From positions 89,712 through 153,711 of IMG/VR virus record IMGVR_UViG_3300046318_000491: a DNA stretch of 64,000 nt. One strand, written 5' to 3'. Made by a program: the position numbers and the translations under genes. The DNA comes from a virus. Positions 1-64,000 of this stretch are shown piece after piece. The notes beneath the pieces are model-generated. The model worked only from the letters and a program-made list of their open reading frames with translations. It was not told the origin of the DNA and did no database searches. Numbering within the stretch: the first letter of the stretch is position 1; each line of letters starts with the position of its first letter.

Positions 1-2381
1 TCACTGTACCCGTAAAGAACTACTCTAGGGTTTATTGTCGCGTCATTAGCTAGGCCAGGGTAGTTAAGCAGTGCGCCAGAGAACCCGGGTGCACTTAGTC
101 TAATGTCATCTACATAATTAATTCTCGAAGTCTGAGCCTCTAGGTCAATGTCAATCCACGTCTTAGGGGCCTGGACTGATGCAGTATCAGGCCTAGATGC
201 GGTGTCATACCAAGACTGGCTACCGTATTTAGATCCTCCATAAAAGAACTTGTTTTGACTAGACAGCATCACGGAGTCGAGCATGTAGGAAGTGGTATCT
301 AAGTCGCCTACAGTATTCTTTAGCCACGCCGGGATCGCAAGTTTAAATGATTTTTTTGCCTCTAGAGCAGCAGAATCCAAGTCTTTATATTGCTGATACA
401 GCTTTGCGCTGCTAATTTTGATTGTGTAAGGTACTCTGAAATACTCTTTAGACTTTTGATTTTTTAGAGTACCAGTGGCATCAATAACTGACAGATTTGG
501 CATATAAGAGGCCATAGTCAAGGCACCAGAATATAGGTACACATTGGCGTCGATCTCGTCTAGGCTTAATGTCAACTTTTTAGTATGCGGTACCGAGGCC
601 CACGATGCTTTAGTGGAGTCGTCTATCACATCCGAGATGCTGAGGAATGTGCCGTTATCAAACTTAAACTTAAGGTCTGATATGTCAAACTCTGGAACAT
701 TGATTTTGTATATTTTTTGATTAGTTAGAGGTAACGACTGAGCCTCTGGGGGAGTACTAGGGCTTCTTCCAAATACAGCAACTGTAAAAGTATCGGTAGT
801 TACTTCAGTAACCTTGACGATCTTTCTGTATTTTTGTTCAATCTTCTGAGCTTTAGTGTCTAAGTACTCGACCAAATGGCCTGGCTCTAGCCCCGTCTCA
901 ACGTCGCCATCAGTAGGCTGGTCTGACCTCCAGTTGTAGACATAATCACCGACTTTTAGTTCGTGACCGACAGAAGTAACAATAACTGAGGTTACGTCCT
1001 CGGATAGTGTAATTGCTGTAGGTACAAGCTCCTTACCAACCGGGTTAGAAAATATATCAAAGTTTAGATACAGTAGGCGGCCATATTTAATGGCTGGCTC
1101 TATAAGGGAGTAGTTGGCAGTACCGTAAACATACTTGTCAGTGGTAGCCCCCACACCCCAGGATACGGAGATGCCGTATGTACTTTTCGCAGCATAATCC
1201 TGAATAACAGAAACCTCTGCTACTCCAATCGAACTATCCGACTCCCAGCCTGCCGCCGAGTGCACCTCGCTCTGCGAGTCGTCCAAGTATTCAAAGCTTG
1301 GGTTATGGATTACGTTATAAATTTTAGCTGATACGTAATTAATACCCTCGTTAGAAAAATAACCGTGGTCAAATAGGGCTTTAGAGTAGTCATTTAAATA
1401 GAGACCCGCTACGTTTTCATCATGGTAGAGAGCATGACCGGTGAAGCTAGTTGCATACTCTATGTCAATATTCGGACCAAAGTTCTCGTACTTAAAGCTA
1501 GCAAAGTCTGCTTCTATAACTGTAATAAATGCAGGTCCAGTGGAGAAACTAAAGCCGGTCTCGGAGACTGATCTAAATACCTGAGCGTCCTCGCTGCTTA
1601 CTGCAGTCGACTCTACATCGCTAGCTGTTTTTGCAAAAACTAAAGTCTTATTAATATTTCTAATCGAGTCAGAGACATCTACTAGTGTGTAAGTCCCATT
1701 AAACGTGGAGTCCACGCCGCTGATCGTTACGCTATCTCCGGCTCGAAAACCGTGAGCATCGTTTGTGGTTAAATAAGCATAATTACTAACAAGTTCCTTG
1801 TTCGTAATTACATAGGTGTGGGTGTTGTAAGAGGTCGTACCAGTGACTGCAATACGGACTCGGTCGCCAGTTTTATATCCATGGTCACTAGCGAGAACTA
1901 TTGCAATATCATTTTTTCTATAGATACCAGAGACTGCAACTTCTGGCTCTCGGTAGGACCTATAGAGACCAACGTAAACACCGGTAGTATCGTCGATATC
2001 GCTATCGCCCAGGTTCTCACTTTCGATAAAGGTACCGAAAAGCTTTTTAGTTCCGATATTACGTTCTACACCAGGGCTAGAGATATTCCAATAACCGATT
2101 GTCCCCGAATACGCATTGATATCACCACGTACGAATACATCGGAGAACTCGGCAACTCCAGTTCCGTCAATTTTCCAACCGGACAACCCTTCAGAGAAGT
2201 TTCCGCTTTGGATACTATTCGTTATTAACTCTGTAGTAGAGGCTAGGTTTGCTCCAGTAACTACACCGTCAGCAATTCCAGTTATAACATTTGCCTGAGA
2301 CTGAAGAGCCTTGACATCTTTATTAATCCCTGCAACGTATGAACTAAAGCTATTAGTTCTTTTTATACGACTACTCGCCAA
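1..2381 (-). CDS. Tail tip / receptor-binding or tail fibre protein, partial (runs off the window start)
   Basis: Not in the ORF track because there is no stop in the window. TTG start at 2381 overlaps the upstream stop. The N-terminus MASSRIKR...IQSGNFSEGLSGWKIDGTGVAEFSDVFVRGDINAYSGTIG resembles phage tail-tip/J-like motifs. The frame is open where I checked it (both ends). Confidence 0.7.
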   Translation of the reverse strand, partial: MASSRIKRTNSFSSYVAGINKDVKALQSQANVITGIADGVVTGANLASTTELITNSIQSGNFSEGLSGWKIDGTGVAEFSDVFVRGDINAYSGTIGYWNISSPGVERNIGTKKLFGTFIESENLGDSDIDDTTGVYVGLYRSYREPEVAVSGIYRKNDIAIVLASDHGYKTGDRVRIAVTGTTSYNTHTYVITNKELVSNYAYLTTNDAHGFRAGDSVTISGVDSTFNGTYTLVDVSDSIRNINKTLVFAKTASDVESTAVSSEDAQVFRSVSETGFSFSTGPAFITVIEADFASFKYENFGPNIDIEYATSFTGHALYHDENVAGLYLNDYSKALFDHGYFSNEGINYVSAKIYNVIHNPSFEYLDDSQSEVHSAAGWESDSSIGVAEVSVIQDYAAKSTYGISVSWGVGATTDKYVYGTANYSLIEPAIKYGRLLYLNFDIFSNPVGKELVPTAITLSEDVTSVIVTSVGHELKVGDYVYNWRSDQPTDGDVETGLEPGHLVEYLDTKAQKIEQKYRKIVKVTEVTTDTFTVAVFGRSPSTPPEAQSLPLTNQKIYKINVPEFDISDLKFKFDNGTFLSISDVIDDSTKASWASVPHTKKLTLSLDEIDANVYLYSGALTMASYMPNLSVIDATGTLKNQKSKEYFRVPYTIKISSAKLYQQYKDLDSAALEAKKSFKLAIPAWLKNTVGDLDTTSYMLDSVMLSSQNKFFYGGSKYGSQSWYDTASRPDTASVQAPKTWIDIDLEAQTSRINYVDDIRLSAPGFSGALLNYPGLANDATINPRVVLYGYS

Positions 2382-5300
2382 TTCGATCCACCTGCCAATC
2401 TGTAACAATAGCTAGATCGATTTGCTCCGGGAAAGCCGGATTATTTGGCACAGTCACTTTGACAGAGTCGATCTTTCGAACAATAACATCCTTGCGAGGC
2501 TCTAGCGTACTCTCTAGACGGTGCTTTACGAAGTCATCATTTACAATGATAGAACACCAGTCACCAGGTGAGTACGACCCAACTACTGGGTTCAATGAGC
2601 CATTCACTGTAATAATGAAATTTCCAGCGGGTGGCTTTGATTCATAAGCAAATCGTTTAGCAGTTCTATATAGATCGAGTTCGCTGTCATAGTTGCCCCA
2701 GCTGTCGATATTAGTTTTATCGTTACCAATTAATGGCCAGTCAGCTTTTTCTGCTTTATCCAAAAGTGGCCAGCCATCAGCTAACAAGTCTTCCGAGACC
2801 GCTCCAGAGTAGGCGGCATCACCGCCTCCGGCTTGACCATTAGCACTAGATACGAAAACACGAGTTGCAGAGTTTTCTGCGTTCTCGGCGAAGCTAATAT
2901 TAGAGATGTTTCCAGGGTACTCAAACACAACTTTATCTGCGCCGAAAGCAATAGGAGGTGCTGACTGCCCCGGAGCCAGGCCAGGCTTACGATCCTGAGG
3001 TCGATTGCCATTTGGATTGTACGGGTCATCCTGTAGAGGTAGCGAGTTTATATATTTAGTTAAGCTTGCCGGGTACAGAGGAATTAATCTAAAAATTCTC
3101 TTAAACTTCTTATTACCAGTAGTTGGATCAATGTAAAGTTCGCAGTCGATTCTGTAATCAAACCCCGTAATAGTGTTTGAATACTCTTCTAGGTGCTGGC
3201 CCAGATTTACTAGATCAGAGCCCCTAAGTGGAGTGTTCTTGCTATTCAACGCACTGTAGAGGCTAGTGGAGAACTCTACCCCTCCTAGGTTGGCGCTTTG
3301 AGAGTATTCTCCATAGGTTCTAGTGAACGCGATAGGCTCCCTAGAAATCATAGGCGAAGGCAGAATTACGCCAATAGCCGTCTCATCGGCCACGTCAGTA
3401 ATAGACGCAGCGGTAGATAGGGTAACTGTTCCAGTAGAAGCTAGGGCTTTTGTCTTTGTAGTCGGTAGAGTGACTGTCTTAATAAATGACAAAGTTCTAG
3501 GAGTAGCGGTAACTAAAATAGCCGTACCAGTTAGCTGGCTAGAGACGGCACTAGGGAAGCTAGACAGTTCTATAGTATCTCCGACAACAAACCTGTGGTA
3601 ATAGCCAGTGGCAACGGTAAGAGTGACGGTAGTCTTTGTTGTATTTTTCGCGATTGAGTAATGCGAAACTTCAACCGAATCAGAGCCAGGAACAGTGTAA
3701 GTAAGAGTATCTTCAGAAGGAACGCTTGTTATCTGTATTGGCTCATTATTGCCATTCAGAGAAAGCGTGTTTTTACCATAAGTCCAAACGTTAACCCAGT
3801 CGCCTACAGCAAGCCCGTGTCCAGGTGATGTCAAGGTTGCCACGGACGAGGAGGCCCTAGCCAGAGCAGTAATATCTCTGGTCTCGGAGGAAATTGACCC
3901 GTAATCCAGAACTGCAACACCGGCGACGTTATGCGAAGACGTAGCTTTAACTTGACTATTAGGGTATACAAAAGGTTTAGGGTCAAAGGCATGAAGAACT
4001 TTATGAGGGCTTCTTAGCGTTATATCTGTCCATCGTTCTTGACCAGTGGGTGACTCGGTACTCGGGTCTTTTACTACCTTAAGAACCTGCATATCCTTAC
4101 CGTTGAAGATAGAGTACTTATTAGTACCGCTGTCTTTTAGCCCCGAGATTTTAAAAGTATCTCCGACAAAAACCTCTGGTGATGCAGTAGACGGACCGTT
4201 CTTGTTGAATACAGCAGTAATCTTCTTCTTAACAGTGGCAGTCACATTGAAGCCAGATACTGGCGTATTGGCAGGGATCGCGACTGACTGAGTGGTTTTA
4301 ACCCAGAAAGTCTCTTTATTGGTCGTCATCTTTTTGATGACGCCAGTGTCATTGTAGACAGAGTACTTTACGATCTGCTTTGCAGAGATCTTCGATGGGT
4401 CGGTGTGTGCACCCATGTAGACGTTACCCTTGTCAGAACCGTGTCGAGTAGCAAGCGGTGTGCTTGAGGTTGACTTCGCCGAGTCCCAGGTCCAACTAAT
4501 ACTGTACTTACCATCGCAGGGGACATCGATGTAGTAGTTTAGGGGGATTCCAGTTGAGCCGCGAAGGGTTCCGTACCCTAAGGTGTACTCGTCTGCTTTA
4601 AATTTTTTATTCTTAAGGTATGTATCTACGATAGGTTTTACAGCTACAGTACGAGTTCCGGTGGTTGTGCCTTGTAGGCCCCACATGTTAATTGTTATGA
4701 CTTTATTCTTTTGCTTAGAAGAGCCGCTAGTACCAAGGGCTTTTTGAGATGTAAAGCCGCTCAGGACCACTTTTGATGTTTTAGCCAGCTCGGGGTTGAC
4801 ATCGAGATACATCCTAGCAACGCCAGTTTTCTTTTTAACATTGGTGCACTTAAACTCAATTTTGTACGGAGCAAGATTTTTTGCCTCTACAACTGATGGC
4901 TGATCTGACGACTGGTCCGGAAGCCCTTCAATAGTTACGCTGTCTCCGATACTAAAATTAGTAGCGTTAGCTCCTGTAGTCGTAAATACTACATAGTCAT
5001 CGCCAGTAGCATTCATTTCTGTCTGAATAGACCCGATTGACACGGCAAAAGTCTGCTCGGTATCTTCGTTACCCTGTTCCGCGGAGTCAGCAATAAAGTT
5101 GTCTGTAACTACCCTAGTCACAACGGTGTAAGGGCTAGTGGCCTTGTCAACTTTATTCTTAGTCTTAGGGAAGGAGATGTTTCGAACAATTACTTCGCTA
5201 CTCACGTCAATATCGCCAGGCACGTAGTACTTAAAAGTATTCTCGGTGGCCTCAATAATTTTTACTGTTCCACCGTTACTGTCATAGTTAGAGTACGTGG

Positions 5301-7569
5301 AGTCAGAGAATGTGACAATTATGTTATCTCCGACAGCCAAGTTGTGGTCATCAGAGATGGCAGTCACTAGATTACCATCGGTGTGGATCTGCCTAATAGT
5401 CGCTTCAACGATTGGCGTGCCGCTAATTCTAGCTTTGGTACGAGTTAAAAGTCCCTTCTTAGGAGACTTCTTGACATCGTAGAAAGGAGTGGTTGCATCT
5501 GCAAGCTTGTAGACAATAGTGTCTCCGTCGCTATTGCCTTTCACGACTACGGAACGGCCGCCATAGATTTTATCTGTAGCCGCGTCGGTGAAGTTCACCT
5601 TTACGGTGTCGCCAACGCGGAACACGTGACGATCAACCGTATTCACGTAGACAGTGCCGGCTCGGTCTTTAGTAGAGATACCGGTGTCATACTCAAGCGA
5701 CGCAATTTGCGCGGTTGAGTCAGGTTCTGCGAGATTAACTGTAGAGAGTTGATCATAGCCTGGATCCATAGTAATCCACGAGGTACCGTAAACCGAAGCA
5801 GTAGAGCCGCTAACTGATGTTTTAGCGATATCAGCATCAATATTTTTAATAAAAGATAGGGTCCACTGAGAAGAACTCTCGTTTGCAGGAGTAACCTTTT
5901 CAATCTGATGGGTGCCCTTAATGACAGAGTTGGTAGAAGTTACGGTTATAAACTCGCTCTCCAAAATATCTGGATCTTCATTGAAGTAGAGCAAAACAGT
6001 ATTATCGTCGCCATCTGCTTCGTAGGCAACAATAGTCTTTGGGGTACCTTGGTCCGAGTCAATAACAATGTTGTAGCCATCGTAAAGAGGTGTAGGCCAG
6101 TTAATAGCGTCAACGCCAGAAATTTTAATTCTATCTCCAGCACCGTACCCATGGCTGTCTCGAGGATATAGCTTCAGCTGAGTCCTAGGAGTAGCTAGAG
6201 CTACGGTGTTATTCTTTGGAACCTTAGTAGCCGTCTTAGGGATATCGTAAGCACTAGAGGTATATTTAGGGTCTAGGAATTGGATGCTATATCCGCTGGC
6301 CACGTTGGTGATATTCATGTTGTTGTCACCAGTGGAGCTCCAGTCCATAGTGTTGACAACCTTGCCACCAATAGTTCTCTGAACCGGCGCGGCATTAGCG
6401 ATTTTAACTGCCACTACATCATTTTTTATGAATCGGTGTCTGGTTTTAAACCATAGCGTAACTATTCCGCTAGAGCGTTGAACATACGTGACCTGTACTG
6501 GAGAGCTGCTGATAATCTCGCGATACTGAATTTTGTCTTTAATTATTTCTACAGTAGTATAGGACTTATTCTCGACTGGAAGAATGCTAATTCTATCGTC
6601 TGCACTGACTCGGTTTGCAATCTTTACTTTAAAGGTGTATAGGGTAGGAGTATCACTTACAACAAATTCACCAAATAAAACATCATCAATATTTGCAAGA
6701 TTGACAGTTTGTCCTTTGGCAAGTTTATGGACCTTAGATGTTGTTATCGTAGCCTCGCCGGTATAGGTTCCGGTAGATGTAATTGAGTACCCAACTACGC
6801 TGACTGCTTTAGCGATTCCCGGAGCCAAAATTTCGTTTGGGAAATCAATGTCAATAAAGTCCTCGAAAGCGTTATTGATAAGCTCTCGAACATACTCGTA
6901 TGTATCTGCACGAAGAGAAACTCCAACATTGCTGTAAGCAGAGATTCTTGGCTTAGGTATGGCGGTTAGATTTATGTAGAACCCGGAGATGGTGGGGTCA
7001 GACGGGGCCGAAGGGGTAGTAGTTGTACTAAGAATAGAGTAAGGGCCATTGAACTTAGTAACAGCTCTGTCTTTAAAAACAACGTAAGCCATGTTGCTGT
7101 TGCCATTTTGGTCTTTAACTGGTGGCGGACTTTTCATCGTGCGGTCTACAATGCTTACATACGCAAAGCCAGCATCCTTAGTGACTTCACCAGTAAAGTT
7201 TGAAGAGTAAGTTTTCCAAACTAGGCGGTGGTTCAGGTAACTAGTAAATTCTGAAGCCGAGACAGTTAAGCTTCTGGAGACTAAATCGTAACTACGGCCC
7301 CAGATGATGCCGCCCCAGACGCATACGTTGTCGCGCACAACGTACAGAGCTGTCTTGCCTGGTAAAGTTGTTTTATATAGGTCCAGGTTATTTGTTTGGC
7401 CTGAAATTGTAATGCGACCGTCAAAAGTTCCGGCCTGCTTTAAGGCAAGCTCGTAAGAAACGTCTTCAAAAGGAATTTCACCAATTACGGTATTAGACAT
7501 AATATCTACCGTGTAGTACTTGTAGCGTACAGCAGTAGCACTAGTTACTGGCATCAAGCTGTCGGGCAT
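2371..7569 (-). CDS. Large minor tail / baseplate hub protein with many inserted beta-rich repeats
   Basis: 1732 aa. The N-terminus (GEIPF..VSY...L..AG...LYVVRD..CVWGGIIW) and the C-terminus resemble actinophage minor tail proteins. Repeated H.(F/L)..GD.V motifs. Lies downstream of the tape measure and Dit genes. Confidence 0.75.
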   Translation of the reverse strand: MPDSLMPVTSATAVRYKYYTVDIMSNTVIGEIPFEDVSYELALKQAGTFDGRITISGQTNNLDLYKTTLPGKTALYVVRDNVCVWGGIIWGRSYDLVSRSLTVSASEFTSYLNHRLVWKTYSSNFTGEVTKDAGFAYVSIVDRTMKSPPPVKDQNGNSNMAYVVFKDRAVTKFNGPYSILSTTTTPSAPSDPTISGFYINLTAIPKPRISAYSNVGVSLRADTYEYVRELINNAFEDFIDIDFPNEILAPGIAKAVSVVGYSITSTGTYTGEATITTSKVHKLAKGQTVNLANIDDVLFGEFVVSDTPTLYTFKVKIANRVSADDRISILPVENKSYTTVEIIKDKIQYREIISSSPVQVTYVQRSSGIVTLWFKTRHRFIKNDVVAVKIANAAPVQRTIGGKVVNTMDWSSTGDNNMNITNVASGYSIQFLDPKYTSSAYDIPKTATKVPKNNTVALATPRTQLKLYPRDSHGYGAGDRIKISGVDAINWPTPLYDGYNIVIDSDQGTPKTIVAYEADGDDNTVLLYFNEDPDILESEFITVTSTNSVIKGTHQIEKVTPANESSSQWTLSFIKNIDADIAKTSVSGSTASVYGTSWITMDPGYDQLSTVNLAEPDSTAQIASLEYDTGISTKDRAGTVYVNTVDRHVFRVGDTVKVNFTDAATDKIYGGRSVVVKGNSDGDTIVYKLADATTPFYDVKKSPKKGLLTRTKARISGTPIVEATIRQIHTDGNLVTAISDDHNLAVGDNIIVTFSDSTYSNYDSNGGTVKIIEATENTFKYYVPGDIDVSSEVIVRNISFPKTKNKVDKATSPYTVVTRVVTDNFIADSAEQGNEDTEQTFAVSIGSIQTEMNATGDDYVVFTTTGANATNFSIGDSVTIEGLPDQSSDQPSVVEAKNLAPYKIEFKCTNVKKKTGVARMYLDVNPELAKTSKVVLSGFTSQKALGTSGSSKQKNKVITINMWGLQGTTTGTRTVAVKPIVDTYLKNKKFKADEYTLGYGTLRGSTGIPLNYYIDVPCDGKYSISWTWDSAKSTSSTPLATRHGSDKGNVYMGAHTDPSKISAKQIVKYSVYNDTGVIKKMTTNKETFWVKTTQSVAIPANTPVSGFNVTATVKKKITAVFNKNGPSTASPEVFVGDTFKISGLKDSGTNKYSIFNGKDMQVLKVVKDPSTESPTGQERWTDITLRSPHKVLHAFDPKPFVYPNSQVKATSSHNVAGVAVLDYGSISSETRDITALARASSSVATLTSPGHGLAVGDWVNVWTYGKNTLSLNGNNEPIQITSVPSEDTLTYTVPGSDSVEVSHYSIAKNTTKTTVTLTVATGYYHRFVVGDTIELSSFPSAVSSQLTGTAILVTATPRTLSFIKTVTLPTTKTKALASTGTVTLSTAASITDVADETAIGVILPSPMISREPIAFTRTYGEYSQSANLGGVEFSTSLYSALNSKNTPLRGSDLVNLGQHLEEYSNTITGFDYRIDCELYIDPTTGNKKFKRIFRLIPLYPASLTKYINSLPLQDDPYNPNGNRPQDRKPGLAPGQSAPPIAFGADKVVFEYPGNISNISFAENAENSATRVFVSSANGQAGGGDAAYSGAVSEDLLADGWPLLDKAEKADWPLIGNDKTNIDSWGNYDSELDLYRTAKRFAYESKPPAGNFIITVNGSLNPVVGSYSPGDWCSIIVNDDFVKHRLESTLEPRKDVIVRKIDSVKVTVPNNPAFPEQIDLAIVTDWQVDRIGE

Positions 7570-7606
7570 GGGTATCCTTAACGTCTATCGTCTTTATAAG
7601 ACTATT

Positions 7607-9004
7607 TTACCCTATCCAGCCGGAGCGGTATTGCAGTGTCATAGTACCGGTCCCGCCAGTTTTATTAAGCACAACCGTGTTACCACCAGGAGTGAATTTA
7701 ATCCAGTCTACGGTAGCATCCAGCATTGACCGAGACTCGTCTGGAACGCCGCGGTACGTCGTGGAGTTATTATATGTGTCAATTACCAAGGTGTCCGTTG
7801 AAGCTAAAGTTACCGTACCACTGCCGCTAGCTGAAGTCACCTGCTTAGATACCGTACCGCCATATCCCGTAGGTTGATTAGATATGACCTTAGCTGCGGT
7901 AAAAGTGGTAGTTGTGGGCACGGTCGATATCGTATATTGGCCATCTAAAAGCGGATTACTGGAGCCAGAAATGTAAACGACAGCATTAGCTAATAACCCA
8001 TGAGCTGAAGATGTTGTTACGGTAGCAACGTTAGTAGTGTGACTAATAAAGGTAATGTTTACTAGCGGCTTGACATAGCTAATGCTTTCAGGGGTGGTCT
8101 CTGTAATTGTAGCGTTAGATATATTGTAATCAGTGCCCGCCAAAGTAACGGTCACGGAGTCGCCTACAAAGAACCCATGAGAAGGGATTGTCAGCTTAGC
8201 CACACCGCTTTGAAGCTGTTTGCTGGTCACGCCAGTGGTAGTGAAGGTGGTAGATCTAAGATCTTTAATAACTTTAATACGCTGAACCGGACCGCCATTT
8301 GTAGACGTAATATAGGCAGGGGCAGTGATAGGACCGGTTAGGGTGATTAGTGTAGATACAGGAGCATTTCCAAAATTATTAAAATACGTACCAGAACTAG
8401 TTACCGATTCTCCATCGTACCCTGCCGTATACCCTGGCCCGGGAGTTTCTGGGCCGTCCCAACTGTATTTGAGAGGGTCACCAGCTTTAAGCTGGACTTC
8501 AAAGTCGATTCGACCACGCGGGCTAACGTTAGAGATTAGTGGCTGGCCAGAAAGACGAACATACATAGCAGTTTTGTTTGGGTACTCATCGACAAACAGC
8601 CAAGCACCGGTATACACCAAATTAATAGCATCTAGAAGTCGCCTTCTGGCATACTGCGTTACGTAGGCATCCGGCACTAGGACCGATCCTTTAAGCGTGA
8701 CAACTTTCGCGGTCCATCGGCCGCGCACATCATACGAGCCATCATCTAGGCCACGAGGAATGTCGGGAATCTCTACGTTAGAAGCATTCCACCAGCCATC
8801 AATATCAGTACATACCCAAACAAGATCGACGCTCTTCGTAAGCCCCGTCTCCGGATTAAAGACTGAAGCAGTTTCAATGGTGTTCAGGGTAAGGCCATTA
8901 AGCCTAATATCTGCTTTAAGTTTTAGACCTTCAATAAAGGGGCGAGGTACTTTACTTAAGCCAATATTTACGGCCTTATTTTCTTGACTCTGACTGTACG
9001 CCAT
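7607..9004 (-). CDS. Distal tail (Dit-like) minor tail protein
   Basis: Directly after the tape measure gene. Motifs DIDGWW, VQLKAGDPLKY, NFGNAPV and C-terminal W..F.PG.N...YRSGW are typical of siphophage Dit. Confidence 0.75.
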   Translation of the reverse strand: MAYSQSQENKAVNIGLSKVPRPFIEGLKLKADIRLNGLTLNTIETASVFNPETGLTKSVDLVWVCTDIDGWWNASNVEIPDIPRGLDDGSYDVRGRWTAKVVTLKGSVLVPDAYVTQYARRRLLDAINLVYTGAWLFVDEYPNKTAMYVRLSGQPLISNVSPRGRIDFEVQLKAGDPLKYSWDGPETPGPGYTAGYDGESVTSSGTYFNNFGNAPVSTLITLTGPITAPAYITSTNGGPVQRIKVIKDLRSTTFTTTGVTSKQLQSGVAKLTIPSHGFFVGDSVTVTLAGTDYNISNATITETTPESISYVKPLVNITFISHTTNVATVTTSSAHGLLANAVVYISGSSNPLLDGQYTISTVPTTTTFTAAKVISNQPTGYGGTVSKQVTSASGSGTVTLASTDTLVIDTYNNSTTYRGVPDESRSMLDATVDWIKFTPGGNTVVLNKTGGTGTMTLQYRSGWIG

Positions 9005-12000
9005 TAGACAGATGCTCCCTTACGCATTTCAAACTGTAGTCGGTTAGCCACTAGTGTAGCAATCTCGTACTCACTCATGCCTGGAGCTGCATTTACTGAA
9101 ATATTAATTCCAGGACCAGACACGCTCTGACCGGCATTGATTGCTCTCAGTAGCTCCAAGTTCTTTGCCGTAGAAGCAGCGTTAACTACATATTCTCCGT
9201 TAGATAACATAGCCGGGATCATGTCCGAGCGAGGACCTCCAGGACCTGAAACAGGACCGCCAGATCCGTCAGCAAAACGAGCAATGCCGCCATCAGCAAA
9301 CTGACGAACTCTTCCTATCAAACCGCCATCGGCCTTTTTAGTAGTGATAACGTACGTAGTTGCGCCCATTGCTTTTTCAAAATCTGACTTTAGGTTTGCA
9401 ATACTTGACTTGTCCCAGACGCCCTTGATGTTTACTTCAGCCGCGACGTCCTTAGTTCCTAGCTTGCTCTGCTCGGCAATAAGCTGATCAATTGTGATGC
9501 CAGCCTCTTCGGCAATTTCAGAAATACTCTTAACACCGGCGGTTATGCTTCCAGAGTAGTAGTTGTATAAGGTGCCCTGTCCTTGGAACTTTCTGCTTAT
9601 AAGATTACTTAGGGCACGAGGGTCAGTTACAGCAGCAGCTACTGCGGTGGCCTTCTTTTGCGCTTCAGCCGCCTTGACCACCTGATCCTGATAAGTCTTT
9701 AGGGCCTTTTCATTAACCTTAAGCGAGTTGCCAGTACCGGTAACAAGGGAAGCAACTAGGGCTGATCCACCCTTACCCATGGCAACTAGCTCGTTAAGTG
9801 CACCCTGGGACATCTTCTTAGAAAGAAGAGCGATGTTTTTCGACCATGCAGCTAGATCTCTTTGCTGCTTTAGTAGGTCATCTTTGTATTTGTTTAAGCT
9901 AAATCCGGCGTCTCCGGATGCAGTAACTACTACGTCAGAGTACTTTTTAAGATCTTCAGCGCTTTGCTCTAGAGGTCCCTTAACATCAATAAAGGTCTGA
10001 ACAGCATCTCTCATTGTCTGGTTGAACTTAGCACGTTCAGCTCTAGCCTTAGCTAGTAGGTATGACCCTTCACCTAATGCATAGTCGAGACGCTTCTGAG
10101 CATTAACAGTGCCATCTGCGTTGTAAATAGTATCGCCGAGAGCTTTAGCCTGAGCCTCTAGAGACTTAGTCATATCTTCGCTGGCGTCAAGCATTCCAAG
10201 AGTGGCTTCTTTGCTCATACCCTGGGTGACAACCAAGTTTCTATAGTTGCGCTGGATTTCCGGAAGACTCTTTTTTGCGATTTTAGCTAAAGTGTCTCCG
10301 TAAGACTTAAACGCTGCAGTGGCTGCAGTTACTGCAGTAGCAGCAGCTTCTTCCTGCACGATCTGTTGAGCAGATACCCACTCGCCATTGTGAGCCGCCA
10401 TCTCGGCGGCTGTCTCGGCACGCTCTTTAGCTAGAGTTGCATATAGGCCGTTGACCTGGCTCATATCTTGTATAGATGCCTTCTCGGCATCAGTAACTGT
10501 TAGCAACGCGTTAGCCCACTGCGATGAGGCGTCAGCTGCAGATAGAGTGTGCTTAGCTGCGTCCCTAAATGATCCGCTAAGGGCTGTAACTGATTTTTTA
10601 ACACGATCGGCGTTGATTGCTGCAGTAATTCCAATAGCTGCCGCGATAGCCGCACCGACTGCAACAATTGCAAGGATAGCTAAGCCTATAGGGCCAGTAA
10701 TAGCGGTCCACATGGCGGAGGCGATGGCAGTTACTCCAGCCATAGTTCCGCCAAGGCCAATGTAGGAAGCTCCTAGGCCAGTGTTCGAGGCGATTACAAC
10801 ACCATTAGCAATGCTTTCACCGTATTTTTTAGCTACTAGCACTGCTTGAATAGCTGACATGACCTTCATGGCTGCCATGACGGTGCCAAAACCAATCATG
10901 TAGACCTTCTTAAATAGAAGGCCCAGCGTGATCAGTGCGCCCATCCCACCGATGATCGGACCAAGAACTTGCATAAGCGGCTGAATAGATTTTAGGAATC
11001 CTGCCATAGCCTTAAAGACACCGCTAATAATTTCTAGGTATGTCTTTATCTGTCCGGAGTCTGTAAACGACGCGGCGATCTCTGCAACTGATACGAGTAT
11101 CTCGGCAAGAATTGGTCCAGTACCGGCTGCCGCCATAATAATCTGTCGGAGAGAGTCTTGCCCCTGAGATAGAGTATCCCAGAACAACTTGACATCAGGA
11201 GAAGTTCCTAAATCCTTAAGCACGCTGAAGAAGCCAGCGAATGCGTTAGTAATGGCTAGGGTGTTTTCAGCAGTTGCTTTGAAGTATGCCTTAGAGCTAA
11301 ATTCTCCCGCTGCGGTGCCCAGTTCGCGCATCCACTTACTAGAGGCTTTAAGTTGCTCGACTAGCATGTAGCCGCCAGTACCAGGTCCAGTATTTGCCTT
11401 AATCATAGCCTTTAGGCCAGCGAATACATTGCCGATTATAGAGCCAAACATAGCTGCCGTTTGGGCAGCTTTTTTAAAGTAAGCACTAATGTTTGCAAAG
11501 TTGCCAGCAAGGTTTTTGGCCATGTTGGTAGTTGATGTAGATAGGAAGTCTCTAAACATATTAAAGACTGGAGACGTTGCCCTATAGAGGGTTAAGAATG
11601 ACTTAATTAGGTTACCAAAAATGGTTCCCAGAGCCATTACGGTCTTGCTTGTTCCAATAAATATGTCTCGGATTCCGGCCAAACTCGTTGGGTTAAATAG
11701 CGAGTTACCTAGACGCGAAGATGCTTCACCTAACGCTTGGCCAACTTGTTTGTAGCCCTGGATAAGCATCGTAAATGCGCCAGAGCTGAACATTTTCTGT
11801 ATCTGAGTCTGAAGTACCGGTAGGAAGCTGCCAGCGGCGGCTTCATTAAGGCCCTTTAGTTGCTTTTGTATAGAAACTAGATACTGAGCAAACTCTTTCT
11901 GGCTTTTAGTTAGCCCGGCATATGGGTCAGTGCCAGTTTTACCTTTTTTCTTAGGGTTCTTTTTTTCGTCTTCGAGGTCTTTAGATCGATCCAAGGCTCG

Positions 12001-12648
12001 GCGATATGCTAAATCTGCTTGTCTATACGCAAGCTCTGCTTCTCGTCTAGCTCTATTATCTGGAGGAAGGTTCTGAACACGAGCAAGATTCTCTCTAGCT
12101 TTTTCTAGGGCTAGAGCAGCATCCTCCTCTTTAAGGGCAGCTTCTTCGGCATCAAATGCTAGTTGCTGCATTTCTTCACGAAGGTCTTTTACAGTTTTAG
12201 TCGTGCTAGTATTTGCCTTACCGGCAGCAGCTACCGCCTGCGATACACCACTAAATGCTGCCTTACCAACTAAGGTAGCGACCTTAATCTGAGCCATAGC
12301 GTTAGCTAGGATAATACCCGTGGAAGCAGCGCCGCCAGCTGCGCCTACGAAGGCACCTAAGCCGCCGACTAAAGAGCTTAGGGACTGAGCCAAAGCCATA
12401 ACCCCGGACTGTACGTAGTAGCTACTACGGATCATCTTGTGGAATGACTTAGAGACATCCTGGGATGTCCTAGCAAACTCGCTGCGAGCAGACTTACCAA
12501 AGCTATCGGTAAACTCTTGCGCTATATCTTTTCCAGCACGCTTTGTTGACGAGCGTGTACGGGAGTTATTGAGACCATCCTCAATATCTTTGGCAACACC
12601 AGAGGTTATCGCTTTAACGATAATCTCGGCTGATCCTACTACTGCCAT
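9004..12648 (-). CDS. Tape measure protein
   Basis: 1214 aa, Ala/Gly-rich and helical with hydrophobic segments. C-terminal FADGG...GPGGPRSD.IPAMLSNGEYVVNA motif. Confidence 0.9.
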   Translation of the reverse strand: MAVVGSAEIIVKAITSGVAKDIEDGLNNSRTRSSTKRAGKDIAQEFTDSFGKSARSEFARTSQDVSKSFHKMIRSSYYVQSGVMALAQSLSSLVGGLGAFVGAAGGAASTGIILANAMAQIKVATLVGKAAFSGVSQAVAAAGKANTSTTKTVKDLREEMQQLAFDAEEAALKEEDAALALEKARENLARVQNLPPDNRARREAELAYRQADLAYRRALDRSKDLEDEKKNPKKKGKTGTDPYAGLTKSQKEFAQYLVSIQKQLKGLNEAAAGSFLPVLQTQIQKMFSSGAFTMLIQGYKQVGQALGEASSRLGNSLFNPTSLAGIRDIFIGTSKTVMALGTIFGNLIKSFLTLYRATSPVFNMFRDFLSTSTTNMAKNLAGNFANISAYFKKAAQTAAMFGSIIGNVFAGLKAMIKANTGPGTGGYMLVEQLKASSKWMRELGTAAGEFSSKAYFKATAENTLAITNAFAGFFSVLKDLGTSPDVKLFWDTLSQGQDSLRQIIMAAAGTGPILAEILVSVAEIAASFTDSGQIKTYLEIISGVFKAMAGFLKSIQPLMQVLGPIIGGMGALITLGLLFKKVYMIGFGTVMAAMKVMSAIQAVLVAKKYGESIANGVVIASNTGLGASYIGLGGTMAGVTAIASAMWTAITGPIGLAILAIVAVGAAIAAAIGITAAINADRVKKSVTALSGSFRDAAKHTLSAADASSQWANALLTVTDAEKASIQDMSQVNGLYATLAKERAETAAEMAAHNGEWVSAQQIVQEEAAATAVTAATAAFKSYGDTLAKIAKKSLPEIQRNYRNLVVTQGMSKEATLGMLDASEDMTKSLEAQAKALGDTIYNADGTVNAQKRLDYALGEGSYLLAKARAERAKFNQTMRDAVQTFIDVKGPLEQSAEDLKKYSDVVVTASGDAGFSLNKYKDDLLKQQRDLAAWSKNIALLSKKMSQGALNELVAMGKGGSALVASLVTGTGNSLKVNEKALKTYQDQVVKAAEAQKKATAVAAAVTDPRALSNLISRKFQGQGTLYNYYSGSITAGVKSISEIAEEAGITIDQLIAEQSKLGTKDVAAEVNIKGVWDKSSIANLKSDFEKAMGATTYVITTKKADGGLIGRVRQFADGGIARFADGSGGPVSGPGGPRSDMIPAMLSNGEYVVNAASTAKNLELLRAINAGQSVSGPGINISVNAAPGMSEYEIATLVANRLQFEMRKGASV

Positions 12649-12690
12649 ACACGCTCACCTCCTCGGTAGCTAGTTTTAATATTTATTTAG

Positions 12691-13107
12691 TTATCCAATA
12701 GGAGCATCTAGTAGACCGCCAAATGGATTGGAAGACTCTGGATTGAAGTCAGTAGCTGGAACAAAAGGCTTTATTTCTTGACCGTCATAGTCGTATTCCA
12801 TTCCGTCGGAATCTGAAGATGACTCTTTTGTCTTTGGTGCAGCGTAGTGGTATTTAGTTTTATATAGACTTTCGAAGACATGTATCCTTCGAGCGTCCGT
12901 CATTTGAGCTTGTTCCACGGTTGAGTAGTTAAAATCTTCCTCGTAGAAATAATGAATGACATCTAGCATGTCAGAGATATCCATCTCCGAAAGTTTTAAA
13001 CCATTCACTATTGCTTTTCCGTTAATATAAGGCCAGAGGTCTACTGCCCAGTTGAGGAGCCCTCTGGCTGCGCTTCCGGGCGGTTGCTGTACGATTCCAA
13101 AAGCCAA
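12691..13107 (-). CDS. Tail assembly chaperone, second (downstream) ORF
   Basis: Overlaps the first chaperone ORF in the -1 frame, immediately before the tape measure gene. True start uncertain. Confidence 0.6.
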   Translation of the reverse strand: MAFGIVQQPPGSAARGLLNWAVDLWPYINGKAIVNGLKLSEMDISDMLDVIHYFYEEDFNYSTVEQAQMTDARRIHVFESLYKTKYHYAAPKTKESSSDSDGMEYDYDGQEIKPFVPATDFNPESSNPFGGLLDAPIG

Positions 13108-13391
13108 GCAACAATTTCGCTTAGGGTCTCTACAGAAACAACTCGGTCTTTATCCTCTAGAAGAGCGTCAAAACGAGCAAAGCTCTCGTCTTTCAGAACC
13201 TTCTTGAAAAATGTACCAATGGTACGGGCTGATGCAGCAGGGTCATCTGACGAGGCATCTTCAACGATAGAAAGCATAACCTTACCCTGCATACGCGGGA
13301 CGCAGTGGAACTCTTCTTCGTATAGTTTAAATGAAAGCGGCTGAGCTTCTTCTGCAGTAGCTCCAGTACCAAAATCCTTGAATCTAGTCAT
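13041..13391 (-). CDS. Tail assembly chaperone
   Basis: 116 aa acidic protein upstream of the tape measure gene, ending in ..WL.E.Y..RP. Confidence 0.7.
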   Translation of the reverse strand: MTRFKDFGTGATAEEAQPLSFKLYEEEFHCVPRMQGKVMLSIVEDASSDDPAASARTIGTFFKKVLKDESFARFDALLEDKDRVVSVETLSEIVAWLLESYSNRPEAQPEGSSTGQ

Positions 13392-13489
13392 CTTGTTATC
13401 TTTCTCGCCATAGCGTATAGTGTCGTTTGGTGCAATGCACCTACGTCTATTTTACTACAGTGTTATATTGCTTAGTTTGCGAGAAAAAG

Positions 13490-13900
13490 CTACTTCCACC
13501 TGAAATGGCGTAACTCTCTAGTGAGGTAAGGGTTAGATTTTGTGCCCGGATGACGGACTGGACCAGGGGTACGGATTACACGCCCCCTAGAGCCGAAGAC
13601 TAAGACACCGCCTGCTTCTTTTGGCAGAATTAAATGAGCTCTAGTTCCTTGATGGTGGTCCAAGGCATATGGCACTGTCCAGGAGCCGATTTGCATAAAC
13701 TGGCCGGTAGAATTTCCTTGATGTCTTTTATGGATAGATTTTTGCAATCGTCCAGTCTGATAGCCGACATTAGATTTAGCACCTAGTACAGCTTTTTCTC
13801 CAGCTATCTCTAGCTCTCTCCATAGTCCGCCGGAGCTAGTATTTAGCTCCCTATGCAACGCTAGTCTGTCTAGCTGCAGATTGACAAATTGAAAGTCCAT
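13490..13900 (-). CDS. Neck / tail-completion protein (HK97 gp10-like)
   Basis: TGRLQKSI...YALDHHQGTRAH...VRHPGTKSNPYL motifs. Confidence 0.7.
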   Translation of the reverse strand: MDFQFVNLQLDRLALHRELNTSSGGLWRELEIAGEKAVLGAKSNVGYQTGRLQKSIHKRHQGNSTGQFMQIGSWTVPYALDHHQGTRAHLILPKEAGGVLVFGSRGRVIRTPGPVRHPGTKSNPYLTRELRHFRWK

Positions 13901-14406
13901 TATGGAATAGCCATTGTTACGGTCATAGTAGTGGTCTGGAACCCGCCTTCCGGAGCAGAAGCATCAAGGGTGGCAATAACGCCGATACCGTAACCGGTTT
14001 CGTCCCACTGGTCGAGTAGGTTAATTGATTCCATGAGAACCCAAGCATCGTAGGCAAGAGTTTCAGAGGAAACCTGAATCTTTTCTGGTGATGGTGGACG
14101 ACCATTTTGACCCACAATCGGGGTCTCGCGGGCGATTTGAATATTTAGAGTTGCGCTACGAGGAACGTGACACCGCTGAGGCTCCCCGACCTGGGCACCG
14201 GGAGTACCTAGATACATTTGAACAAACGAAACGACTAGCTGCTCGCAGTCAATTGCTGGTTGCCCCATGGTCCAGTATTTGCGCCTAGGTAGGTTGACGT
14301 TATATGACTGAAAAATAGTTTCAACGCGTTCCAATACGCCCTGCATCATGTCACGGAGGTTTGTTGCATCCTCCGACACTCCAGTGAAGTCAATTTGAGT
14401 AGCCAA
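13900..14406 (-). CDS. Virion head-tail junction / tail terminator-like protein
   Basis: Position between the adaptor and neck genes; translationally coupled. Confidence 0.55.
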   Translation of the reverse strand: MATQIDFTGVSEDATNLRDMMQGVLERVETIFQSYNVNLPRRKYWTMGQPAIDCEQLVVSFVQMYLGTPGAQVGEPQRCHVPRSATLNIQIARETPIVGQNGRPPSPEKIQVSSETLAYDAWVLMESINLLDQWDETGYGIGVIATLDASAPEGGFQTTTMTVTMAIP

Positions 14407-14418
14407 TTTCTCTCCTTA

Positions 14419-15531
14419 TTAGCTGTACATTTGAGTTTTGAGGTTGCCGGTAGCAAGCTCGACTAGATTTTCTACACCGTCAATAGTCTTTGTAGCGTAT
14501 AAAGTCCATGTTCCAGGGTCTACCATGCCGATAGCCGCTAGTGCCTTATCGTAAGAGACGTCAAAAGATACCGACTCTGCGCCAGAATTTAAGGTAATAC
14601 TGTCAGCATCTAAATTCACTGACTTAGCACCGCTATACCCGCGGAGAGTGACCTGGGGTGTCCAGCCGGAGCTAGGGAAAAAATTACTGAAGTCTAGGCT
14701 ATCAATACCAGTCGAAGACCACGCTGCAGCATCCCCCTTGACAAGAATTAGGTCAAAATCTGCATTGGCAGTGAGCACGGCAGTTTTAGGGGTGTAGCGG
14801 CGTGCACGTGGTTGATCAGGAGAAAATACCTTCGACTTACGACGTGCATTATCGGGGTTGGTGACTTTTAGAAATAAATCAATTTCATAAAGCCCGGTGC
14901 GCAACTCGTCGATAAATTCCTGATTATCAAGAATGGTATAGGAGACACCTTGACGAGTTACAGAAGTAACGCGCTGAGGGAGCTCGCAGTCAGAATCGCC
15001 AGACCATAAACGAGCAAACTCTAGGGCAAGCTTACGTGCAGCCATACGACCGGCAACTGGAACAGGGGTTCCATATGAATACGTAATTTCTGTATTACAA
15101 GGAGTCCACGGAGTGCCAGCCTGGATGTGGATCGTTGAGTGGTCAACTAGGTAATAGCTAGAAGGGTCAAGAACTTTACCAGTGCGGTTTCTAATAGAGT
15201 GAATTTTAGTTACAGGGCGGCCGCGCAAACGAATACGGGAATCTGGAGACATACCGTCAGCAGTAAGCTCCGAGTACTCGTCGTAGTCACCAGAGGGGAT
15301 ATTGTAAACATCTCCACCAAATAGGATTGGAGAGTTGGTCTTAATAGAAGGCCCCATGCGGTTATTACGCAGGGTACATGTGTAGCGCTCGGTTACAGTG
15401 GTTTCGCCAGTAAATTTACGGCCCGACATGGCCCAGAGTAGGTACGATGCTACACGGCAGGCTTCTTCAGTAAATTCCGTGTATGCGTAGTCACCCAGCT
15501 CTTCAGGCTGTACCCAAAAGTTGTTAGACAT
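14419..15531 (-). CDS. Head-to-tail adaptor
   Basis: A...LW..SGR.F, ITYSYG..VP..G, C.LP.RVTSVTRQGVS and TGL.EID.F motifs of actinophage adaptors. Confidence 0.75.
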   Translation of the reverse strand: MSNNFWVQPEELGDYAYTEFTEEACRVASYLLWAMSGRKFTGETTVTERYTCTLRNNRMGPSIKTNSPILFGGDVYNIPSGDYDEYSELTADGMSPDSRIRLRGRPVTKIHSIRNRTGKVLDPSSYYLVDHSTIHIQAGTPWTPCNTEITYSYGTPVPVAGRMAARKLALEFARLWSGDSDCELPQRVTSVTRQGVSYTILDNQEFIDELRTGLYEIDLFLKVTNPDNARRKSKVFSPDQPRARRYTPKTAVLTANADFDLILVKGDAAAWSSTGIDSLDFSNFFPSSGWTPQVTLRGYSGAKSVNLDADSITLNSGAESVSFDVSYDKALAAIGMVDPGTWTLYATKTIDGVENLVELATGNLKTQMYS

Positions 15532-15550
15532 ATATACCTCTCTATAAGTT

Positions 15551-15596
15551 TAAACGGGTGGCAAACCAGTGATTAGACCAGTTCGCCACCCGTTTC
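15551..15596 (-). terminator. Hairpin / probable intrinsic terminator after the major tail gene
   Basis: Inverted repeat AACGGGTGGC...GCCACCCGTT. Confidence 0.55.
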
Positions 15597-15606
15597 TTTA
15601 GCTTAT

Positions 15607-16734
15607 TTAAGCTGGGTCTTCGTTAGAAGATAGGATGTTGTCGATGGCTGCATCAGCATTGTATGTGATGCTTCCAGGAACGTTAGGTACACCGTCACCC
15701 TGACCAAGATCAGCTGAGCTTACCTGAGTATAGGTAGGGACCTGAGTTACTGACTTAGTAGTAGTTACACGAGCGCCAGCAGGAATTGCTGGAGTGGTGG
15801 TTGCAGTGATCTCGGTAAAGGCAGCTGCCTCTGTGTCGAATGCAACAGTGTATGGAGATGAGCTAGATACAGTCAAACCGCCAGAGATCTTGCCATTTAG
15901 ACCAGCAGAGATGTTCTGTAGGAAGATCTCGTCGCCAGCTGCAATCTTAGGGTCACCAGAGAAGGTCAGTGTAGCTGTGCCATCAACGATCTTAGCCTTT
16001 GTAAGAGTAACTGAGCTAGGGTCCTTAGCAGTAACTGACGTGAAGTAGACGTTCTCGTTGTTGGTGTTATCTGACCACTGGTAGAAGCCATTTAGAGCAG
16101 TTGGTGCCCATGAAGCGCGTGCATATGAGTATGGACGCTCCGCGGCAATGGGGAATTCCCAACGACCATCAGGACCTGACTGGAAGTTAACGTTTCCAAG
16201 ACCGAAGCCTTCGAAGGTGTTAGCCATTAGACCGTTTTCAATAACGCGGTCGCCTGACTGACGCATCTTGGCGTATGGGAATACCCAGTGGAAGTAAGGA
16301 AGAACGCCTGAACGCTTTCCGTCCTTTACTGCGTGTGACCAAGCCTCGATTGCAACACCGTTACCTGCAGGGTCATCGCCTACACCAGGTGCAGCCCAAC
16401 CAACAGACTTAACGTCGCCCTGACCAATATCCTTGCGAAGCAATAGACCACCAGATAGAAGAGCAGTCAGCTCTGGATCTGGCTCACAAATTGCAAGTTC
16501 CATGGTGATGCGCTTTAGAGTGTCCGGAGCTTTGTATGTTACACATACAACGCCGTTTGCACCCTTTTCAGTGATTTCATCGCCCTCTTCGTATTCTGGA
16601 GTGAACGAGATTCTCATAAATGCTGAGGTGGTGTAGCTGTCGCCAGGACCGCTCAGCAAGGTACCAGTAGAATCCAGACGGGTGACACGGATTGACACAC
16701 CCTGGATGCTAGCTGCATATTCTTGAGTAGCCAT
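15607..16734 (-). CDS. Major tail protein
   Basis: IRVTRLD..G, EYEEGDEI..K.ANG..C, C.PDPEL and Y.HWVFP motifs. C-terminal extension. RBS AGGAG. Confidence 0.85.
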   Translation of the reverse strand: MATQEYAASIQGVSIRVTRLDSTGTLLSGPGDSYTTSAFMRISFTPEYEEGDEITEKGANGVVCVTYKAPDTLKRITMELAICEPDPELTALLSGGLLLRKDIGQGDVKSVGWAAPGVGDDPAGNGVAIEAWSHAVKDGKRSGVLPYFHWVFPYAKMRQSGDRVIENGLMANTFEGFGLGNVNFQSGPDGRWEFPIAAERPYSYARASWAPTALNGFYQWSDNTNNENVYFTSVTAKDPSSVTLTKAKIVDGTATLTFSGDPKIAAGDEIFLQNISAGLNGKISGGLTVSSSSPYTVAFDTEAAAFTEITATTTPAIPAGARVTTTKSVTQVPTYTQVSSADLGQGDGVPNVPGSITYNADAAIDNILSSNEDPA

Positions 16735-16753
16735 AAAGCTATTCTCCTTGTTG

Positions 16754-17629
16754 TTACGCTGTTAGATCGACTCGAACAGCTAGGTGGATTGATGTATCAA
16801 AGTAAGCCGCAGCTGGGCGGATTGCCTTGAGACGCATGTCATTCGCATTACCCGACACATCGTAAGCCTGGCTTAGATTGTCGTTCACGACATCGACATC
16901 GCCAACATAAGTCTTGACGGTGCCGGTGGCGTAAATCCATTTGTTGGTGGCTGACGCTGCCGCGTTAGTGTCACCATCTGGTCCAGTTCCTGTGTAACCC
17001 GAACCAACGATAACTGGGGTGCCGCCTAGGGTTTGTAGGTGCTCCTTGCCAGCTTCGTGAAAAAGCATGTTTGAGTTGCTAGCAAGAAGTGCTGCAACAT
17101 CGCGAGTCATGTGGATGATGCCCTGTTCGCCACCATCTGAAGCCAAACCGATCGAGTGCTCTAGAAGAGCAAGTGCACGGCGTGGAGAAAGAGCAGCTCC
17201 GCTATTAAGAATCGTTGCTGAAGCAGAAGAAAGAGCAACGTTTGCGTGGCTTTCTCCCTTACGAACTGCACCATCCCAAAGCTCAACTTCCATGGCGTGC
17301 TGAGTAACGCCGTCAAGCTGTCGCTTTAAACGCTCAATGCGGTCGATGCCGTTGAAACCTAGAGTAGAGCGAAGCTCTTCTGCCTCGATGAACCAAGGCT
17401 TGATTTCGGTGTAGTAAGTCGGTACGCCAGCAGCTACTACTTCACCATCTGTAGAGTCAGTGTCATCCCAGTTGGTTGCCGAGTAAAGTGTTGTTTCCCA
17501 CTCCTGTGAGAAGCCACGGACCCACTGGTCCTCTGATGGACCGTTCTCAGGCTTGATTACGGCAAGTAGGCCGAATGCAGAAGGCACAATCTTGGGTGCT
17601 GATACAACACCGGTCTTTGTGAAAGCCAT
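16754..17629 (-). CDS. Second capsid protein (pentamer-type, cluster B mycobacteriophage-like)
   Basis: Follows the major capsid gene. L.T.GGTPV.VGSGY and WIYATG.V motifs resemble the second capsid protein of cluster B-like phages. Confidence 0.6.
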   Translation of the reverse strand: MAFTKTGVVSAPKIVPSAFGLLAVIKPENGPSEDQWVRGFSQEWETTLYSATNWDDTDSTDGEVVAAGVPTYYTEIKPWFIEAEELRSTLGFNGIDRIERLKRQLDGVTQHAMEVELWDGAVRKGESHANVALSSASATILNSGAALSPRRALALLEHSIGLASDGGEQGIIHMTRDVAALLASNSNMLFHEAGKEHLQTLGGTPVIVGSGYTGTGPDGDTNAAASATNKWIYATGTVKTYVGDVDVVNDNLSQAYDVSGNANDMRLKAIRPAAAYFDTSIHLAVRVDLTA

Positions 17630-17672
17630 TTGTAGGTTCCTTAAGTAAATAAAGTCTTATATGTTTCGTATT

Positions 17673-17698
17673 GGGGGAGCCGGTTACCCGACTCCCCC
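17673..17698 (-). terminator. Hairpin after the major capsid gene
   Basis: GGGGAGCCGG...CCGACTCCCC inverted repeat. Confidence 0.5.
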
Positions 17699-17735
17699 GC
17701 AACGAGGTTGCTACTATTTAGTGGCTGTTGAGTGT

Positions 17736-19874
17736 TTAGTACTCTACAGCAGCGGCAGTAGCGCCACCAGTTGTGTCGCGAAGAGCTGCAGCAACACCGT
17801 TGATTGAGATTGAAGATGTGATCTTCAGTGACTCGATACCAACCTTTGCTAGGCCTTCGAAGGTTTCCACGAACATCTTGTAGTCGTTGGTGCCAACTAG
17901 AGATGAGTCGCGGATGATACCTAGGTCTAGAGTTCCGCCGTCTAGGAACAAGAATGTTCCCTCTGCGAATAGGTACCATGAGAATGAGTCCGGGAACTCA
18001 AGTAGTGCTGCTGCACCCTGTGCGCCAAAGTAGTTCTGGTCAGGTGAAGCCACTAGAGATACGTTGCTGTTCGATAGGTAGCCCTCGATCTCTGCCTTTG
18101 ACAGAGCGATGGTGCCATCGCCTGGCATTGATAGAGTAAGGTCAGCTGCCATAGCGTCGATAACCCAGTCAGGCACGATGGCCTTTAGCTGAGTACCAGC
18201 GTCGATACGGTGACGTGAACGGTAAGCAACTGCTGCACGGCGGATCTGGACTAGGAAGTCACGACCGAAACCGATTAGTGAAGAAGTAGTAACAGCGGTT
18301 GAAGCGTTACCAATCTTAGTTAGCAAGTTAACTTCTGCCTGACGAGCGTGCTCAACGAGCGCAAGCTCATTGTGGCGAGCGATTAGCTCTGGGTACGCAC
18401 GGGTCATCAAGTTACCGAACTGTAGCTGTAGGGTTACAGCGTCAGTGGTTGCAGTCAGTTCAGCAGCAGAAGAAACAGTCAAGCTGTTCTTTGTGTCACC
18501 GTCTGGCTCTGCGTCCACTGCAGCAGTCCATACACCAACAGCGTTAGCGTAGTCACCTGAAGCGAATGATGGAGGAGTTACGAAGCGGATACCGCCACGG
18601 TCTGCCTGGAACTTAGGAAGTGAGTCGCGAACTGGACGGACAGTGGTTGAACCAAGACCGAAAATGTCGTACTTAACTTCGAAAGGAGCACCGTGACCAC
18701 CAGAAGCAACAAGAGCTGAGTCAGCAGCAAAAGCTGAGATCTTAGCTGAGTTAGCCTCTGCATCGGTAGTTAGGGTGCGTGCCTCGTCAAACTGAGTGGT
18801 GATAGATGCAACGATGTGCTGCTCTCCGTCGCCACCGTTTACACGACGCAATGAGTGGATACGCTTTTCCATAGCCTGAGCTACTTCGGTCATATCGTTG
18901 ATAGTGCTGCCTGCGGTGTAGCCAGGGATGTCAGCGCCAGCGGTGATTGCCACTACTGACTCTGCGATCTGAACTACAGGCTGACGGTCAGCTGGAGCCT
19001 CGAAGGTTCCCTCTGCTGATGCGGTCACAGTTGCCTGCTCTTCCTGCTGAATCTCTTCAGCGATAGGTGATGTTTCTAGAATGGTTTCTTCGGCTGAAGC
19101 CTCCGAGCCTTCGACTGCCTCAACAACAGCGGTTTCTTCCGCTACTGCTGCTTCAGTCTCAACGATTGCTTCTTCAACTGCTGCGTCAGCTACTACTGCT
19201 TCTTCGACTACAGGGGCCTCAGCTTCAACAGCTGCTTCCTCTACGGTCTCTTCAGTAGCAACCTCTTCAACAGACGCATCTGCAACGATGGTCTCTTCGG
19301 TTACTTCTACCGACTCTACGGTTGATAGTTCAGAATCTGATTCCTGATCAATTGATGCTTCGACAACAGCTTCCTCGGCAATAGCTTCAACAGCTACTTC
19401 CTCGGCTACTGGTGTCTCCTCTGAAGAAAGTTCAGCAGAAGCCTTCATAGACTTCTTTGCTTCTTCTTCTTCGTCGGTCTCTTTGGCTTCTTCAGTAGGA
19501 GCTTCCTCAGTTTCCACTGGGGCTTCTTCTACTGGAGCTTCCTCCGCTGGCATGTCCTCTACGGGCATGTCTTCGTTAGTTGGCTCATCCATAGCCATTT
19601 CCTCTCCAGACGCCTCGGCAATACCCTTAACACGGGCAGTAGCCTCAGCCGCGCGGGCTGCTAGCTCTTCGGCAAGTGCCTCTCGACGAGCCAGCTCACC
19701 CTTCACGATGTCAAGAGAGTCGGCAAGCGACGTCATAGCATCAACTGTTTCAGGAGTCGGGTCTTCACCCTCAACCATTTCGAACTGGCTGACAATATCT
19801 GCCTGTAGCTCCGCGACTTGTTCGTCGCCAAGCTCAGCGATAGTATCTAGCTGAGTCTTAATCTGGTCGTACAC
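17736..19874 (-). CDS. Major capsid protein with long acidic N-terminal scaffold region
   Basis: Start revised to GTG at 19874 (RBS AGGAGG). Glu/Ala-rich N-terminal half; capsid domain begins near LVASGG; FLFLDGGTLDLGIIRDS..V.TNDY..F.E.FEG motif. Confidence 0.85.
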   Translation of the reverse strand: MYDQIKTQLDTIAELGDEQVAELQADIVSQFEMVEGEDPTPETVDAMTSLADSLDIVKGELARREALAEELAARAAEATARVKGIAEASGEEMAMDEPTNEDMPVEDMPAEEAPVEEAPVETEEAPTEEAKETDEEEEAKKSMKASAELSSEETPVAEEVAVEAIAEEAVVEASIDQESDSELSTVESVEVTEETIVADASVEEVATEETVEEAAVEAEAPVVEEAVVADAAVEEAIVETEAAVAEETAVVEAVEGSEASAEETILETSPIAEEIQQEEQATVTASAEGTFEAPADRQPVVQIAESVVAITAGADIPGYTAGSTINDMTEVAQAMEKRIHSLRRVNGGDGEQHIVASITTQFDEARTLTTDAEANSAKISAFAADSALVASGGHGAPFEVKYDIFGLGSTTVRPVRDSLPKFQADRGGIRFVTPPSFASGDYANAVGVWTAAVDAEPDGDTKNSLTVSSAAELTATTDAVTLQLQFGNLMTRAYPELIARHNELALVEHARQAEVNLLTKIGNASTAVTTSSLIGFGRDFLVQIRRAAVAYRSRHRIDAGTQLKAIVPDWVIDAMAADLTLSMPGDGTIALSKAEIEGYLSNSNVSLVASPDQNYFGAQGAAALLEFPDSFSWYLFAEGTFLFLDGGTLDLGIIRDSSLVGTNDYKMFVETFEGLAKVGIESLKITSSISINGVAAALRDTTGGATAAAVEY

Positions 19875-19994
19875 TGTACCTCCTAGGCCAGTTATTTTGA
19901 CATGCACGGTTGTGCATATCGGTGAACAGTCAAGGCGAGGGACTCTGCGCAGGTACGCGAGGCGCTCCACCTATCACTAATTTTACCTTACTTT

Positions 19995-22900
19995 TTAGGT
20001 AAGGAGTCGGAGCAATGTAGCCATTTGAGATTGAACCTCGGCCTGGCTATACACGTCTGCTCCAGACATGTAGGACTTAAGCTCTTGCGTAGCAATAGCG
20101 CCATCCTCTTTACCGATCTTTGCTTCGACTCGAGTGATCATGTCTTTCATGAGACTCTTGAGTCCAGCAGGTAGATCGCTAAACTTTAACTTGTCATTTT
20201 CACTACCGAAAGGGAGTGGAAGGTTAGAAATAACCTTTCCCAGCTCCGCTGCTGTAGCTTTGACATTCTCTAAGGACTCGGCATTTAAGGCCTTAGAATC
20301 AATTCTATCAATTAAGCCTAGTAGCTCTGTGCTGGCTTTAGTTGACTCTAGATAGTTCCCAGCGAAGTCCATATCCTCGGCGTGCTGCACCTTCTGTAAT
20401 GCATCCTGAAGACCAGTAGCACCTAGGTTCTGCTTTAGACGAGCAAGCACCTTGCGGTACTTTCCTCGAGCATCGCGAGGCTGAGTTACGGGAGTATACT
20501 TACTACGACCCTCTTCGTCGTAGACTTCCTTAGCGGTAGTCTTGCCAGTGCGGATATCTTCAGCAATCTTTATTTCTTCTTCAGTCTGCTTATCAGCTTC
20601 GGCTTTTACTTCTTTCAGCTTTTCAAGGTCTGACTCAGATATTTCTTTTGGGGTATCAGCGAGCTCCGTAATCGAGGCGATCACTGATCGCATCTTCTCT
20701 ACCGAAGCGGCAGCCTCACGGGTGGAAGCTGACTTCCACTCCTGGGGAATAAGGTTGAACTGCTTTAATGCACGCGCACGCTTAGTGATGTGCTTACGGG
20801 CCGGGGCACATGCTGCGCCCTTAAGTAGGTTGTATGCCTGAAGAGCATTCTTCAAGTCGCCTTCGTTGCGGATCGGCAACATACCATTAGGCATAGCACC
20901 ACCACTAGCAATAAGCGACTCTAGCTCTTCACCAGAAATCTTTGATAGCTCGGCAGCAGCGGCAGCTATAAGCGCTTTGTGGCGCAGCTCGTCTACCTTT
21001 GCAGAAGCCAGCATGCTGCTCTCTTTGTTCCACTCTTCCGGAACTAGGTGACGAGCGTTTAGCTGGCGGGCACGCTTTTTGATGTGCTTCTTTACATCAG
21101 CCTTGTGAGATTCTTTCGCGCGGCCGTATGCCTGAATCCCATTGCGTAAATCTTCTACGTTTTGGATCGGGAATGAGCCGTCAGGAAGCGCCTTGCCTTC
21201 TTCGGCGAGCGCCATACGCTGGTCACGATTTAGGGCAGCAAAGTCAGCCCATACCTTGTGCTTAGCTGCTGCAAGGCGAGAATCAATATCAAGAGCTGCG
21301 GTTGTCATGCTTAGCTCGCTCATGCGATTTGCACGCTCTACGAGAGACATAACTGCGTCACTTTTCATAACAGCCATGTAGTGAGCACCAGCTGCAACTA
21401 ATGCAAATACCTTGCCTGATGCAACAAGTGCACGGGCAATAGGGAACCCTGGAACGTTAACCTGGCAAACAGCGACAAGCTCAAGCTGTCCGTTAATTGG
21501 ACGCCAGTCGCCTGAAGGCGCAGATGCACGTAGGGCACGGATTTGAGCTTCGGTCGCGTCTGGGCGCAGCGAGCCTGAGACCCAGATTCCGTAGTCATCT
21601 TCACCAGCGTGAACATCAGCAATCGCAGATGCAGTGTCATCATAGTGCTTAGCTGCAGCCCGAGCGTCAGCCTGAAGAGACGCATGACCACCAGCAAGAG
21701 TCAGTTGACCTACCGGAACGTCAGCTCCACTAAGGGTGCGTACCACACCAGTGTGGAAGTAAGCGTACTTGCTCTTTGAGCGTGGAGGTCGAGTCGAGCG
21801 AGGCATACCGATGTGGTTCACATGCCAAGCTGCGATGTGTCCGTAAATCTTGCCATCAGGATCGATGGTCATAGGAGTGGCTTTTTTGAAACCAGGATTC
21901 TGGAACCACTCAGTCGGAGGGGTTACCGGGATCTCTGAGTCTAAAAAACCTGAGGCAATTAGAGCTTCCTCTGCAACGAATGTGTCAACAGACTCTTCGT
22001 AGATTCCGTCTTCTGGAACCATCGTTTCCTCCTGGATGCCCGCAGCGTTATCTTCAACAGAAATGGTGCATTCCTGGAAAGCTGGCTTAGCTACAATTGT
22101 AGCAGCCATTACACGTGCGTGATTTATGGTAAGTTTCTGCTTGCCAATGTCCTCTGGACCTTCAGCATTTTCAGTGACCTCTGGCTTGTCTTCTTTAGCC
22201 TCGAACTGGTCGAGGTCTGCAGATACGCCACGGATAAAGCCGTTGCGCACTAGACGCTCTGCTTCGCGACCGTAAGGTCCAGTATCAAACACGCCATAAG
22301 CGTTTCCAATACCATTTTCGATTCTCTCCATATAGTCGATACGGCCGACTACTACCGAACCATTGTGACCTTCGCCAGTCTTGATCTGCCAAAGCAGAGG
22401 AAGGGGGAGCTCGCGAATTTCAATTGCGTTGGCGTCAAACTTACGACCATCGCCAGACTCCATGTTCTCCGGGATAAGAAGTGGGATGATGAACTTAGAT
22501 CCAGCATCTCCAGCAGACGCGACCAGACCGGTAAAACGCTCTCGTACTTCAGCCGCGCGGGCTGCAAGTGCGGACGCCTCGATTATGGCAAGATCAAATG
22601 TTTCGCTACTGTAACTGCTGGCTTCATTACCAGGGTTCATTCGGCTACCTGTGTAAACGCCAGTTGCTTCCTTGTGACGAAGCTGGCAGTAGCCCTTAGC
22701 GCGAACACCCATGTACTTTGAAAGATGGCGAACGCAACGAGTCCAGTCGCCAGGAGTGCCCCAGCGGATCTTGGCAGCGCCCTTACCGGTAGTCCAGTAT
22801 TGGCGAAGCTCTTCTGCATTGCCTCGGTTACGGTCTAGGCCTCCTGCAGCTGCAACTGCACTAGCAGCCTTTACGCAGTTTGGAACATGCTTACCGTTTT

Positions 22901-24863
22901 TATCTTTAAAGCCAATTTGCTTGTAGCCATCCCAGCAAGGGTCTTCTGCTGCATGCTCTGTAGTTGCAGCAAGGCTGGCAACAAGTGAAACTAGGTCCTT
23001 CTGCCATAGAAGCGACATGCGACCGCTGGCAGTTACATTTACGATGCCATCTACTTGCTTAAGCACATTGTTTAGGTCAGCTCCAGCTAATTCTACTACC
23101 GGTGGTGGGGTGGCCGACTTAAGGTCCATAAGGACCTGGTCATTAGAAACCCACTTACCCTCTTCACGCTTGTAAGTAGCTGGCTCAGTGGAGGCCGCGG
23201 TCTTAGGGACAATCGCAACCAAGTCCATAACCGCACTAGGATCTTCCTGAGTGACGATAGCTAGGTATTTAGGGGTGACATCAGAAGTCTCCGGGTCCAG
23301 AGCTTTTTCAACTTCAGGGCCTGCAGCAGTTATAGGGTCAGCCGCGTCATAGCGGTCAGAGATACGCTTCTCGTCTTTAGAGTCGATTGACTTGTAGCTG
23401 CTACGCTGAGAAGAAACATACTTACCCCAGTCATTGAGCAGGGAGCCTAGCATCTCGCGAGTCATCGGTGGAAGTGTTCCAGGTAGGTGAGCTGCTGGCT
23501 GATTAATAGGAGTTCTAGGCTCTCCTAGAATTCCAGAAACATCTAGTGGCTCGCCAAACTTAAAGTCGCGGAATGGGGCAGCAGGCTTAACTCGGCCGCC
23601 TTCCTGAGCGGTCTGTTTGGCATCCACGTCAATAGTATTACCGCTGTCTAGCTTTACCGAAACCTTACCGGTAGCGTTATCTACAGCAGTGATCTCGCCA
23701 GAACCGCGTTCCGCGTCACCGCCTACAACTACTCGATTCCCAGCCTTAGCGAACAGGCCACCCGCATCGCGAACCTGAGAGGAAGCACGAGCTGACCTCT
23801 CGTCAGGAGTATCCACTCCGTCTTGATTGTTGCCGGCTGAAGGCGACTTAGATGCAGCAGCAGTCATTGCGCGATCAACTAGAGTCCAGTCGATTGCTTC
23901 GAGTGCATCAGAGACCATCTGAGCCTCTTCGGGGTCGATAGCCTCTAGCGGTACTGGCGAGCCCGGGGTCTCATTCATAATCGCAGAAAGCACGATAGCT
24001 GAACTTGGGTCAATAACTACGTGAGTCTTCTCGCAATTGTCGTATGCATCGTCGAGAGCCTTGTCATAGGTATAAATATCGCTATCCACGTGGCCTAGGT
24101 TATCCCAGCAGCAGTCGTCCCAGACATGGACGCTACCGTCTAGCTCGACCTTGTAGAGTCGGTCAATGCCTTCTCCGTCATGACGAATACGTGCAATAAA
24201 TTCAGGACCATAGTTTTCATCTAGCTCGTTGATGACCTTAAAATCATTCTTTGGAGTAGAGTAATCTTCAATAGCAGCTTCATAGCCGGGAATTTCGTAG
24301 CCACCAGCAGTAAGAGCTTTTTTGTTTTCACGCTCTACGATTGCAGCAGCCCAACGCTGTCCAGCATCTCCACCCCAGAGCGCCCAAGCGATTCGGCCGT
24401 TAGATGGGAAGTGCTCTTCGCCTGGTGCCCAGCCCTTGCCCTTTTTGTCAACTTCGTGACGAGGGAAGTACTTAGCGATGTGGCGAATCTTCTCGATACC
24501 AATCTGGCCACCCTTTGCAAGAGTGCGTGCAGTGTTCAAGCCGACAGGTGTTCCGCCACGCTTTGCTTCACGACGCCAGTTAAGAGCTTTTTTAGCTTCT
24601 GCCTGAACACCACCAGGAATGGTGTACATACGGGTCGATGAGGCAACAATAGTCTCTACGTTCGATGTAACAATAGCCGCTGAGACAAGGTCATACAGTT
24701 CGTTGGTTAGTGGGCTGTTCCCATCCGCCCATTCGCGTGAAGCCGATAGTTCAGAGACGTCACCGGTTTCAACTACTAGATTTAGGGTAGTGTCAATTAC
24801 TACACCTTTAGAGTCGCCGCCAAATAGTGCTAGCGAACCATTCGAACCGATGAACTGCAACAT
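19995..24863 (-). CDS. Capsid maturation protease fused to multiple accessory domains
   Basis: 1622 aa. Protease-like core ESGDGR..LPLPLLWQ..GH.GSVVVGRID..GVSADLD. Cluster B-like GKIYGHIAAW...SGDWR domain. Duplicated ALPDGSFPI.N..DL.N.IQAY domain. Directly upstream of the major capsid gene. Confidence 0.75.
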   Translation of the reverse strand: MLQFIGSNGSLALFGGDSKGVVIDTTLNLVVETGDVSELSASREWADGNSPLTNELYDLVSAAIVTSNVETIVASSTRMYTIPGGVQAEAKKALNWRREAKRGGTPVGLNTARTLAKGGQIGIEKIRHIAKYFPRHEVDKKGKGWAPGEEHFPSNGRIAWALWGGDAGQRWAAAIVERENKKALTAGGYEIPGYEAAIEDYSTPKNDFKVINELDENYGPEFIARIRHDGEGIDRLYKVELDGSVHVWDDCCWDNLGHVDSDIYTYDKALDDAYDNCEKTHVVIDPSSAIVLSAIMNETPGSPVPLEAIDPEEAQMVSDALEAIDWTLVDRAMTAAASKSPSAGNNQDGVDTPDERSARASSQVRDAGGLFAKAGNRVVVGGDAERGSGEITAVDNATGKVSVKLDSGNTIDVDAKQTAQEGGRVKPAAPFRDFKFGEPLDVSGILGEPRTPINQPAAHLPGTLPPMTREMLGSLLNDWGKYVSSQRSSYKSIDSKDEKRISDRYDAADPITAAGPEVEKALDPETSDVTPKYLAIVTQEDPSAVMDLVAIVPKTAASTEPATYKREEGKWVSNDQVLMDLKSATPPPVVELAGADLNNVLKQVDGIVNVTASGRMSLLWQKDLVSLVASLAATTEHAAEDPCWDGYKQIGFKDKNGKHVPNCVKAASAVAAAGGLDRNRGNAEELRQYWTTGKGAAKIRWGTPGDWTRCVRHLSKYMGVRAKGYCQLRHKEATGVYTGSRMNPGNEASSYSSETFDLAIIEASALAARAAEVRERFTGLVASAGDAGSKFIIPLLIPENMESGDGRKFDANAIEIRELPLPLLWQIKTGEGHNGSVVVGRIDYMERIENGIGNAYGVFDTGPYGREAERLVRNGFIRGVSADLDQFEAKEDKPEVTENAEGPEDIGKQKLTINHARVMAATIVAKPAFQECTISVEDNAAGIQEETMVPEDGIYEESVDTFVAEEALIASGFLDSEIPVTPPTEWFQNPGFKKATPMTIDPDGKIYGHIAAWHVNHIGMPRSTRPPRSKSKYAYFHTGVVRTLSGADVPVGQLTLAGGHASLQADARAAAKHYDDTASAIADVHAGEDDYGIWVSGSLRPDATEAQIRALRASAPSGDWRPINGQLELVAVCQVNVPGFPIARALVASGKVFALVAAGAHYMAVMKSDAVMSLVERANRMSELSMTTAALDIDSRLAAAKHKVWADFAALNRDQRMALAEEGKALPDGSFPIQNVEDLRNGIQAYGRAKESHKADVKKHIKKRARQLNARHLVPEEWNKESSMLASAKVDELRHKALIAAAAAELSKISGEELESLIASGGAMPNGMLPIRNEGDLKNALQAYNLLKGAACAPARKHITKRARALKQFNLIPQEWKSASTREAAASVEKMRSVIASITELADTPKEISESDLEKLKEVKAEADKQTEEEIKIAEDIRTGKTTAKEVYDEEGRSKYTPVTQPRDARGKYRKVLARLKQNLGATGLQDALQKVQHAEDMDFAGNYLESTKASTELLGLIDRIDSKALNAESLENVKATAAELGKVISNLPLPFGSENDKLKFSDLPAGLKSLMKDMITRVEAKIGKEDGAIATQELKSYMSGADVYSQAEVQSQMATLLRLLT

Positions 24864-24866
24864 AGT

Positions 24867-25229
24867 TTAGTTATCCTCTGCTGGAACTTCAGAATTAGAT
24901 CGGAGTAGTTCAGCATTTTCTTTTAGAACGTCTAGGGTTAACTCGCCACTGTCGTAAAGCTTAAGAGCTTTAGGGGTAATAGAGTCGTAGTTATCGAAAT
25001 CAAATTCATCGTTGATAACAATTGACTTGTCTGCTGACCAGTCAAGCTGATACACGTCGTCTCCGGACAACTCGTCAATACGGCTGTCCTCGCGAGTAGT
25101 GGGGGCCCAGTCGGAATCTACACGATCTAGGATGCCCAGCGGGGTAAAGCAGTATGCAGCATCGATTGCCTGAGTTTCTGGGTTTACGTAGAACCACACA
25201 TCGATGACGCTGCTAGTTGGTTGTGCCAT
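24867..25229 (-). CDS. Hypothetical acidic protein
   Basis: ORF track; likely start MAQPTSS at 25229. Confidence 0.6.
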   Translation of the reverse strand: MAQPTSSVIDVWFYVNPETQAIDAAYCFTPLGILDRVDSDWAPTTREDSRIDELSGDDVYQLDWSADKSIVINDEFDFDNYDSITPKALKLYDSGELTLDVLKENAELLRSNSEVPAEDN

Positions 25230-25295
25230 TTTTATTCTTTCTGCGCAGGAAAAGGCGAAGTATTCCATTCACCATGGCTAATCTCTATTTTAGCA

Positions 25296-25511
25296 CTATT
25301 TATCGTTATTGTTATTAGGGTCTAGCGGTAACTTGTTTAGTTCGCGATATACGATCTCTTCGGTGGCTTCAGGGATCTGAAAAATTAGGGCAGAGAGCTC
25401 TTCGTCTGACAGCTTCTCTAGATCAAGGATGCCACCAACTTGACCCTTTTCATCAGAGATATCTAAAGTGTAGGGAAACTTAGTCTTAAATAGGCGCGGT
25501 GGGTTAGACAA
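25296..25511 (-). CDS. Hypothetical protein
   Basis: 71 aa, overlapping the upstream stop. Confidence 0.55.
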   Translation of the reverse strand: MSNPPRLFKTKFPYTLDISDEKGQVGGILDLEKLSDEELSALIFQIPEATEEIVYRELNKLPLDPNNNNDK

Positions 25512-25767
25512 CTTCTTCTCCTCTGGACTCGACGCGGTCTAGGAATGCTAGTACTTCATCTGAAAGGCCATCCAAGGATGTAGAAGCAGGGTCTAGCATA
25601 TTCATCTCTTCAATTATTGACTTTTTAAAGTCATAAGAAGTGTAAAAATAGCCAATGTCATTGGCAGTTTTGTCCCAGGTCTTTCCATTACGGCTATAAA
25701 AGTCCGACTCTTCAGCCATATGAAGAGCTTCACCAAACCTGTGAGATAGAAGTTTATTTTCAGTCAT
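25504..25767 (-). CDS. Hypothetical protein (leaderless)
   Basis: 87 aa; -10 TAGGAT lies 6 nt upstream of the ATG. Confidence 0.6.
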   Translation of the reverse strand: MTENKLLSHRFGEALHMAEESDFYSRNGKTWDKTANDIGYFYTSYDFKKSIIEEMNMLDPASTSLDGLSDEVLAFLDRVESRGEEVV

Positions 25768-25781
25768 ATGCCAATCCTACA

Positions 25782-28718
25782 CTAAAATTTCTCTACTTGA
25801 AGTACGCCTCGGTTAAAGAAAGTAAAGTAGCTCGTGCCGCCACCCATGATAATTTCAATACCGTCAAACCCGAGTAGACCAGCGATATTGCTATAGTTGC
25901 TTCCATTTTGATTAAACGCAGGGAACGATGCTCTGATTTTAGCTACTTCATTGGCAATTTCATCTGAGCCAAGATCCAAGTCTGGGAACATTTCGTTCTG
26001 AACTTTCTCTTGAAGCAACTTAATTAGCGCATTGTCAATCATATTGACATCTATACCACTGGCGTCCGTTGCTGCCTTAGCAGGGTCGACTAACTTACTA
26101 CTAGACGGTGTCGGCCTACCGGACTGGTCCATAACATAGATCTTTGCTTCTGGTTTAATCGCCATGTTAAGAACCCCTCCACCGCTAGAGTACCCACTAG
26201 CAGTTGATCGGTCAGTAGCGGCATACAAACCATCGCCGTACATTTTGGTAGATGAATAGTAAGGAACGTCATCCTCTACAAACTTCATCATCAAGTCTTT
26301 GGCTGAGTCATTCCTGTGAGGAGAGATTCCTCGGAACAGCTTAGGTAGAGCTGGATCTAGCTTGTCCACTAGCTCTGGCTTATTGGTCTGAAAACCTAAC
26401 CAGCGAGCAATCTTGTGACCCTCTTTAGGACCGAAACCAGCGAGGAATCCGTGTGCGCCATCAGCGTCTTCAGGCGAGCCCTTCTGAAGCTCTTCTTCGT
26501 GTAGATCTAGGAAGTCAAGGATCTTCTTAAAGAATCCTGCCTTCCCTTCTCGCCACTTCTTGCTTATCTGACGCTTGGTTAAACCCTTAGACTTTAGAAG
26601 TTCACGGAACCACTCAGGGGCCTCGCCGGTTAGAGCATACTTAGCAAATAGCTCGGCAAAGTCCTCGGTCTCATGATCCGCGCCGCGGCCACTGATTGGA
26701 GCAGTTCTAATGCTCTTCTCTGTTGAGGCGGGGGCTGCGGCTGCTGGCTTAGGAGTTGCAGCAGTGTCTAACCCTAAACGAGTAAGAATATCGTCACGTC
26801 GGTTCTTAAGGGTATTCTGCAACTGAGCCTTGACCACTGGGTCAGAAATTATCTGATCAACCAGGCTATCAATGTCCTGCGGCGTAATCTGCTGAAGAAT
26901 GGCAGCACTGTCTACCTTCTGCTGCTGAGTCATATCGCCAAAGACCTGAGCCACACTGTAGCCCGAATTTTTGTCGACAAATGAGTCTAGCTCTATAACA
27001 GTGTCGCTAAACAAAGTACCCTTAGGAGCACCCTGAGCACGGAAAAGCAAGGAGCCGCCAGGATCTACGCGAACGGGGGTGCCATTAGCATCGGTAAGAA
27101 TATTACCCTGACTTATGCTAGCCCCGATAACGTCCCAGTTGGCTAGCCATGCATCCATAGCGAATCCGCGCTGAACTTCAGCAAGATACTTAGGGTCTTT
27201 TATGCGCGTGGCAAGGTCGTTAGTGCTTCCAGGAAGTATGTGCGAATAAGTAATGTCCGCGCCGTTTTGGTTTCCCGGGAGAATAGACACAGCCCCGATG
27301 CCGGCTAGGTTGTAGAACGCAGCAGCTAAGCGCTCGTTCTCTCCGTGAAGCTGAGATTTAGGGACTTTTAGGTATATAGAGTCACCCGAGACAGGGTCGG
27401 TGTACGTTCCACCAGGATTCGAGCCAGCCTGTGGGCCGGTCTGAGTCCAATTACTTACATCTCGCTTATTAAACTGTTCGCGTAGCACATCGGCAGTAGT
27501 GGTGGAAAGAATAACGTCAGCTGGCCTAGGCGTGGCATCGTCAGGGATTACTTCATAGTCACCGCCACCATACTTCGAGATATCTGCTAGAAGCTCGGAT
27601 TCACCGTTGCTAGTAGGGCCGCCCCAGTAGCGGTGCTGGATCTTGTGACCAGCCTCGTGGGCAATAACATGGCTATAAGCTTCGTCACGTGTAGTGATAT
27701 CAGTAGACCAGTAGGAATCTGGACGACCGATATTGTCAGCTTCTTTATTGAGACGCTGCACGTATAGATTGATGAAGTCAGAGGTTGAATAAGTAAAGCC
27801 AATAGTCTTATCATTCAGCTGAGAGCTAATATCGGCCGGAACCAAGCTCTTCTCCGAAAGAAGGTTAATCTTTACGGCTTCTTTGTAGAGTCCACCCTTT
27901 TGGAGGTTGCGGATACCTAGAAGAGTGGCCTTAACATCTTCAAGACTTGCCTTTGGTACGAGCGAGCCAGCAGGGGCTTCCGTATCCATGTGGATGTGGA
28001 TCTCGTGCTTACTTGATGTATTCACAACTCGAATGAAAGACTTGGCTGCATTAGTGCTACGGTCGTTTAGGTCTTTAGCTGCTTTTACGGCAGCACGGTA
28101 CTTAACTTCAGAATCGCTTAGGTTGTATTTCTTATAAGTGTTTGAGTAAAGCTCCTTTAGGGATTCTCCCTCGAGCTTTGCACCCTGAATTTCCCAGCCT
28201 GGTTCGTTGTTGAAGTAGTCAATTTTTGGCATGTTGGTACGGAAAGCTACCTTAGCCTCTTCAAATGCCTGATCTACAGTTTTAGCTGCAGTACCGCTGC
28301 GAGTAAGCCCTAGAAACTTAGCATTAACGCGAGCAGTACCTCGGGCAGATAGGAAGTCATCACCTTTATATGGGATAGGGGTGAAGGCTTCACTCGGGTC
28401 GAAGCTGTCGTAGTGGAACTGGAACAACGCAGTCAACGCATCGACATACTGGTCTTCATCGCCAGCATTTCTAGCAATTCGGACATCGCTTAATAGATCA
28501 GTAAATGTCTCATGGTTATGACGAGCAGGGATGGTTTCAAACATCTTCTGCTCTACAGCATTGAGAATTTTCCAGTCTGGATTAGACGGAACATTTCTTG
28601 GACGACCGACTCCACGCTTTTTAGGGGTACGAAGCTTTGACAAGTCAAAGTTTCTAGTAGAAGGAGTCTTTACCGGGGCTGAGCCTGCTCCATCGGAGCT
28701 CGAGTCAGCCCGATTTAT
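25782..28718 (-). CDS. Frameshift-accessed C-terminal extension: zinc metallopeptidase-like + kinase-like + ADP-ribosyltransferase-like domains
   Basis: The frame stays open up to the slippery site. HEAGH and EDFAELF (zincin-like); GSNPGG..YLK..NE, DAWLANWD and RVDPGGSL (PI3/4-kinase/HipA-like); LFRG..YGDGLYAAT..GFDGI (ART-like). Confidence 0.7.
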   Translation of the reverse strand: MNRADSSSDGAGSAPVKTPSTRNFDLSKLRTPKKRGVGRPRNVPSNPDWKILNAVEQKMFETIPARHNHETFTDLLSDVRIARNAGDEDQYVDALTALFQFHYDSFDPSEAFTPIPYKGDDFLSARGTARVNAKFLGLTRSGTAAKTVDQAFEEAKVAFRTNMPKIDYFNNEPGWEIQGAKLEGESLKELYSNTYKKYNLSDSEVKYRAAVKAAKDLNDRSTNAAKSFIRVVNTSSKHEIHIHMDTEAPAGSLVPKASLEDVKATLLGIRNLQKGGLYKEAVKINLLSEKSLVPADISSQLNDKTIGFTYSTSDFINLYVQRLNKEADNIGRPDSYWSTDITTRDEAYSHVIAHEAGHKIQHRYWGGPTSNGESELLADISKYGGGDYEVIPDDATPRPADVILSTTTADVLREQFNKRDVSNWTQTGPQAGSNPGGTYTDPVSGDSIYLKVPKSQLHGENERLAAAFYNLAGIGAVSILPGNQNGADITYSHILPGSTNDLATRIKDPKYLAEVQRGFAMDAWLANWDVIGASISQGNILTDANGTPVRVDPGGSLLFRAQGAPKGTLFSDTVIELDSFVDKNSGYSVAQVFGDMTQQQKVDSAAILQQITPQDIDSLVDQIISDPVVKAQLQNTLKNRRDDILTRLGLDTAATPKPAAAAPASTEKSIRTAPISGRGADHETEDFAELFAKYALTGEAPEWFRELLKSKGLTKRQISKKWREGKAGFFKKILDFLDLHEEELQKGSPEDADGAHGFLAGFGPKEGHKIARWLGFQTNKPELVDKLDPALPKLFRGISPHRNDSAKDLMMKFVEDDVPYYSSTKMYGDGLYAATDRSTASGYSSGGGVLNMAIKPEAKIYVMDQSGRPTPSSSKLVDPAKAATDASGIDVNMIDNALIKLLQEKVQNEMFPDLDLGSDEIANEVAKIRASFPAFNQNGSNYSNIAGLLGFDGIEIIMGGGTSYFTFFNRGVLQVEKF

Positions 28719-28724
28719 TTTGGG
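28676..28724 (-). promoter_or_regulatory. Programmed -1 frameshift signal (C CCA AAA plus downstream hairpin)
   Basis: Heptamer at 28724-28718 just before the TAA. 6-nt spacer, then stem GGGCTGA/TCAGCCC with inner GCTCC/GGAGC. Confidence 0.8.
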
Positions 28725-31700
28725 CCGCGGTTCGCCCCCATTTCGACGACTTCGATGTGTTCATCGCCGTTTTGATCCATGTAGTAGACACCCAGCCCTG
28801 GGTCTCCACCGTCCAGAGCATCTAGCTCAACAATTTCTGCAACGCTACCTAGATAATCGCCGTCTTCACTATACCAAGCGTCACCGGTGTCCATAGATGC
28901 AACGTTTCCTACAACAGGGGCAGCTGGTGTTTGATCGTCAGCTGATACGCCACTGTTACCTAGGTACGGGACGGCTGGTGCCGGGTCAGCGTCATCGCCA
29001 TCGTCATCTGGGCTAACACCGGCAGAGCCGGCATCAGACTTACGACGCTCAACGTCTCCGAAGTCCACAACACTAGCGAGTGAAGGGAGGCCACGTGCAG
29101 CAATCATAGCTGCACCCTTAGGTGAAGGAATGTAGTCGGTCGGGGTTGAGTCCTCATTGTCGGTTCCAGTTAAACGGTCCATGTACTTGGTAGCAAGAAT
29201 ATTAGCTACGGTGCCATTAGCAAAGCGCACGCGAGCAGTATCCTGATACCCAGCTACAGAAGGGTTTAGAGCAATGATAGTACCGACAGATTCTTCACCC
29301 TGTGAGTTATAGTAGCGAACCTTGTCACCCTGCTCGATGATCGTGCGGCCATTTCTAGATGCCCATGGGCGACGCTGAATGTCTCGGAGGTCAAACCCTT
29401 CAGACATCAATTGCTTCTCTAGCACACTTGGCAACTGCGCAAATTTGGCTTGCTGCGGGTGACCAGAGTAGCGAGTCTTAATTCCAGACTTTAACTTATT
29501 GATTAGAAGACTACGCGAGCCTTCGTTGTCTGGTAGGTGGCCTAGTGCCTGAACCAAGGTCTGTAGAACCTGATCACCGTCAGTGTCATAGTCATTCTCT
29601 AGTACTTCCCAGAAATTCTGTAAGTAGTTCTTTAGAACAGATCCATAGGTCTTGCTGTTCTTTGCAAGGTTAAGCTCGCGTGGGCGACCTTCTAGGAATT
29701 TATCAACTAGCTCGTCTGGAGTTAGAAGCTTGAACGAGGTCTTAGTGTAATCCTCTGGAGTGAAGGCACGTCCAGCTGCAGACTTGTTGCGGAAGAAACG
29801 GACACGACGCTCTAAAGGCGACTTCTCTCCAAACCACTTACGTAGTTCCTCTGATTTAGGGTTTCCAGGAGTAGAACGGCCTAGAAGCTGGTCACGAAAT
29901 ACGTACAAACCATTCTTTTCGCCGAATAAGCCCTTGAAAGAGTCCTTGTAGTCGTAGTGGTAGAAGGTTTGCTCTTCGCCAGTAGCCAAGTCCTTGAACT
30001 TATAACGTTCCATAAACTTGTTGTCGAAAGTTCGCTCTACGGCTGTTTCGTACTGATATGTTTTACCGTCATTGTCAGTGAATTGGGAGCGCTCGATGAT
30101 GATAGCGTCGTCTGATCCAATAACTGCTTGAGGAAATTCTTCTAGCAAACCGTTGACGATTGCATCTGGATCTTCAGCCGGAACTGACTTTCCGTTCTTA
30201 ACCTGCATAAGAGGCTTACCATCTTCGCCGAATAGCGGGGTAATCTTTTTTGCGCGAAGCTCGTCCTGAGGGGTAATTCCAGGAGAAACGTACTGCCCCT
30301 TATCTGCGCGAGTCTTTTTTGCTGCCGCGATTGCACTGCCCTTAGGGGTTTTAGTTCCAGAAGGCTTAGTAGTGGTTCCGTCGCTGTTCTTAGTCCCCTG
30401 AGACTTAGCCTTAGCAACCTTAACCTTTGGAGCTGCTGGTGTCTTTGTTTTTGCAGCAGGAGCGGCAGGTGCTGATGGTGCTGTCGGGGCATTGTCTGGT
30501 ACCGCTGGCTGTGCAGCAGGTGCAGCAGGTGCAGCAGGTGCTGCATTGTCAGACGGGCGGTCAATGTTAGCCTGCTGGCTACGGCTGAAGGTTTCCATGC
30601 GAGTCTTGCCATCTTCATCAACAAAAGTGACTCGGGTGGCTGGTTTGCCGTTGAAGTCAACAGCATCGTTAGAGACCTTAGTTACATCACCGCGGAAGAT
30701 TCCGTTAGTGCTGTACAGCTTATCGCCATTTTTGACATCTGTAGCATTAATAAATTTAGATGTACCTGGAGCTGTAGGAACCGGAGCAGCTGGAGCGGTA
30801 TCTGCTGGCTTAGCCGCCTTGTTCGCGGTAGGCTTTGCTGGTGCAACATCCTGGTAGTCGGTGATAGCTTTAACTTCGTCATCATTGCTGATCTCTAGGT
30901 CGCGGCGGTTGCCCTTGTCATCTACCGCTGGGATATTGATAGCTGTCTGGTCCGAGTTCCAGTCTGCATCACCATCAAGCTTGAGGGTGTCAAGAGTCTT
31001 AGGGTCGATAATGTAGTCGCCCTTCTTAAGGTCAAGACCAAACTTGTACTCCTGCTGTAGGGGCTGAATGTTAAAGTCCCAACCAGAGCCCGCTGGAGCC
31101 TGAGCTGCATTAACTTTATTTAGAAGATCATCAAGACTAGGAACTTCGTCACCATAAGCAACATCTCCCATGATGTCTTTCACTATGTCATCAACCGAAC
31201 TGACGGGAGCTGCGTCAGGAGTAGTGGCACTTTCAGCTGGAAGAACATCCATGTCGCCATCAGCAAGATCTTTTATGTTGCTAGCAGGGACTTCTTTACC
31301 GCCAGCCGAGTCCCGACGCCATGTGTCAGGACCGGTCTTGGTGGCGGTAATCTCAGCGCCGCCCTTGCCGTCGGTGTTTACGCGGTCCTTAAGCTTTACA
31401 GTAGTACCTACTGGAGCTTCATCAATTGCCTTATCGTTGGCAGCCTTTCGAGCGTCGTACGCAGCTCCCGGGGCAGCAGCATCTCCAAGGTCATGACCAA
31501 TAAGCTTTGCAACCTCGTCTTGAGGCATAAGACCTTCTGCCCCCGGAGCAAGCTTCGCAAGAGGTGACTTGTCACGCTCGGACTGAATGGTTGCCTTCTG
31601 GTCATCGGTAGGAGCGTCAGTAGCAAGTTTGATATCTGACTCGGTTGCAGGACGACGGTTCATGTCCGCTATATCCTGAATGTCAGAGTCTAGGCGCTCG

Positions 31701-32068
31701 GTTGCGCTGGTAGCAGTCTTTTTAGTAATGCCCTGCTTCTTAAGAACTGAATCGGGAATAGAAGCGTCGAACTGCTCTGCATTGCGAGAGGTTACGTCGT
31801 AGATGTAGTAATTGCCGTCTGCTTCTTTTACAAGCTGGCGTGCATAACCTGCACGCTCTGAAGCACCGATGTAGACACCGCGCTGGTCTTGGACACTGCC
31901 GTCTGACATGCGGACCTTGGCTAGAAGGCCTCGACCCATCTCCATCCACTGGCCCTTGCCATCGCGGAGCTGGATTCGCCAAAAGCCCTTGTTAGCACCA
32001 TCGTTGAATCCGAGAGCTGTCGCTGCTGCGATAACGGCCTTTGACTTGAACTTGTCTAGATAAGACAT
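28715..32068 (-). CDS. Large head-associated (putative internal/ejected) protein
   Basis: 1117 aa between the portal/dps genes and the protease. N-terminal RIQLRDGKGQW motif; Pro/Ala-rich linkers between small domains. Confidence 0.65.
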   Translation of the reverse strand: MSYLDKFKSKAVIAAATALGFNDGANKGFWRIQLRDGKGQWMEMGRGLLAKVRMSDGSVQDQRGVYIGASERAGYARQLVKEADGNYYIYDVTSRNAEQFDASIPDSVLKKQGITKKTATSATERLDSDIQDIADMNRRPATESDIKLATDAPTDDQKATIQSERDKSPLAKLAPGAEGLMPQDEVAKLIGHDLGDAAAPGAAYDARKAANDKAIDEAPVGTTVKLKDRVNTDGKGGAEITATKTGPDTWRRDSAGGKEVPASNIKDLADGDMDVLPAESATTPDAAPVSSVDDIVKDIMGDVAYGDEVPSLDDLLNKVNAAQAPAGSGWDFNIQPLQQEYKFGLDLKKGDYIIDPKTLDTLKLDGDADWNSDQTAINIPAVDDKGNRRDLEISNDDEVKAITDYQDVAPAKPTANKAAKPADTAPAAPVPTAPGTSKFINATDVKNGDKLYSTNGIFRGDVTKVSNDAVDFNGKPATRVTFVDEDGKTRMETFSRSQQANIDRPSDNAAPAAPAAPAAQPAVPDNAPTAPSAPAAPAAKTKTPAAPKVKVAKAKSQGTKNSDGTTTKPSGTKTPKGSAIAAAKKTRADKGQYVSPGITPQDELRAKKITPLFGEDGKPLMQVKNGKSVPAEDPDAIVNGLLEEFPQAVIGSDDAIIIERSQFTDNDGKTYQYETAVERTFDNKFMERYKFKDLATGEEQTFYHYDYKDSFKGLFGEKNGLYVFRDQLLGRSTPGNPKSEELRKWFGEKSPLERRVRFFRNKSAAGRAFTPEDYTKTSFKLLTPDELVDKFLEGRPRELNLAKNSKTYGSVLKNYLQNFWEVLENDYDTDGDQVLQTLVQALGHLPDNEGSRSLLINKLKSGIKTRYSGHPQQAKFAQLPSVLEKQLMSEGFDLRDIQRRPWASRNGRTIIEQGDKVRYYNSQGEESVGTIIALNPSVAGYQDTARVRFANGTVANILATKYMDRLTGTDNEDSTPTDYIPSPKGAAMIAARGLPSLASVVDFGDVERRKSDAGSAGVSPDDDGDDADPAPAVPYLGNSGVSADDQTPAAPVVGNVASMDTGDAWYSEDGDYLGSVAEIVELDALDGGDPGLGVYYMDQNGDEHIEVVEMGANRGPK

Positions 32069-32167
32069 AAGTATCCTTCTGTTGATACTGAAAACTAAGA
32101 TAAGGTTAGCGCAAGAAAACGCCTATTAAAAGTTTACAGAACGTTGAGCCATGCTATTTGCTTAGGT

Positions 32168-32205
32168 AAAAAGAAACCCACCACGGAAGAAGTGGTGGGG
32201 TCTTT
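32168..32205 (-). terminator. Intrinsic terminator after dps
   Basis: CCACCAC/GTGGTGG stem followed by a U-rich tract on the minus strand. Confidence 0.65.
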
Positions 32206-32213
32206 AATTAGTT

Positions 32214-32705
32214 CTAGCGCATCCCTAGCGTGGCTTTTAGCTGCCAGGTCCACTTGCTGTAGATGTCTAGAAGCTCTGCCGCGTAGTTTGCAATCTGCTG
32301 AGCATCTAGGGCATTAGCGATATCAAATAGCTTAGATGCCTCTGATGCAAGAGTTGAGTTGACCATGAGCAGCGACCCAAGCATTGCCTTGGCGTCACCA
32401 CCGTTGATTCGTTCCTCCTTGATGCAGGAGATTTCGCAGAAGTCAGTTAGTAGGTAAGGGGCATCGAATCCATTTACAAGTAGGTACTCGGCTAGCTTGT
32501 CGATAGTACCGTCAAAGCTTTCGTAGATCTCTGCAAAAAATTCGTGAAACTGAGTGAACTCCGGGCCCATGACATTCCAGTGATACCCGTGAGCCAAGAA
32601 CTTGGCGGTTACGTTATCTGAAAGAAGGTGAGCTAGCTGGAACCCTAGTTCTTCTTTAGTAGGGCCTGCCATTTCGGCAGCATCTACTACGGTCATGTTT
32701 TCCAT
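32214..32705 (-). CDS. dps: Dps / ferritin-like DNA-protecting protein
   Basis: HGYHWNVMGPEFTQFHEFFAEIY..DKLAE ferroxidase signature; C-terminal K..WQL. Confidence 0.9.
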   Translation of the reverse strand: MENMTVVDAAEMAGPTKEELGFQLAHLLSDNVTAKFLAHGYHWNVMGPEFTQFHEFFAEIYESFDGTIDKLAEYLLVNGFDAPYLLTDFCEISCIKEERINGGDAKAMLGSLLMVNSTLASEASKLFDIANALDAQQIANYAAELLDIYSKWTWQLKATLGMR

Positions 32706-32706
32706 A

Positions 32707-34440
32707 TTATGCCTCTGGTTCTGCTAGGGGTGGGGCTGCGCTAGGTGCAATAGGTTCAGCTGGGGCTGCCTCGGTAGGCTGCCCGCCCTGAAGTAGCTGA
32801 TCGATCTCTGGTGACATAGGAGCAACAGAATTAGCCTGCTGATTTTCCTTTACCAACTTGATAATCTCCGGTGCGACCGCAGCCAAAAGGTTCTCGGTGA
32901 ACTCCGGGGTAATAGCTCCCTTACTCACAACTAGGCGCATTGCAAGTTCATTAGGAGTCGGAGCATCCTGATCCGAGAATCCGTGAGCACGACGCCAAGT
33001 ATCAAAGCTGACGGCCATCTTATCAAAACCAGCATCAGCATCTGCAGCACGGTCGTTACGAGTAGCAACGTGCGATGGGTCATACCAAATCTGAATTCGG
33101 TTAACGTCTACATCTTCATAACCTAGCGACTTCAAGTATGGTCGCATGTAGACAACAGTCAGTGCGTCAACAATGAGTAGCATCAGAGGCTCGATGTGCG
33201 CCTTGTAGAGGGCTTCGTCGATCTGAAGAGCGTTAGAGTACTTAACGTTTGCTAGGCCCGTCACGACGTCCTTAGGGACGTCTAGACCCTGCATGATGCG
33301 CTCTAGTACACGGTCGGCACGAGAGACAAGCGAGTCGTCGAATGAACGCTCGAACTTGAACTGCTTGATCTTGTCGCCAAGTTCTGCAGGACCGCGGATG
33401 ATAAGTGGAACAACGGCGCTCGCTGAGTCCTCGTCCTTAATCGGAGTGGTCATTGCATCGATGAGCTGATCTTCAAAGTCGTCAGCAGCTTCTTCGGTAT
33501 TGTAGAGCTCGTTGTATTCGCCATCTTCATCGTACGGGTAGTCCGGGTCTGGAGATGCTGCCACTGATAGACCGTCTGGCAAGTAAAGAGCACCAGCGTT
33601 GAGGCGCGAACGTGCAGTTGCACGGAAGGTACGGTTTAGAAGTAGAAGCTCAGCGCAGAGATCGAGTAGGCCTCGTAGTGAAGAGTCCGCTTCCATAGAG
33701 TAGCGAGGGTGTGCCTTCCAGATACGTCCGATAAACGCGTCCTTAGGTAGGCGAAGAGCATTCTTAGAGGCAGTCATTGAAGAGCTGCCACCAACATCAC
33801 GAATAGGGTTAATAACGTACTGACCCTTCGCATCAACCTGCAGCTCGTCAACTGAGCGCATGTCCCAGGTCTCTGGCAGCCCTGAGCCGATACGCTCTGG
33901 AATCTGAACTAGGTAGCACTCGCCAGTAACCTGTAGGTTTAGAGCTGCATCTTTAAGAAGGCCAGCCTGGCCTCCGTAAGCTGAGTCAAGACGAGCAAGC
34001 GCACGCTGAGCAGCAGATGCAATGTCTTTTTCTAAGGTCTCTGACTTGTCAATAGGAATTGGAGCTTCGGCAGGGTCATCTACAACAGCAGCGTAAAGGC
34101 GGATGCGAGATACCACAGACGCAACAAGATTGAACGCATATTTCACCTCTCCAATGGCATCGTAGTATTCCCAAGCTTCTGTCTGCCATGAGCCAGCAGC
34201 CCCTTGACGGCGAGCCTTGAAGCGTTCGGCCTCTGTCTTGTCATCCATCTTTACCTGAACTGCAGCAGCAGTCAGAGGTCGTGCAGAATTAAAAGGAGCA
34301 GCCTCGGCATAAACAAGACCGAAAGAATCTACAGAGATTCCAGGTGCAATAGGGGTGGCACTACGTGGAGCAGACGCTCGTAGGCCAGTCGCGCTACGGC
34401 GCTGGCCTTCGTTCTTTGGGGTACGTTTAAAAATTCCCAA
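32707..34440 (-). CDS. Portal protein
   Basis: 577 aa downstream of terL. WQ.EAW.YYD.IGE motif and R...GLD.P.DV..G as in cluster B-like portals. Confidence 0.85.
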   Translation of the reverse strand: MGIFKRTPKNEGQRRSATGLRASAPRSATPIAPGISVDSFGLVYAEAAPFNSARPLTAAAVQVKMDDKTEAERFKARRQGAAGSWQTEAWEYYDAIGEVKYAFNLVASVVSRIRLYAAVVDDPAEAPIPIDKSETLEKDIASAAQRALARLDSAYGGQAGLLKDAALNLQVTGECYLVQIPERIGSGLPETWDMRSVDELQVDAKGQYVINPIRDVGGSSSMTASKNALRLPKDAFIGRIWKAHPRYSMEADSSLRGLLDLCAELLLLNRTFRATARSRLNAGALYLPDGLSVAASPDPDYPYDEDGEYNELYNTEEAADDFEDQLIDAMTTPIKDEDSASAVVPLIIRGPAELGDKIKQFKFERSFDDSLVSRADRVLERIMQGLDVPKDVVTGLANVKYSNALQIDEALYKAHIEPLMLLIVDALTVVYMRPYLKSLGYEDVDVNRIQIWYDPSHVATRNDRAADADAGFDKMAVSFDTWRRAHGFSDQDAPTPNELAMRLVVSKGAITPEFTENLLAAVAPEIIKLVKENQQANSVAPMSPEIDQLLQGGQPTEAAPAEPIAPSAAPPLAEPEA

Positions 34441-34452
34441 GGGGTCTCCCTG

Positions 34453-34752
34453 TTAGTCGAGACGTGTCGCGATAACCCCAACGATTGCTGAGATAGACAA
34501 CACTAATGATACCACATACGCAAGTAGCGGGACTACTAGGAAGAGTCCTACAAGAAAAAGTGTAGCCCAAATACTCATGCACCAGTTGCAGGTGAATAGA
34601 TATCCTAGTTTTGTTTCTGGTGAATATTTTTTCCAGACCTTTTCACGCAGCGGTTCTAGAATTACATCAGTGGTTAGTAGTCGAGTTAGTCGATATGAAG
34701 CCAAAACCATGATGATGTATGTAAAAAAAGTTACTTCAGTTACTGGTGTCAT
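34453..34752 (-). CDS. Small membrane protein (DUF1360-like)
   Basis: LASYRLTRLL..D.I..PLR...LFTCNWCMSIW plus transmembrane helices. Confidence 0.7.
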   Translation of the reverse strand: MTPVTEVTFFTYIIMVLASYRLTRLLTTDVILEPLREKVWKKYSPETKLGYLFTCNWCMSIWATLFLVGLFLVVPLLAYVVSLVLSISAIVGVIATRLD

Positions 34753-35112
34753 CTAGTCTCTCATCGATGTGATTGTTTTGTAAGCATTCCAGCTTCGAAG
34801 GCGGGATCCGCACCCGCAGTTGGTGTCCTTTTTGAATGCTAGCATCTTTCCGGTCTCAGTCACAACGCGGTAATCGCCTTTTTTATGCATCGGCGGTAAG
34901 AATTCAGTATATTTTTCACGAAAAATGATCTGTGCACCGTCCGGCGAGTCTTGAGCGACAACAATTAGCTCGTCTGTGACTACAACACGCGTTGTTGCGA
35001 TGTAGTGAGCCCCTTCAGTGGCTGGAGCGGAGGTCAAAGACGTAACATCGTCAGTAAAATCGGCTGAAACTACCGCCAAGTGAGCTGGAAATATATCTAC
35101 AAGTACTTTCAT
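34753..35112 (-). CDS. Hypothetical protein with C-terminal CGCGS motif
   Basis: 119 aa, coupled to terL. Confidence 0.65.
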   Translation of the reverse strand: MKVLVDIFPAHLAVVSADFTDDVTSLTSAPATEGAHYIATTRVVVTDELIVVAQDSPDGAQIIFREKYTEFLPPMHKKGDYRVVTETGKMLAFKKDTNCGCGSRLRSWNAYKTITSMRD

Positions 35113-36524
35113 CGGACTCTGAATGTCCCGCCACGGCCAGGAGAGCCCCTTCCGGTAGTAGGAAGACCGATTTTTCGGTCTCCCATGCTCTTTGCGCGGA
35201 TTTTTCCACCCGAAAAGCCCGGTGGTGGCTTAATTAGCAGTGCTGTAAGGCCATGAACAAGAGCATCAACGCGGTCAGGTGATTTACCCTCTCCAGGTAC
35301 CCAAGAAATCATCTGAGACTCTAAATCAGCCAAAAATCCAACGTGGTGAACGCGATTTTGCTCGTAAGCTAGGGTAATTGGCTCTGCTCGGAGTGCTTTT
35401 CCTTGCTTGGAGTGGACTTCAAGTACTTTAATTGTAGGGTCGATGGTGTTGATCGCGTTGCGTACAAGAGCACCGCCCTGATTAACTTCTGCAACAACGG
35501 GACAACCCCACTTTCGCGCCATTTGAACAACTTTATTGGCCCAAACGTCGGGCGAACCGTGTACTGAAGCGTCTTCAAGCACCCAGGCCTGTCGCTTATA
35601 TAGATCATGCTCTGCAGTAGACGCTACGACGACTATACCACACTCATCGCGAGGGTTTTCGGCAACAGATGGGTCAACACCGATACAGCGTAGAGGTGTA
35701 TTTAGTGGGTAGAAGCCCTCACGTCCAGATTCGATAGATTCTTCGGTCCAGAGAGCACCTTCCATGGCCTCAAGCATTTCACCATAAAGCTCCTGACGGG
35801 CAAGAGAGGTTCCCTGGTATACGCCAAGCATCGTGTCAAGGTACGCGCCGGCCAAGTTACCAGCGTTATCCATGGTAGAACCACGAGTAATTTTTACAAT
35901 GTCACCTTTTAGCGACTCTTCAATGAGCTTATACAGAAGCGGGGTACGCTTTGGCGTGGTAGTTACAAGAATCTGTGGGTTCATACCAAGACGAGTACCA
36001 ACGCGAAGGTTGTCGAACGCGGTCATGCCTGCAGCATCTGGAGTTTGACGCCAAGCTGCGATCTCATCGCCCCATGCGTGAGTAAACTGAGGACCACGGA
36101 GTGAGTCAGGTTCATCGGCGGTGAAAAGGGAAGCGGTGTTTCCATTAGGCCAAGTTAGACGACGCTTTGATGGCTCATAGAGTGGACGTTCAGATGGAGG
36201 AGTAACGTTTAGAACGCCAGACTCACCTTCAACGATAACGTCACGCACGTCTGCAGCGGTACGAGCAACGAGACCGAAGCGACGCTGACCAGTGTTAGTG
36301 TATTTGGCTTGCTCTCTCACCCATTCGGAGGCTAAGCGAGTCTTACCAAAACCACGACCTGCAAGTACAAGCCAAACGTTCCAATCGCCAGCGGGAGCTT
36401 GCTGCTCCGGACGACCCCAGACAGACCAGTCCCAAAGTAGGACCTCGGGATCCATGCCAGCTAAAGCTTCGGCTCTTTCGTCAGGAGGAAGCTCCGAGAG
36501 CTGCTCCATAATACTTTTACCCAT
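35109..36524 (-). CDS. terL: Terminase large subunit
   Basis: Walker A AGRGFGKT, Walker B WGDE, TTTP motif, nuclease motifs GVDP and SPDRVDA. Confidence 0.95.
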   Translation of the reverse strand: MGKSIMEQLSELPPDERAEALAGMDPEVLLWDWSVWGRPEQQAPAGDWNVWLVLAGRGFGKTRLASEWVREQAKYTNTGQRRFGLVARTAADVRDVIVEGESGVLNVTPPSERPLYEPSKRRLTWPNGNTASLFTADEPDSLRGPQFTHAWGDEIAAWRQTPDAAGMTAFDNLRVGTRLGMNPQILVTTTPKRTPLLYKLIEESLKGDIVKITRGSTMDNAGNLAGAYLDTMLGVYQGTSLARQELYGEMLEAMEGALWTEESIESGREGFYPLNTPLRCIGVDPSVAENPRDECGIVVVASTAEHDLYKRQAWVLEDASVHGSPDVWANKVVQMARKWGCPVVAEVNQGGALVRNAINTIDPTIKVLEVHSKQGKALRAEPITLAYEQNRVHHVGFLADLESQMISWVPGEGKSPDRVDALVHGLTALLIKPPPGFSGGKIRAKSMGDRKIGLPTTGRGSPGRGGTFRVR

Positions 36525-36545
36525 TGTTTTATCTTACCCTATAAG

Positions 36546-36569
36546 AAAACCCCCGCTTGCACGGGGGCT
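36546..36569 (-). terminator. Terminator after katG
   Basis: CCCCCG/CGGGGG stem plus U tract on the minus strand. Confidence 0.65.
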
Positions 36570-36581
36570 ATCTTATTTGTT

Positions 36582-38789
36582 TTAGGAATCAAACCGATCC
36601 GCGGTCATAACCTTGATCCACACATCGAGGAAGCTGAGAACAAAGTCCTCGTTTGCATCATCCGAAGCAAAAACTTCAGCGATTGCACGTAGAACAGAGT
36701 TCGACGCGAAGACTAGGTCAGCGCGAGTTGCTGTCCACTTACGTTCGCCATTCTTGTAGGCGTGTGAACCGTAGATACCAGGCTGTCCAGCCTTAGGTGC
36801 CCAAGCGATGTCGTTGCTTAATAGATTGCGGAAGTACGAGTTGTCTAGAACTCCAGGGGTGTCGGTTAGAACACCGTGAGTTGAGTCACCATGGGTTACA
36901 CCTAGAACTCGAAGACCGCCAACAAGAACTGTCATCTCTGTAGGAGTCAATCCTAGTAGAGCCGCCTTCTCGATTAGTAGACGTTCTGCAACATCCTCGT
37001 TACCAGGTGCCCAGTTGCGGAAACCATCCGCGATTGGACGTAGGTGCTCGAATGATTCGATATCTGTCTGTTCCTGAAGAGCGTCTCCACGTTCAAATGA
37101 AAGCGTAAATGGCACGTGAACCGGAACTCCACCAAGCTTAGCTGCCTGACTTACTGCGTAGCTGCCAGCGTAGACAATGAGGTCTGCTAGAGAGATATCT
37201 CGAGCGCCACTTGCAACCGAGTTCAAAGTCATCTGAAGCGTGCGAAGTGTATTGAGGGTCTTCTCTAGCTTCTCTGGCTCGTTAACTTCCCAGCTACGCT
37301 GAGGCTCTAGTGCAATACGTGCACCGTTAGCTCCACCGCGCTTATCAGTGTTGCGGAAGGTTGAAGCAGATGCCCATGCAGTCTTAACTAGCTCGGGGAT
37401 TGTCAACCAACCATCGTGCAGGTGGGCAGCTAGAAGGTCATCAAGAACCGCCCAAGATTCCCAGGACATGTCTGTCTCTGACAATGGAATTGGATCCTGC
37501 CAGATTAGAACTTCTCCTGGAACTTCTGCACCGTGGTAGCGAGATATCGGTCCCATGTCACGGTGAGTCAGCTTGAACCATGCGCGTGCGAATACGTCTG
37601 AGAAGTAGTCGAAGTCCTCTAGGAACTTGCGTGAGATGCGGTCGTACTCTTCATCGCCAAAGCGTAGTGCTAGGTCGGTGGTGAGCATGCGGATCTCGAC
37701 GAAGTCGTCCTTATGGGCGTGAGGAGCTAGATGGATTTCATCAGCTACCGGACGCCACTGCTTAGCCCCTGCAGGAGATTCTTCAAGCTCCCACTTATCA
37801 TAGCCATAGACCATCTCTAGGTAGCTATTGTCCCACTTTGTCGGGGTTGGGGTCCAAGTAACTTCAAGTCCAGAAGAGATAGCGTCCTCTGAGTGACCCT
37901 TGCCCTGTGAGTTTGCCCAGCCGAAACCAGCCTGGTGCAAGTCTGCACCTTCTGGCTCCTTGCCAACCTGGTTCGCTGAACCTGCACCGTGAGTCTTACC
38001 GAAAGCGTGACCACCTGCAATAAGCGCCACGGTCTCTTCGTCGTTCATCGCCATGCGCTTGAAGGTCTCACGGATGTCAGCGGCAGCAGCCTTAAAGTCT
38101 GGGTTGCCGTCTGGGCCCTCTGGGTTCACATAGATAAGGCCCATCTGTACAGCTGCAAGAGGGTTCTCTAGAGTGCTAGCTTCGCGTGACTCGTCGTAAC
38201 GCTTGTTGGTTAGCCACTCGGTCTCTGAACCCCAATAAGTGTTATCTGGTTCCCAAACATCGGCACGTCCTCCGGCAAAACCGAAAGTCTTGAAGCCCAT
38301 GTCTTCGAGTGCAACGTTACCGGCAAGGATCATTAGGTCAGCCCAAGAGATCTTCTTGCCGTACTTCTGCTTGATTGGCCACATCAAACGACGCGCCTTA
38401 TCGAGGTTTACGTTGTCAGGCCAGCTGTTGAGAGGGGCAAAACGCTGGAGGCCCTGACCTGCACCACCGCGGCCATCTGAGGTGCGGTAGGTTCCGGCTG
38501 AGTGCCAAGCCATGCGAATAAATAGTGGGCCGTAGTGTCCGTAGTCTGCCGGCCACCAAGGCTGAGAGTCGTGCATTACTGCAACAATGTCTGCCTTAAC
38601 TGCATCTAGGTCTAGAGTCTTGAACTCTTCAACATAGTTGAAGCTCGGGTCCATGGGATTACTTAGCGGCGAGTTGTGTAGTAGTGAGCCAACACTTAGC
38701 TGGTTTGGCCACCACTTCTTTGCAGCGGTTTCTGGTGATGCGCTTGCCGTCAACCCGTGCGGGATTGGGCACTTTACGTCTTCTGTCAT
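36582..38789 (-). CDS. katG: Catalase-peroxidase
   Basis: Full-length 735 aa. [31 protein letters not shown] and second-domain motifs; ends DRFD. Confidence 0.97.
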
Positions 38790-39001
38790 TATGCTCCTAG
38801 TATAAGAACTACTGCGTCAGCAATTAGTTCGGCTTGCTTGATCTGCTTCTCTTCTTCTGAAACGTACCAACCGCCAACAACAGTCGGGGTAATGTCGGTA
38901 TAGGTGCCATCAGTTTTAGCTTTTGTGATAGACGCCACTAGGAAAGCAAATTTTGCTTCCTGTAGGTCTAGATCATATAAATCAAGTAGATTTTTCGACA
39001 T
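38789..39001 (-). CDS. Hypothetical protein
   Basis: 70 aa, coupled to katG (TAATG). Confidence 0.6.
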
Positions 39002-39003
39002 TT

Positions 39004-39387
39004 TTATTCCCCTCCTTCGATCTGGTTTGCAGCTTCAGTAGCAGCTAGAGCAGCGGCATCCTGAGCCTTGTTTGCAAGAACGGATTCGGTGATGTCGTTC
39101 CAGCCGTTTTCCTGATCCCTAGGGCCAAAGAATGTTTCTAAGGTAGTTAGCAAAATGCCCTGAGCCTCGTCGCGAGAGGCTTCATCGTTTGCCTGAACCT
39201 CGGCACGAAGTTCCTTATGCTCTTCAAAGATATCAATGAAGGCTACTGCTCCTGAAGAAAAGTGGACGCTATTACCGGCAACAGAACCAACACCTGCTTC
39301 TTTAAGATTTGTAAGGATTTTGATCTTTGACTTCTCTAGGTCAAGTTCGGTGTTGACGCCAAGGATGCTGTATAGGTTGAAGCTCAT
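39004..39387 (-). CDS. Hypothetical protein
   Basis: 127 aa in the operon. Confidence 0.65.
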   Translation of the reverse strand: MSFNLYSILGVNTELDLEKSKIKILTNLKEAGVGSVAGNSVHFSSGAVAFIDIFEEHKELRAEVQANDEASRDEAQGILLTTLETFFGPRDQENGWNDITESVLANKAQDAAALAATEAANQIEGGE

Positions 39388-39389
39388 TA

Positions 39390-39893
39390 TTAACTCGATT
39401 CTGTGTAGCGAAGACGCTCGGCAGGGATGAGCCCTGCGTTAGCAAACTTCTTTAGGTGGTAGTTGGCATTTGATCGTGACCAGTTCATGTAGGACATCAG
39501 GACCTTACGAGGTGACCCGTCACAGGCAAACTCTGCGTAGTAGTACTGCGCAAGAGTGGTGGTGTCTTTCAGGGACAAAGTATCTAACTTAGCTCCTAGA
39601 AAATGGTTGTAACTGTAAACAAGATCCCGCATAACTTCGGGGATACGCAACTTAGTAAGCGCATAGGTTGTGATCTTCTCTGGCTTAGTTGCTTCGATTA
39701 GGCTCATTGAATCAAGCTTTAGTCGGTTACCGTCAAATACGAATGTGTATTCAGCGCGGAAGCCTAGAGCTGGGTACTCGATTAGTCGAGTTGTCATTTC
39801 TGGCAGTGAGAGCTGATTTCCATCGCTATCAACTGGCCCAAACTTAATTAGCTTGCCATCAGTCTTACTAGATGCCTTACCTAGATTAATCAT
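39390..39893 (-). CDS. Hypothetical protein, possible C-terminal winged HTH
   Basis: C-terminal ..MNWSRSNANYHLKKF..AGLI is wHTH-like. Confidence 0.55.
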   Translation of the reverse strand: MINLGKASSKTDGKLIKFGPVDSDGNQLSLPEMTTRLIEYPALGFRAEYTFVFDGNRLKLDSMSLIEATKPEKITTYALTKLRIPEVMRDLVYSYNHFLGAKLDTLSLKDTTTLAQYYYAEFACDGSPRKVLMSYMNWSRSNANYHLKKFANAGLIPAERLRYTESS

Positions 39894-40444
39894 TACTTAA
39901 CTCGATTCTCTTGAACGATCGGGGTGTAAACCTTAGAGGTTGCGGTTACCGGCTTCTTGTAGCCATAGCGTACAAGGCGGAAACGGAGTGCACCGTGAGT
40001 TACGCCGAGACGCTTTGCCAAACGGTAGAGGGTTACGCCCTCAACAGTGTGAGCGTAGTTGAGCAGCTTGGTATACTCTTCTGCTTCCTCACGGTACTTC
40101 TTGCCGTTAGAGCGGACCTGCTGAGCGTATGGCTGCAATTCAAGCAGACGTGCAAGGGTAGCTGGGGTTGGCTCTACGTAAACTGGCTTTGGTCGCTCCG
40201 GCTTTAGTGGCGGAGTCGGGATAGAGATGTTTAGCTCACGTTCTTCTGACGGAGTTTTAGAAATCTGTCGTACTCGTTCGCGAGTTAGGCTGGACGCATT
40301 TGCGATTGCTTCGAGAGTCCAGTCATTTGCGCGTAGTTCGCGGATTAGTTGATTACGGTCCTCGTCATTGATGAGAGTACCAAAAGTATCTTTAATATCT
40401 GCAGGTAGCTGCTGATTCTTTTTAACATAAACGCTATCTGTCAT
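39893..40444 (-). CDS. Double helix-turn-helix DNA-binding protein (sigma region 4-like)
   Basis: WTLEAIANASSLTRERVRQI and VTLYRLAKRLGVTHGAL. Confidence 0.75.
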   Translation of the reverse strand: MTDSVYVKKNQQLPADIKDTFGTLINDEDRNQLIRELRANDWTLEAIANASSLTRERVRQISKTPSEERELNISIPTPPLKPERPKPVYVEPTPATLARLLELQPYAQQVRSNGKKYREEAEEYTKLLNYAHTVEGVTLYRLAKRLGVTHGALRFRLVRYGYKKPVTATSKVYTPIVQENRVK

Positions 40445-40471
40445 GGCGTTCCTTTCGTCTTTGTGTAAATC

Positions 40472-40500
40472 ACTGTACTAGGTTAGCTTTTCGCTGTCAA
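40472..40500 (-). promoter_or_regulatory. SigA-type promoter
   Basis: TTGACA-17nt-TACAGT upstream of the HTH gene. Confidence 0.7.
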
Positions 40501-40507
40501 ATATTTT

Positions 40508-40789
40508 TTAAAACTTTCTTGGACGGCCTTCAGCAAGATCGATAGGGACCTCGATCATTTCAACAATGTAGTACTCTCCGTCGGTATAGCTAGAGATTTC
40601 AACGTCAACAACATTGATCACTGACTCGACGACTGAAACCATCTGCTTAACTTCTTGAACGTTGGAGGCGATAGGGCAGTCAATGAGGACCACGCAGTCT
40701 GCCATTTCGAAAAGTCCGCTAGTGGGAAGGGCGTCTCTTAATTCGTCCGCGTTACTTACGAGAAGCTTTACGGTCATACTCATCTCCAT
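40508..40789 (-). CDS. Hypothetical protein
   Basis: ORF track; start uncertain. Confidence 0.55.
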   Translation of the reverse strand: MEMSMTVKLLVSNADELRDALPTSGLFEMADCVVLIDCPIASNVQEVKQMVSVVESVINVVDVEISSYTDGEYYIVEMIEVPIDLAEGRPRKF

Positions 40790-40931
40790 CGTCTAATAGG
40801 TCACTGTTCAGATCCGATTCGTTTCCGAACACGGCCACAACGATACCAAAGAACAATACCAATAGCAAGCCAACAAACGCAACTATACACATGATGATCA
40901 GTAAAACGGAGGAGATGGTAGGGACGTTCAT
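40752..40931 (-). CDS. Small membrane protein (59 aa)
   Basis: Read by hand: MNVPTISSVLLIIMCIVAFVGLLLVLFFGIVVAVFG...; below the ORF-track cutoff. Confidence 0.55.
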   Translation of the reverse strand: MNVPTISSVLLIIMCIVAFVGLLLVLFFGIVVAVFGNESDLNSDLLDDGDEYDRKASRK

Positions 40932-40934
40932 TAT

Positions 40935-41198
40935 TTATCGCTTCCCGTGGCGACGGCCGTAGCCGTGGGTTGGAGGGTAGATGGCACCTAGAAGTGGCTC
41001 TATGTCGTGATCGTGACCGCAGTCGGCGTGGTGCTTATCGTGGTGGTGTGCAAACTTGGCATCTCGGCGAGCTTTGTGCTCTTCTTCGTGTTGCTTGATT
41101 TGCTTGCTGACTTTGTCAGTGTAGTAGAGCAAGAATAGACCGACGCAGCCATAAATAAGCGCAATTATGGCGAAAATAGTTTCTTGTAGAGTGATCAT
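40935..41198 (-). CDS. Small membrane protein with His-rich tail (leaderless)
   Basis: N-terminal TM helix and HHHDKHHADCGHDH; -10 TAAGGT lies 6 nt upstream of the ATG. Confidence 0.6.
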   Translation of the reverse strand: MITLQETIFAIIALIYGCVGLFLLYYTDKVSKQIKQHEEEHKARRDAKFAHHHDKHHADCGHDHDIEPLLGAIYPPTHGYGRRHGKR

Positions 41199-42091
41199 GA
41201 TTCTACCTTAGCATACAAAGAAGTCAAGTGGTGCATCGACATAGTTGGACGAATTTTTCAAAAATTTGTGGAGGCCGATTTTAAAAAAGGGGGGTCTTCA
41301 GGATGGGAGGAATTTGTTGTATTTGCAAACGGATATGGTATAGTAGGCGTCTACTGCTTTTGGCGTGTGAGTGGGTAGCAGCTATATATCGACCTCTTCG
41401 AAAACGTTTCCTGATTTCGGTCTGAGAGTTGGTCGAATCTTCCTACGAAATCCGTGACGGACTGCCTTGGGTCTTGCCTCTCTTCTCTACCAGCCAGTTC
41501 CCCCCCTCAGCCCTCCAATACAAACATCTGATTACACATCAAAGATTACGACAGCCCTCGACTCCTCTGCTCATGACTTCAAACAAGTAGTCATCTACTT
41601 CATCACAAGTGCTATGCCACTAACATCTAACGAGCATAGAACAACATTCATTCAAAGTAACCCGGATCGAAATCTTCTCAAGAAACTTTCAATGAATGTC
41701 ATCTAACAACGACAGAAAAAATAAATACCTACACCACCCGACCAAATCTCTGACGACATCAAACATCTACACGACTAGCAAGGCTATGCTCATCATTTCC
41801 ACAAGAACTGGGAACAATGCCCATGCTCTCTCTGCTCTGCTCACATACGCCCGCCTAAGCCCGCTACGCTTATGCTCTTATTTATTCAATGAATAGGGGG
41901 TTGAACTGCTATGACTGACCAGCCTGAACTCTCTAGGACTACCCAACGGCAAGCACATACGAGCCAGCAAAGCCCGTGTTAGTCCACGCACGCCCGTGTA
42001 GTCCTAACTCCTCTACAACGCCCACACAAGGCTTACGGCAGGCAAAAGAAAACCCCCACCAGCGAACTGGCAGGGGCTTTCGTTTGAACTG

Positions 42092-42253
42092 TTAGAAGGT
42101 GCGGAAGGTGAAGGTGCGACCGTCTGTCATTAGAGACTTAGTTGCCTCGATGATTTCAATGGCACGCTTGACTGAGTTAGCCTCATAGGTTGGCTGTGAA
42201 GATAGGGTTCCGTCTGCTTCGTAAACGGTGATTTCGATTCCAGTGAAACGCAT
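42092..42253 (-). CDS. Microprotein (53 aa), paralog of 43160-43330
   Basis: Start revised to MRFTGIEI (RBS GAAGGA). Confidence 0.7.
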   Translation of the reverse strand: MRFTGIEITVYEADGTLSSQPTYEANSVKRAIEIIEATKSLMTDGRTFTFRTF

Positions 42254-42463
42254 TTTGTTTTTCCTTCTGTAGCCCTCCACCCCCTTGGCTTCCTGACTAC
42301 ATAAGTAGTCTATCACACCAATACCAAAAAACGCAAATCAAATCCCGTGCCTCACCCCCGTGTCTGACTTTCGACAGAAAAAATAAATACCCCTCGGCGA
42401 GCGCGAAATCCGAACGGCAAAAGAAAAAACCCCCGCCGAAGCGAGGGTCTTTCAGAAATCTAT

Positions 42464-42634
42464 TTAGGAATGGTCTAACTTCCAACCAAGCCAAGTGAAG
42501 CCAACGGCGAGCGCAAACAATAGAAACTCCACAATGGCGGGCGCACCGCCTACGGCATAGCCGAACAGCCAGACAAATCCCAAGCCTACGGCAAGCCCAT
42601 AGGCGACCACAGCGAACTCTCGGTAGGCTTTCAC
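42464..42634 (-). CDS. Two-TM membrane microprotein (56 aa)
   Basis: Read by hand: MKAYREFAVVAYGLAVGLGFVWLFG...; GTGA coupling with the upstream ORF. Confidence 0.6.
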   Translation of the reverse strand: MKAYREFAVVAYGLAVGLGFVWLFGYAVGGAPAIVEFLLFALAVGFTWLGWKLDHS

Positions 42635-42753
42635 TTCTCCGACCGCCTACGAGCCAGATACGCCTCATGCTGGGCATGGCGGAAAGTGTAGAACGCTTTA
42701 TCGCTCAACCACGCCCAAAGGCGATAGACAGCCGTGTGATAAGTCTTACGCAT
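42631..42753 (-). CDS. Microprotein (40 aa)
   Basis: Read by hand: MRKTYHTAVYRLWAWLSDK...; TAATG coupling. Confidence 0.55.
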   Translation of the reverse strand: MRKTYHTAVYRLWAWLSDKAFYTFRHAQHEAYLARRRSEK

Positions 42754-42947
42754 TATGAACCTGCCTTTGCTTGACGCTTTGCCTGACCTGCCAACTTACG
42801 CTTTACATAGCGACTGACTTCGACCTCAACTGGCTTAGGCTTACGGCACTCGCCACAAACCTGCTTTGATGAGTAGTAGTAGCCAACCTCTGTGTGAAAC
42901 TGTTCACCGCAGTTGTAGCAGTGAAGCCAAACCTTGTTGCCTGACAT
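42753..42947 (-). CDS. Zinc-ribbon microprotein
   Basis: CYNC...CGEC with a basic tail; RBS AAGGGG. Confidence 0.7.
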   Translation of the reverse strand: MSGNKVWLHCYNCGEQFHTEVGYYYSSKQVCGECRKPKPVEVEVSRYVKRKLAGQAKRQAKAGS

Positions 42948-43159
42948 CTGAACCCCTTACCCCAATCCCTCTGACTGGATACTCCCAGTCTACTCTAACC
43001 CTCTGACAAAACGCAACACCTCTCCGCGTGTGTCGCCGTGCCCCCGCCCGTGCCAACGCTGACAGAAAAAATAAATACCGCACGCCAGCGAAAAAATCGC
43101 CAGCCAGCGAGCAAAGAAAAAACCCCCTGCCTCTCGGCAAGGGGTTAGTTCGTTTACTT

Positions 43160-43330
43160 CTATCGGTGACCTACAACGCTAAAGGTCATAGTATTACCGC
43201 TACCTGCGATAAGTTCCTCGGTACGTTCGATAATCTCCTGTGCCTTGTCCCACGAGTGGCACTCGTAGACTGGCTCAATGTAGTTTCCGTCTGGCTCTGT
43301 AATCTTGATTACAAGTGAGTTGATAGTCAT
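43160..43330 (-). CDS. Microprotein (56 aa), paralog of 42092-42253
   Basis: Read by hand: MTINSLVIKITEPDGNYIEPVYECHSWDKAQEIIERT...; RBS AAGGGGG. Confidence 0.65.
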   Translation of the reverse strand: MTINSLVIKITEPDGNYIEPVYECHSWDKAQEIIERTEELIAGSGNTMTFSVVGHR

Positions 43331-43342
43331 TCGTGCGCCCCC

Positions 43343-43666
43343 TTACAAGGTCTTTAGGTAGTCGTATTCGGTGGTCTTTAGAGTTGCCTCGTAAGCCTCT
43401 GGGAATAGCGACTTCATTAGTTCACGGTCAAAGTGTGTGTTAGCACCGTTCACAACACGAACGGCAACTACGCCCTCAACAACGCCAGCCTTTGCCTCGC
43501 CTAGAGCCTCACGCAAGATAGCCTCTGCCTTTGACTTTAGGGCCTTAGCCTTTGCCTCTGCCGCTTTTGCTTTGTTGAAAGTGGTGAGAGCCTTGATAGC
43601 CTTTGCTGAAAGTTCTACGCCCTCTACGGTCTTGTTGCTCTTTACTGCTACAACTGTGTTAGCCAT
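43343..43666 (-). CDS. Hypothetical protein, similar to 49179-49559
   Basis: Start revised to MANTVV (RBS AAGGGG). Confidence 0.7.
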   Translation of the reverse strand: MANTVVAVKSNKTVEGVELSAKAIKALTTFNKAKAAEAKAKALKSKAEAILREALGEAKAGVVEGVVAVRVVNGANTHFDRELMKSLFPEAYEATLKTTEYDYLKTL

Positions 43667-43886
43667 TTGGCTACCCCTTATCTTTTCTACCAGCCTTGTT
43701 GCTGATGTATTCAGCATACAGGCATTACTTCCGAAAGTCAAATCCAAATCCACAAATCTTTTCCCGTGTCGTCGCCCGCCGGGTTGTCGGCAGAAAAAAT
43801 AAATACCCATACCCGGTAGCAAAATAAATCCGAACGGCAAAGAAAAAAGGCTGAGCATTTCTGCCCAGCCTCTCGTCTTGAAACTT

Positions 43887-44234
43887 CTACGCTAACGCCC
43901 TCAAGTTCGCACCCGCACTCGCAAGGTTGCGAATCATTCGAGCGTTGTCCTCGGTGAGTCCTAGAGTGTCGCCGTCTTCGTCTGTCCCACCCGTAAACAC
44001 TACGCTGCCCTGAATGTCGTAGTTCCCACCAACGGTAGCAAAGAAAACAGTTCCTATTGCGTTTGGTTCTGGTTCGTTCCTCAAGAGAAACTCCTCGTTC
44101 ACCCACATAATCAAGTTCTCGTTGATGTCGATAGCCTCGATCCAGCCGTCTACGCCTGCTTGTAGTTCCTCTAGAGAAACTCCAGTCTCCGTGACATTGT
44201 AGTTTGCGTCTACTACTAGAGCCAACTTTTCCAT
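43887..44234 (-). CDS. DUF3846-like protein
   Basis: LEELQ..VDGWIE...MWVNEE...N.IG...I.G.VVFTG; start revised. Confidence 0.7.
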   Translation of the reverse strand: MEKLALVVDANYNVTETGVSLEELQAGVDGWIEAIDINENLIMWVNEEFLLRNEPEPNAIGTVFFATVGGNYDIQGSVVFTGGTDEDGDTLGLTEDNARMIRNLASAGANLRALA

Positions 44235-44508
44235 TTGAATCCCCAATCCATAAACCACTCTGGCTTATGTTCTAAGTTTACCAATACCCACTGACATTTT
44301 CAACTTCTCACCGTGCGTGTTTCTTCGTTCGTTCGTTGTTGCGGTATACGCAGAAAAAATAAATACCCACCGCACGCACCAAAATTATTCGAGCGAGCAA
44401 CAAAAAACCCGATAGCACAATCACTATCGGGTCTCTCGGAGAAAGAAACGAGGGGGCGTTTCCGTTATCTCTGTCGCTACCAAAGGGGGATAAGGTAGCG
44501 AGTTCTAT

Positions 44509-44736
44509 TTAGTTGTTGGGGTCGTAGTCGGCGTAGTAGTCGTCTCGCAAGTCTTCCTTGCTAGGCACTTCGACTTCTAGGACTGAACGGCACTTAGGAC
44601 ATTCGGCTGTCACAGTAGTTCCGTAGTCGTCTGTCTGACCGTCTAGTTCCATTTCTTCGTCGCAGTGTGAGCAGAAAAACCAAGCGGTGTAATCGGTAGA
44701 GTCAATCCCTGACCCTTTCATTGAAAACCCAGGCAT
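44509..44736 (-). CDS. Zinc-ribbon microprotein
   Basis: CSHC...CPKC. Confidence 0.7.
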   Translation of the reverse strand: MPGFSMKGSGIDSTDYTAWFFCSHCDEEMELDGQTDDYGTTVTAECPKCRSVLEVEVPSKEDLRDDYYADYDPNN

Positions 44737-44888
44737 TAGTGGTTCATCTCAAATCCTGCTGAATACTCGACGCCCGCTGGAGTTGGGTCGTAGCAATCCT
44801 GACATACGCCACCTGCTACATAGTATTCGGCAACCATTGGGTTGCTCTCTGTAATCTTGCTCTCGCAGTTTGGACACTTCTCTGACAT
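44736..44888 (-). CDS. Zinc-ribbon microprotein (50 aa)
   Basis: Read by hand: MSEKCPNC...CQDC...; RBS AAGGGG. Confidence 0.65.
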   Translation of the reverse strand: MSEKCPNCESKITESNPMVAEYYVAGGVCQDCYDPTPAGVEYSAGFEMNH

Positions 44889-45119
44889 CTGAAACCCCTT
44901 GTCTGCCAACCCCTTGTTGGCTACAAGAACTACATTACAGGATACCTACGACAAACGCAAATCGAAACGCCGAAAACTTTTCCGTGTCGCCAACCCCGCG
45001 AGCGCGTTCACAGAAAAAATAAATACCCCTCGGCAGACGAGAAACTCGGCGAGCAAGGCAAAAAGAAAACCCCCGCATTTCTGCGAGGGTTGTCTTGAAA
45101 CTGTATCTGATTTGGCGTA

Positions 45120-45344
45120 TTACTCGCCTACGATTCTGTCTATCAAGCGTGAGACCTGCGGTGAGAATGTAAGCATTAGGGCAATGATTACGCCTAGCCC
45201 CAAGCCATTCTGGAAAACTTCTTCACTTGAAACGGTAGGCTCTGCCCCTGCGATTACCAACCATAGGTAGGCAAGCGTGTAAACCCCTGCGACTACTGGA
45301 ATAGAGATAATCCCTACAACTGCTCTGCGAATGTAAAACTTCAT
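45120..45344 (-). CDS. Two-TM membrane microprotein
   Basis: Hydrophobic helices; own promoter and RBS. Confidence 0.7.
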   Translation of the reverse strand: MKFYIRRAVVGIISIPVVAGVYTLAYLWLVIAGAEPTVSSEEVFQNGLGLGVIIALMLTFSPQVSRLIDRIVGE

Positions 45345-45422
45345 TTTGAATCCCCTTTTCTAGTTAGGCTTTCTAACTACTTACAGTTTACCCTACAACT
45401 TTTTGAATGTCAAGCATTTCTT

Positions 45423-45587
45423 TTAGTAGTTCTCATTGACATACTCAACCAGTTCATCTTGCGACTTACCAGCACGAATCAAGTCCTTGACTTCTTCGTC
45501 TTCGGCAAGCAACTCAAACATAACCGTAGTCTCACCTGACAAGACAATCAACTTCTCGAACAACGATAGTTCTCTATTTAGAATCAT
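45423..45587 (-). CDS. Microprotein (54 aa)
   Basis: Start revised to MILNREL (RBS AAAGGGG). Confidence 0.65.
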   Translation of the reverse strand: MILNRELSLFEKLIVLSGETTVMFELLAEDEEVKDLIRAGKSQDELVEYVNENY

Positions 45588-45774
45588 TTGAATCCCCTTT
45601 GTTTGGATAGTCATACTTTATCACCAAGCACCGACATTTTCAACTTCCAACGAACCCGTGTCATCTCGCTGTCGCCGGCAGTCAGAAAAAATAAATACCC
45701 TCGGATTTCGAGAAAAAGATTTCGCGCAAACGCAAAAAAAAACGCCTGCCTTTCGGCAAGCGCTTCTTTTTAGT

Positions 45775-45903
45775 TCAACTACATAACTGTCCAGCAAACC
45801 AACTATCAAACTCGCTCTCGCAGTCCTCGCATAAAGGGTGAACGGTTGTTATGTCTTCGACTTCTATCGCCGTGTCACATTGGTAACACTCTGTCTTAGC
45901 CAT
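45775..45903 (-). CDS. Zinc-ribbon microprotein (42 aa)
   Basis: Read by hand: MAKTECYQC...LCEDC...; TAATG coupling. Confidence 0.6.
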   Translation of the reverse strand: MAKTECYQCDTAIEVEDITTVHPLCEDCESEFDSWFAGQLCS

Positions 45904-46151
45904 TAGTCAATACCCCAACAATCGGCACACTTCGGAACAGTAAACCCTGAACCATTTGCCTTGTTGTTCTCGTAGTGGAGGTGGAGGCTCTCGTCTAGCA
46001 CAATCGTCTTATCACATTGACGGCACGACACTTCGTAAGTGTTCTCAGTCATCATTCGTGAACGGTTATACATCTTCGAGATTTCGTAGTTGATTTCGTC
46101 ATCTGACATTTCGACGGCAGACTTACTCAAGTTCGTAGTCCGTGTCATCAA
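45903..46151 (-). CDS. Zinc-ribbon small protein
   Basis: CRQC...CADC; start uncertain. Confidence 0.6.
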   Translation of the reverse strand: MMTRTTNLSKSAVEMSDDEINYEISKMYNRSRMMTENTYEVSCRQCDKTIVLDESLHLHYENNKANGSGFTVPKCADCWGID

Positions 46152-46404
46152 GCCAAGTTTCTAGACGGTGTCCGTCGATTACTGCCCACGCTGGAGCGGC
46201 AGTCAATCCCTTGTAACCCACGCCATCTGGCATACTAATCAAACGATTCGGCTCGCCATTGTTGTAATGCTCAATCGCTTCAACGCAAACTGGAACCATT
46301 GACAACGGCACAGGTGGAAAAAAGTTGCCACGCAAGTGCCAAGTGATTTGTTCTTCTAGTGGAATACCAGTTTCGGCGATTCCTTCGGCATACATTCTAC
46401 CCAT
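46123..46404 (-). CDS. Hypothetical protein
   Basis: 93 aa with RBS AGGGG and a promoter. Confidence 0.7.
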   Translation of the reverse strand: MGRMYAEGIAETGIPLEEQITWHLRGNFFPPVPLSMVPVCVEAIEHYNNGEPNRLISMPDGVGYKGLTAAPAWAVIDGHRLETWLDDTDYELE

Positions 46405-46677
46405 TTACTTCCCCTAATCTTTCGGTGTAGCCCTATTGCTACATCTGTAATCTTACTCTACTTCCAACGACTTCGCAACTCTCGTTCGTTGTGTGTCCCG
46501 CAGCTCGCAGAAAAAATAAATACCGCCTACACAAACAAAAATCGAAAAGCAAAACGGTAAAAGAAAAAGTGGTATCAGACGGGGGGTCCAATACCACTTC
46601 TCTTTGAGGCGAGCGAAAGGGGGATAACTCTCGCCTCCATCAGTTAGGGAGGTTACTCGACCTAACTAACTTCTACT

Positions 46678-47013
46678 CTACACTAAAGTTTTTGAAAACT
46701 CGTCGTGTTCAACATCTTGATACGTGTAAACGCCTGTGTCTGCGTTTACGAATACAGTTGGAGCATCTGCCCACTCCGAGCCAGTCACCTTGCCTGTGTA
46801 AATCCCGAATGACAGTTCGCCATCATAGTTGCCAATCTTTGCGAACTCGTAGAAAATCTGTGCGGTGAGATAACTAGGGTCGCCAATACGCCCTGAACGC
46901 TCTAGCACGCTACGAACAGCAAGAATGTTGTCATCGCCTGACCAATGTCCATAAAATACAACTGGAATCTCGAACTGCTCTGACGAGACTTCGATAAATG
47001 CTCTGTTTCCCAT
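46678..47013 (-). CDS. Hypothetical protein
   Basis: Start revised to MGNRAFI; Y.HW.G and D..YLTA motifs. Confidence 0.7.
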   Translation of the reverse strand: MGNRAFIEVSSEQFEIPVVFYGHWSGDDNILAVRSVLERSGRIGDPSYLTAQIFYEFAKIGNYDGELSFGIYTGKVTGSEWADAPTVFVNADTGVYTYQDVEHDEFSKTLV

Positions 47014-47226
47014 TTGAATCCCCTTATCTGTAACCAATCTGGCTACATACATAGATTACCATGCTCATGCGAGAAAGTCAAACCTCGCTCACTTCAAACG
47101 AATCGTGTGTTCGCACGTGCGGCAGCGCGGCAGAAAAAATAAATACCACCGGCAACGACGCAAATTGTTTCGCAAGGCATAAAAAAACTCCCCGCCTTTC
47201 AGCGAGGAGTTCTTTCGTTTGAAGTT

Positions 47227-47619
47227 CTATACTAACTCTGGCTCTGGCTCAAAGTCACGAACCAAAACATTTCGAGTAAATACGCTCGAACCCCAGTTCA
47301 AGTCGTGTCCTACTGCCTCTGCCTCAAGTTCAACGGAAGTTCCTGAACGCTCACCGTTATCCCAATCACGCACACGCAATACGCCCTGAACCATAATGCG
47401 GTCGCCCTTGTTCACCGAACCAGAAACATTTATAGCAAGTTGCTTGAAAGCGGTAATCGTATACCAGTTGGTCTCGCCATCTACCCACTTGTCTAATGCT
47501 CTGTCGAATCGGCGGTTGCTACTTGCTAGTCGGAATGATGTAATCGCCAAGCCCTCGGCTGTGACGATGTGTCGTGGTGTAGTTGCTACTAGTCCAGCAA
47601 CGCTAATGGTCTCTGCCAT
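47227..47619 (-). CDS. ssb: Single-stranded DNA-binding protein (actinobacterial type, short C-terminus)
   Basis: OB-fold motifs SFRLAS..R.FD....WVDGETNWY...LA.NV..S..KGDR..V.G.L...E.EA..VG.DL. Confidence 0.9.
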   Translation of the reverse strand: MAETISVAGLVATTPRHIVTAEGLAITSFRLASSNRRFDRALDKWVDGETNWYTITAFKQLAINVSGSVNKGDRIMVQGVLRVRDWDNGERSGTSVELEAEAVGHDLNWGSSVFTRNVLVRDFEPEPELV

Positions 47620-47971
47620 TTTTCCCTTTCAGTAGATTACTGAATTTCATCTACATAAGAATCTTACCAGACTGCTACGACAAATACAACTTACAAACAA
47701 CTCCGCGTCTGCTCGCTCGACGGAAGTTGTCAGAAAAAATAAATACCCTCTTGCGGTAAAAAAATAATCCCCAGAAAAAACTAAAAGACCAGAAAAGCAC
47801 AATGCGTTATCTGGTCTTGAAGTTTGACCCCAGGGTCTGTGTTTAGCGACACTGCTGTCGGTTTCCCTAACATAGTAGCGAAGTTTTTAGGCGAAGAAAT
47901 AGAGTCTAGAATACTCAATCACCGCAACCCACTCACCGACCTCCGTGGTTCAATGTGTTAGGCAAGTCTAT

Positions 47972-48091
47972 TTAGTTTTCGTCGTCGTGAGAGAAATACT
48001 TATTGGAACACTCAACGCACATACCAAGTTCTTCGGCATGAACGTCGGCTTCAATCATCTCGCCACATACGTCGCAAGGCAACTTACTCAT
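47972..48091 (-). CDS. Zinc-ribbon microprotein (39 aa)
   Basis: Read by hand: MSKLPCDVC...MCVEC... Confidence 0.6.
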   Translation of the reverse strand: MSKLPCDVCGEMIEADVHAEELGMCVECSNKYFSHDDEN

Positions 48092-48308
48092 CTTCGCTGA
48101 ACTCATCTAGAGCGTCGCGTGCCACGCTCCAAGTCGCCCCCATGTCGCGGAGCAAATCCTTTTCTTCCAAGTAGTGTTCCTGAATGAACTCAATGGCAAG
48201 TTCCAATGCGTTCACCGCACTCTCGGTAACTACCTCTAGTTCAATCTCGGTGTCTACTATCGAACTGATAGCGGCACACAAGTTCAGTTCGTCCTGACGC
48301 TTGCTCAT
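48084..48308 (-). CDS. Acidic hypothetical protein
   Basis: 74 aa with promoter and RBS. Confidence 0.65.
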   Translation of the reverse strand: MSKRQDELNLCAAISSIVDTEIELEVVTESAVNALELAIEFIQEHYLEEKDLLRDMGATWSVARDALDEFSEDE

Positions 48309-48473
48309 TCTCTTACCCCTTTCTTAGGTAATCTCACTTTACCATAACCCTCGGACAAAATACAAAACATTCTTCCCGTGTTTTCCGCGAGCGCGAATGT
48401 TGTCAGAAAAAATAAATACGACCTACGGCAAAAAAAACGCCGACCAAAAAAGTCGGCGTTCGTTTTTTGTTTG

Positions 48474-48770
48474 TTAGTGCGAAATCAAATCTGCGTATTC
48501 ATCTACACGCTTCAACAAATCTTCTGCGGTGTTTGGAATGTCCAACCCAGCCAGTCGCATGCTTGTCTTCATGACCAAATCTGCGGTGCTAAGTCCGAGA
48601 GCGAGAGCAAGATTCTCAATCACTTCTGATGAGGCTTCTTTTTGCCCTCGTTCGACTTCTGACAAATACCCCAGAGCGATAAACCCTGATGTGCTCAAAT
48701 CTCGTAGCGTCTTCTTTTTGGCGGTGCGTTGCTCACGCAAGACCTCGCCCAATGCTTCACGAAATAACAT
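48474..48770 (-). CDS. XRE-family HTH regulator, ClgR-like
   Basis: LFREALGEVLR..R....TLRDLS....IALGYLSEVERGQKEASSE closely matches actinobacterial ClgR-type regulators. Confidence 0.85.
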   Translation of the reverse strand: MLFREALGEVLREQRTAKKKTLRDLSTSGFIALGYLSEVERGQKEASSEVIENLALALGLSTADLVMKTSMRLAGLDIPNTAEDLLKRVDEYADLISH

Positions 48771-48986
48771 TTACTTCCCTCCCTTGCGGTGCTTGTCCAA
48801 CGGCAGACCTGCTTTGCGTAGTTGCGACTTCAAGTTCAACACGCCACGAGCGTTAGATGGCGTGCTGGCAGAGTAGAAACGCTCGCCAGTCGGTGCTGTC
48901 CAGCATAGGTGGTCGTTCTTTGTGCGCTCAACAGTCCAGCCAAGTTTCTCAGCCAAGACCCTAAGTTGTTTGATGTCTTTTCTCAT
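48771..48986 (-). CDS. HicA-like small protein
   Basis: L..LAEKLGW.VERT.N.H.....P.G......TPS pattern; start revised. Confidence 0.6.
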   Translation of the reverse strand: MRKDIKQLRVLAEKLGWTVERTKNDHLCWTAPTGERFYSASTPSNARGVLNLKSQLRKAGLPLDKHRKGGK

Positions 48987-49178
48987 CATTCCCCTTTTCG
49001 TGATGTATCTCATCACTAAGACCATTCTACTCTAGACCCCTGACATTTTGGAATACCCACGCCAAAAGTTTTCGTGTCTGGTCGAACCCTCCAGAAAAAA
49101 TAAATACCTGCCCTGCCAAAAAAATCGGGGCAAAAAAAAAACGCTGACGATTTCTCGCCAGCGTTCTTTTCGGTGTTT

Positions 49179-49559
49179 TTAGAGAATGTCAATCCTCAAA
49201 GTTGATTCCCCTGCGCCACGCTCGATGGTGTAGCGAGGCTTGATGATGTCGTAAATCTCTGGCATCTCCAACTTCAAAGCCTCCCAGTCGAATGACGCTG
49301 ATGACTGGACAACCTTGACGCTAATCAGACGCTTGCCCTTTGCGTCTGTGCCAATCAGGGTGGTGGCAGTCTTGCCCACGAAATCTAAAATAGCGTCTCG
49401 TGCTGTATCCCCAAGTTCCTTGGACTGCTTGGCAATGTTGCGTGCCTCGCGAAGCGTGTTCACTTCGGTCTGAATCTTGCGAGGTAGGACAAGCAAGTTG
49501 TCCTTGGTGGTGCTGGTAATGCTGGTGGTCGCCTTAGCAACCTTGGTGGTGTTAGCCAT
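49179..49559 (-). CDS. Hypothetical protein, similar to 43343-43666
   Basis: Start revised to MANTTK (RBS AGGAGG). Confidence 0.7.
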   Translation of the reverse strand: MANTTKVAKATTSITSTTKDNLLVLPRKIQTEVNTLREARNIAKQSKELGDTARDAILDFVGKTATTLIGTDAKGKRLISVKVVQSSASFDWEALKLEMPEIYDIIKPRYTIERGAGESTLRIDIL

Positions 49560-49721
49560 TTGATTTCCTCCTGTGTTTGTTATCAGTGGGTCTAACAAAA
49601 TCTACTTTACCAGAGTCCTCCGACATTTTACAAATCCAAGTGCGTGTTTCGTGGATTATTTTTTTCGGGGTCGGAAAGTTCCAGAAAAAATAAATACCCT
49701 CCGTCGAAAGAAAAACGAGGC

Positions 49722-50579
49722 TTACGCCTCGCTCTCCTCGTCCAATGTCGGGAACAACTTTTGACCCGTGTTCTCGTCCACGACCCAGAATGAATCTGAA
49801 TCCTCTGCGGTTAGTTCGTCCAACTTGTCTTGGGCAACTTCCCACGCACCCTCCGCTGAAGTTGCTCGCACAATGTATCGGCGTTCAACGACAACAACGA
49901 AGTCCGTTTCCTGACGAGGGCAGTCCTCGTAAAAGTCTTCCTCGTCTCCGTTTTCGCAAGCCCAGCAGGCTCGACCCAATGCGTCATAGTCGGCGTGGCT
50001 CTGCGGAATGTCCCACTCCCTCGTCATGATTAGCGACTTTGTAGGCACGCCGTTCTCGTCTACATCATCTCCGTCTGACGAAGTGAACTCCGCACCCCAG
50101 CCCTGTTCCTCCTCGCAAGAAAAGTCGAACGAAAGTTCTGGGTGCTGTCGAACGATAGCCGTGAATACCTGCTCTGGGATTCCCCATGCCGTTTCAAACG
50201 AGTAGCCCAAGTAAGCCGCTTTATCGTCCGTCATGTCCGTCAAGTTCACGCTACCAGCGTCCCACTTCACGCCCCAGTTGCTGACATTCCAGTCATACCA
50301 GCCGTCTGATTCGTGTTTCATAGCAATAGCCATGCGGTCTTCCATGCTCATCTCGGCGTATCCGTCTGGCTTGTAATCGCTCGCCCCGAAGTAGCGTGGC
50401 TTGTTCTCTGGTTCAATGAAGTTCCAGAACGATAGCGGTGAGGCGTTCTCGTCCTTGTATTCAAGCACGCCGTCCTCGCTGATTCCGCTAGGGGCAATCT
50501 TGCTCGCCTTATCACGAAACGCAATCAGGTCTTTAGCCGTGCCGTTTACATTCATGTTGTTGTAGACCCAGTTAGGCAT
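49722..50579 (-). CDS. DUF1281/YubB-like ferredoxin-fold protein
   Basis: MPNWVYN, WYDWN..NWGVKWD and FETAW..P motifs. Confidence 0.75.
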   Translation of the reverse strand: MPNWVYNNMNVNGTAKDLIAFRDKASKIAPSGISEDGVLEYKDENASPLSFWNFIEPENKPRYFGASDYKPDGYAEMSMEDRMAIAMKHESDGWYDWNVSNWGVKWDAGSVNLTDMTDDKAAYLGYSFETAWGIPEQVFTAIVRQHPELSFDFSCEEEQGWGAEFTSSDGDDVDENGVPTKSLIMTREWDIPQSHADYDALGRACWACENGDEEDFYEDCPRQETDFVVVVERRYIVRATSAEGAWEVAQDKLDELTAEDSDSFWVVDENTGQKLFPTLDEESEA

Positions 50580-50581
50580 TT

Positions 50582-50875
50582 CTACCACGCACCCTTGTCT
50601 ACATCAAGCCTGTGAGCGTCAATCATTTCATTCACAGTTTCACCTGCGAACATCTTGGCTACCGCCAATCGTGTTGCGAGTTCTGGCTCGTTCAACTTCT
50701 GTGCCAACTTCTCTGCCAACGCCAGCACCTTATACATGGTTGGGTCGCAGTAGCCATCTCGGCAGTAGTCCTCTACCAGCACGCCAATCGTGGCAAGTGC
50801 CATGCCAGCAATCTCGTGGTCGTCTAGTTCCATGTGGTCTAGTTCGTCCATGTTTCCTGAACAGTTATTACACAT
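50582..50875 (-). CDS. Hypothetical protein
   Basis: Start revised to MCNNCSG (RBS AAAGGGG). Confidence 0.65.
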   Translation of the reverse strand: MCNNCSGNMDELDHMELDDHEIAGMALATIGVLVEDYCRDGYCDPTMYKVLALAEKLAQKLNEPELATRLAVAKMFAGETVNEMIDAHRLDVDKGAW

Positions 50876-51199
50876 TTGAAATCCCCTTTCTTGGAATCGT
50901 ATTAGAACTTTACCATAGACTTCCGACAAATACAAACACCATTCGTTAGAAGTTTCTCTTTCTTTTTTGCGACTCGGAACTGACAGAAAAAATAAATACC
51001 ACCCCGCTGAAAAAAAATCCCGCTGAACTTTCCACGAGACCAATCCGTGTTCGTTGGAAGTGGAATGGCATTTTGTAATCGCACGAGCAAACAAAAAACC
51101 CCCAACAATCCGTGAGGACTATCGGGGGCTAAGTGGTGTCCACTAGCGAACCAACGAAAGGACGAACAAACGCAATCCGCTAGTGGAACTCTGCTTCCC

Positions 51200-52954
51200 C
51201 TAAACGCTCGCTTTCATGAGTGCGTCCGTTGCGCTCTTGCCAATCGCAAACGCAATCTCCTTGGTCTCCAGTCCGTCTAAGACCACGCCGTTTCCACCGA
51301 CCAACTGCGCACCTAAACCACGCCCACATTCCTTTGGCGTAATCCAGAGAACTGCCACGCCGTTTTCCTTACACAAGCGAGCCGTCTCTTTCGCTCGGTT
51401 AGTTTCCTCGCCTGTGTAATGTCCGTCTGAAACGACAACCAACAAACGCACGCCGTTTCCGTTGGTCAAGTCAAGTGCGCCGTCAAGTGCTTTGAACGCC
51501 TTGCCAAAAAGTTCCGTTCCGTCTGGTGCGGTATAGACCGAAACCTTTTCCAATCGCTGACCGACCTTGAGAGTCGGGAATACGCCAGAGCCATAGTAGA
51601 CCATAGCGGTCTTGGCTTGAACTCGGCGACCTGCTTCGCCAAGAACCCAAGCCGTAGTTGCCATGCTCTCCATAGCCGAACCCATAGAACCGCTAATGTC
51701 CACCATGATTCCGATAGAGAGTGTCGGGTCGTCTGTGTGCTTGCGTGTCTTGTGCTTCCATGCTGGATTCAAGTCTCGCACGCCCTTGGCTTTCAACGCT
51801 TCGTTCTGAACAAGCACTCGTGCCTTTAGGCGACCAACTGGCTCGTGAGACTTGATTACAGTTTCCGAGCGTTCACGATACTTTGCCTTTTCCAACATCT
51901 GACCAATCTTGACTGCGCTTGCTCGCTCGTGTCCAGTTGGGTTGCGCTGTTCTTGTAGGCGTGAACGAGAACCAGAACCCTCTGACCCAGTTGCCTTGGC
52001 AAAAACTTCTTTGGCTTCCTGCTTCGATTCGCTCTGACGCTTCGATTCGCTCTGACGCTCTTTGGCTTCCTGCTTCCAATCCTCTTGGGTCTGCTGGTCT
52101 GACAAGTCCATAGACGCTGACATGGCTGTCTCACCTGCGTCTGATTCCATAGCGTCCATGAGTTCCTTTAGAAACTCTGGCACGCCACCCTGACCTGATT
52201 CGCCCTCTGGGTCTGCCTCTTTCAAAAGGTCGTTCCACTTTTCGGCGAGCGCAATCCCACGAGCAATCTCGCTCGTGTGTAGCGACTGGAACTCCACCCA
52301 GATAGAACGCAAGTTGTTGAACAAGTCCATGCCAATCACTTCGACAACCTTGTCGAAAGTTGATTTCACATCTGACAACTTGACAACTCCTGCGTCCACT
52401 CGTGCCAACGCTAATGCTGATACATGAGCGCACGCACGAATCTCTGTAAGATTCGCTATGGCTTCCTCGTCTACTCCCTGTAATGCGAGACCAAGTGCTG
52501 ACGAGCGCAAGAACAACTGATTCTCTGGCATTTGAATAACGCCCTTGCGTTCGATTCGTGATTCGTCTAGCAACTGAAAAGTGTTGAATACCTTTTCGTC
52601 CATAGACTTTAGGGCTGTCTTATCCCAGAGTGAGTAGCGAGCGTGAAGTGCCTCGTGATAAATCACGCCAGTTGGCTCTGCCCAATCGTATTGGGTTGTT
52701 CGCTCTGTAAAGTCGCCAACCATTTTCGGGGTCGTTGCTTTACCAAACGCCTGTGGAATGTTGATTTCGATTTCGGCTGTGTCTGTAAGGAAACAAGCAA
52801 GTGCCACGCCCATACCTGCGTCCTCACCTGCGTAAACTGCCAAGTCGTTTCGACCTGACCATGCGTTTACAACTGTGCCAATCTCTGCGCAAGTCTTTAG
52901 CCACTCTGGGGTAGTTGCGCTGGTGCGTGTTGCTAGTCGTGAAAAGTGAGACAT
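51200..52954 (-). CDS. CobT-like metallopeptidase-motif + VWA domain protein
   Basis: HEALH, E.RIE, MIDAS DISGSM and VVSDG. Confidence 0.85.
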   Translation of the reverse strand: MSHFSRLATRTSATTPEWLKTCAEIGTVVNAWSGRNDLAVYAGEDAGMGVALACFLTDTAEIEINIPQAFGKATTPKMVGDFTERTTQYDWAEPTGVIYHEALHARYSLWDKTALKSMDEKVFNTFQLLDESRIERKGVIQMPENQLFLRSSALGLALQGVDEEAIANLTEIRACAHVSALALARVDAGVVKLSDVKSTFDKVVEVIGMDLFNNLRSIWVEFQSLHTSEIARGIALAEKWNDLLKEADPEGESGQGGVPEFLKELMDAMESDAGETAMSASMDLSDQQTQEDWKQEAKERQSESKRQSESKQEAKEVFAKATGSEGSGSRSRLQEQRNPTGHERASAVKIGQMLEKAKYRERSETVIKSHEPVGRLKARVLVQNEALKAKGVRDLNPAWKHKTRKHTDDPTLSIGIMVDISGSMGSAMESMATTAWVLGEAGRRVQAKTAMVYYGSGVFPTLKVGQRLEKVSVYTAPDGTELFGKAFKALDGALDLTNGNGVRLLVVVSDGHYTGEETNRAKETARLCKENGVAVLWITPKECGRGLGAQLVGGNGVVLDGLETKEIAFAIGKSATDALMKASV

Positions 52955-53060
52955 GATTTCGTCCTTTCGTTGTCTCTTGCTTTGTTGCTAAATCCAACCT
53001 TACCAGAGTTGGTAGGGGAACGCAAGTTCATTCCCCTACCTTTTCTAGTAGAACGGATTA

Positions 53061-54089
53061 CTAGATTTTCGCTGGCATTACTGCTTCGCCGAAAACTCGT
53101 GTGAATACATCTGCCACGACTGACCTGTCAATCTCTGGTGCGCTGGCAAGTAGATTCTGAATCGCCCACTTTGAACCAAACAAGTTGGTCAAGTCTCGGA
53201 ACGCAAGCAACTCTCGGAACTGTGGAGACCATGAAGTCTCACCGTTCGACTGCTTCTTGGCAAGATTCTGTGAAGCCGAAACTGCTGTCGCTGGAACGCC
53301 CAACTTCTTAGCCAATGCCCAGTCTGTTGTCATTTCAACCTGAACGCTGAATCGTGATAGCAACGCTTCTGAAAGTCGAACTCCAGGTGCGTTAGGGTTG
53401 GTCGCACCAATGACGAAAAATCCGTCCTTTGCCTTGACTGTGCCTCGCTCTGGATTCTGGGTAATGGTGATTTCCTTGCGTCCGTCCATGAGACCATAAA
53501 CGGCAGACAAGACCTTTGGGTCAATGAGACCAATCTCGTCAATCAAAAGAACCTTGCCCTCCTCTGCTGACTTGACCAATGCGCCGTCCACCCATTCAAA
53601 AGAACCACTTGGGGTCTGAACATAGCCACCAATGAAGTCTGAAAGTTCGGTGTCGCCTGAACCAAGAACTGTGTAAAGGTCGTCTGGGAACGCACCCTCA
53701 ACGCACGCTGTCTTACCAGTTCCAGGTGCGCCATAGAGTAGAACATACTGACCTGCGCCACGAGCCTTGCGTAGAACCTCAATGTCTGTGTGGTCGCCCC
53801 AAGGACGAGCGTAGTAGTCCTGACCATTTGGTCGAACATACTTCTCTGCCCCTGCTAATGCTTCCACATTCACATTCCCTCTAGTAGACTTTGGCTTCGG
53901 AGTGCCAGTTCCGATTTTAGCACGAACATTTGCTCGTGCGCTGGCTGGCATAAGTGAGTCCAAACCTGCTGGAACTGCGCTTGGCTTTTCGTGCTGAATC
54001 GCAACGCCATAAATCAGACTTGATAGGTCTGGGTATAGCGTGTCAATAGTTTCCTCTGGTGCTGTTGCTGGTGCTGTAATGGTAGTCAT
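53061..54089 (-). CDS. MoxR/CbbQ/NorQ-type AAA+ ATPase
   Basis: GAPGTGKT, LLIDE, GATNP and ALLSRF; adjacent to the VWA gene. Confidence 0.9.
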   Translation of the reverse strand: MTTITAPATAPEETIDTLYPDLSSLIYGVAIQHEKPSAVPAGLDSLMPASARANVRAKIGTGTPKPKSTRGNVNVEALAGAEKYVRPNGQDYYARPWGDHTDIEVLRKARGAGQYVLLYGAPGTGKTACVEGAFPDDLYTVLGSGDTELSDFIGGYVQTPSGSFEWVDGALVKSAEEGKVLLIDEIGLIDPKVLSAVYGLMDGRKEITITQNPERGTVKAKDGFFVIGATNPNAPGVRLSEALLSRFSVQVEMTTDWALAKKLGVPATAVSASQNLAKKQSNGETSWSPQFRELLAFRDLTNLFGSKWAIQNLLASAPEIDRSVVADVFTRVFGEAVMPAKI

Positions 54090-54113
54090 GATTTTTCCGT
54101 CCTTTTTCTCTGA

Positions 54114-54650
54114 CTAAACTGTGGCTGGTGCTGGAGTGATAAACAACTTCTCTGGGAATCCAAGGGCAACTCGTGTCTTTTGGATTCGGCGTAGTGCGCT
54201 CGCTGGTGCTTTGTAATCACGAACATCTGTGAAATCTACATCTGTCATTTCAAAAACGATAGGGCGATTTCCACGCAAGGTCTTTAGACCATACATCATT
54301 TGACGCTTTAGAGTTCGCTCTACCTGCTCTGCCATGTTCAACGCCTTGTCCTCTGGTGCGAGAGTAGCCATTTCCTTGTCAATGCGAATACGATTCATGC
54401 GCCACTGCTTTCGTGGAGACCACTCTGAAACTGTGCGAGAAACAATCGCCATGTCTACTGGCTCGCCCTTTTCGTTAGTTCCCTGTGGGGTAATAAGAAT
54501 CTGGGTTGTCTGGTCTCCCTTGTCATTTGGAAACTCTAGGTAGATTCCCCTGCCCATAATACGAGGCTTATTTGAAGTCTCGCCTAGTGCTACTGCTTCT
54601 GCGACTTCTGGGGCTAGTTCCCCAAAAGTTCCCAATGAATCTGGATTCAT
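54114..54650 (-). CDS. Hypothetical protein
   Basis: Start revised to MNPDSLG (RBS GAAAGGA). Confidence 0.7.
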   Translation of the reverse strand: MNPDSLGTFGELAPEVAEAVALGETSNKPRIMGRGIYLEFPNDKGDQTTQILITPQGTNEKGEPVDMAIVSRTVSEWSPRKQWRMNRIRIDKEMATLAPEDKALNMAEQVERTLKRQMMYGLKTLRGNRPIVFEMTDVDFTDVRDYKAPASALRRIQKTRVALGFPEKLFITPAPATV

Positions 54651-54753
54651 GATTCGTCCTTTCAATCTGTGTCGCTGGATTTTTCCAACAAGTTCAACTT
54701 ACCATAGTTCGTTGGAAGTTGTCAAGTTCATTCCAAACTATTTTTTGGCGTGT

Positions 54754-55287
54754 CTAAAAGTGGAAGTCCACTGGGATTAGAAACTGGTTGTCTGGGCGTG
54801 TGGCTACTCGCGTTGTGAAGTAGCGCAAGTTTCCTGTCCAGTTCTCTATGTCATAGATACCTGTGTCGCAAGTCCATTCATCATCTAGGATTTGCGCCAA
54901 CTTCTTGGTAGCCCACAAGTCCATGTTGAGACCACTTGCGTAAGGGTCATAAGAATAGGTAGTTAGGTCAATCGCCTTTGACTTGTATTCACGAATGGAA
55001 GCCATTCGTTCCTCTAGGTAGCGAGTGATTACTTCCTCTGCTCGTGCTGGGTCATCTGAATAGCGCAAGTGGTTGGGATTAGTATCTGGGGTCTTGAACT
55101 CCCCATTCTCATTCACATCACCAAAGACTGCGCCAGACCAACGTCCTGCGAAGTTTAGGGAGTCTGAGTTGCTGGCGTTATGCCAATCAGACCAGCGAGG
55201 CTCGCCATCGCTGAAGTGGCTTTCGACATTACTAAACGCTTCCTCTGGGGTCTCTGCCTCCACGAGGATAATCTGGCATACGTGCAT
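54754..55287 (-). CDS. Hypothetical phage protein
   Basis: WSDW..GRWSG...VDFHF pattern; promoter and RBS present. Confidence 0.7.
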   Translation of the reverse strand: MHVCQIILVEAETPEEAFSNVESHFSDGEPRWSDWHNASNSDSLNFAGRWSGAVFGDVNENGEFKTPDTNPNHLRYSDDPARAEEVITRYLEERMASIREYKSKAIDLTTYSYDPYASGLNMDLWATKKLAQILDDEWTCDTGIYDIENWTGNLRYFTTRVATRPDNQFLIPVDFHF

Positions 55288-55393
55288 TTTTCGTCCTTTC
55301 AGTTATAAAACTTACTTGAACTTTACCAGATACCTCTGACATTTTCAAATCGCCGCGCTCGCGGTATTCGTGTCAGAAAAAATAAATACCTGA

Positions 55394-55690
55394 CTACTCG
55401 TCGAATTCCAACGGGTCATACTCTTCCGTTGAATCGAAGATGTCCGATAGAGGTGTAACTGCTGAGTCTGGTTCTAATACATTGCTGGCGCATTCGGTGC
55501 ACACCAACCACTGGGTCTCATCGTCTAGCGCTACAGCAAATGGGAAGTAGGCACCCGCTATGTGTCCGACGTCTTCAAAGCATGCAGCACATTCAGCACC
55601 GTCGAGGTCTTCAATCTCTAACAGTCCTGCTTGTATACCGTGGTCGACATCGGTGTTGTTTTCCATCACGTGGAGTTCTACGTTTCTCAT
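55394..55690 (-). CDS. Acidic zinc-finger protein (leaderless)
   Basis: CAAC...CTEC; -10 TAACAT lies 6 nt upstream of the ATG. Confidence 0.65.
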   Translation of the reverse strand: MRNVELHVMENNTDVDHGIQAGLLEIEDLDGAECAACFEDVGHIAGAYFPFAVALDDETQWLVCTECASNVLEPDSAVTPLSDIFDSTEEYDPLEFDE

Positions 55691-55770
55691 AGGGTTATGT
55701 TACCCCGTTCTCCAGATGGTGATTCGGGAGAAGCGCTCGCCGCAGTCAAGAGCACGCCGTTCGTTAGAAG

Positions 55771-56079
55771 TTAGCGGATCTTGCTGAGCTGCTCGTCAAC
55801 GTTCTTCTTCCGTCGAGGTGGGAGGAGCTTCGTTAGAAGTTGCAGCGGGGTGAGCTTCTCATCAGTTGGGACCGAGCCGTATTTGTGTAGAAGCTTCAAG
55901 AGCAGGCCGGCAATGAACAGGTCATCACTGAATGCCATCCATGGGAAGAGAAGATCGAACGGATCGATCGGGATCACCAGGTATGTGAGACATATAGTCG
56001 CGATGACTTTAACCCACCAGGGTGCCCGTTGGAACTGAGCAATGTACTGACGAAGAGCATTCTTGATTCTAGTACGCAT
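55771..56079 (-). CDS. YkvA/DUF1232-like membrane protein
   Basis: YLVIPID..D...P.....DD motif. Confidence 0.65.
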   Translation of the reverse strand: MRTRIKNALRQYIAQFQRAPWWVKVIATICLTYLVIPIDPFDLLFPWMAFSDDLFIAGLLLKLLHKYGSVPTDEKLTPLQLLTKLLPPRRKKNVDEQLSKIR

Positions 56080-56776
56080 CCCGCAGGCCGTCCCTGGTTC
56101 CATCGCGACGCAGGCCTTGTTCGTTGTAAGTTGAGATGAAAGATGGCAGCACGTACCGCTTTGGTCCAGCCAATGGTGGCTTCACGCCGTGAGGGTAACC
56201 CTCCGTTGCTGCAAACAACATCATCGAACCAGCCGGCACATGCAGCTCGATGTTCCTTGTTGGGAAGATGAGCTCGCCTCCGTTGTATTCGTCATTGATG
56301 TACATGATCGCTGCGTACATCACGAGAGGGTCCGTGTGGTTGTCGACATGTACTCGCAGCTCTGCTCCCTCGTACTGACGCTGGATAGTACCCAGGCCGT
56401 TGAAGTATAGGTGTTCATATGGCCTGAGGATATCTTCTACCTGCTGGTTCAACTTCTCACTGATGTCCTTGATGGTCTTCAGGTGTAGGTTCTTGTCCGC
56501 CCAGTCCCATGTGATCTCAAGCTTGCCTTCTTTGTTCAAAGTCTCAATGTCACGCGTGCCGTGTTCGCGTTCCGCGTGGTCACGTAAGTGGTTCATGTAG
56601 TGGCCAAGCCACTCTTCATCCGTGTAGGTAACAACCTCATCCATGATGCGCTTTCGCTCCTCGGGACTAACGAAGTCCTTCACCATGAAGATGTGCTCAT
56701 CGAGCTCTTCAACTTCCCAGCCTTCTCGTTCGAAGTCAGCCGTCGTTAGACAGAGCAGCTCTTCTTCGGTCATCAT
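56069..56776 (-). CDS. 2OG-Fe(II) oxygenase (prolyl hydroxylase-like)
   Basis: HVD...YIND.Y.GGEL.F...HGV...RY. Confidence 0.9.
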   Translation of the reverse strand: MMTEEELLCLTTADFEREGWEVEELDEHIFMVKDFVSPEERKRIMDEVVTYTDEEWLGHYMNHLRDHAEREHGTRDIETLNKEGKLEITWDWADKNLHLKTIKDISEKLNQQVEDILRPYEHLYFNGLGTIQRQYEGAELRVHVDNHTDPLVMYAAIMYINDEYNGGELIFPTRNIELHVPAGSMMLFAATEGYPHGVKPPLAGPKRYVLPSFISTYNEQGLRRDGTRDGLRDAY

Positions 56777-57405
56777 GCTATCTCCCGGGTTTGTATAAAT
56801 GATGGCAGCACGTATCGTACGGGACCAGGTCCTACAGAATGCACGCCGTGTTTGTATTCAGCAGTTGTTGGAAAGATGACCACGGATCCGGCCGGCGGCC
56901 TAACTTCCAACGAACGTGTTGGGAAGTAGAGCTCGCCGCCAGTGTAATCATCGTTCAAATAAAATATTACAGCAAATACAACTGCAGGTTCTGAGTCCCC
57001 GTCCGTATGAAGTTTGAGCTCGGATCCTTCGTATTGGCGCTGAGCTCCGCCGGCCCCTCTAAAAACTAAATCTTCGTGCGAAGTTACAAGCTGCGAAGTC
57101 TTCTTGTTTAACCCATCAATGATCCGGGTGTTCTTCACATGAATGCTTTTATCTAGCCAGGCCGCGTCCAGAGTGAAGACGCCATCTTCGAGAAGTTCTT
57201 CCATAGGCCTGCCGAACTGGCGCAATGAGTACTCACGCATGCCGGTGAGATATCTTTCGCTCCACTGTTCGGAAGTGTAACCTTCGAGCTCTTCGATGAG
57301 CTCGCGGCATTCGTCGGAAGTTAGTGCGCCGCGGACCAGGTAGATCTGGTCATCAAGAATTTCGGGGGTCCAACCAATCCGTTGGAAATCAGATAGCTGC
57401 AGCAT
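56773..57405 (-). CDS. 2OG-Fe(II) oxygenase (tandem paralog)
   Basis: HTD...YLNDDYTGGELYF...HGV...RY. Confidence 0.9.
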   Translation of the reverse strand: MLQLSDFQRIGWTPEILDDQIYLVRGALTSDECRELIEELEGYTSEQWSERYLTGMREYSLRQFGRPMEELLEDGVFTLDAAWLDKSIHVKNTRIIDGLNKKTSQLVTSHEDLVFRGAGGAQRQYEGSELKLHTDGDSEPAVVFAVIFYLNDDYTGGELYFPTRSLEVRPPAGSVVIFPTTAEYKHGVHSVGPGPVRYVLPSFIQTREIA

Positions 57406-57426
57406 ATGTCAACCATACCCTAAGGA

Positions 57427-58290
57427 TTAATCAATTGCAAATAGATTTGTCTCTGCGGCGAGTCGCTTGAGACTTTGGTACTCAGGGGCACCGTTAGCTT
57501 CGGATCCCACACGTCCAATGTTTCGTTGGAAGCGGGCGAAGGCGCTCGCAGTAGCTGCATCCCACTTTCCCTCTTCAGCTCCAGTGATGTCCGTTAGAAG
57601 TGAGAGCGCTAACTGCACAGCAGTTACGTGCTTGTTCTTAGATCCCGGCTGCAGCTTCCTAACATCAACCGTTAGAAGTTGAGCTGCAGCTTCATCGAGC
57701 TGAGCTATCTCGACTCGAGCTTCGCGATCCGTTAACTTCGAACGAAGCTTTACAAGCGTACTGATGCAGGCCGCTGCAGCTGTACGTACAAACAAACGAA
57801 TTCCTCGTTCGAAGTTAGCTGGCCGCAAGAAAGCTACAACATCCGTTGCATGTCGGATCTTTTGATGCACGCCGTCGAACTGTTGGTAAGAAGATGATCC
57901 GGTTACATTGCCCTCGATGGTAAGGAACCGTCCGTTAGAAGTGAACTCCCGGGTGTCTATAACCACGCCGCAGTGTGGCGCAGCAAAGATCGATCCGTTA
58001 CTTGTTGCGATTGATGCGAAGCTGAAGATCGCAATGTCCCCTGGCTGCGGCTTTCTTCGGAGCAGGCCGCGACGTGTGAATTCAGCGAGCGCGGATGGAG
58101 TATAGACAAATGACGGTAAATGCTGGCCGCTCTCCCGGGCAATCACATCAATGAATGCACCCGACCAAACCGTCGCGTCATATCCAACGCGCTCGCCGAA
58201 ACTGTTTCGCCCGAGTAGCTCTGACTTGTAACCCACATACTTGCGGGCCGTCATGATTAAGGCAGTAGCTGCCGGGCTAATTCTCTTCAC
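57427..58290 (-). CDS. CHAP-like domain + peptidoglycan-binding domain protein (lysin-like)
   Basis: A..YVGY, WSGAF, PQPGDIAIF, HCGVV and TIEGN; C-terminal L.PGS....V..VQ.AL...G.WD..T..A..RFQ. Confidence 0.75.
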   Translation of the reverse strand: MKRISPAATALIMTARKYVGYKSELLGRNSFGERVGYDATVWSGAFIDVIARESGQHLPSFVYTPSALAEFTRRGLLRRKPQPGDIAIFSFASIATSNGSIFAAPHCGVVIDTREFTSNGRFLTIEGNVTGSSSYQQFDGVHQKIRHATDVVAFLRPANFERGIRLFVRTAAAACISTLVKLRSKLTDREARVEIAQLDEAAAQLLTVDVRKLQPGSKNKHVTAVQLALSLLTDITGAEEGKWDAATASAFARFQRNIGRVGSEANGAPEYQSLKRLAAETNLFAID

Positions 58291-58302
58291 GTGGTGAGTC
58301 TA

Positions 58303-58719
58303 TCACACCAGTGGTGAATCCTCATCGTATATAACATCGCTGTCATCAAACAGCTCGCTTGGGTCCACCGCCTGGGAAGGATCTGGTTCTGGCAGCGGAA
58401 TTGGTTCTGGCAGTGTGTCCGTCGAAGGATCGAAGGTGCCAACAGGGACTCCGTCTTCCATGATGATCACCGGTTCAACTTGAGCGCTAGCTACCTCAGG
58501 TCCAATGTATCTGACCTCGAACAATGGCGCAAGTATGTCCGGTACATCATCCGGGCCGCGATTGGGATCAGCCGTTAGTCGATCGTGCATGATCAACGTA
58601 TCTTGAGCTGACAGCATCAACCGGTTGAATTCATTCAACGACTCTTCCGTTGTTGCAAGCTGCATCAACTGCTGAGCTAGCAGCTGAGCTACAGCTGCAA
58701 CTTCTTCCTTAGATGTCAT
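58303..58719 (-). CDS. Hypothetical protein
   Basis: 138 aa with an acidic Pro-rich tail. Confidence 0.6.
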   Translation of the reverse strand: MTSKEEVAAVAQLLAQQLMQLATTEESLNEFNRLMLSAQDTLIMHDRLTADPNRGPDDVPDILAPLFEVRYIGPEVASAQVEPVIIMEDGVPVGTFDPSTDTLPEPIPLPEPDPSQAVDPSELFDDSDVIYDEDSPLV

Positions 58720-58907
58720 CCGTTATTCGTTCCTTCTTGATCCGGGCCGTTACTTTCAACGAACTCTTGGATCTGATGGTACAGGTTTTGAGCTTCTTGC
58801 GCAAGGGTAGTTATTCGGATGTGCTCGATGCGTGTTGATGCATTCTCGATATCCGCTTTGAGGTTTTCGTACAACATCCAGGCCGCTTGCTTAATGTCTT
58901 CGTGCAT
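58716..58907 (-). CDS. Hypothetical protein
   Basis: 63 aa, coupled. Confidence 0.6.
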   Translation of the reverse strand: MHEDIKQAAWMLYENLKADIENASTRIEHIRITTLAQEAQNLYHQIQEFVESNGPDQEGTNNG

Positions 58908-58909
58908 TG

Positions 58910-59860
58910 TTAGTCCTGGCCGCTTTCTTCAGATGATCCGTCAGAAGCTACTGTAGCTGCAGCTTCAGACTTCTCACCGTCCGTTACAACTTCTGCATCA
59001 ATGATCTCTTTGTCCGGTTCTATGTGCAGGCCTGCTTCCGCTAAGCGGGCTGCGGTTGAAATGGCACCTTGTGCTAGACGCTCCAACCGTTCTGCAATGA
59101 CAGAAGCTGCAGGCCGTACATCAATGTTGATGTTGGTATCTATCTCCACGCCGCCTCGAACACCAGCTCGGTCAAGGATCTCCGTTGCAGCTTTGAGCTT
59201 CACCGGTTCTGACTCCGCGTTCTCCATGAGATCTTCAAGGAGGTCAACCGCGTAAGGCGCTGCCTGCACCAACTTCGCACGAGCTCGTTCAATGTCATCT
59301 GTAGTCTTGTGTTTAACAGATCGGAGATGGATACGACACAGGCCGTCATCCTTTGGCCGGCCGCTGCTCCACAACATACAACGAATCGAGTCATCTTTGA
59401 TCTGGCGGCAGCGATGCGGTTGAGCTAAAGGTTGGCGCTTATCGTTGGTCCGTCCCTCTTCCTGCTCTTTTAAGTAGAGGCGGGTACTGTGGATAACCCA
59501 AGGTGGAACCAAGTAGTCCGTTGCTTCTTCAGCTAACAGGTCCAGGCCGGTAATGAAATCTGAGTTGTTATCCGTTGGGACAACAAGTAATGGACGCTTT
59601 TCGGCAAGAGACTGAAGGCGGCGCTCCATCCTACTTTCAACGCTTCGTGCGAAGATGAGTCCGGTAGCTTGGCCCGTTGTCGAGTAGACAGGATCCCAAG
59701 ACATACGCGCTCGCCGAAGGATAGCACGGTTTGAGAAGTTATCTTCACACACGCCGCGGTCAACTTCCTCGATGCCAAGTTGGCTGAGGTCGGGGCGGAG
59801 GTCAATAGGTTCATCAACCTGTGGTTTTAGATCCGCTGGATCTTCGTCTTTGTCGAACAT
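58910..59860 (-). CDS. Zinc-finger protein, possible terminase small subunit
   Basis: RC......RC.........C..H finger, then L..AA..AV..L..L...AESE.V.L.AA..ILDRAG helical domain as seen in terS-like proteins. Confidence 0.55.
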   Translation of the reverse strand: MFDKDEDPADLKPQVDEPIDLRPDLSQLGIEEVDRGVCEDNFSNRAILRRARMSWDPVYSTTGQATGLIFARSVESRMERRLQSLAEKRPLLVVPTDNNSDFITGLDLLAEEATDYLVPPWVIHSTRLYLKEQEEGRTNDKRQPLAQPHRCRQIKDDSIRCMLWSSGRPKDDGLCRIHLRSVKHKTTDDIERARAKLVQAAPYAVDLLEDLMENAESEPVKLKAATEILDRAGVRGGVEIDTNINIDVRPAASVIAERLERLAQGAISTAARLAEAGLHIEPDKEIIDAEVVTDGEKSEAAATVASDGSSEESGQD

Positions 59861-60117
59861 CGTTCTCTCCGTTAGAAGTTGTTGGTTAGGTTACCCTAAC
59901 TTGTACAACTTTCAAGCCGTCGTTATTTAAGCGACGATGGCCTAAGTTACCGGGGAGAGGTCTTGAACCTAAGCCACCGTCCTACTAATTTTACCCGATG
60001 TCAAATCGTGTGAGTTTGAGCATGCCGTTGTTGAAAAGTTTTTTTGCTCGTGGAGAGGGAGACAGAAGCGTTTTGCTCTTTACATTAACAACGAAGGTAT
60101 CCTCGCCGTACTTGTAT

Positions 60118-60387
60118 TTAGTCAACATCCTTGTATGTTTTATTGTTCATTCGTCCGCTTAGTAATTTAAAACGTCCCTTTTCATCTCGGGTGAACCTCA
60201 TCGAGTGGGCTTGACTCTTATCGAACTTCTCTTGCTTCTTCTTAATTTGTACAAATTCTACATCTTTGAGGTAGACATAACCGGGGTGGGCTAACTTAAG
60301 CGAGCCGTCCTCTAACCAGTTGTAGATGGTCTTATAGGAAACGCCTAGCATGCTGGCAGCAATCTTAATCTTAATCATCTTGTCCAT
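60118..60387 (-). CDS. Excisionase/MerR-like HTH protein
   Basis: AASMLGVSYKTIYNWLEDG.L. Confidence 0.75.
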   Translation of the reverse strand: MDKMIKIKIAASMLGVSYKTIYNWLEDGSLKLAHPGYVYLKDVEFVQIKKKQEKFDKSQAHSMRFTRDEKGRFKLLSGRMNNKTYKDVD

Positions 60388-60426
60388 AAGGTGCCTCTCA
60401 CTCTATGAATAGTATATGACCTTAAA

Positions 60427-60852
60427 TTAGATTTTTAGGTAATCGGCGCATATCCCGTATGCATCGTAGTTGAGTGGGGTAGAAGTCAAATCCACTATCA
60501 CAGAGGAAGTGGTGACTGGTTGACCTGGATAAGTCCAGATATACCCTTGGCTAGTTAGAGTGAAGTTATCTTCTTGATGCCAGAAGAAGTTCAACTGAGG
60601 GAACACTGTTACAAGAAACTCTAGGGCTTCAAGATTCTTACAGTGAATCCATGAAGCATGGCCTGTCTCAATCAGAAACTCTTCGCTTGTCAGATACTCT
60701 GGTCCAGAGTGGCCTAACCATAGTCGACCATTTAACTTCCACAAATCGAACTCTATCTCATAGCCATCCGCTAAGGCTTCTCGTAGATAGGACTCTTGGT
60801 TCTCTCGATAGGATGGTCCGTTGGTGTTTCCCCGGTGAGCAATCTTAATCAT
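60427..60852 (-). CDS. Glycerophosphodiester phosphodiesterase-like protein
   Basis: IAHRGN, E.D.W..LWLGH, WIHCKN and GICAD. Confidence 0.8.
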   Translation of the reverse strand: MIKIAHRGNTNGPSYRENQESYLREALADGYEIEFDLWKLNGRLWLGHSGPEYLTSEEFLIETGHASWIHCKNLEALEFLVTVFPQLNFFWHQEDNFTLTSQGYIWTYPGQPVTTSSVIVDLTSTPLNYDAYGICADYLKI

Positions 60853-62182
60853 TTAAGTAGGCTTCCAAATCTTCAGGGGTTCCAATACCATTCATTGAAT
60901 CTATATTGAAGACCGTAAACTTCTTACCAGCAAGTAGGGCTTCGTTGTATACGGGGCAGATGTAGAATTCACCATTTGTTCGAAGGTTCTTGTGAATCAT
61001 CTGTTCTGCAAAAGTAACATAGTCTGAACCTTTTGTCCACAAATAAATGCCTGCCGTTGCGTGTTCACTAATCACTTGCTTCTCTGCTACCGATGTCACA
61101 TAGCCGAAGTCATCTACATCAGCGTAAGACCACTTTGGGTTGTCAGCCTTGAACACAACTATGCTTCCATCAATCGGACTAGCTTGCGCTAGTGTCAAGA
61201 AAAGGTCAGAATCCCAGTTAGTTATCTGGTCAGAGTTGGCAATCACTAAGGGGAAGTCATTGTCGATTAGGTGCTTTGCCGTAAGGGAAGTCACTGCTGC
61301 CCCTTCGGTAACCCCGTTGATTTGGACTATCTCGCAGTTGGGGGTTATGGAAGTTAGGAGTTCTTCTAGGTTGTAGTCCTCGTAGTGTTCTCTTTGAACG
61401 ATGTAAATGTAGTTGCCATCTATGGCTATATCTTCTACAACTCTTTGGATCATTGGCTTACCATCAACATCGATTAGAGGCTTTGGTAAATCGTATCCGG
61501 CGTCAGCAAATCTACTGCCTAGTCCCGCCATTGGGATTAGAACATTCACTGCCTTCTTTTCATGAGTAGCTAAGCTCATTGCCATTCGAACCTTGGATTC
61601 AGTTAGGTCAGATCTATCACAGATACCGACGAGGGTTGCCTTAGATGATAAGGCTGCTGCTCTTCCAATATTACTATCTTCGAATATCACGGTATTTTTT
61701 GGTGACACTTCTAGTAAGTTCATGGCCTTGAGATATATCTCTGGTGAAGGCTTGGGGTCACTAACATCTTCGTTACTTAGGGAGACGTCAATAAACTCGG
61801 AGATGCCGAGGCTGGTTAGGCATGTATCTAAAGTTGCCCTGATGCTATTACTTGCTACTGCTACTAAGAACCCATTGGACTTGAGGAGACTGAATATAGA
61901 TATCAGTTCGCCATCTGGTGCTAGCGACTCAAAAGACTTTGCTGAATGCTGTTGCTTAGACTGCCAGATGGGAAAGTGTAATGACTCCGGTAAGTTCTTT
62001 AGCTTCGTTAGAAGTGCAAGCTTTGTTCCCGTAGTCAATCCTTCGTAGGTAATGTCCTGCTCTTGCTTAGATATCGCATACTTCTGATCAACTTCTGCGA
62101 GTGCTTTGTTTAAAGATTCGTAGTGCAGCTCTTTACTATCAACTAGCACCCCATCTAAATCGAAGACTATTAAATTAGCCAT
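60845..62182 (-). CDS. HAD phosphatase fused to a nucleotidyltransferase / GT-A domain
   Basis: FDLDGVL, KPSPEIY and FEDS; IPMAGLGSRF...PKPLI, NSD and GTPEDL. Confidence 0.85.
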   Translation of the reverse strand: MANLIVFDLDGVLVDSKELHYESLNKALAEVDQKYAISKQEQDITYEGLTTGTKLALLTKLKNLPESLHFPIWQSKQQHSAKSFESLAPDGELISIFSLLKSNGFLVAVASNSIRATLDTCLTSLGISEFIDVSLSNEDVSDPKPSPEIYLKAMNLLEVSPKNTVIFEDSNIGRAAALSSKATLVGICDRSDLTESKVRMAMSLATHEKKAVNVLIPMAGLGSRFADAGYDLPKPLIDVDGKPMIQRVVEDIAIDGNYIYIVQREHYEDYNLEELLTSITPNCEIVQINGVTEGAAVTSLTAKHLIDNDFPLVIANSDQITNWDSDLFLTLAQASPIDGSIVVFKADNPKWSYADVDDFGYVTSVAEKQVISEHATAGIYLWTKGSDYVTFAEQMIHKNLRTNGEFYICPVYNEALLAGKKFTVFNIDSMNGIGTPEDLEAYLND

Positions 62183-63164
62183 CGAGTAGTCGCTTAAGCA
62201 TTTCGTTTGATTCGAACTTACTCTTCACTTCTAAGAAGCTTCTCTCATGCGGTACCGAGATGTAAGTATGCTTTTTAGCTAAAGATAGCGTCAGGTATTG
62301 ATTGTGGAACTCTTTGATAACACCTACTGAAACAACGTCATAGTTAGCCACGGCATTGGTTAGTTCTATAACCGTCTGCCCTGGCTTCATAAATACTTGA
62401 TTAGTAAGTCCTGAACCTGATAGGGATACAAGAACCTTAACCGTTCTCATGAATTCAATCTGCTCTTTGACAGAAGTAAAGTCTTCCGGATATACAACTT
62501 CAAACGAATTCTCTTTAAAGAACTCAGCTAAAGCGCTCTCGTCATCTATTCTCATTTGATTACGGAAGGCTGGCTCTATTCTAAGTTTCTCGTCATCCGT
62601 TAACTTATACTCGCCTCGAGCATTGTATGGAACCTTAGCTCTACTAAGGATTACTTTTCGATAAGGCTCTTCGTCACTAACTGGTACAGACTTGACTAAC
62701 ATCTCCTCGGTGAGGTTGAGGGTGTCAAGGGTTGGATATATGAAAGTAGCAGTGAAGTAGTTATTTATCTTTAAGACAGTTTGATCGCCGTAGACATCGT
62801 AACTAACTCCCTCTAGATCTAAATAGTCAGTAATGAATTTAGTTTGAGTGCCCCGCTTATCGATGAGAACTACATGCAGGTCTTTCCCGTACTTATTTAA
62901 GACAGTCGTGAGGAGTCCATATGAATCAATAGTTGAGTGGAAGAAGGCTGGGTGATAAGTGAAAAGAAACTTCCTTCTATCAGATAGAAGTATCTCATTG
63001 GTTTGAGTTTCAATATCTGAGTATTCGTCTTCTACTTGAACACGACTTACATATGCTTGAGCATTGCCTGAATCATTAGGGCATATCTCTAAGTAGATAG
63101 GATCTAGAGAATCGTAAGAAGATAACTCTAGAACCGGATCTCTGTACTTAGGCTCGACGAACAT
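62175..63164 (-). CDS. Glycosyltransferase family 61 (DUF563)-like
   Basis: LSR...R...E.....F.VVYPE.....EQI.......V..SGSGLTN..FM.PG..VIEL. Confidence 0.75.
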   Translation of the reverse strand: MFVEPKYRDPVLELSSYDSLDPIYLEICPNDSGNAQAYVSRVQVEDEYSDIETQTNEILLSDRRKFLFTYHPAFFHSTIDSYGLLTTVLNKYGKDLHVVLIDKRGTQTKFITDYLDLEGVSYDVYGDQTVLKINNYFTATFIYPTLDTLNLTEEMLVKSVPVSDEEPYRKVILSRAKVPYNARGEYKLTDDEKLRIEPAFRNQMRIDDESALAEFFKENSFEVVYPEDFTSVKEQIEFMRTVKVLVSLSGSGLTNQVFMKPGQTVIELTNAVANYDVVSVGVIKEFHNQYLTLSLAKKHTYISVPHERSFLEVKSKFESNEMLKRLLDG

Positions 63165-63175
63165 TTAACTAAATC

Positions 63176-63640
63176 CTAATCATCATTGCGAACCCACCAC
63201 CCGCGTGAGTCTCGCTTTAACTTCTTTGAGTATTCTCGAAGCTCTTCAATTCTACCTACATGATGGATACGGTCATCAATCTCTAATGCCAACGCTAGAA
63301 TCTCGTTCTTGTCTACTGCATAATGCTTAGTGTTTCCAAAGATGTAGTGCTTCTTGATGTACCCCATGTTTGCGTAATAAGTTATCATCCGTGTCCCCAC
63401 TCCTAAAAGTGCCGATGCTTCTTTAGGAAGAATGATGTTATCTGGATATCCCCTAAGTATCAGTTCGAACTTGGTACATCCTGCTACTTCTCTAACTTCA
63501 TCGAGTTCAACTAAGTAGTTTCTCTTGTGCCCACTTGCACTTGGATGCTTCTTAATCCAACCATTCTTAATCCAATACCCAATCATTGGAGTCGTTACAT
63601 GTGAAAGCTTTGCTGCTTCTGCTGGAGTAATTAGTGGCAC
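63176..63640 (-). CDS. Tandem MerR/excisionase-like HTH protein
   Basis: Two repeats: ITPAEAAKL..V....I.YW...G and ILPKEASALLGV....I.YY...G. Confidence 0.75.
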   Translation of the reverse strand: MPLITPAEAAKLSHVTTPMIGYWIKNGWIKKHPSASGHKRNYLVELDEVREVAGCTKFELILRGYPDNIILPKEASALLGVGTRMITYYANMGYIKKHYIFGNTKHYAVDKNEILALALEIDDRIHHVGRIEELREYSKKLKRDSRGWWVRNDD

Positions 63641-63644
63641 GGAA

Positions 63645-63989
63645 TTATCGTCCTCGTTTATTGTTCAACGATTCTCTTATCTCTGTAATTCTATTCTCTG
63701 CTTCAATAACTTCCATAATCTCTGGAAGGCAAATAAGATTATGAACCGTTGATCCTCTCTTAGGAGTAACTACTGGAGTAGTTTTAATTGAATACTTACC
63801 AGCTAGATATGCAGTTCGATTATTAGATAGATTCAATAAGGTTGCTGCCCTACGAATTGATACATACTCTTCACCATCGATAGTCACTGAAGTATTAGTA
63901 AGAAAGTTGCTGTAGTCCTTGCGTGGCTCTCTGGTATTGAAATGATAAAGCACTTCATCTTTATCAAGCAGATAGATAGGCGATGGCAT
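63645..63989 (-). CDS. HTH-containing protein (may extend beyond the window)
   Basis: YVSIRRAATLLNLS motif. Confidence 0.55.
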   Translation of the reverse strand: MPSPIYLLDKDEVLYHFNTREPRKDYSNFLTNTSVTIDGEEYVSIRRAATLLNLSNNRTAYLAGKYSIKTTPVVTPKRGSTVHNLICLPEIMEVIEAENRITEIRESLNNKRGR

Positions 63990-64000
63990 CCCTGTTGGAT

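Follow-up and report, generated by a model that had tools for sequence, protein, structure and literature searches.

The head module of an uncultured, 154-kb phage of the actinobacterial type carries two long reading frames in succession on the minus strand, ORF-A (28,715 to 32,068; 1117 aa) and ORF-B (25,782 to 28,721; 978 codons in the -1 frame after a shared Lys, and a stop). The locus raises the question of whether these frames are two genes or a single gene whose translation is redirected at the end of ORF-A, and of what the redirected product might do. An earlier note had proposed that a -1 frameshift joins the 1117-aa protein to an enzymatic extension. The elements on which it relied (heptamer, 6-nt spacer, hairpin and 978 open codons) are all present in the window, i.e. 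the whole stretch of 64,000 nucleotides analysed here, and the proposal is supported by an invariant site, coding in the -1 frame, unconserved start codons and natural in-frame fusions. ORF-A and ORF-B very probably represent one recoded gene with a programmed -1 frameshift at C CCA AAA, a reading that is strongly supported by sequence comparison across relatives.

The slippery site and its hairpin

The site was compared in 15 distinct assemblies from different metagenomes, namely the window and L009, L013, L014, L015, L018, L019, L020, L022-L026, L030 and L031, which constitute one viral clade and hence are not fully independent. Among the relatives with the site, ORF-A is 36-54% identical to that of the window and ORF-B 30-39%, with portal identities of 72-84%. 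The gene order is kept as TerL, portal, Dps-like, ORF-A, ORF-B, three small ORFs, MuF-like and major capsid protein.

ORF-A ends in GGC CCA AAA TAA, which places the heptamer C CCA AAA (28,718 to 28,724, minus strand) in X XXY YYZ register with the ORF-A frame and directly against the zero-frame stop (28,715 to 28,717, minus strand). The heptamer is identical in 15/15 relatives, the stop is TAA or TAG in all of them, and a hairpin follows at a spacing of 4-6 nt in every assembly. The codon preceding CCA is GGC, AGC, GTC or CTC (Gly, Ser, Val or Leu), with C at the third position throughout; CTC accounts for 9% of the Leu codons and GTC for 17% of the Val codons in the ORF-A genes of the 15 relatives. 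The Lys of the heptamer is always encoded by AAA, yet AAA makes up only 24% of the Lys codons in the same genes. Judged from these sequences, the heptamer is under synonymous-site constraint. A profile search of the wider family yielded 95 ORF-A representatives, at least 22 of which end exactly in R-x-P-K, where x is G, S, V, L, N or D, all six being residues with NNC codons. For the subgroup with a P-K-A end (alignment A9), a scan of viral sequences returned no locus.

It is very improbable that the frame break stems from an error in sequencing or assembly, or that a recent frameshift mutation has left a pseudogene, in what would be a single 2095-aa gene. Fused in-frame versions do occur in distant relatives and short homopolymer runs may attract indel errors, but the runs are just C3 and A4, for which reason transcriptional slippage was also dropped. 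The break falls on a canonical shift site with a hairpin, and at least 22 representative proteins share the R-x-P-K end. The assembly indel that the earlier note had raised as an objection is excluded in practice by the recurrence of the same break, at the same nucleotide and with a stop right after the heptamer, in 15 independent assemblies of different samples.

The putative stimulatory hairpin (28,676 to 28,711, minus strand) begins 6 nt 3' of the heptamer in the window, a canonical -1 cassette having a spacer of about 5-9 nt, and is closed by a GGGCUG/CAGCCC base. Its predicted folding energy is -22.9 kcal/mol, with a z of -3.2 to -3.6, and 0-1 of 200 dinucleotide shuffles are equally stable. 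In stability it ranks in the top 0.19% when set against every 45-nt segment of the window's coding strand, and second among the structures that follow the 159 X XXY YYZ heptamers of that strand. The GGGCUG/CAGCCC base is kept in 13/15 relatives, among which the upper stem varies. In 13/15 assemblies, no more than one 50-nt window within 3 kb to either side folds more stably than the hairpin (z of -3.0 to -6.1). Conservation of both elements, which the earlier note had suggested checking, thus extends to 15/15 for the heptamer and to a hairpin in all 15, weak in L031 (z = -0.1) and modest in L030 (z = -2.0). RNAalifold on the 15 sites found 0/6 consensus pairs changed on both sides, since the 6 bp at the base hardly vary and the upper stems are unalignable; the same bases also specify conserved residues when read in the -1 frame. 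A search of Rfam with the site gave no family. An intrinsic terminator was rejected because no U-tract follows the hairpin.

Apart from the shift site, the coding strand of the 64 kb contains a single further CCCAAAA (20,652). This copy is in register too, but no hairpin follows it (-2.8 kcal/mol) and its -1 frame runs for just 5 codons before a stop, which makes it a built-in negative control. At 34,420, a C CCA AAG lies in frame ahead of an equally strong hairpin and has no usable -1 ORF, so that a heptamer with a hairpin may arise without recoding. A dnaX-like upstream Shine-Dalgarno (SD) stimulator was rejected as not conserved, G-rich tracts about 10 nt upstream being found in some relatives only (AGGAG in L015 and GAGGAG in L022; missing in L009, L019 and L023). 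The phage's own tail-chaperone frameshift was set aside as an internal comparison, its overlap containing no X XXY YYZ motif.

Coding in the -1 frame and the origin of ORF-B

No stop interrupts the -1 frame between a point 36 nt upstream of the heptamer and 25,782, which gives a fusion of 2095 aa. Immediately after the stop lies a transframe linker (28,572 to 28,717, minus strand), reading INRADSS...RNFDLSKLR...GRPRNVPSNPDW in the -1 frame. The stretch looks intergenic, yet it is open in the -1 frame alone: the 165 nt past the stop, compared across the window and four relatives, contain 0 stops in this frame versus 2-11 in the other two. In all 15 assemblies the -1 frame stays open for 300-1000 codons. 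The post-stop stretch encodes a conserved motif, [RK]xFD[LT]SxLR, together with other conserved ORF-B residues.

The alternative that ORF-A and ORF-B are two genes, with ORF-B starting on its own at TTG 28,643 or ATG 28,544, perhaps by termination coupling, and with the heptamer and hairpin being incidental or serving RNA stability or pausing, is considered improbable. In its favour, the ORF listing gives a 953-aa ORF from TTG 28,643, and gene callers split the homologues (P0004, for example, is called from an ATG). TTG 28,643 is indeed the first canonical -1-frame start in the window and, as the earlier note had observed of a downstream ORF with only a TTG and no clear ribosome-binding site, no SD-like motif precedes it; the next three candidates also lack one. 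Such motifs are found in 19/29 ATG-started ORFs of the window, and the 10/29 without them leave some room for an unaided start. However, the first canonical ORF-B starts are spread from +66 to +396 nt, their positions are non-homologous and do not align, and an SD motif is present at 0/13 candidate ORF-B starts in five sequences. ORF-A itself begins with an ATG preceded by AAGGA, and (A/G)AGGA or AAGGAC lies upstream of every ORF-A start examined. In L009 and L014, conserved ORF-B residues, the FD-S-LR motif included, lie upstream of any ATG, GTG or TTG (first starts at +171 nt and +324 nt, respectively), and initiation at the first start of L014 would remove about 50 conserved residues. Weak reinitiation at the AUA that overlaps the stop (A-UAA) is conceivable, but it leaves unexplained why the third-position C of a variable codon is fixed and why only CCA and the rare AAA are used.

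The more distant relatives also argue against separate genes. Natural in-frame A-B fusions are found in P0044, P0045, P0052, P0060, P0068, P0070 and P0075, in which the C-terminal module of ORF-A leads straight into the zincin-like parts of ORF-B through junctions such as RGPK/IEING... and RGPK/VIKNA.... Under the recoded-gene reading, ORF-B would lack a start of its own and could be produced and positioned solely as an extension of ORF-A. Standard gene calling would accordingly misannotate the whole family, calling ORF-B homologues from arbitrary internal starts.

The proposed carrier protein and its predicted enzyme block

ORF-A, the zero-frame product and proposed carrier, has an N-terminal conserved beta domain with the motif IQLRDGKGQW, Pro/Ala-rich linkers and a conserved C-terminal region of 540 aa. 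Three SH3/KOW-like barrels are predicted at residues ~435-505, 900-975 and 1056-1117. Searches of ORF-A against Pfam, PHROGs and a PDB sequence profile gave no match, Foldseek with the ORF-A model gave nothing at E <= 0.001, and the Atlas gave no usable match; VIA-align related the model only to generic SH3/KOW/Tudor-like barrels (Z below 9). The basis for its assignment is gene order: in every relative, the ORF-A/ORF-B pair lies within the head module, with the portal gene on one side and the MuF-like and capsid genes on the other, the MuF-like gene being a separate 1622-aa ORF downstream. On this basis, ORF-A would be a head-module protein that is probably encapsidated.

Related cultured actinophages carry one giant ORF at the position of the pair. 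Cece gp68, a giant gene in the syntenic position of a Microbacterium phage in culture, was examined and set aside, as it has only the N-terminal domain in common with ORF-A and ends without the heptamer. Since megablast of cultured phages with the region and tblastn with the distant family members P0057 and P0044 found no match, no laboratory phage with the cassette was identified.

ORF-B gave no match to Pfam or PHROGs as a whole, and its domains were assigned from motifs and folds. A putative zinc-binding HEAGH motif of the zincin metallopeptidase type (27,645 to 27,659, minus strand; invariant H355, E356 and H359) and a third-ligand helix, E-D-F-A-E-L-F (26,643 to 26,666, minus strand; invariant E686, F688, A689 and E690), were recognised. 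HEAGH and E-x-F-A-E are invariant in a five-sequence alignment, and both pieces recur at the C-termini of the in-frame relatives. The zincin region has no Pfam match, and its Foldseek list is taken up by the kinase-like domain. This kinase-like domain, with a CtkA or PI3K-PI4K-like fold (26,757 to 27,509, minus strand), is nested between the HExxH and third-ligand helices. It has no Pfam match and resembles CtkA (3akk; Foldseek E = 3e-5, TM 0.51-0.57) in a model of which parts have a pLDDT below 50; the motifs GSNPGG, DAxLANWD and DPGG are conserved in the four sequences with the domain. The module also occurs in proteins of 2400-3900 aa that carry MuF, ART, RNase_T and NUDIX domains.

The C-terminal end (25,785 to 26,384, minus strand) resembles ART/PARP domains below threshold. 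In the window this end has no Pfam match, and the L014 homologue scored 22.5 bits with PARP (cut-off 26.7) and 13.5 bits with ART-PolyVal (PF18760; cut-off 31.2). A PDB profile pointed to tankyrases at an E-value of about 0.6, and an Atlas feature score of 0.94 to PF18760 clusters serves as a lead only. On these motifs and folds, ORF-B would combine a candidate zincin peptidase, a kinase-like domain lodged inside it and an ART-like end, so that two or more effector-like domains come together in one polypeptide in a portal/terminase context.

The content behind the site varies. The kinase-like domain is present in the window, L009, L013 and L014; it is missing from L015 by alignment and from L018-L026 (703-722 aa) as judged from length and partial similarity. 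In L030 the site is followed by an unrelated 468-aa protein and in L031 by an RNase_T exonuclease (Pfam, 5.5e-13).

Such enzymes could also be placed behind a frameshift for regulatory rather than structural ends, a toxic block being kept low or tied to late translation with neither product entering the virion. Kinase-like and ART-like domains are typical of host-modifying enzymes, ORF-A has no recognisable structural fold, and the packaging of ORF-A or of the fusion rests on gene order. Nevertheless, the pair stays inside the head module in every relative, polyvalent proteins in such a context are predicted to be packaged (PMC5512222), and enzymes made late would be of little use unless carried to the next cell. 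A purely regulatory role is judged unlikely, though less so than two separate genes.

Proposed mechanism, known systems and significance

In the proposed mechanism, ribosomes translating ORF-A would reach C CCA AAA with tRNA-Pro at CCA and tRNA-Lys at AAA, where the hairpin 6 nt downstream would resist unwinding. A fraction would move one base back, with the tRNAs pairing anew to CCC AAA, and go on reading in the -1 frame, giving the 2095-aa fusion with the junction ...NRGPK-INRADSS..., and the others would stop at the adjacent TAA and release the 1117-aa protein. The frameshift rate would set the ratio of extended to plain ORF-A. The junction itself would be a constant docking point, and relatives would exchange the cargo that lies behind it. 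From gene order and domain content, the extension may be regarded as a 'polyvalent' effector block on ORF-A, and the earlier note had further supposed that the fusion would be a minor product delivered in virions.

Two -1 frameshifts have been described in structural genes of Lactobacillus phage A2 (Garcia 2004 and Rodriguez 2005, cited in PMC5009743), and C_CCA_AAG is highly shift-prone in E. coli (PMC5009743). The A2 shifts lie in the major head (gp5A/gp5B) and major tail genes. The present locus resembles A2 in that a -1 shift at the end of a structural-module gene would let one mRNA yield both a short protein and one with a C-terminal extension; the A2 extensions, however, are small and sit on major capsid or tail subunits, whereas here 978 aa of enzyme domains with variable content would extend a non-capsid protein. 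The A2 shift site is reportedly also C CCA AAA with a downstream structure. Phage lambda gpG/gpGT likewise combines a conserved -1 frameshift in a morphogenesis operon with a fixed short:long ratio, but differs in gene, position and function, its extension being a small tail-binding domain without enzymes. Retroviral and totiviral Gag/Gag-Pol is similar in that a heptamer with a downstream structure appends enzymes to a structural carrier, fixing the ratio of the two products and coupling the enzymes' localisation to the carrier; the proteins and hosts are different, the stop here abuts the heptamer, and packaging of the carrier is predicted from context.

Polyvalent proteins are multi-domain proteins encoded beside portal and terminase genes, with the zincin MPTase as a hub domain that takes variable inserts between its two C-terminal helices, and with ART and kinase domains (Iyer, Burroughs, Anand, de Souza and Aravind 2017; PMC5512222). 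ORF-B resembles them in its candidate zincin motifs, the insert between the putative zincin helices, the kinase-like and ART-like parts and the portal context. They are, however, single ORFs, frameshifting goes unmentioned in PMC5512222, and the kinase described there, found in other bacterial lineages, is truncated and of the Ser/Thr/Tyr type, unlike the CtkA/PI3K-like domain of ORF-B. PRFect flags MuF-like/VIP2 ART gene pairs in actinophages, fused in some phages (PMC10885494). These pairs are a computational hint that frameshifting might join a head protein and an ART effector in other phages, but they are listed among 'false positives' with no site analysis and have a MuF carrier, which ORF-A is not. 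No published description was found of a frameshift that extends a head-module protein with a swappable enzyme block.

In a more tentative interpretation, held at somewhat less than even confidence, the combination of R-x-P-K, C CCA AAA, stop and hairpin would be a dedicated adaptor for recoding, fixed in evolution, in a large and uncultured family of actinobacterial phages. A single conserved, encapsidated carrier would be armed, in a proportion governed by the frameshift, with interchangeable effector cassettes (peptidase, kinase, ART and exonuclease), which recombine behind the invariant site. The arrangement would be a phage analogue of Gag-Pol that also follows the cassette logic of polymorphic toxins.

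Annotation of -1 frameshifts in phages is routinely confined to the tail chaperone, with small capsid or tail decorations in a few phages; here, a -1 frameshift would govern about 1000 aa of predicted host-directed enzymes. Cargo genes of this kind can be sought in metagenomes by a sharp signature, R-x-P-K followed by a stop and a hairpin. Should the fusion be packaged, the frameshift would set the number of effector copies delivered per virion and would explain how cargo can be swapped without re-evolving a packaging signal.

The probable frameshift site and its genomic setting

The gene for the 1117-aa carrier protein, ORF-A (28715-32068, minus strand), ends in GGC CCA AAA TAA as read in the earlier note, so that the heptamer C CCA AAA directly adjoins the stop codon. 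The hairpin placed in that note 6 nt past the heptamer was recovered at 28711-28676 with a folding energy of -22.9 kcal/mol, which is equalled in 0-1 of 200 shuffles; among 45-nt windows of the coding strand the hairpin belongs to the most stable 0.19%, and there is no U-run behind it. The -1 frame is already open 36 nt 5' of the heptamer and runs on to 25782 as the enzymatic extension, ORF-B, for the 978 codons claimed, counted beyond the shared Lys. ORF-B had been described as having only a TTG start with no clear RBS, and its first start is indeed TTG 28643, which lacks an SD motif, as do the next three candidate starts in the -1 frame (0/4). SD motifs precede 19 of the 29 ATG-started ORFs of the window, ORF-A included (AAGGA).

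The source IMG/VR record is 153,711 bp long, carries terminal repeats and is rated 100% complete; the window represents bases 89712-153711, and the GC content is 47-48%. The minus strand holds a late module of siphovirus type, comprising the large terminase (35109-36524), the portal (32707-34440), a 163-aa ORF after the portal matching phrog_3636 'DNA binding protein' (32214-32705; kept in all relatives at 41-51% identity), ORF-A and ORF-B, three small ORFs of 87, 71 and 133 aa 3' of ORF-B (24867-25767), a MuF-like protein of 1622 aa (19995-24863), the major capsid protein (744 aa), the head-tail adaptor, the major tail protein and the tape measure. An ORF of 735 aa with no PHROG match (36582-38789) is found upstream of the terminase. 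The closest cultured relatives of the portal are from Actinomycetia phage DSL-LC01 (69.5% identity) and Microbacterium phages of 186-195 kb, so that the portal relationships indicate freshwater phages of actinobacteria, DSL-LC01 among them. Since every organism name listed among the 876 portal-matching records is an actinobacterial genus, the host is probably an actinobacterium. In the numbering of the whole record (G000:C1), the phage encodes a tmRNA outside the window at 28578-28893 (tag ANSRSAFALAA), together with tRNA-Leu(UAA), tRNA-Met and tRNA-Thr(UGU) (7516-7597, 8451-8525 and 28390-28463); no tRNA-Lys or tRNA-Pro is encoded in the phage genome.

Conservation of the site and the two-gene alternative

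A protein search retrieved one full-length homologue of ORF-B (P0004, 37% identity), and on its contig, L009, the ORF-A homologue has an identical end, gaaccgcggcccaaaataaat-gggctg. Scanning by DNA pattern and by protein alignments brought together 15 distinct sequences from different metagenomes (the window and the relatives' loci L009, L013, L014, L015, L018, L019, L020, L022-L026, L030 and L031), all DNA examples of the site belonging to one clade. Each of the 15 carries CCCAAAA in register, a TAA or TAG stop directly after it, a GC-rich hairpin 4-6 nt downstream and a -1 frame open over 300-1000 codons, and gene order is constant among the relatives. Identity to the proteins of the window is 72-84% for the portal, against 36-54% for ORF-A and 30-39% for ORF-B; because the heptamer stays constant while these two diverge so far, the site stands out as an island of nucleotide identity within a fast-evolving gene pair. 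In two other relatives, L028 and L032, the C-terminal module of ORF-A is replaced and reading continues in frame for about 485 codons; recoding is therefore not universal among the relatives.

Several lines of sequence evidence strongly support the view that ORF-A and ORF-B are recoded rather than two separate genes. Synonymous sites within the heptamer are not free to vary, which argues for recoding: the codon before CCA varies between Gly, Ser, Val and Leu (GGC, AGC, GTC, CTC) with the third base always C. In these ORF-A genes, CTC and GTC account for 9% of Leu and 17% of Val codons, respectively. At the site, Pro is encoded exclusively by CCA (39% of Pro codons) and Lys by AAA (24% of Lys codons). 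The seemingly intergenic stretch also codes in the -1 frame, again favouring recoding: over 165 nt past the stop, the window and four of its relatives have 0 stops in the -1 frame versus 2-11 in the other two, and the -1 translations align through K-I-[ND]-R-A at the junction and [RK]xFD[LT]SxLR to the conserved I-P-x-x-H, which opens the body of ORF-B. A second start, for ORF-B alone, is not conserved. The first ATG, GTG or TTG of the -1 frame lies anywhere from +66 to +396 nt and never has an SD motif 5' of it; in L009 and L014 it sits 3' of conserved residues, about 50 of which would be lost in L014. The position and strength of the hairpin are likewise maintained: in 13 of the 15 sequences it ranks first or second in stability among the 50-nt windows of the 3 kb to each side. 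Its upper stem varies in sequence and length by subgroup, the hairpins of L030 and L031 are weak, and comparison of the 15 sites gave no formal support for covariation.

Two further heptamers of the window bear on the same question. A second in-register C CCA AAA (20646-20652, minus strand), inside the 1622-aa MuF-like ORF, serves as an internal negative control; it leads nowhere, having no hairpin (-2.8 kcal/mol) and a -1 frame of 5 codons, and thus favours the recoded reading of ORF-A and ORF-B. A look-alike that counts as a weakness of the recoding case is the in-register C CCA AAG at 34414-34420 (minus strand), 20 nt inside the portal ORF, which is followed by a hairpin of -22.8 kcal/mol at about 34380-34405 and has no -1 ORF. 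Its -1 frame is closed after 8 codons, so an extended product is impossible there, which leaves chance, or a role in pausing or attenuation, to account for the combination.

In the tail assembly chaperone pair at about 12691-13390 (minus strand), the G-like ORF ends near 13043 and the T-like frame is offset from it by -1. Their overlap lacks any X XXY YYZ heptamer, and a chaperone shift in this phage, if it exists, would need a non-canonical site.

Domain composition of the extension and the carrier

No Pfam or PHROG model matched ORF-B. A five-sequence alignment revealed an invariant HExxH (H355, E356, H359), as in a putative zinc metallopeptidase (zincin), and an invariant E-x-F-A-E helix about 330 residues past it. 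The whole stretch between the two motifs is missing in L015, and the ORF-Bs of L018-L026, which are shorter at 703-722 aa, are compatible with that arrangement as judged by length and partial similarity. As L015 lacks these residues while both flanking motifs are invariant, the 250 aa between them are read as an insertion into the predicted peptidase. In the AlphaFold model of ORF-B (mean pLDDT 65.6), the predicted fold of the insert resembles the Helicobacter kinase CtkA (3akk, E = 3e-5, target TM 0.51-0.57), PI3-kinases and phage proteins in BFVD. As a sequence module, the insert recurs in proteins of 2400-3900 aa bearing MuF, ART, RNase_T or NUDIX domains, and also in Gordonia, Pseudomonas and enterobacterial phages. 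The PARP and ART-PolyVal signals in the last 200 aa of ORF-B are all sub-threshold, and the C-terminal domain is therefore called ART-like, short of family membership.

The cargo is exchanged behind the same site in two relatives, L031 carrying a DEDDh exonuclease of the RNase_T type (8315-9235 of that locus; 50.2 bits, cut-off 24) in place of the peptidase/kinase/ART block, and L030 an unrelated 468-aa protein. The 87-, 71- and 133-aa ORFs are all present in relatives with zincin-type cargo, the latter two also in L030 and the 133-aa ORF in the non-frameshifting L028 and L032 as well. This retention with unrelated cargo and without a frameshift disfavours a cargo-specific immunity role for the small ORFs.

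The structure model of ORF-A, built from 37 sequences (mean pLDDT 73.6), places a beta domain at the N-terminal end (residues 30-100), has disordered linkers rich in Pro/Ala and is well predicted across residues 580-1010. Three small barrels resemble SH3/KOW/Tudor folds with VIA-align Z of 6.6-8.9, values that may mean a common arrangement only; fold and sequence searches with ORF-A gave no informative match. The N-terminal domain is common to gp68 of Microbacterium phage Cece, a single ORF of 1654 aa in the same place behind the portal. The motif Q[PL]RDxxGx[WFY] occurs in exactly two copies in the 154-kb genome, at the N-terminus of ORF-A (31972) and in the MuF-like protein (20483, about residue 1460), and recurs at the N-termini of Cece gp68 and the L009 ORF-A homologue, making it a candidate docking or processing motif shared by giant head-module proteins. 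Gene order and analogy with phage polyvalent proteins suggest that ORF-A is a virion protein.

Proposed mechanism and the wider protein family

The sequence and its comparison with relatives show that a canonical, conserved -1 cassette closes ORF-A and that the downstream frame is fully translatable only by entry from ORF-A. With the hairpin lying ahead, tRNA-Pro and tRNA-Lys would slip in tandem from CCA AAA to CCC AAA, and ribosomes staying in frame would terminate at the adjoining stop, yielding products of 1117 and 2095 aa at a fixed ratio. Both could co-assemble through their common ORF-A part, and the zincin may possibly free the modules, as suggested for other polyvalent proteins (PMC5512222). 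The frameshift mechanism itself is textbook. Among the papers searched, none describes a -1 frameshift by which a head-module protein acquires an enzyme block that is large and exchangeable, nor is there one treating programmed frameshifting, polyvalent proteins and phages together; the polyvalent-protein paper (PMC5512222) never mentions frameshifting, and PRFect (PMC10885494) goes no further than the remark that a frameshift might join MuF-like with VIP2 ART genes.

A profile of the C-terminal 540 aa of ORF-A, searched against 1.84 billion representative proteins, gave 95 matches, at least 22 of which stop exactly at its last position, ...R-x-P-K, with G, S, V, L, N or D at the variable position x, residues for each of which NNC codons exist. 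Six representatives, known here from protein sequences, run one residue further (P-K-A or P-K-G). In seven others (P0044, P0045, P0052, P0060, P0068, P0070 and P0075) the C-terminal module of ORF-A is continuous in one frame with pieces of the ORF-B zincin, through junctions such as RGPK|IEING..., RGPK|VIKNA... and RAPK|QDMT.... Since both parts are fused in these seven representatives, the covalent A-B protein is a natural, selected state within the family.

Follow-up and report, generated by a model that had tools for sequence, protein, structure and literature searches.

The 17-base T-rich box GGTATTTATTTTTTCTG, repeated through a gene array of an uncultured freshwater actinobacterial phage, appears to be the conserved element at the centre of a composite intergenic module that has both a cis-regulatory and an evolutionary (crossover) role, a reading to which we give slightly better than an even chance. 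The repeat has a regular layout and lineage-specific variants. New here are the quantised distance from the box to the -10 element, the inversion of the box in place and a 504-bp cassette indel that runs exactly from box to box.

New anti-host genes accumulate in the early regions of large phages. To our knowledge, the turnover of such genes is poorly understood outside the T4-type phages. In the present array, a 15-17-bp element readable from sequence alone marks each cassette, is helix-phased and is the crossover point of one cassette indel. It is thus a testable handle on the joint switching of putative early promoters and on cassette exchange in abundant uncultured freshwater actinophages, and its 'dialects', together with a relative that has no box, are natural controls for finding the factor involved.

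Layout of the array

The window analysed is a 64-kb stretch of DNA, the final part of a complete virus record of 153,711 bp. A pattern search of the window returned 15 minus-strand copies of the box, 14 of them exact, compared with no match in 100 dinucleotide shuffles. These counts and coordinates, as well as all 14 inter-box spacings, are as an earlier note on this DNA had given them. A scan of the whole 153.7-kb genome found no copy outside the array or on the opposite strand, and all 15 boxes are confined to a single 14-kb array (Table 1). The one variant, at 48404, reads CGTATTTATTTTTTCTG.

The anatomy proposed in the earlier note also holds: a unit consists of a terminator, the box, a spacer, a sigmaA-type promoter, an AAGGGG-type RBS and ORFs. 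We count 1-4 mostly small genes per promoter. A terminator with a hairpin and a T-run lies upstream of 13 boxes, the exceptions being those at 55374 and 41713. The -35 and -10 elements are found downstream of the box in 15/15 units (the site of unit 15 is weak), at the end of a spacer of 25-51 nt from box to -35, and ACACG or CACGG is present in 11/15 spacers. The intergenic module is composed of the terminator, its T-run, 10 GC-rich bp, the box, a spacer of quantised length and the promoter. The promoters of different units are only loosely alike, and within a genome, the intergenic regions cease to resemble one another past the 3' end of the box. A unit length near 650 bp, as claimed previously, is found in the phage of the window (664 +/- 70 bp for 12 units) and does not extend to its relatives (369-1366 bp).

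Family assignment is absent for most of the cargo genes. The 584-aa partner of the MoxR-type ATPase in unit 1 is labelled VWA-like here; its DSL-LC01 homologue is annotated 'cobalamin biosynthesis protein'.

Table 1. Boxes, promoters, terminators and genes discussed in the text, in window coordinates. The last column gives the distance from box start to -10 start in nt.
Feature	Position	Strand	Description	Distance
T-box 1	55374..55390	minus	exact; directly after stop codon of ORF 55394-55690, without terminator	
T-box 2	50984..51000	minus	exact	
T-box 3	49682..49698	minus	exact	
T-box 4	49092..49108	minus	exact	
T-box 5	48404..48420	minus	first base C, not G	
T-box 6	47731..47747	minus	exact	
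T-box 7	47131..47147	minus	exact	
T-box 8	46508..46524	minus	exact	
T-box 9	45683..45699	minus	exact	
T-box 10	45011..45027	minus	exact	
T-box 11	44351..44367	minus	exact	
T-box 12	43791..43807	minus	exact	
T-box 13	43063..43079	minus	exact	
T-box 14	42375..42391	minus	exact	
T-box 15	41713..41729	minus	exact; array end; without upstream terminator, downstream promoter weak	
Promoter, unit 1	55320..55348	minus	TTGAAA-17-TAAAGT with TG and TGTCAG	65
Promoter, unit 2	50907..50935	minus	TTGTAT-17-TAAAGT with TGTCGG	88
Promoter, unit 3	49604..49633	minus	TTGTAA-18-TAAAGT	89
Promoter, unit 4	49024..49052	minus	TCCAAA-17-TAGAAT	79
Promoter, unit 5	48336..48365	minus	TTGTAT-18-TAAAGT	79
Promoter, unit 6	47661..47689	minus	TTGTAT-17-TAAGAT	81
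Promoter, unit 7	47053..47081	minus	TTGACT-17-TAATCT	89
Promoter, unit 8	46450..46478	minus	TTGCGA-17-TAAGAT	69
Promoter, unit 9	45615..45643	minus	TTGAAA-17-TAAAGT with TGTCGGTG	79
Promoter, unit 10	44932..44960	minus	TTGCGT-17-TAATGT	90
Promoter, unit 11	44275..44303	minus	TTGAAA-17-TAAACT	87
Promoter, unit 12	43713..43741	minus	TTGACT-17-TATGCT	89
Promoter, unit 13	42987..43016	minus	TTGCGT-18-TAGACT	87
Promoter, unit 14	42307..42336	minus	TTGCGT-18-TAGACT	79
Weak promoter-like site, unit 15	41633..41660	minus	TTACTT-16-TATGCT; by eye, low confidence	91
Terminator	51097..51130	minus	after VWA gene, upstream of box 2	
Terminator	48435..48461	minus	upstream of box 5	
Terminator	45068..45091	minus	upstream of box 10	
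Terminator	43845..43874	minus	upstream of box 12	
Terminator	43121..43146	minus	upstream of box 13	
Terminator	42048..42081	minus	end of unit 14	
Unit 1 operon		minus	behind T-box 1: 177-aa and 178-aa ORFs, MoxR AAA, VWA	
MoxR-type AAA ATPase	53061-54089	minus	unit 1; within 51200..54089	
VWA-like partner of MoxR	51200-52954	minus	unit 1; 584 aa	
SSB	47227..47619	minus	130 aa; cargo	
DUF3846 protein	43887..44234	minus	115 aa; cargo	
HTH_3 (XRE-type) protein	48474..48770	minus	98 aa; homologues in every compared relative, including box-less G004	
HTH protein	39893-40444		homologue also in box-less G004	
HTH protein	60118-60387		homologue also in box-less G004	
MerR/HTH_17 protein	63176..63640	minus	154 aa	

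Box variants in related phages

Relatives were taken from IMG/VR, and they share the cassette layout of the window's phage. The boxes are identical within each genome and different between lineages, the variants being GTATTTA-T6-CT, -GTC, GTATTCA-T6-ATC, GTATTCG-T6, GTATCCAC-T6 and GGCATTTTTCATTTT; the T6 run is kept in all of them. For example, there are 14 copies of TGTATTTATTTTTTGTC in G005, 21 of GTATTCATTTTTTATC in G006, 17 of GTATCCACTTTTTT in L247, 9 of GTATTCGTTTTTTC in L078 and 8 of GGCATTTTTCATTTT in L071. G001, at about 75% DNA identity to the window's phage, has 21 direct copies and one inverted copy. Because its 15-nt core is the same as that of the window's phage and the flanks on both sides of the box are variable, the exact box sequence is, judging from this comparison, under strong selection. 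On the other hand, the close relative G004 has homologous cassettes and promoters of the same kind with no box, so that the architecture does not depend on it.

Spacing and orientation of the box

Over 68 units from 8 phages, the distance from the end of the T-run to the -10 peaks at about 45, 55, 65, 75 and 84 bp. The vector strength of this phasing is 0.59 at a period of 10-10.5 bp, and it is attained in 0/20,000 nulls with a +/-5 bp jitter. Spacer lengths of orthologous cassettes differ mostly by about 0, 10, 20 or 30 bp. It follows from the quantised distance that the box keeps to a single face of the helix with respect to the promoter, its centre being near -64, -74, -84, -94 or -103. The box can also be inverted in place: in L059, three units have an inverted box between an unchanged terminator and promoter. 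In G001, one inverted box follows a terminator that is unchanged, but downstream of it there is no clear promoter. Inverted boxes precede co-directional genes, and the three in L059 have a common phase of their own, shifted by about 4 bp.

We read the box as a helix-phased upstream promoter element and probably the site of a lineage-specific protein. In the mechanism we propose, a sequence-specific protein, different in each phage lineage, would bind the box and either touch RNA polymerase or bend the DNA towards it, and the cassette promoters would all be switched together.

The promoter phasing is also compatible with curvature, and a structural upstream element could work with no dedicated protein, either by bending the DNA with phased A/T-tracts or by making a distal, UP-like contact with RNA polymerase alpha. 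Identity within a genome would then be a by-product of concerted evolution, with frequent in-box crossovers homogenising the box. Such crossovers do occur (see below), the T6 run is present in every variant, and, with a second T-rich block at -18 to -12 and the T-run of the terminator near -34, the T-tracts are roughly 20 bp (about two helical turns) apart, an arrangement that could curve DNA without any protein. The flanking base at -1 is also fixed per lineage, being G in the window's phage and T in G001. However, curvature does not require 15-17 exact bases, while the GTAT part and the 3-4 bases preceding the T-run are invariant over 15-21 copies per genome in two lineages that are 25% diverged. 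Ordinary gene conversion should homogenise the flanks as well, which is not the case, and a symmetric bend would have no need of the 4-bp phase shift of inverted boxes. We consider a purely structural element possible but unlikely.

The earlier note also compared the box with stoperators, where a repressor on each site would halt read-through between cassettes. The likeness is that of short asymmetric sites (13-17 bp) in many copies (15-30 repeats) whose motif varies between related phages, and in Cluster A mycobacteriophages this variation tracks the cognate repressor (PMC6550527, PMC9283540). Stoperators, however, occur throughout the genome within transcription units, mostly share one orientation and halt elongation (PMC6550527, PMC9283540), whereas the box is restricted to one array, sits just after strong intrinsic terminators and ahead of promoters with which it is phased, and tolerates inversion, against the predominantly single orientation of stoperators (PMC6550527). 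Neither an integrase nor a repressor was identified, and the phage looks lytic. A roadblock of this type is very unlikely. The stoperator-like part of the earlier operator proposal thus falls away, and its protein-binding part is supported, indirectly, because the box is phased with the promoter, varies by lineage and tolerates inversion.

Candidate binding proteins

The recognisable DNA-binding genes either have a homologue in box-less G004 or are very divergent. Four HTH proteins had been put forward as binders, and three of them also have homologues in G004 (Table 1). The MerR/HTH_17 protein is the sole recognisable DNA-binding protein with homologues in the box-bearing G005 and G006 and no match found in G004, which leaves it as a weak candidate for the box binder. 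We infer the protein binding, its phage-encoded source, the sign of the regulation, the early timing of the genes and the enzyme of recombination.

Cassette turnover

Cassette maps of five related arrays differ in order and content through gains, losses, splits, merges, relocations and duplications, in agreement with the recombination-shuffled cassette bank suggested earlier. The best resolved case is that of G003 and G005, whose flanks are 91-96% identical. G005 has two boxes around a 504-bp cassette and G003 has a single box, the left flank of which corresponds to the left flank of the left G005 box (68/70) and the right flank to the right flank of the right one (69/73). Both breakpoints of this indel are inside the box at nucleotide resolution, while the cassette indels between the window's phage and G001 are resolved to the intergenic module only. 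We take the window's box to act as crossover site in a cassette shuffling like that of the PeSL (promoter-early stem-loop) cassettes. Box-by-box recombination would delete, insert, duplicate and relocate whole cassettes, and crossovers would fall in the box because it is the only exact repeat common to all cassettes.

The precise indel, the relocated and duplicated cassettes, the boxes inverted in place and the identical sites, as in lox/FRT-type systems, might also be explained by a dedicated core site of site-specific recombination, an integron-like platform with an enzyme of an unrecognised family, to which the nearby promoter is secondary. Integrons are marked by an IntI-type tyrosine recombinase and by attC, the imperfect inverted repeat at the end of promoterless cassettes, which takes up its fold in single-stranded form. 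Here, the complete 153.7-kb genome gave no match to tyrosine or serine recombinases, RecT, ERF or RecA, which extends to these families genome-wide the absence of a recombinase reported for the window. PF00589 had no match in the complete genome, with the control matching in 14/14 genomes; a direct reading of the box gave no dyad symmetry or attC-like fold, nor does the adjoining sequence fold consistently; and each cassette is equipped with a promoter and a terminator of its own. Moreover, slippage or general recombination can delete between 16-17-bp direct repeats about 500 bp apart, and helical phasing with the promoter would be left unexplained. We find such a site very unlikely indeed, and the description of the array as integron-like is not sustained.

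Hardly credible is a reading of the box as a promoter for a phage RNA polymerase, a signal for RNA processing or a U-tract belonging to a second terminator. Its richness in T recalls a terminator tail, and T7-type promoters are typically invariant, lineage-specific boxes of 17-23 bp. But the box works, or at any rate is maintained, in either orientation with unchanged flanks, which argues against a promoter or RNA signal. It is not followed by any conserved sequence, the region directly upstream has no consistent hairpin (mean z -0.45 and -0.63), and Rfam gave no matches. A search for single-subunit RNA polymerase (PF00940) had no match in the genome, with a control that matched nowhere either.

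Our proposal can be carried further, to a private protein of each lineage that reads its own T-box, acts from a class-I-like position to regulate all early cassette promoters jointly, and also promotes cassette exchange at the box. We think this combination rather improbable. If true, it would amount to a gene-cassette platform for early or host-takeover genes that is independent of recombinase families, and the box dialects would isolate lineages.

Comparison with known systems

In our reading, the box is neither an integron site nor a stoperator, and it differs from T7-type promoters in that its orientation towards the driven gene is not fixed. Class I CRP activator sites are located at -61.5, -71.5, -82.5 and -92.5. 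The box is similar to these, to phased curved DNA and to UP elements in keeping to one helix face at integral turns, about -60 to -100, and in being T/A-rich; unlike class I sites, it is asymmetric, exact and lineage-varying, and its activator is only putative.

The fitting analogue of the box cassettes is the PeSL of T4-type phages (Arbiol et al. 2010, PMC2839356; Comeau et al. 2014, PMC4122927), not the integron. In each case, a composite intergenic module combines a stem-loop terminator, an AT-rich upstream region and a promoter of sigma70 type, and the modules cluster in a hyperplastic region made up of small ORFan genes. The cassette indels or replacements that distinguish related phages have their ends within the motif in either system, here at nucleotide resolution for G003 and G005 and at cassette resolution for the window's phage and G001. 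The differences are that the present actinophage group and its host are unrelated to the T4-type, and that the shared part here is a short, exact, lineage-specific T-rich box of 15-17 bp that lies 45-84 bp upstream of the -10, in helical phase with it.

The phage and its array

The complete virus record is 153,711 bp long, the window being its final 64 kb. The 127-nt terminal repeat of the record probably stems from overlap in the assembly. No match to the window sequence was found among GenBank phages by megablast. The closest deposited genome is that of Actinomycetia phage DSL-LC01, a lake metagenome assembly (major capsid protein 68% and large terminase TerL 72% identical), followed by large Microbacterium, Arthrobacter and Gordonia phages. 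With respect to transcription the array precedes terL, and from this position and by analogy its genes would be early genes.

Coordinates of the features in the window and in the compared relatives
Sequence	Position (strand)	Feature
Window	1-37 kb (-)	Tape measure, major head protein, portal, large terminase (PHROG and Pfam matches)
Window	19995-24863 (-)	1622-aa ORF; PHROG matches labelled portal, head maturation protease and virion structural protein
Window	25782-32068 (-)	953-aa and 1117-aa head-region ORFs; no PHROG family
Window	32707-34440 (-)	577-aa portal, separate from the 1622-aa ORF
Window	36582-38789 (-)	735-aa catalase-peroxidase (Pfam peroxidase, E 6e-68), immediately upstream of terL
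Window	39893-40444	Sigma70_r4-like protein
Window	41713-55390 (-)	Array of box-headed units
Window	42987-55348 (-)	Seven promoters with a strict fit to TGTC(A/G)G-N10-TAnnnT
Window	44509-44736	75-aa zinc ribbon
Window	45643-62497	ACTTCNAACGA/TCGTTNGAAGT sites, continuing at genome 1900-5800 across the circular junction
Window	46123-46404	93-aa ORF
Window	48404	Box with C replacing the first G
Window	48474-49025 (-)	84-aa HicA-like ORF and 98-aa HTH_3 protein
Window	56069-57405 and 60845-63164 (-)	Two tandem 2OG-Fe(II) oxygenases, 445-aa HAD-hydrolase/nucleotidyltransferase fusion, GT61-type glycosyltransferase; may be a DNA or surface-sugar modification set
Window	63176-63640	MerR/HTH_17 protein
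G001	14908-15294	Extra box-bounded cassette
G004	50000-66000	Spacers rich in GCGCTCGCGG, GATCGATC and GACACGCTCG
G005	113438 and 113942	Boxes enclosing a 504-bp cassette
DSL-LC01 (L046)	18000-47000	About 32 copies of CTAAAGATGTTATAAT
L078	1-80	Uninterrupted T-run

Anatomy of the box and the unit

The 15 minus-strand copies of the 17-bp box GGTATTTATTTTTTCTG were recovered exactly where the earlier note had placed them, 14 of them exact, and every one of its 14 spacings was correct. In the full-genome scan that it had proposed, all 15 copies fall inside the window, with none on the other strand or elsewhere in the 153,711 bp, and the pattern had no match in 100 dinucleotide shuffles. When the minus strand is read, a GC-rich hairpin with a T-run is found upstream of 13 of the 15 boxes, and another T-rich block lies between -18 and -12 relative to the box; then come about 10 GC-rich bases and the box. 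The spacer after the box (25-51 nt) is unrelated in sequence between units, and ACACG or CACGG occurs in it in 11 of the 15 window units. The promoter has a -35 element of TTGAAA, TTGACT or TTGCGT, a distance of 16-18 nt and a TAnnnT element often preceded by TG, and the unit ends with an AAGGGG-type ribosome-binding site and 1-4 ORFs, mostly small. An Rfam search gave no match. A hairpin immediately 5' of the box is not consistently present, which rules out the box as the tail of a second terminator. Another motif, ACTTCNAACGA with its complement TCGTTNGAAGT, occurs 19 times in both orientations. The sites are frequently found where an ORF ends, immediately ahead of a terminator, and again directly upstream of the -35 element; the motif is also present in the relatives G001 and G004.

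Family matches in the cargo were to XRE-type HTH, SSB, DUF3846, zinc ribbons and a MoxR AAA ATPase with a large partner protein, and the remaining array cargo had no family match. An 84-aa ORF with a faint HicA-like match (E 0.02) lies directly before a 98-aa HTH_3 protein in the same cassette; they may be a toxin-antitoxin-like pair. Besides the seven array promoters that fit TGTC(A/G)G-N10-TAnnnT strictly, several others fit it loosely, the -35 hexamer also being present, and the few other matches in the genome fall in coding sequence and look like chance. These array promoters resemble the actinobacterial PafBC (RecA-NDp) promoter type, and PafBC is reported to act via such a motif (PMC6789036). 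If they are of this type, the cassettes would be driven by a host DNA-damage activator.

Box variants in the relatives

Exact-box scans of IMG/VR, the JGI metagenomes and the GTDB genomes gave single chance matches only. Relatives were found with TerL and a 584-aa protein as queries, which returned many IMG/VR contigs with the same layout, and their boxes are uniform within a genome and different between lineages.

Boxes of the relatives and box types
Genome or type	Copies	Box
G001 (~75% DNA identity to the window)	21 direct + 1 inverted	TGTATTTATTTTTTCT
G005 (complete, 152 kb)	14	TGTATTTATTTTTTGTC
G006	21	GTATTCATTTTTTATC
L247	17	GTATCCACTTTTTT
L078	9	GTATTCGTTTTTTC
L071	8	GGCATTTTTCATTTT
Type II		GTATTCA
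Type III		GTATTCG
Type IV		GTATCCAC

GTAT and a run of six T are constant across the boxes, and each lineage has its own 3' tail and its own 3-4 bases between GTAT and the T-run. A 15-nt core is identical in the 36 direct boxes of the window phage and G001 despite variable flanks on both sides and a genome divergence of about 25%, which argues for selection on the exact sequence. The relative G004 (L254/L255; TerL 89% identical) has homologous cassettes and the same kind of promoters without the box; its contig also shows A-runs just upstream of the -35 element. The box is also absent from DSL-LC01, whose syntenic region has instead a nearly invariant extended -10 promoter, CTAAAGATGTTATAAT, set within an inverted repeat GATTC...GAATC; this repeat has the appearance of an operator that overlaps each promoter. 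In some relatives (L078, L083 and L084), array intergenic regions contain T-runs of about 35-55 nt without interruption.

Helical phasing and orientation

For each box the best downstream -10 element was picked by a scorer without periodic bias, and the distance to it was counted from the T-run end. Over 68 units from 8 phages, the distances cluster at about 45, 54-56, 63-65, 73-76 and 84, and the gaps are empty. The vector strength has its maximum of 0.59 at a period of 10-10.5 bp, a value that none of 20,000 nulls with +/-5 bp jitter reached. Within the window, the distance from box start to -10 is 65, 69, 79 (four units), 81 or 87-91 (eight units), and, between phages, orthologous cassettes have spacers whose lengths are mostly about 0, 10, 20 or 30 bp apart. 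Therefore, the box is on one helix face relative to the promoter, centred near -64, -74, -84, -94 or -103. Class I activator sites and phased upstream bends have a similar geometry. ACACGG was also tried as a phased element and rejected, since it is present in only 23 of the 68 units and without phase. The near-constant unit length of the earlier note, considered here as a lattice, is not kept in the relatives.

In the relative L059 the box is reverse-complemented in three units while the terminator, ACACGG motifs, promoter and genes keep their direction, and G001 has one inverted box; the terminator and ACACGG motifs ahead of it are unchanged, and no clear promoter follows. The three inverted L059 boxes share a phase of their own (57.5, 77.5 and 99.5 from centre to -10), about 4 bp off that of the direct boxes. 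Inversion in place would not be tolerated by a directional promoter, by a signal at the RNA level or by a strand-specific nick site; a protein-binding or bending site can tolerate it. In its phasing, exactness, lineage-specific variants and tolerance of inversion, the box has the marks of a cis-regulatory site for a putative sequence-specific factor. Chief among the rivals is a curved or UP-like element that needs no protein and whose uniformity is maintained by crossovers; it explains T-tracts about two turns apart but leaves the invariant GTAT part unexplained, and we consider it rather unlikely.

As for the factor that would read such a cis-regulatory site, three of the four HTH proteins proposed earlier as binders also have homologues in the box-less G004. 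The Sigma70_r4-like protein is unlikely as a specificity factor, since every relative, G004 among them, has it at 68-78% identity. We searched by phyletic pattern for ORFs in the box-bearing G001, G005 and G006 without a match in G004, the single box-less genome. This weak test gave, among others, the MerR/HTH_17 protein, a weak candidate that is only 28-37% identical in G005 and G006, the 75-aa zinc ribbon and the 93-aa ORF, which by eye look acidic and non-DNA-binding, and the 953-aa and 1117-aa head-region proteins. The first gene after the first box was rejected as binder: the 177-aa family of the window phage and the 172-aa family of G005 and L247 are both acidic (pI 4.3-4.8) and mutually unrelated.

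Cassette exchange at the box

Cassette maps of five arrays have a backbone order in common, yet cassettes are gained, lost, split in two and merged; families F2, F14 and F26 are relocated and F1, F2 and F27 duplicated. Within one genome, intergenic similarity covers 60-80 nt upstream of the box and ends at the box 3' edge. Between G003 and G005, whose flanks are 91-96% identical, the cassette enclosed by two boxes in G005 corresponds to a single box in G003. The left flank of this box is that of the left G005 box (68/70) and the right flank is that of the right box (69/73), with the cross-comparisons at background (24/70 and 23/73); the crossover therefore lies within the 16-17-nt box. The extra cassettes that distinguish the window phage and G001 are also box-bounded, for example one between the F14 and F13 cassettes of G001, at a resolution limited by the hypervariable spacers. 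As the box-to-box indel and the shuffled maps demonstrate, cassettes are exchanged at the same box element. The absence of a recombinase, noted earlier for the window, extends to the complete genome, where tyrosine and serine recombinases, RecT, ERF and RecA are all missing; deletion of cassettes would need no more than host recombination, or slippage of replication from one direct repeat to the next. The cassette bank and the operator lattice, between which the earlier note had left the choice, are not alternatives: the box would be both a cis-regulatory site and the site of cassette exchange.

Comparison with known systems

What is new is the quantised, helix-phased spacing in eight phages, the inversion in place, the box-less relative and the crossover resolved to the nucleotide within the box. 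The shuffling in the proposed cassette bank is borne out by the maps and the box-to-box indel, but the integron likeness is not: integrons have an integrase, attC-type structure and promoterless cassettes, and the array has none of these. The suggested likeness to stoperators (PMC6550527, PMC9283540) fails as well, as the box differs from them in position, distribution and orientation. Among known systems, the PeSL cassette of T4-type phages (PMC2839356, PMC4122927) comes closest; compared with it, the box is short, exact, lineage-private, separate from the promoter and helix-phased with it.

Follow-up and report, generated by a model that had tools for sequence, protein, structure and literature searches.

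A PafBC-like box in the small-gene-array promoters of an uncultured lake actinophage

In actinobacteria the DNA-damage response has PafBC as its master activator, which works in an unusual way, by adapting the housekeeping sigma factor. The PafBC consensus, tGTCgg(N10)tA(N3)T, spans 22 nt and is bound at about -26 by the HTH of PafB, whose R46 and R50 contact the GTC triplet; a -35 is absent from published PafBC promoters, where the complex sits between sigma region 4 and the DNA (PMC8635444). The complex is activated by single-stranded DNA (PMC11804915). The first-pass annotation of the phage locus described here had given this background as a TGTCGG-N10-TANNNT motif and a response to single-stranded nucleic acid, and on both points the literature agrees with it (PMC8635444, PMC11804915). 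Its further proposal was that ten promoters carry the PafBC element in addition to a normal -35, making them dual-input promoters through which host DNA damage could boost early genes.

The locus lies in a 64,000-nt window, the whole stretch of DNA analysed, from an uncultured 154-kb lake phage of actinobacteria. Judged by its two WhiB genes, counted as an actinophage sign, and by portal and capsid proteins closest to those of Microbacterium, Arthrobacter, Gordonia and Mycobacterium phages, this is an actinophage. Its ten sites match the published PafBC bipartite motif in letters, in spacing and in the placement of the GTC core at about -26, and they have in common with PafBC-dependent promoters (RecA-NDp and recA P1-type, working by sigma adaptation; PMC8635444, PMC11804915) the 22-nt layout TGTC[A/G]G-N10-TAnnnT and a sigma-A -10. 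They differ from the PafBC promoters of Mycobacterium and other Actinobacteria in being phage-borne and repeated 10 times in 13 kb.

Other classes of phage promoter offer partial parallels. LexA/SOS-controlled phage promoters couple the phage programme to host DNA damage by de-repression at LexA operators; such coupling is common to both systems, but here an activator box is proposed. Ordinary sigma-70/sigma-A early promoters resemble those of the array in their TTGnnn, 17-18 nt spacer and TGnTAnnnT, in the ribosome-binding site that follows and in the intrinsic terminator that closes the unit, but they lack the additional conserved spacer element of 6-9 nt. T4 middle promoters combine a MotA box at -30 with AsiA in sigma appropriation (PMC8635444), and they too form a phage class in which a host -10 is joined to a specific upstream box, with a T4 factor between sigma region 4 and the DNA. 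However, T4 supplies its own factors and its box replaces the -35, whereas here the -35 is kept, and searches of the phage for WYL proteins, sigma factors, sigma-70 region 2 and PafB/C homologues (the last by local hmmsearch, all E > 0.2) yielded no factor of its own. The T4 promoters have no sequence relation to those described here.

Architecture of the array promoters

The array (Table 1) holds 15 exact copies of the 16-mer GTATTTATTTTTTCTG and encodes ssb, recombination-like proteins and a regulator; the block headed by promoter 55320 comprises 177-aa and 178-aa ORFs, an AAA_5 ATPase and a 584-aa ORF. All ten TGTC-N12-TANNNT sites that had been reported were recovered on the minus strand, and each precedes a ribosome-binding site and start codon. 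The tally of hexamers was likewise reproduced, with TGTCAG at four sites (42987, 44275, 49024 and 55320), TGTCGG at three (45615, 49604 and 50907), TGTCGT at two (44932 and 47661) and TGTCCG at one (48336); the example given, TTGAAA-ATGTCGGTGCTTGGTGA-TAAAGT, is site 45615. The inclusion of ssb among the genes served is also correct, the ORF downstream of promoter 47661 being an SSB by its PF00436 match. An eleventh minus-strand match, at 49872, lies within an ORF and is not a promoter. About nine more promoters have no TGTC (42307, 43713, 45385, 46450, 47053, 52997, 54696, 40472 and 57412), the last two of which fall just beyond the array bounds.

Table 1. Features of the cassette array, in window coordinates
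Feature	Position	Strand	Description
Cassette array	41713..55389	-	unit: intrinsic terminator, 16-mer, often GACACG, sigma-A-type promoter, in that order
Promoter	42987..43016	-	TTGCGT -35; 18-nt spacer including TGTCAGAGG; TAGACT -10
Promoter	44275..44303	-	TTGAAA; 17-nt spacer with TGTCAGTGG; TGgTAAACT; drives DUF3846 gene 43887-44234
Promoter	44932..44960	-	TTGCGT; 17-nt spacer with TGTCGTAGG; TGTAATGT
Promoter	45615..45643	-	TTGAAA; 17-nt spacer with TGTCGGTGC; TAAAGT
Promoter of ssb	47661..47689	-	TTGTAT; 17-nt spacer with TGTCGTAGC; TGGTAAGAT
Promoter	48336..48365	-	TTGTAT; 18-nt spacer with TGTCCGAGG; TGGTAAAGT
Promoter	49024..49045	-	TGTCAGGGG box and TAGAAT; TTG absent at -35; drives 84-aa ORF and XRE regulator gene
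Promoter	49604..49633	-	TTGTAA; 18-nt spacer with TGTCGGAGG; TGGTAAAGT; drives 126-aa ORF 49179-49559
Promoter	50907..50935	-	TTGTAT; 17-nt spacer with TGTCGGAAG; TGGTAAAGT
Promoter	55320..55348	-	TTGAAA; 17-nt spacer with TGTCAGAGG; TGGTAAAGT
ssb gene	47227..47619	-	130 aa; PF00436, E 4.7e-17; phrog_44
XRE-family HTH regulator	48474..48770	-	98 aa; PF01381 HTH_3, E 1.6e-6; PHROG transcription regulators

TGTC-N12-TANNNT occurs 17 times in the whole window against 7.6 expected, a count reached in 0 of 100 shuffles, and on the minus strand between 41000 and 56500 (15.5 kb) there are 11 matches where 200 first-order Markov simulations give 0.44 +/- 0.65, with a highest simulated count of 3. Among 19 array promoters delimited without reference to TGTC, nine have this tetramer at -28 to -25, a position at which every other tetramer occurs at most once. 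Elsewhere in the phage genome (~140 kb), TGTC-N12-TANNNT is at chance level only. The box is asymmetric and stands at a fixed distance from the -10, an arrangement that fits a single HTH within a polymerase complex and not a dimeric operator. Neither the upstream GACACG nor the box lies in a consistent inverted repeat, no CRP-like TGTGA-N6-TCACA was apparent by eye, and no LexA box (TCGAAC-N4-GTTCG) was seen at the ten promoters.

In their remaining features the promoters fit the sigma-A type, which is defined by a TTGnnn -35, a 16-18 nt spacer, a TAnnnT -10 with an optional extended TG, and a gene downstream; at the ten sites the -10 is TAnnnT, usually with the TG. The likeness to PafBC promoters is incomplete: TTG is in register at nine of the ten sites, the -10 is extended at most of them, and box position 6 is mostly A. 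The claim of a normal -35 thus stands for nine sites, at spacers of 17 or 18 nt, and fails for 49024, the only one that shares the absence of a -35 with published PafBC promoters. TTG is also in register at 81 of the 141 sites of the wider phage group, so that PafBC is not obviously needed. Extended -10 elements are found in 55% of promoters without a -35 and in 26% of those with one (p = 0.001), by which the -35-less promoters make good the missing hexamer; this suggests that they work without an activator. Box quality was no different whether or not a -35 was present. In this phage the box accompanies weaker -35 hexamers, TTGAC occurring in 0 of the 10 TGTC promoters and in 5 of the 9 others (Fisher p = 0.011, by hand). 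A role for the box in making up for a weak -35 fits this phage but was rejected, as it fails in relatives such as L155 and L157, where TTGACA and TGTCAG occur together.

Conservation in relatives and in host recA promoters

Across 80 related IMG/VR loci the box is conserved, with 217 forward-strand occurrences against 28 and 80 in controls; in the relative G001 there are 26 sites, compared with 6 in its control. These IMG/VR relatives yield 141 non-redundant sites at a spacing of strictly 12 nt from TGTC, with the consensus TGTC[A.54/G.33]G[A/T]GG. TGTC[AG]G occurs 85 times at N12 and about 4 times at each of the other spacings from 7 to 17, apart from 20 occurrences at 7 and 10 at 14. TGTC and its spacing persist while the flanks and the 12-nt interval vary between copies, both in relatives whose marker protein is 58-89% identical and in relatives without the 16-mer. 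At orthologous ssb promoters the box has been gained and lost among phages and is therefore not essential. One conserved TGTC site, G000:79903, falls inside a helicase ORF and was not accepted as a promoter. The pattern was not enriched in DSL-LC01, Pumpernickel, Zooman, Mimi, GMA2, Sixama, Phendrix or Bxz1, and there is no cultured model among these eight cultured relatives. Against cultured phages, the array gave zero megablast matches and a 41-nt promoter gave only chance blastn matches, in Salmonella phages. We found no paper describing this promoter type.

Similar boxes are found in the recA promoters of 53 of 56 Actinomycetes genomes: TGTCAGTGG-N7-TANNNT in 26 of 27 small low-GC genomes and TGTCGG[T/A][G/C] in 27 of 29 diverse high-GC genomes. 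The phage box agrees with these recA boxes beyond the TGTC core, with column correlations of r >= 0.97 at positions 4, 5, 7 and 8 (column-shuffle p = 0.003). Position 6, mostly A in this phage, is T in 10 of 10 strict host-like sites; A at this position is frequent in the recA boxes of other genomes. In small genomes the strict box is scarce, at 3-4 sites per 1.4 Mb, and in host-like genomes TGTCNG-N10-TANNNT is not above control; sigma-A promoters therefore do not favor this box in their spacers as a rule. TTG is in register at 2 of the 10 strict sites. A LexA box is present in the recA promoters of host-like genomes.

The putative activator is widespread in these bacteria. Of 401 Actinomycetes genomes sampled, 399 encode WYL proteins (390 of 392 leaving out nine unpublished genomes), and a tandem PafB/PafC pair is present in five small low-GC genomes from candidate host lineages. 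The small-genome PafB and PafC match the 7P5X chains with E values of 5e-40 and 3e-20, and R46 and R50 are kept in the single PafB aligned (G311). Two routes to a host assignment were uninformative and were set aside: a WhiB scan of genome contigs had its top matches, at 44%, in Actinotignum and others, and by identity the phage SSB is nearest to a second SSB paralogue (40-50%).

Competing explanations of the box

By a slight margin of belief, we favor a model in which the ten sites are hybrid sigma-A promoters that would also accept PafBC-loaded RNA polymerase, and the phage probably taps into the host DNA-damage switch through these ten small-gene promoters. The main rival, though rather unlikely, is that the TGTC box serves a regulator encoded by the phage, such as the 98-aa XRE protein, which would turn the cassettes off or on at a later stage of infection, with the PafBC likeness reflecting coincidence or competition for position. 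Phage repressor operators are commonly placed between -35 and -10, and an HTH_3 gene does lie in the array behind the sole TGTC promoter without a -35. Homologues of this XRE protein occur in 33 of the 80 related loci, and TGTC is present in 12.2% of candidate promoters in loci with a homologue and 4.7% in loci without. Relatedness and the 10-kb flanks confound this association, however, and it breaks down in both directions: 3-4 TGTC promoters occur in each of four loci that lack a homologue, and six loci with a homologue have 0-1 TGTC sites. Nor does the box have the dyad symmetry that a dimeric XRE protein normally needs, and the coincidence with host recA boxes in sequence (TGTC[AG]GnGG) and in position would be left unexplained.

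The box could also be a spacer feature without a dedicated protein, owed to DNA shape or passed on as cassettes were duplicated, or it could serve an unknown host factor. The 16-mer common to the cassettes makes their relation by duplication clear, and the box is dispensable at orthologous promoters. TGTC and its spacing nevertheless outlast divergence of the flanks and of the 12-nt interval, and the ordinary promoters of host-like genomes make no use of TGTC; we consider this explanation improbable. It is more improbable still that the boxes are decoys, bound by PafBC in order to pull activated PafBC and polymerase off the host regulon and blunt a damage or defence response. In favor of a decoy are the 10-19 boxes per 13-15 kb of replicating genome, set against 3-4 strict boxes per 1.4-Mb host-like genome, and a link between PafBC and phage resistance in mycobacteria, drawn by a paper as cited in PMC12848934. 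But each box is spaced from a -10 exactly as activation would require, ahead of a gene with a ribosome-binding site, and therefore any binding would transcribe phage genes too; away from promoters there are no boxes beyond chance level.

A model for hybrid promoters and its implications

We envision a scenario in which sigma-A polymerase alone fires the hybrid promoters via the -35 and extended -10. Single-stranded DNA arising from infection, replication or damage would activate PafBC, and PafBC-loaded polymerase would then use the TGTC box at -28 to -23 in place of the -35. The array genes, among them ssb, the recombination-like genes and the regulator gene, could in this way remain active, or become more so, during reprogramming of the polymerase pool. 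PafBC binding, the direction of its effect, early timing and host identity are points that we infer. The dual-input proposal of the first-pass annotation is partly supported: its background is correct, and the idea gains from the conservation of the box, the match to recA boxes and the presence of pafBC in those genomes. Given that a -35 is absent from published PafBC promoters and that PafBC occupies the place of sigma region 4, two alternative modes are a more likely meaning of dual input than a simple boost.

More broadly, we put at about even the chance that uncultured freshwater actinophages of a large clade have incorporated the PafBC (-26) element into their small-gene-array promoters, making PafBC-loaded polymerase transcribe phage genes, and that in the phage described here the element is fused to a working -35 and fires in both polymerase states. 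If so, these phages would provide the first example of sigma adaptation being exploited by a virus, and infection would be coupled to the single-stranded-DNA signal of the host. These natural -35/-26/extended -10 hybrids would test whether the sigma region 4 and PafBC modes are mutually exclusive, and abundant lake phages would provide a set of variants for dissecting PafBC specificity. The TGTCAG variant, as distinct from TGTCGG, may also help in linking phages of this kind to low-GC freshwater actinobacteria.

TGTC-bearing promoters of the cassette array

The ten minus-strand sites that the first-pass annotation described as TGTC-N12-TANNNT (the TGTC box, with TGTC at -28 to -25) are all present, with the hexamers it listed (TGTCAG four times, TGTCGG three times, TGTCGT twice and TGTCCG once). 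All are intergenic, and each is followed 25-50 nt downstream by a Shine-Dalgarno sequence and start codon. In 41000-56500 the minus strand matches the pattern 11 times, versus 0.44 +/- 0.65 expected from first-order Markov simulations; the eleventh, at 49872, lies in an ORF and was set aside. When promoters were defined blind to TGTC, as TTGNNN-N16-18-TANNNT or TGNTANNNT ahead of a ribosome-binding site and start, nine of 19 carried TGTC at -28 to -25, and every other tetramer there occurred once. A search of the whole genome found the pattern at chance level beyond the array; a site there that is conserved in a relative, G000:79903, was rejected as falling within a helicase ORF.

On the minus strand each cassette runs from an intrinsic terminator through an exact 16-mer (GTATTTATTTTTTCTG), often GACACG, then TTGnnn and a 17-18-nt spacer to TGnTAAAGT. 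The 16-mer is present in 15 identical copies between 41713 and 55374, each separating a terminator from the promoter that comes after it; with no hairpin in front of it, it was rejected as a terminator tail. Three close relatives (L126, L127 and G001, the last also L055/L135) are the only other genomes where it is repeated.

These promoters had also been credited with a normal -35. An in-register TTG is found at nine of the ten (hexamers TTGAAA, TTGTAT, TTGCGT or TTGTAA), the exception being 49024, which lacks both TTG and an extended -10. The strong TTGACA/TTGACT promoters (43713, 45385, 47053, 54696 and 40472) are all without TGTC, and in this phage a strong -35 hexamer occurs in 0 of 10 TGTC promoters versus 5 of 9 others (Fisher p = 0.011, worked by hand). 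The genes served do include ssb, as had been proposed.

Genes of the array lying behind TGTC promoters (window coordinates)
Feature	Position	Strand	Match
ssb	47227-47619	minus	PF00436
DUF3846 protein gene			
Two proteins			Weak RecE-C-terminal-like PHROG match
XRE regulator	48474-48770	minus	
Block including AAA_5 ATPase			

Two further features of the array were seen. At 47728-47749 ACA follows the 16-mer, and on the plus strand the reverse complement (TGTCAGAAAAAATAAATACCCT) is an antisense match to the PafBC pattern that is probably incidental; G001 shows this layout too, at 88233. Short hairpins, often tgtag...ctaca, lie within the first 15-35 nt past the -10 of several promoters, at predicted transcript 5' ends (e.g. 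below 47661, 47053, 46450, 49024 and 45385) and may be 5' stabilising stem-loops.

The box in related phages

G001, a 96-kb relative reached through the 16-mer, has 26 sites on one strand versus six for a reversed-pattern control, about 19 of them packed into 15 kb. Among 80 IMG/VR loci retrieved by the AAA_5 ATPase (58-89% identity), there are 217 gene-strand occurrences of the pattern (reversed control 28) and 105 on the opposite strand (reversed control 80). Dropping duplicates and requiring a ribosome-binding site and start codon gave 141 sites, with the consensus TTG-nn-AAA-TGTC-[A.54/G.33]-G-[A/T]-G-G ... TG-n-TAnAnT. TGTC[AG]G is found 85 times at the PafBC spacing versus about four times at nearly all other spacings from 7 to 17 (20 at 7, 10 at 14). 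The 16-mer is missing from most of these relatives, so the box is more than a passenger of recently duplicated cassettes.

An in-register TTG accompanies 81 of the 141 sites and is missing from 60, and an extended -10 is found at 55% of TTG-less sites versus 26% of TTG sites (p = 0.001). Since consensus TTGACA occurs together with TGTCAG in two loci (L155, L157), the inverse relation between strong -35 and TGTC in the window is not general. The orthologous ssb promoter carries the box in L130 (TGTCGG) and mutated forms of it in L131 (TTTCGG) and L132 (TATCGG); L128, L129 and L134 lack it. The behaviour is that of a facultative element undergoing turnover. No enrichment was seen in eight cultured or named relatives. 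What stands out here is how regularly the box comes together with a -35 in register and an extended -10.

Many array promoters have GACAC(G) 23-39 nt ahead of their TGTC (e.g. 43030, 44985, 45665, 49075 and 55368), and it was seen in L230-L249 too. It precedes 30 of the 141 phage-group promoters, 3-5 times above control pentamers, and is found upstream of TGTC-free promoters as well; a dyad was looked for there and not found. The recA promoters of small low-GC Actinomycetes genomes have GCGACAC(G/A)CC about 17 nt upstream of the TGTC box.

PafBC boxes in candidate hosts

The record (153.7 kb, 47% G+C, 127-bp terminal repeat), of which the window is the final 64 kb, encodes a portal and capsid nearest those of the metagenomic Actinomycetia phage DSL-LC01 (69%), followed by Microbacterium, Arthrobacter, Gordonia and Mycobacterium phages; this kinship and two WhiB genes in the genome mark it as an actinophage. 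No tRNA genes were found in the window. The host of DSL-LC01 was resolved by iPHoP and HostG to Actinomycetia only (PMC10611076). The phage SSB has its best kin in a second SSB paralogue found in only some Actinomycetes genomes (40-50% identity), versus about 33% for their main SSB.

PafBC recognises tGTCgg(N10)tA(N3)T in vivo at promoters without a -35, PafB R46 and R50 reading GTC at -23 to -28 and PafC touching sigma region 4 (PMC8635444). In an even sampling of class Actinomycetes, 399 of 401 genomes encode WYL-domain proteins (390 of 392 without nine unpublished genomes, on which no other claim rests). About 28 are small (1.3-1.5 Mb) and mostly 47-52% G+C around recA, the only ones near the phage composition; our inference is that they belong to freshwater lineages of acI or Luna type. 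Of the 27 small genomes in which recA was matched, 26 have TGTC-N12-TANNNT upstream of it, usually as TGTCAGTGGCGCCTGCTACCTT followed by a LexA box; so do 27 of 29 diverse high-GC genomes, mostly as TGTCGG[T/A][G/C]. Five small genomes have a tandem WYL gene pair; the pair in G311 has matches to PafB (7P5X_AY, E 5e-40) and PafC (7P5X_AX, E 3e-20) of M. smegmatis, with both DNA-reading arginines (R46, R50) kept in PafB. Each small genome has 3-4 strict boxes (TGTCRGNGG-N7-TANNNT) versus 0-1 in the control, all TGTCRGTGG, most without a -35 and many leaderless. The looser TGTCNG shows no excess over control in these genomes, so TGTC is not a general promoter feature there.

The first-pass annotation had likened the phage element to that of PafBC. 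Compared with the small-genome recA boxes, the phage motif agrees at positions 4, 5, 7 and 8 (r = 0.97-1.00, column-shuffle p = 0.003), including a preference for A over G at position 4 that high-GC genomes do not share. Position 6 differs, being A or T in phages versus T in small-genome boxes; in recA boxes class-wide, A is as common there as T.

Other host-side sites were seen. Two small genomes have 5-6 clustered TGTC[AG]G-N10-TANNNT sites, mostly TGTCAGTC, within 12-24 kb (G247:C1:420891-432683, G299:C1:463090-487291), which may be islands rich in PafBC-type promoters. In two host-like promoters with both a PafBC and a LexA box, a TTG stands in register as a -35 (L256, G311:1106441, TTGCAG, 17-nt spacer; L258, G247:524600, TTGCTA, 18-nt spacer), so hybrid promoters may also exist in cells. 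In most of the sampled high-GC genomes (L270-L298) a DnaA-box-like TTGTCCACA / gTCCACAg precedes the recA PafBC box by about 29 nt.

Candidate readers of the box

We lean towards the view, the best supported by these comparisons, that the sites are sigma-A promoters that acquired the PafBC -26 element. A phage-encoded reader seems unlikely. The array encodes an XRE-family protein with a homologue in 33 of the 80 loci, and TGTC is found in 12.2% of candidate promoters in those loci versus 4.7% in the others, a difference confounded by relatedness and short flanks and with exceptions in both directions. No dyad symmetry was found in the box. Neither a WYL domain nor sigma-70 region 2 was found in the phage, and profiles built from PafB and PafC (five proteins each, in full-length and HTH-only versions) detected no homologue among its six-frame ORFs (E > 0.2 throughout). 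Other causes of the box are more doubtful still, and a decoy role is the least probable.

A full-text literature search (PafBC with phage/mycobacteriophage; RecA-NDp) turned up no report of PafBC boxes in phage promoters; a passage of PMC12848934 cites one study that connects host PafBC with resistance to phages. The published structure has PafBC where sigma region 4 meets DNA (PMC8635444). Because PafBC takes the place of region 4, the -35 and the box would be two alternative entry routes rather than additive inputs, free holoenzyme using the -35 and PafBC-loaded holoenzyme the TGTC box. On this model the array genes would go on being expressed once PafBC is switched on by single-stranded DNA.

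Follow-up and report, generated by a model that had tools for sequence, protein, structure and literature searches.

In the window, that is, the whole 64,000-nt stretch of DNA analysed here, two cassettes of the gene array of an uncultured lake phage (at 44.4 kb and 46.6 kb) each terminate in three stable hairpins (Table 1). The minus strand is the coding strand for all genes of this region, so we read the hairpin elements as minus-strand RNA. P0001, the gene that precedes the 46.6-kb module, had no match in Pfam or PHROG, and its homologues were found at 60 loci.

Table 1. Genes, hairpins, and candidate pairing sites of the two cassettes (window coordinates; SD, Shine-Dalgarno)
Feature	Coordinates	Strand	Description
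P0001, 111 aa, no known family	46678..47013	-	ORF with AUAAGGGGAUUC-type SD; 3'UTR is the three-hairpin module
P0001 G-run SD region, candidate pairing partner	47011..47027	-	calculated duplex
HP0 of 46.6-kb module	46642..46667	-	variable outer stem, conserved inner GAG-N4-CUC helix; loop not C-rich
HP1 of 46.6-kb module	46606..46637	-	8-bp stem plus closing pair, 12-nt loop UUAUCCCCCUUU
Intrinsic terminator, P0001 cassette	46559..46602	-	17-bp stem, loop of six C, then U-run
P0002, 50 aa, zinc-ribbon-like, first in second cassette	44736..44888	-	SD ACAAGGGGUUUC
P0002 G-run SD region, candidate pairing partner	44886..44902	-	calculated duplex
P0003, 75 aa, zinc-ribbon-like, last before 44.4-kb module	44509..44736	-	
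HP1 of 44.4-kb module	44474..44501	-	8-bp stem, 12-nt loop UUAUCCCCCUUU
HP2 of 44.4-kb module	44439..44471	-	7-bp inner stem, CCCCCU loop, short outer helix
Intrinsic terminator, P0002-P0003 cassette	44401..44437	-	U-run; loop not C-rich

Both modules folded far better than shuffled sequences. The fold of 44401-44501 reached -44.4 kcal/mol (z = -6.6), with none of 200 shuffles folding equally well, and that of 46559-46667 reached -52 kcal/mol (z = -7.7). The third hairpin of each module is an intrinsic (Rho-independent) terminator, a GC-rich hairpin with an immediate U-run at the end of the transcription unit; HP0, HP1, and HP2 have no U-run and so fall outside this definition. At 46.6 kb the C-runs measure five (HP1 loop) and six (terminator loop), and at 44.4 kb five and five. 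These C-rich loops remain unpaired in folds of the full-length mRNA. The HP1 stems of the two modules are unrelated, and the 12-nt loop is common to both. Its plus-strand 12-mer has just two occurrences across the 153.7-kb genome, at 44482-44493 and 46616-46627. Folding and the genome-wide search confirm what a preliminary description of this DNA had reported, namely, two cassettes ending in three hairpins with unrelated stems and one identical loop 12-mer. Two or more matches with at most one mismatch to the 12-mer appeared in 2 of 100 shuffles, so that within this genome alone the shared loop is only of marginal, suggestive significance. A chance resemblance between the loops, on hairpins functionless beyond termination, would fit this last number. 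We give that explanation almost no weight, as it is strongly opposed by conservation and covariation in dozens of relatives, and we consider the shared loop solid because it is conserved there.

More than 12 distinct relatives, drawn from lake metagenomes, have the module 3' of the same gene. Compensatory double changes were found at 25 of 31 pairs across 11 divergent orthologous modules, and 91% of cells were paired. Shuffles reached 69%, and slid controls 6-9 pairs. All three helices contributed, with double changes at 7 of 10 pairs in HP0, 8 of 9 in HP1 (where the C-run of the loop is invariant), and 10 of 12 in the terminator of the 46.6-kb type. The UAACCUC loop of HP0, which the preliminary description had counted among the C-rich loops, dropped out of the set, as it is not a conserved C-rich loop and relatives keep the inner helix instead. 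G-U pairs occur only on the mRNA strand of the module, which indicates an RNA rather than a DNA element; a DNA palindrome or operator was rejected on this ground and because the arms vary around a conserved center. From this pattern of substitutions, we conclude that the module is a real, conserved RNA.

While stems turn over among relatives, C-rich loops are retained. The identical 12-mer loop sits on at least four unrelated stems (both window modules and loci L039/61, L050/52, and L040; protein identity ~60-65%). In the L040 orthologue of the 44.4-kb module, the HP1 loop is identical at 12 of 12 positions on a stem with compensatory changes, and HP2 combines an identical loop with a compensatory C-G to U-A change. 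A covariance model returned more than 20 further copies behind other genes in relatives, one to three per partial genome and all within arrays, which bore out the expectation of an RNA family with C-rich loops on covarying stems. This phage model (R1), with its three-helix architecture, covariation, and conserved C-rich loop, scored 101 bits on the 46.6-kb copy. The 44.4-kb copy was a weak match (13.6 bits, E = 0.06), and its L040 and L046 orthologues scored 33 bits. We interpret these copies as a family of 3'UTR modules that a clade of freshwater actinophages carries in its arrays of early-gene cassettes. Within the 153.7-kb genome, only 2 of ~14 cassettes have C-rich loops. A megablast search of the array against deposited phage genomes gave no match, and the exact 17-bp cassette box had 37 single, scattered matches in IMG/VR, which is chance level; relatives have variant boxes. 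Between 40 and 56 kb, Rfam models gave only chance-level matches at E <= 1, none on the hairpins, and we found no description in the literature of such a C-loop three-hairpin module in a phage.

In the window and in relatives, the module starts no more than ~20 nt from an ORF's stop codon, which marks these modules as mRNA 3'UTRs. No stand-alone copy was seen in the same set. The preliminary description had proposed a family of phage-encoded anti-SD RNAs; the RNA family and its complementarity to SDs stand, but separate sRNA genes were rejected because the modules abut stop codons. The 3'UTRs of C-loop cassettes are long, with a median of 93.5 nt versus 43 nt (p = 1e-4). Their loops are 86% pyrimidine with the consensus U-C5/6-UUUC (U at -1, UUUC after the C-run), a pattern similar to the 16S rRNA tail except for a single U-to-C change. 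On the coding strand, 59 hairpins had C4+ loops versus 10 with G4+ loops. Other loop flavors also occur in the module family (UUGUCCC, UCCCUAUC), and these track phage RBS flavors.

A module of this kind could serve mRNA 3'-end stability or termination only, with extra hairpins that stop 3' exonucleases or strengthen termination. C-loops would then be recognized by a protein or RNase, or would be the preferred actinobacterial type of terminator loop, and would not pair with SDs. Mycobacterial RNase E reportedly cuts 5' of cytidines, which fits this explanation, as do the canonical terminator at the end of each module, the lack of loop specificity for the module's own RBS (see below), and the fact that the C-loop is often just the terminator loop (18 of 103 terminators in the arrays have C4+ loops). 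An older hypothesis, noted in the discussion of a paper on the 6C sRNA, likewise treats C-rich stem-loops as alternative termination structures (PMC6486639). We nevertheless consider a pure stability or termination role unlikely. Stability alone does not account for a pyrimidine loop of 10-12 nt that stays invariant as the stems change freely, for its UUUC flank, which mirrors the 16S tail, or for an unusual class of G-run SDs found alongside it in these arrays. Moreover, a 43-nt UTR with a GNRA or UUCG tetraloop suffices for most cassettes.

G-run SDs precede 12 of the 22 array genes versus 10 of 124 genes elsewhere in the genome, and the preliminary description was right that the loops are complementary to SDs that mark array genes. 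Among 205 RBSs in the arrays of relatives, where genes were called by a crude script, 120 contained GGG and 11 contained GGAGG. Calculated binding to G-run SDs ranged from -9 to -16.5 kcal/mol for the loops and from -9 to -12.7 kcal/mol for the 16S tail. At a GGAGG SD, the values were -5 to -7 kcal/mol for the loops versus -12.4 kcal/mol for the 16S tail, and by calculated duplex energy the loops disfavor both GGAGG and GGAC SDs. The P0001 SD region gave -10.3 kcal/mol with the HP1 loop and -9.6 kcal/mol with the canonical 16S tail. For the AAAGGGGAUU-type RBSs, the complementarity noted earlier is real but imperfect, consisting of 7 bp, a bulge, and 2 bp (~-11 kcal/mol). The 12-mer has no perfect complement anywhere else in the genome of the phage, and no unique strong target emerged from a duplex scan of both genome strands: RBSs were not at the top and ~150 sites scored -11 kcal/mol or better, as good as or better than array RBSs. 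A plus-strand small ORF at 41303-41425 with a G6 SD, considered as a specific target, was dropped as a gene since its ATG is not conserved in relatives.

Pairing between loops and phage SDs is short (6-9 bp, ~-10 to -13 kcal/mol), and because the loops have C5-9 and the SDs mostly G3-4, the two do not appear tuned to each other. At the level of loci, the association between C-loops and GGGG SDs was weak (0.27 versus 0.12, p = 0.03, phylogeny not corrected for). Own SDs can pair with the loops over 6-7 bp at ~-10 kcal/mol, no better than the SDs of other cassettes. Across 40 C-loop hairpins and two parsings, own-cassette specificity was null (mean percentile 0.51-0.52, Wilcoxon p 0.76-0.97). 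Because the RBS of the same cassette is matched no better than those of others, we regard the loops as generic G-tract binders.

This result bears on the possibility that the module acts in cis only, folding back on its own SD and limiting rounds of translation, perhaps as an RNase III site, with no role in trans. There is a precedent in the icaR mRNA of Staphylococcus aureus, which, like the phage module, has a C-rich 3'UTR motif complementary to an SD; this motif (UCCCCUG) is complementary to the SD on the same mRNA, and initiation is blocked (PMC3868564); cleavage of the duplex by RNase III is a further mark of this type of self-pairing. The phage module belongs to the mRNA, kinetics favor intramolecular pairing, and in some relatives (L048, L046) there are 9-bp matches to the first RBS of the same cassette. 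In addition, the 3' hairpin of a neighboring four-gene operon (51140-51186) has a loop perfectly antisense over 15 nt to the GGAC-type RBS of that same operon. It shares with the C-loop modules the array, the pre-terminator position, and a loop antisense to RBSs, but that loop is specific to its own operon, whereas the C-rich loops recur as generic G-tract binders after many unrelated genes. Unlike the icaR motif, the phage loops are generic, do not covary with their own RBS, and lie, in a phage, in a multi-hairpin module that includes a terminator loop. We consider action in cis alone unlikely given the null result for own-cassette matching, the several C-loop cassettes in relatives without any G-run SD of their own (e.g., L060, L062, and L044), and the window's two cassettes, whose SD flanks differ but whose 12-nt loop is identical.

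The closest parallel in layout is 6C (RF01066; B11 in M. tuberculosis), a C-rich-loop RNA of Actinobacteria that pairs with G-rich RBSs (AGGGGGG of panD) and needs no chaperone (PMC6486639). The phage has two WhiB genes, from which we take the host to be an actinobacterium; the homologues place it in Actinomycetota and no finer, the same phylum in which 6C is found. Both RNAs have three hairpins with C-rich loops 2 and 3, tandem stable stems of which the last is a terminator, and AUCCCCC-type loops. Tandem hairpins with runs of about six C in their loops, one criterion for 6C, are present in the phage modules. However, 6C stems are conserved in sequence and those of the phage module are not, 6C is a one-copy, stand-alone chromosomal gene with a promoter of its own whereas the phage module is a 3'UTR appendage on several mRNAs, and 6C loops have C6-11 compared with C5-6 and U-rich flanks in the phage. 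Of 151 genomes sampled from the actinobacterial class, the RF01066 model identified 6C in 107 (85 above cut-off); it gave nothing over the entire phage genome at E <= 10, and the phage model had no match to real 6C loci; membership in 6C was rejected.

The modules could still be host-directed mimics of 6C, whose tandem C-loops bind host mRNAs of the 6C regulon (e.g., for replication and division) at their G-rich 5'UTRs as part of takeover. The matching layout (including tandem stems of 8-17 bp, the second as terminator), the actinobacterial host, and the frequency of 6C in the class sampled are consistent with this, as is the location of the modules in a putative early, host-takeover region. 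C5-9 loops also fit G5-6 targets better than the G3-4 SDs of the phage. We think such mimicry distinctly unlikely, considering the lack of homology in either direction, the UUUC loop flanks that fit the phage's own GAAAGGGG SDs, and the other loop flavors of the family, which follow phage RBSs. A combined version, in which a viral 6C analogue hijacks the host 6C regulon and also sets when the phage's own early genes with G-run SDs are shut off, seems to us just as improbable; its host targets would be replication, division, and secretion genes with G-tracts in their 5'UTRs.

Multi-seed C-rich sRNAs that target G-rich SD regions are also known from cellular genomes, among them RsaE/RoxS. Like the phage module, LhrC of Listeria (PMC4132741) and sX13 of Xanthomonas (PMC3771888) carry several C-rich or UCCC loop motifs per RNA and target G-rich SD regions, and in LhrC the terminator loop is one of these motifs. 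These three are separate genes, unrelated in sequence to the phage module, where the carrier of the motif is an mRNA tail. SprX (RsaOR), from converting phages of S. aureus, pairs through a C-rich loop with the spoVG RBS and blocks ribosome loading (PMC4005690). It has in common with the present module a phage-borne RNA, a C-rich loop, and an RBS as partner (here a candidate partner). SprX, however, is an independent sRNA gene of temperate phages of a Firmicute with a host-gene target, whereas the present elements are 3'UTR modules in the early array of a 154-kb actinophage with their best complementarity to phage SDs.

Our preferred reading, which we hold at about even confidence, is that the loops are anti-SD seeds of 3'UTR modules that damp translation of early phage mRNAs in cis, in trans, or both. 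It builds on the observed structure, conservation, and loop composition of the modules, the SD class bias, and the calculated selectivity. On its very stable hairpins, each module presents two or three loops that are single-stranded, consist of pyrimidines only, and have a C5-6 core, the final hairpin serving also as intrinsic terminator. Mimicking the 3' tail of 16S rRNA with one U changed to C, the loops would form Watson-Crick G-C pairs at the unusual SDs of GAAAGGGG type that array genes use and compete there with the ribosome, while GGAGG-type and GGAC-type SDs would be spared. Because the loops are generic and not cassette-tuned, the module may act on its own mRNA and also in trans on other G-run-SD early mRNAs, as the presumably stable 3' segment of an early, abundant transcript. 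We infer pairing in the cell, repression as its direction, and accumulation of a stable 3' fragment; the net outcome would be negative feedback on, or shut-off of, the G-run-SD class of early genes.

To our knowledge, very little has been described of regulatory RNAs in lytic phages, and no example is known from those infecting the highly abundant Actinobacteria of fresh water. The present RNA family has strong covariation support, occurs in several copies per genome, and is tied to an unusual RBS class. Should the viral 6C analogue prove true, it would represent an RNA-only device for host takeover in abundant freshwater actinophages. If the loops are anti-SD seeds, these phages could label a gene class by a private SD flavor and switch it off with mRNA tails, and the mechanism by which actinobacterial C-loops engage G-tracts without a chaperone would be shared by actinobacterial viruses. 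In that case, synthetic biology in Actinobacteria would also gain an off-switch for translation that is compact and portable.

Two cassettes of small genes in this phage end in modules of a conserved, structured RNA family. This confirms the observation made in the preliminary description and makes it much stronger than could be known at that stage. As proposed there, hairpins fold at both cassette ends in the minus-strand RNA, with calculated folding energies of -44.4 kcal/mol (z = -6.6) for the 44.4-kb module, which ends the P0002-P0003 cassette, and -52 kcal/mol (z = -7.7) for the 46.6-kb module, which ends the P0001 cassette. The stems of the two HP1 hairpins are unrelated and their C-rich 12-nt loop is identical, also as described. 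When each of the two mRNAs is folded in full, the loops are predicted to stay unpaired. The 12-mer does not occur again in the whole phage genome, and its sharing within this genome is only marginally significant (two matches were reached in 2 of 100 shuffles).

Coordinates of the modules and of neighbouring features in the window
Feature	Position	Strand	Description
44.4-kb module	44401-44501	minus	HP1 (8-bp stem, loop UUAUCCCCCUUU), HP2 (loop CCCCCU), U-tailed terminator
46.6-kb module	46559-46667	minus	HP0, HP1, terminator with six-C loop
HP0 of 46.6-kb module	46642-46667	minus	conserved hairpin
P0002 mRNA 5'UTR	44905-44921	minus	6-bp hairpin with AAGGG in loop
Operon hairpin	51140-51186		hairpin before terminator of a neighbouring four-gene operon
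Ordinary terminators	42048-51130	minus	GNRA or UUCG tetraloops
Last 17-bp box copy	41713-41729	minus	no usual promoter, SD and ORF after it
Left-edge stretch	41247-41371	plus	no convincing ORF
Left-edge stretch	41497-41520		no convincing ORF

The window covers the final 64 kb of the phage genome, which is 153.7 kb long, has a GC content of 47% and shows a short overlap of its ends. Two WhiB-family proteins encoded by the phage place its host in the Actinobacteria; WhiB homologues among cellular genomes were all from Actinomycetota. Every gene between ~41.7 and 55.4 kb is on the minus strand, and this array is organised as expression cassettes, each recognisable by one of 15 copies of a 17-bp box and ordered as terminator, box, sigma-70-like promoter, strong Shine-Dalgarno sequence (SD) and one to five small ORFs. 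Box variants (GTATTTATTTTTTCT and GTATTCATTTTTTC types) occupy the same place in the relatives' loci L038, L040, L041 and L046, in intergenic regions after modules, so the box is conserved in the clade; the exact 17-mer had only chance-level matches in IMG/VR. The last copy lacks the usual promoter, SD and ORF downstream, and no minus-strand ORF of at least 30 aa was found between 41198 and 41878.

Comparison with relatives supports RNA structure. Homologues of P0001 (111 aa, no known family), the gene preceding the 46.6-kb module, were found on 8 IMG/VR contigs and 52 lake-metagenome contigs. Where the homologue is last in its cassette, at least 12 distinct sequences share one layout: HP0, whose inner GAG-N4-CUC helix is conserved, then an HP1 loop of UUAUCCCCCUUUC type, and finally a terminator whose loop is C5-6. 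The C-run of the loop does not vary, and four or more unrelated stems carry the identical 12-nt loop although protein identity is 60-65%. For 11 aligned modules, RNAalifold predicted 31 pairs, 25 of them with compensatory double changes, compared with 15.5 +/- 2 in shuffles (0 of 500 reached 25) and 6-9 in a slid-partner control; paired cells made up 91.3% versus 69% in shuffles. G-U pairs were found on the mRNA strand only, which therefore indicates RNA structure on the transcribed strand. The 44.4-kb module is also kept after a P0003 homologue in L040, with both loops identical and compensatory changes in both stems. We note that HP0 is conserved but not C-rich; its inner helix and a UYGAG motif are present in 11 of 11 aligned modules, and its outer stem varies.

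A covariance model built from 11 modules (R1) scored 101 bits for the 46.6-kb copy in the phage's own genome but matched the 44.4-kb copy only weakly (13.6 bits, E = 0.06); it also detected more than 20 copies outside the training set, after other genes, in relatives. Partial relative genomes carry one to three copies each, all inside the array and within a few kb. The proposed family of phage RNAs thus holds by covariance model, but not as separate sRNA genes, since the modules abut stop codons, beginning at most ~20 nt from them. Broader counts covered the window's array and relatives' sequences. Median 3'UTR length was 93.5 nt in C-loop cassettes versus 43 nt (p = 1e-4), and coding-strand hairpins with stems of at least 7 bp had C4+ loops far more often than G4+ loops (59 versus 10). 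Among 103 array terminators, 49 had tetraloops and 18 had C4+ loops; the other dozen cassette terminators in the window have GNRA or UUCG tetraloops. A role in stability or termination, with some other ligand, is an improbable though not negligible explanation for the modules. The 69 distinct C-loop hairpins have C-runs mostly of 5-6 and loops that are 86% pyrimidine, with the consensus, including flanks, U-C5/6-U-U-U-C. Ordinary terminators have C-rich 5' arms and 3' arms with G5 runs; C-loop hairpins are the other way round, with purine fractions of 0.64 (5' arm) and 0.36 (3' arm), so loop and 3' arm form a long pyrimidine tract.

The 3' tail of bacterial 16S rRNA reads CCUCCUUUC, and the C-rich loops correspond to this tail after a single U-to-C change. 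By rough gene calls, the SD window includes a GGGG run in 12 of the array's 22 genes, versus 10 of 124 in the rest of the phage genome. Ribosome-binding site (RBS) windows in arrays of the window and relatives contained GGG in 120, GAAAGG in 49 and GGAGG in 11 of 205 cases. Calculated duplexes show that the C-rich loops would be selective by SD class: with G-run SDs they reached -9 to -16.5 kcal/mol (canonical 16S tail, -9 to -12.7), with a GGAGG-type SD -5 to -7 versus -12.4 for the tail, and with a GGAC-type SD -3 to -7. Loop flavours in relatives also follow the RBSs nearby: in L038, UUGUCCC loops accompany GGGACA or GGACAA, and in L062/L066, UCCCUAUC loops accompany GAUAGG.

In a test of 40 C-loop hairpins, RBSs of the own cassette gave no better duplexes than those of other cassettes on the same or other contigs (mean percentile 0.51-0.52, Wilcoxon p 0.76-0.97; a cruder version agrees), which argues against loops tuned to their own cassette and against modules acting only in cis, an explanation we consider unlikely. 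No outstanding target of the 12-mer was found within the phage genome. Usage of GGGG SDs was somewhat higher in C-loop contigs (0.27 versus 0.12, p = 0.03, not corrected for relatedness). In the same array, the loop of the operon hairpin is perfectly complementary, over 15 nt, to the RBS of its own operon, so this phage repeatedly places loops antisense to RBSs at 3' ends. At the start of the P0002 mRNA, the 5'UTR hairpin lies just upstream of the true AAGGGG SD, giving two G-tracts in the 5'UTR and two C-loops in the 3'UTR; the hairpin is kept in L046, where an A-to-G change gives a G-U pair.

The stretch at the array's left edge has 74-77% identity in relatives G007 and G008, and contains a G6 run with promoter-like hexamers before it, as well as a conserved plus-strand extended -10 of TGGTATAGT type. 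A minus-strand G7 run lies 220 nt from the G6 run; the whole genome has only 11 runs of at least G6, these two included. Pairing of the G6 site with the terminator loop of the 46.6-kb module is calculated at -20.1 kcal/mol. This stretch may provide a G-tract partner RNA or, alternatively, an antisense promoter; a 40-aa ORF at the site was rejected, as its ATG is not conserved.

The modules resemble 6C RNAs. Real 6C RNAs from actinobacterial genomes consist of two hairpins in tandem, with stems of 10-13 bp and loops like AUCCCCCCC, and 6C was found in 107 of the 151 genomes sampled from the class (a tally including unpublished genomes G023, G032, G040, G044 and G051, whose sequences were not used). 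Two of the three loops of M. tuberculosis 6C, L2 and L3, are C-rich, and they pair with G-rich RBSs chaperone-free (PMC6486639). This layout is shared by the phage module (HP0, C-loop HP1, C-loop terminator), which shows no detectable homology, and we therefore call it an analogue: the Rfam 6C model RF01066 had no match in the phage genome at E <= 10 and R1 had none among genuine 6C loci, which rules out membership in Rfam 6C. A 6C mimic directed at the host would fit the shared layout and is an unlikely explanation. Among the sampled genomes listed as lacking a 6C match are four of very small size (G018, G047, G063 and G077; 1.4-1.7 Mb), in which first-look candidates were very few, and a streamlined freshwater host, if like these, may have no detectable 6C of its own.

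C-rich elements that target RBSs have precedents in the icaR 3'UTR, where UCCCCUG faces its own SD (PMC3868564), and in phage-borne SprX, whose C-rich loop faces the spoVG RBS (PMC4005690); LhrC and sX13 are further precedents (PMC4132741, PMC3771888). Literature searches turned up no description of comparable modules, either in actinophages or in the 3'UTRs of lytic phages. The best available explanation, with roughly an even chance of being correct, is that the modules are anti-SD elements predicted to act on phage early mRNAs of the G-run SD class.
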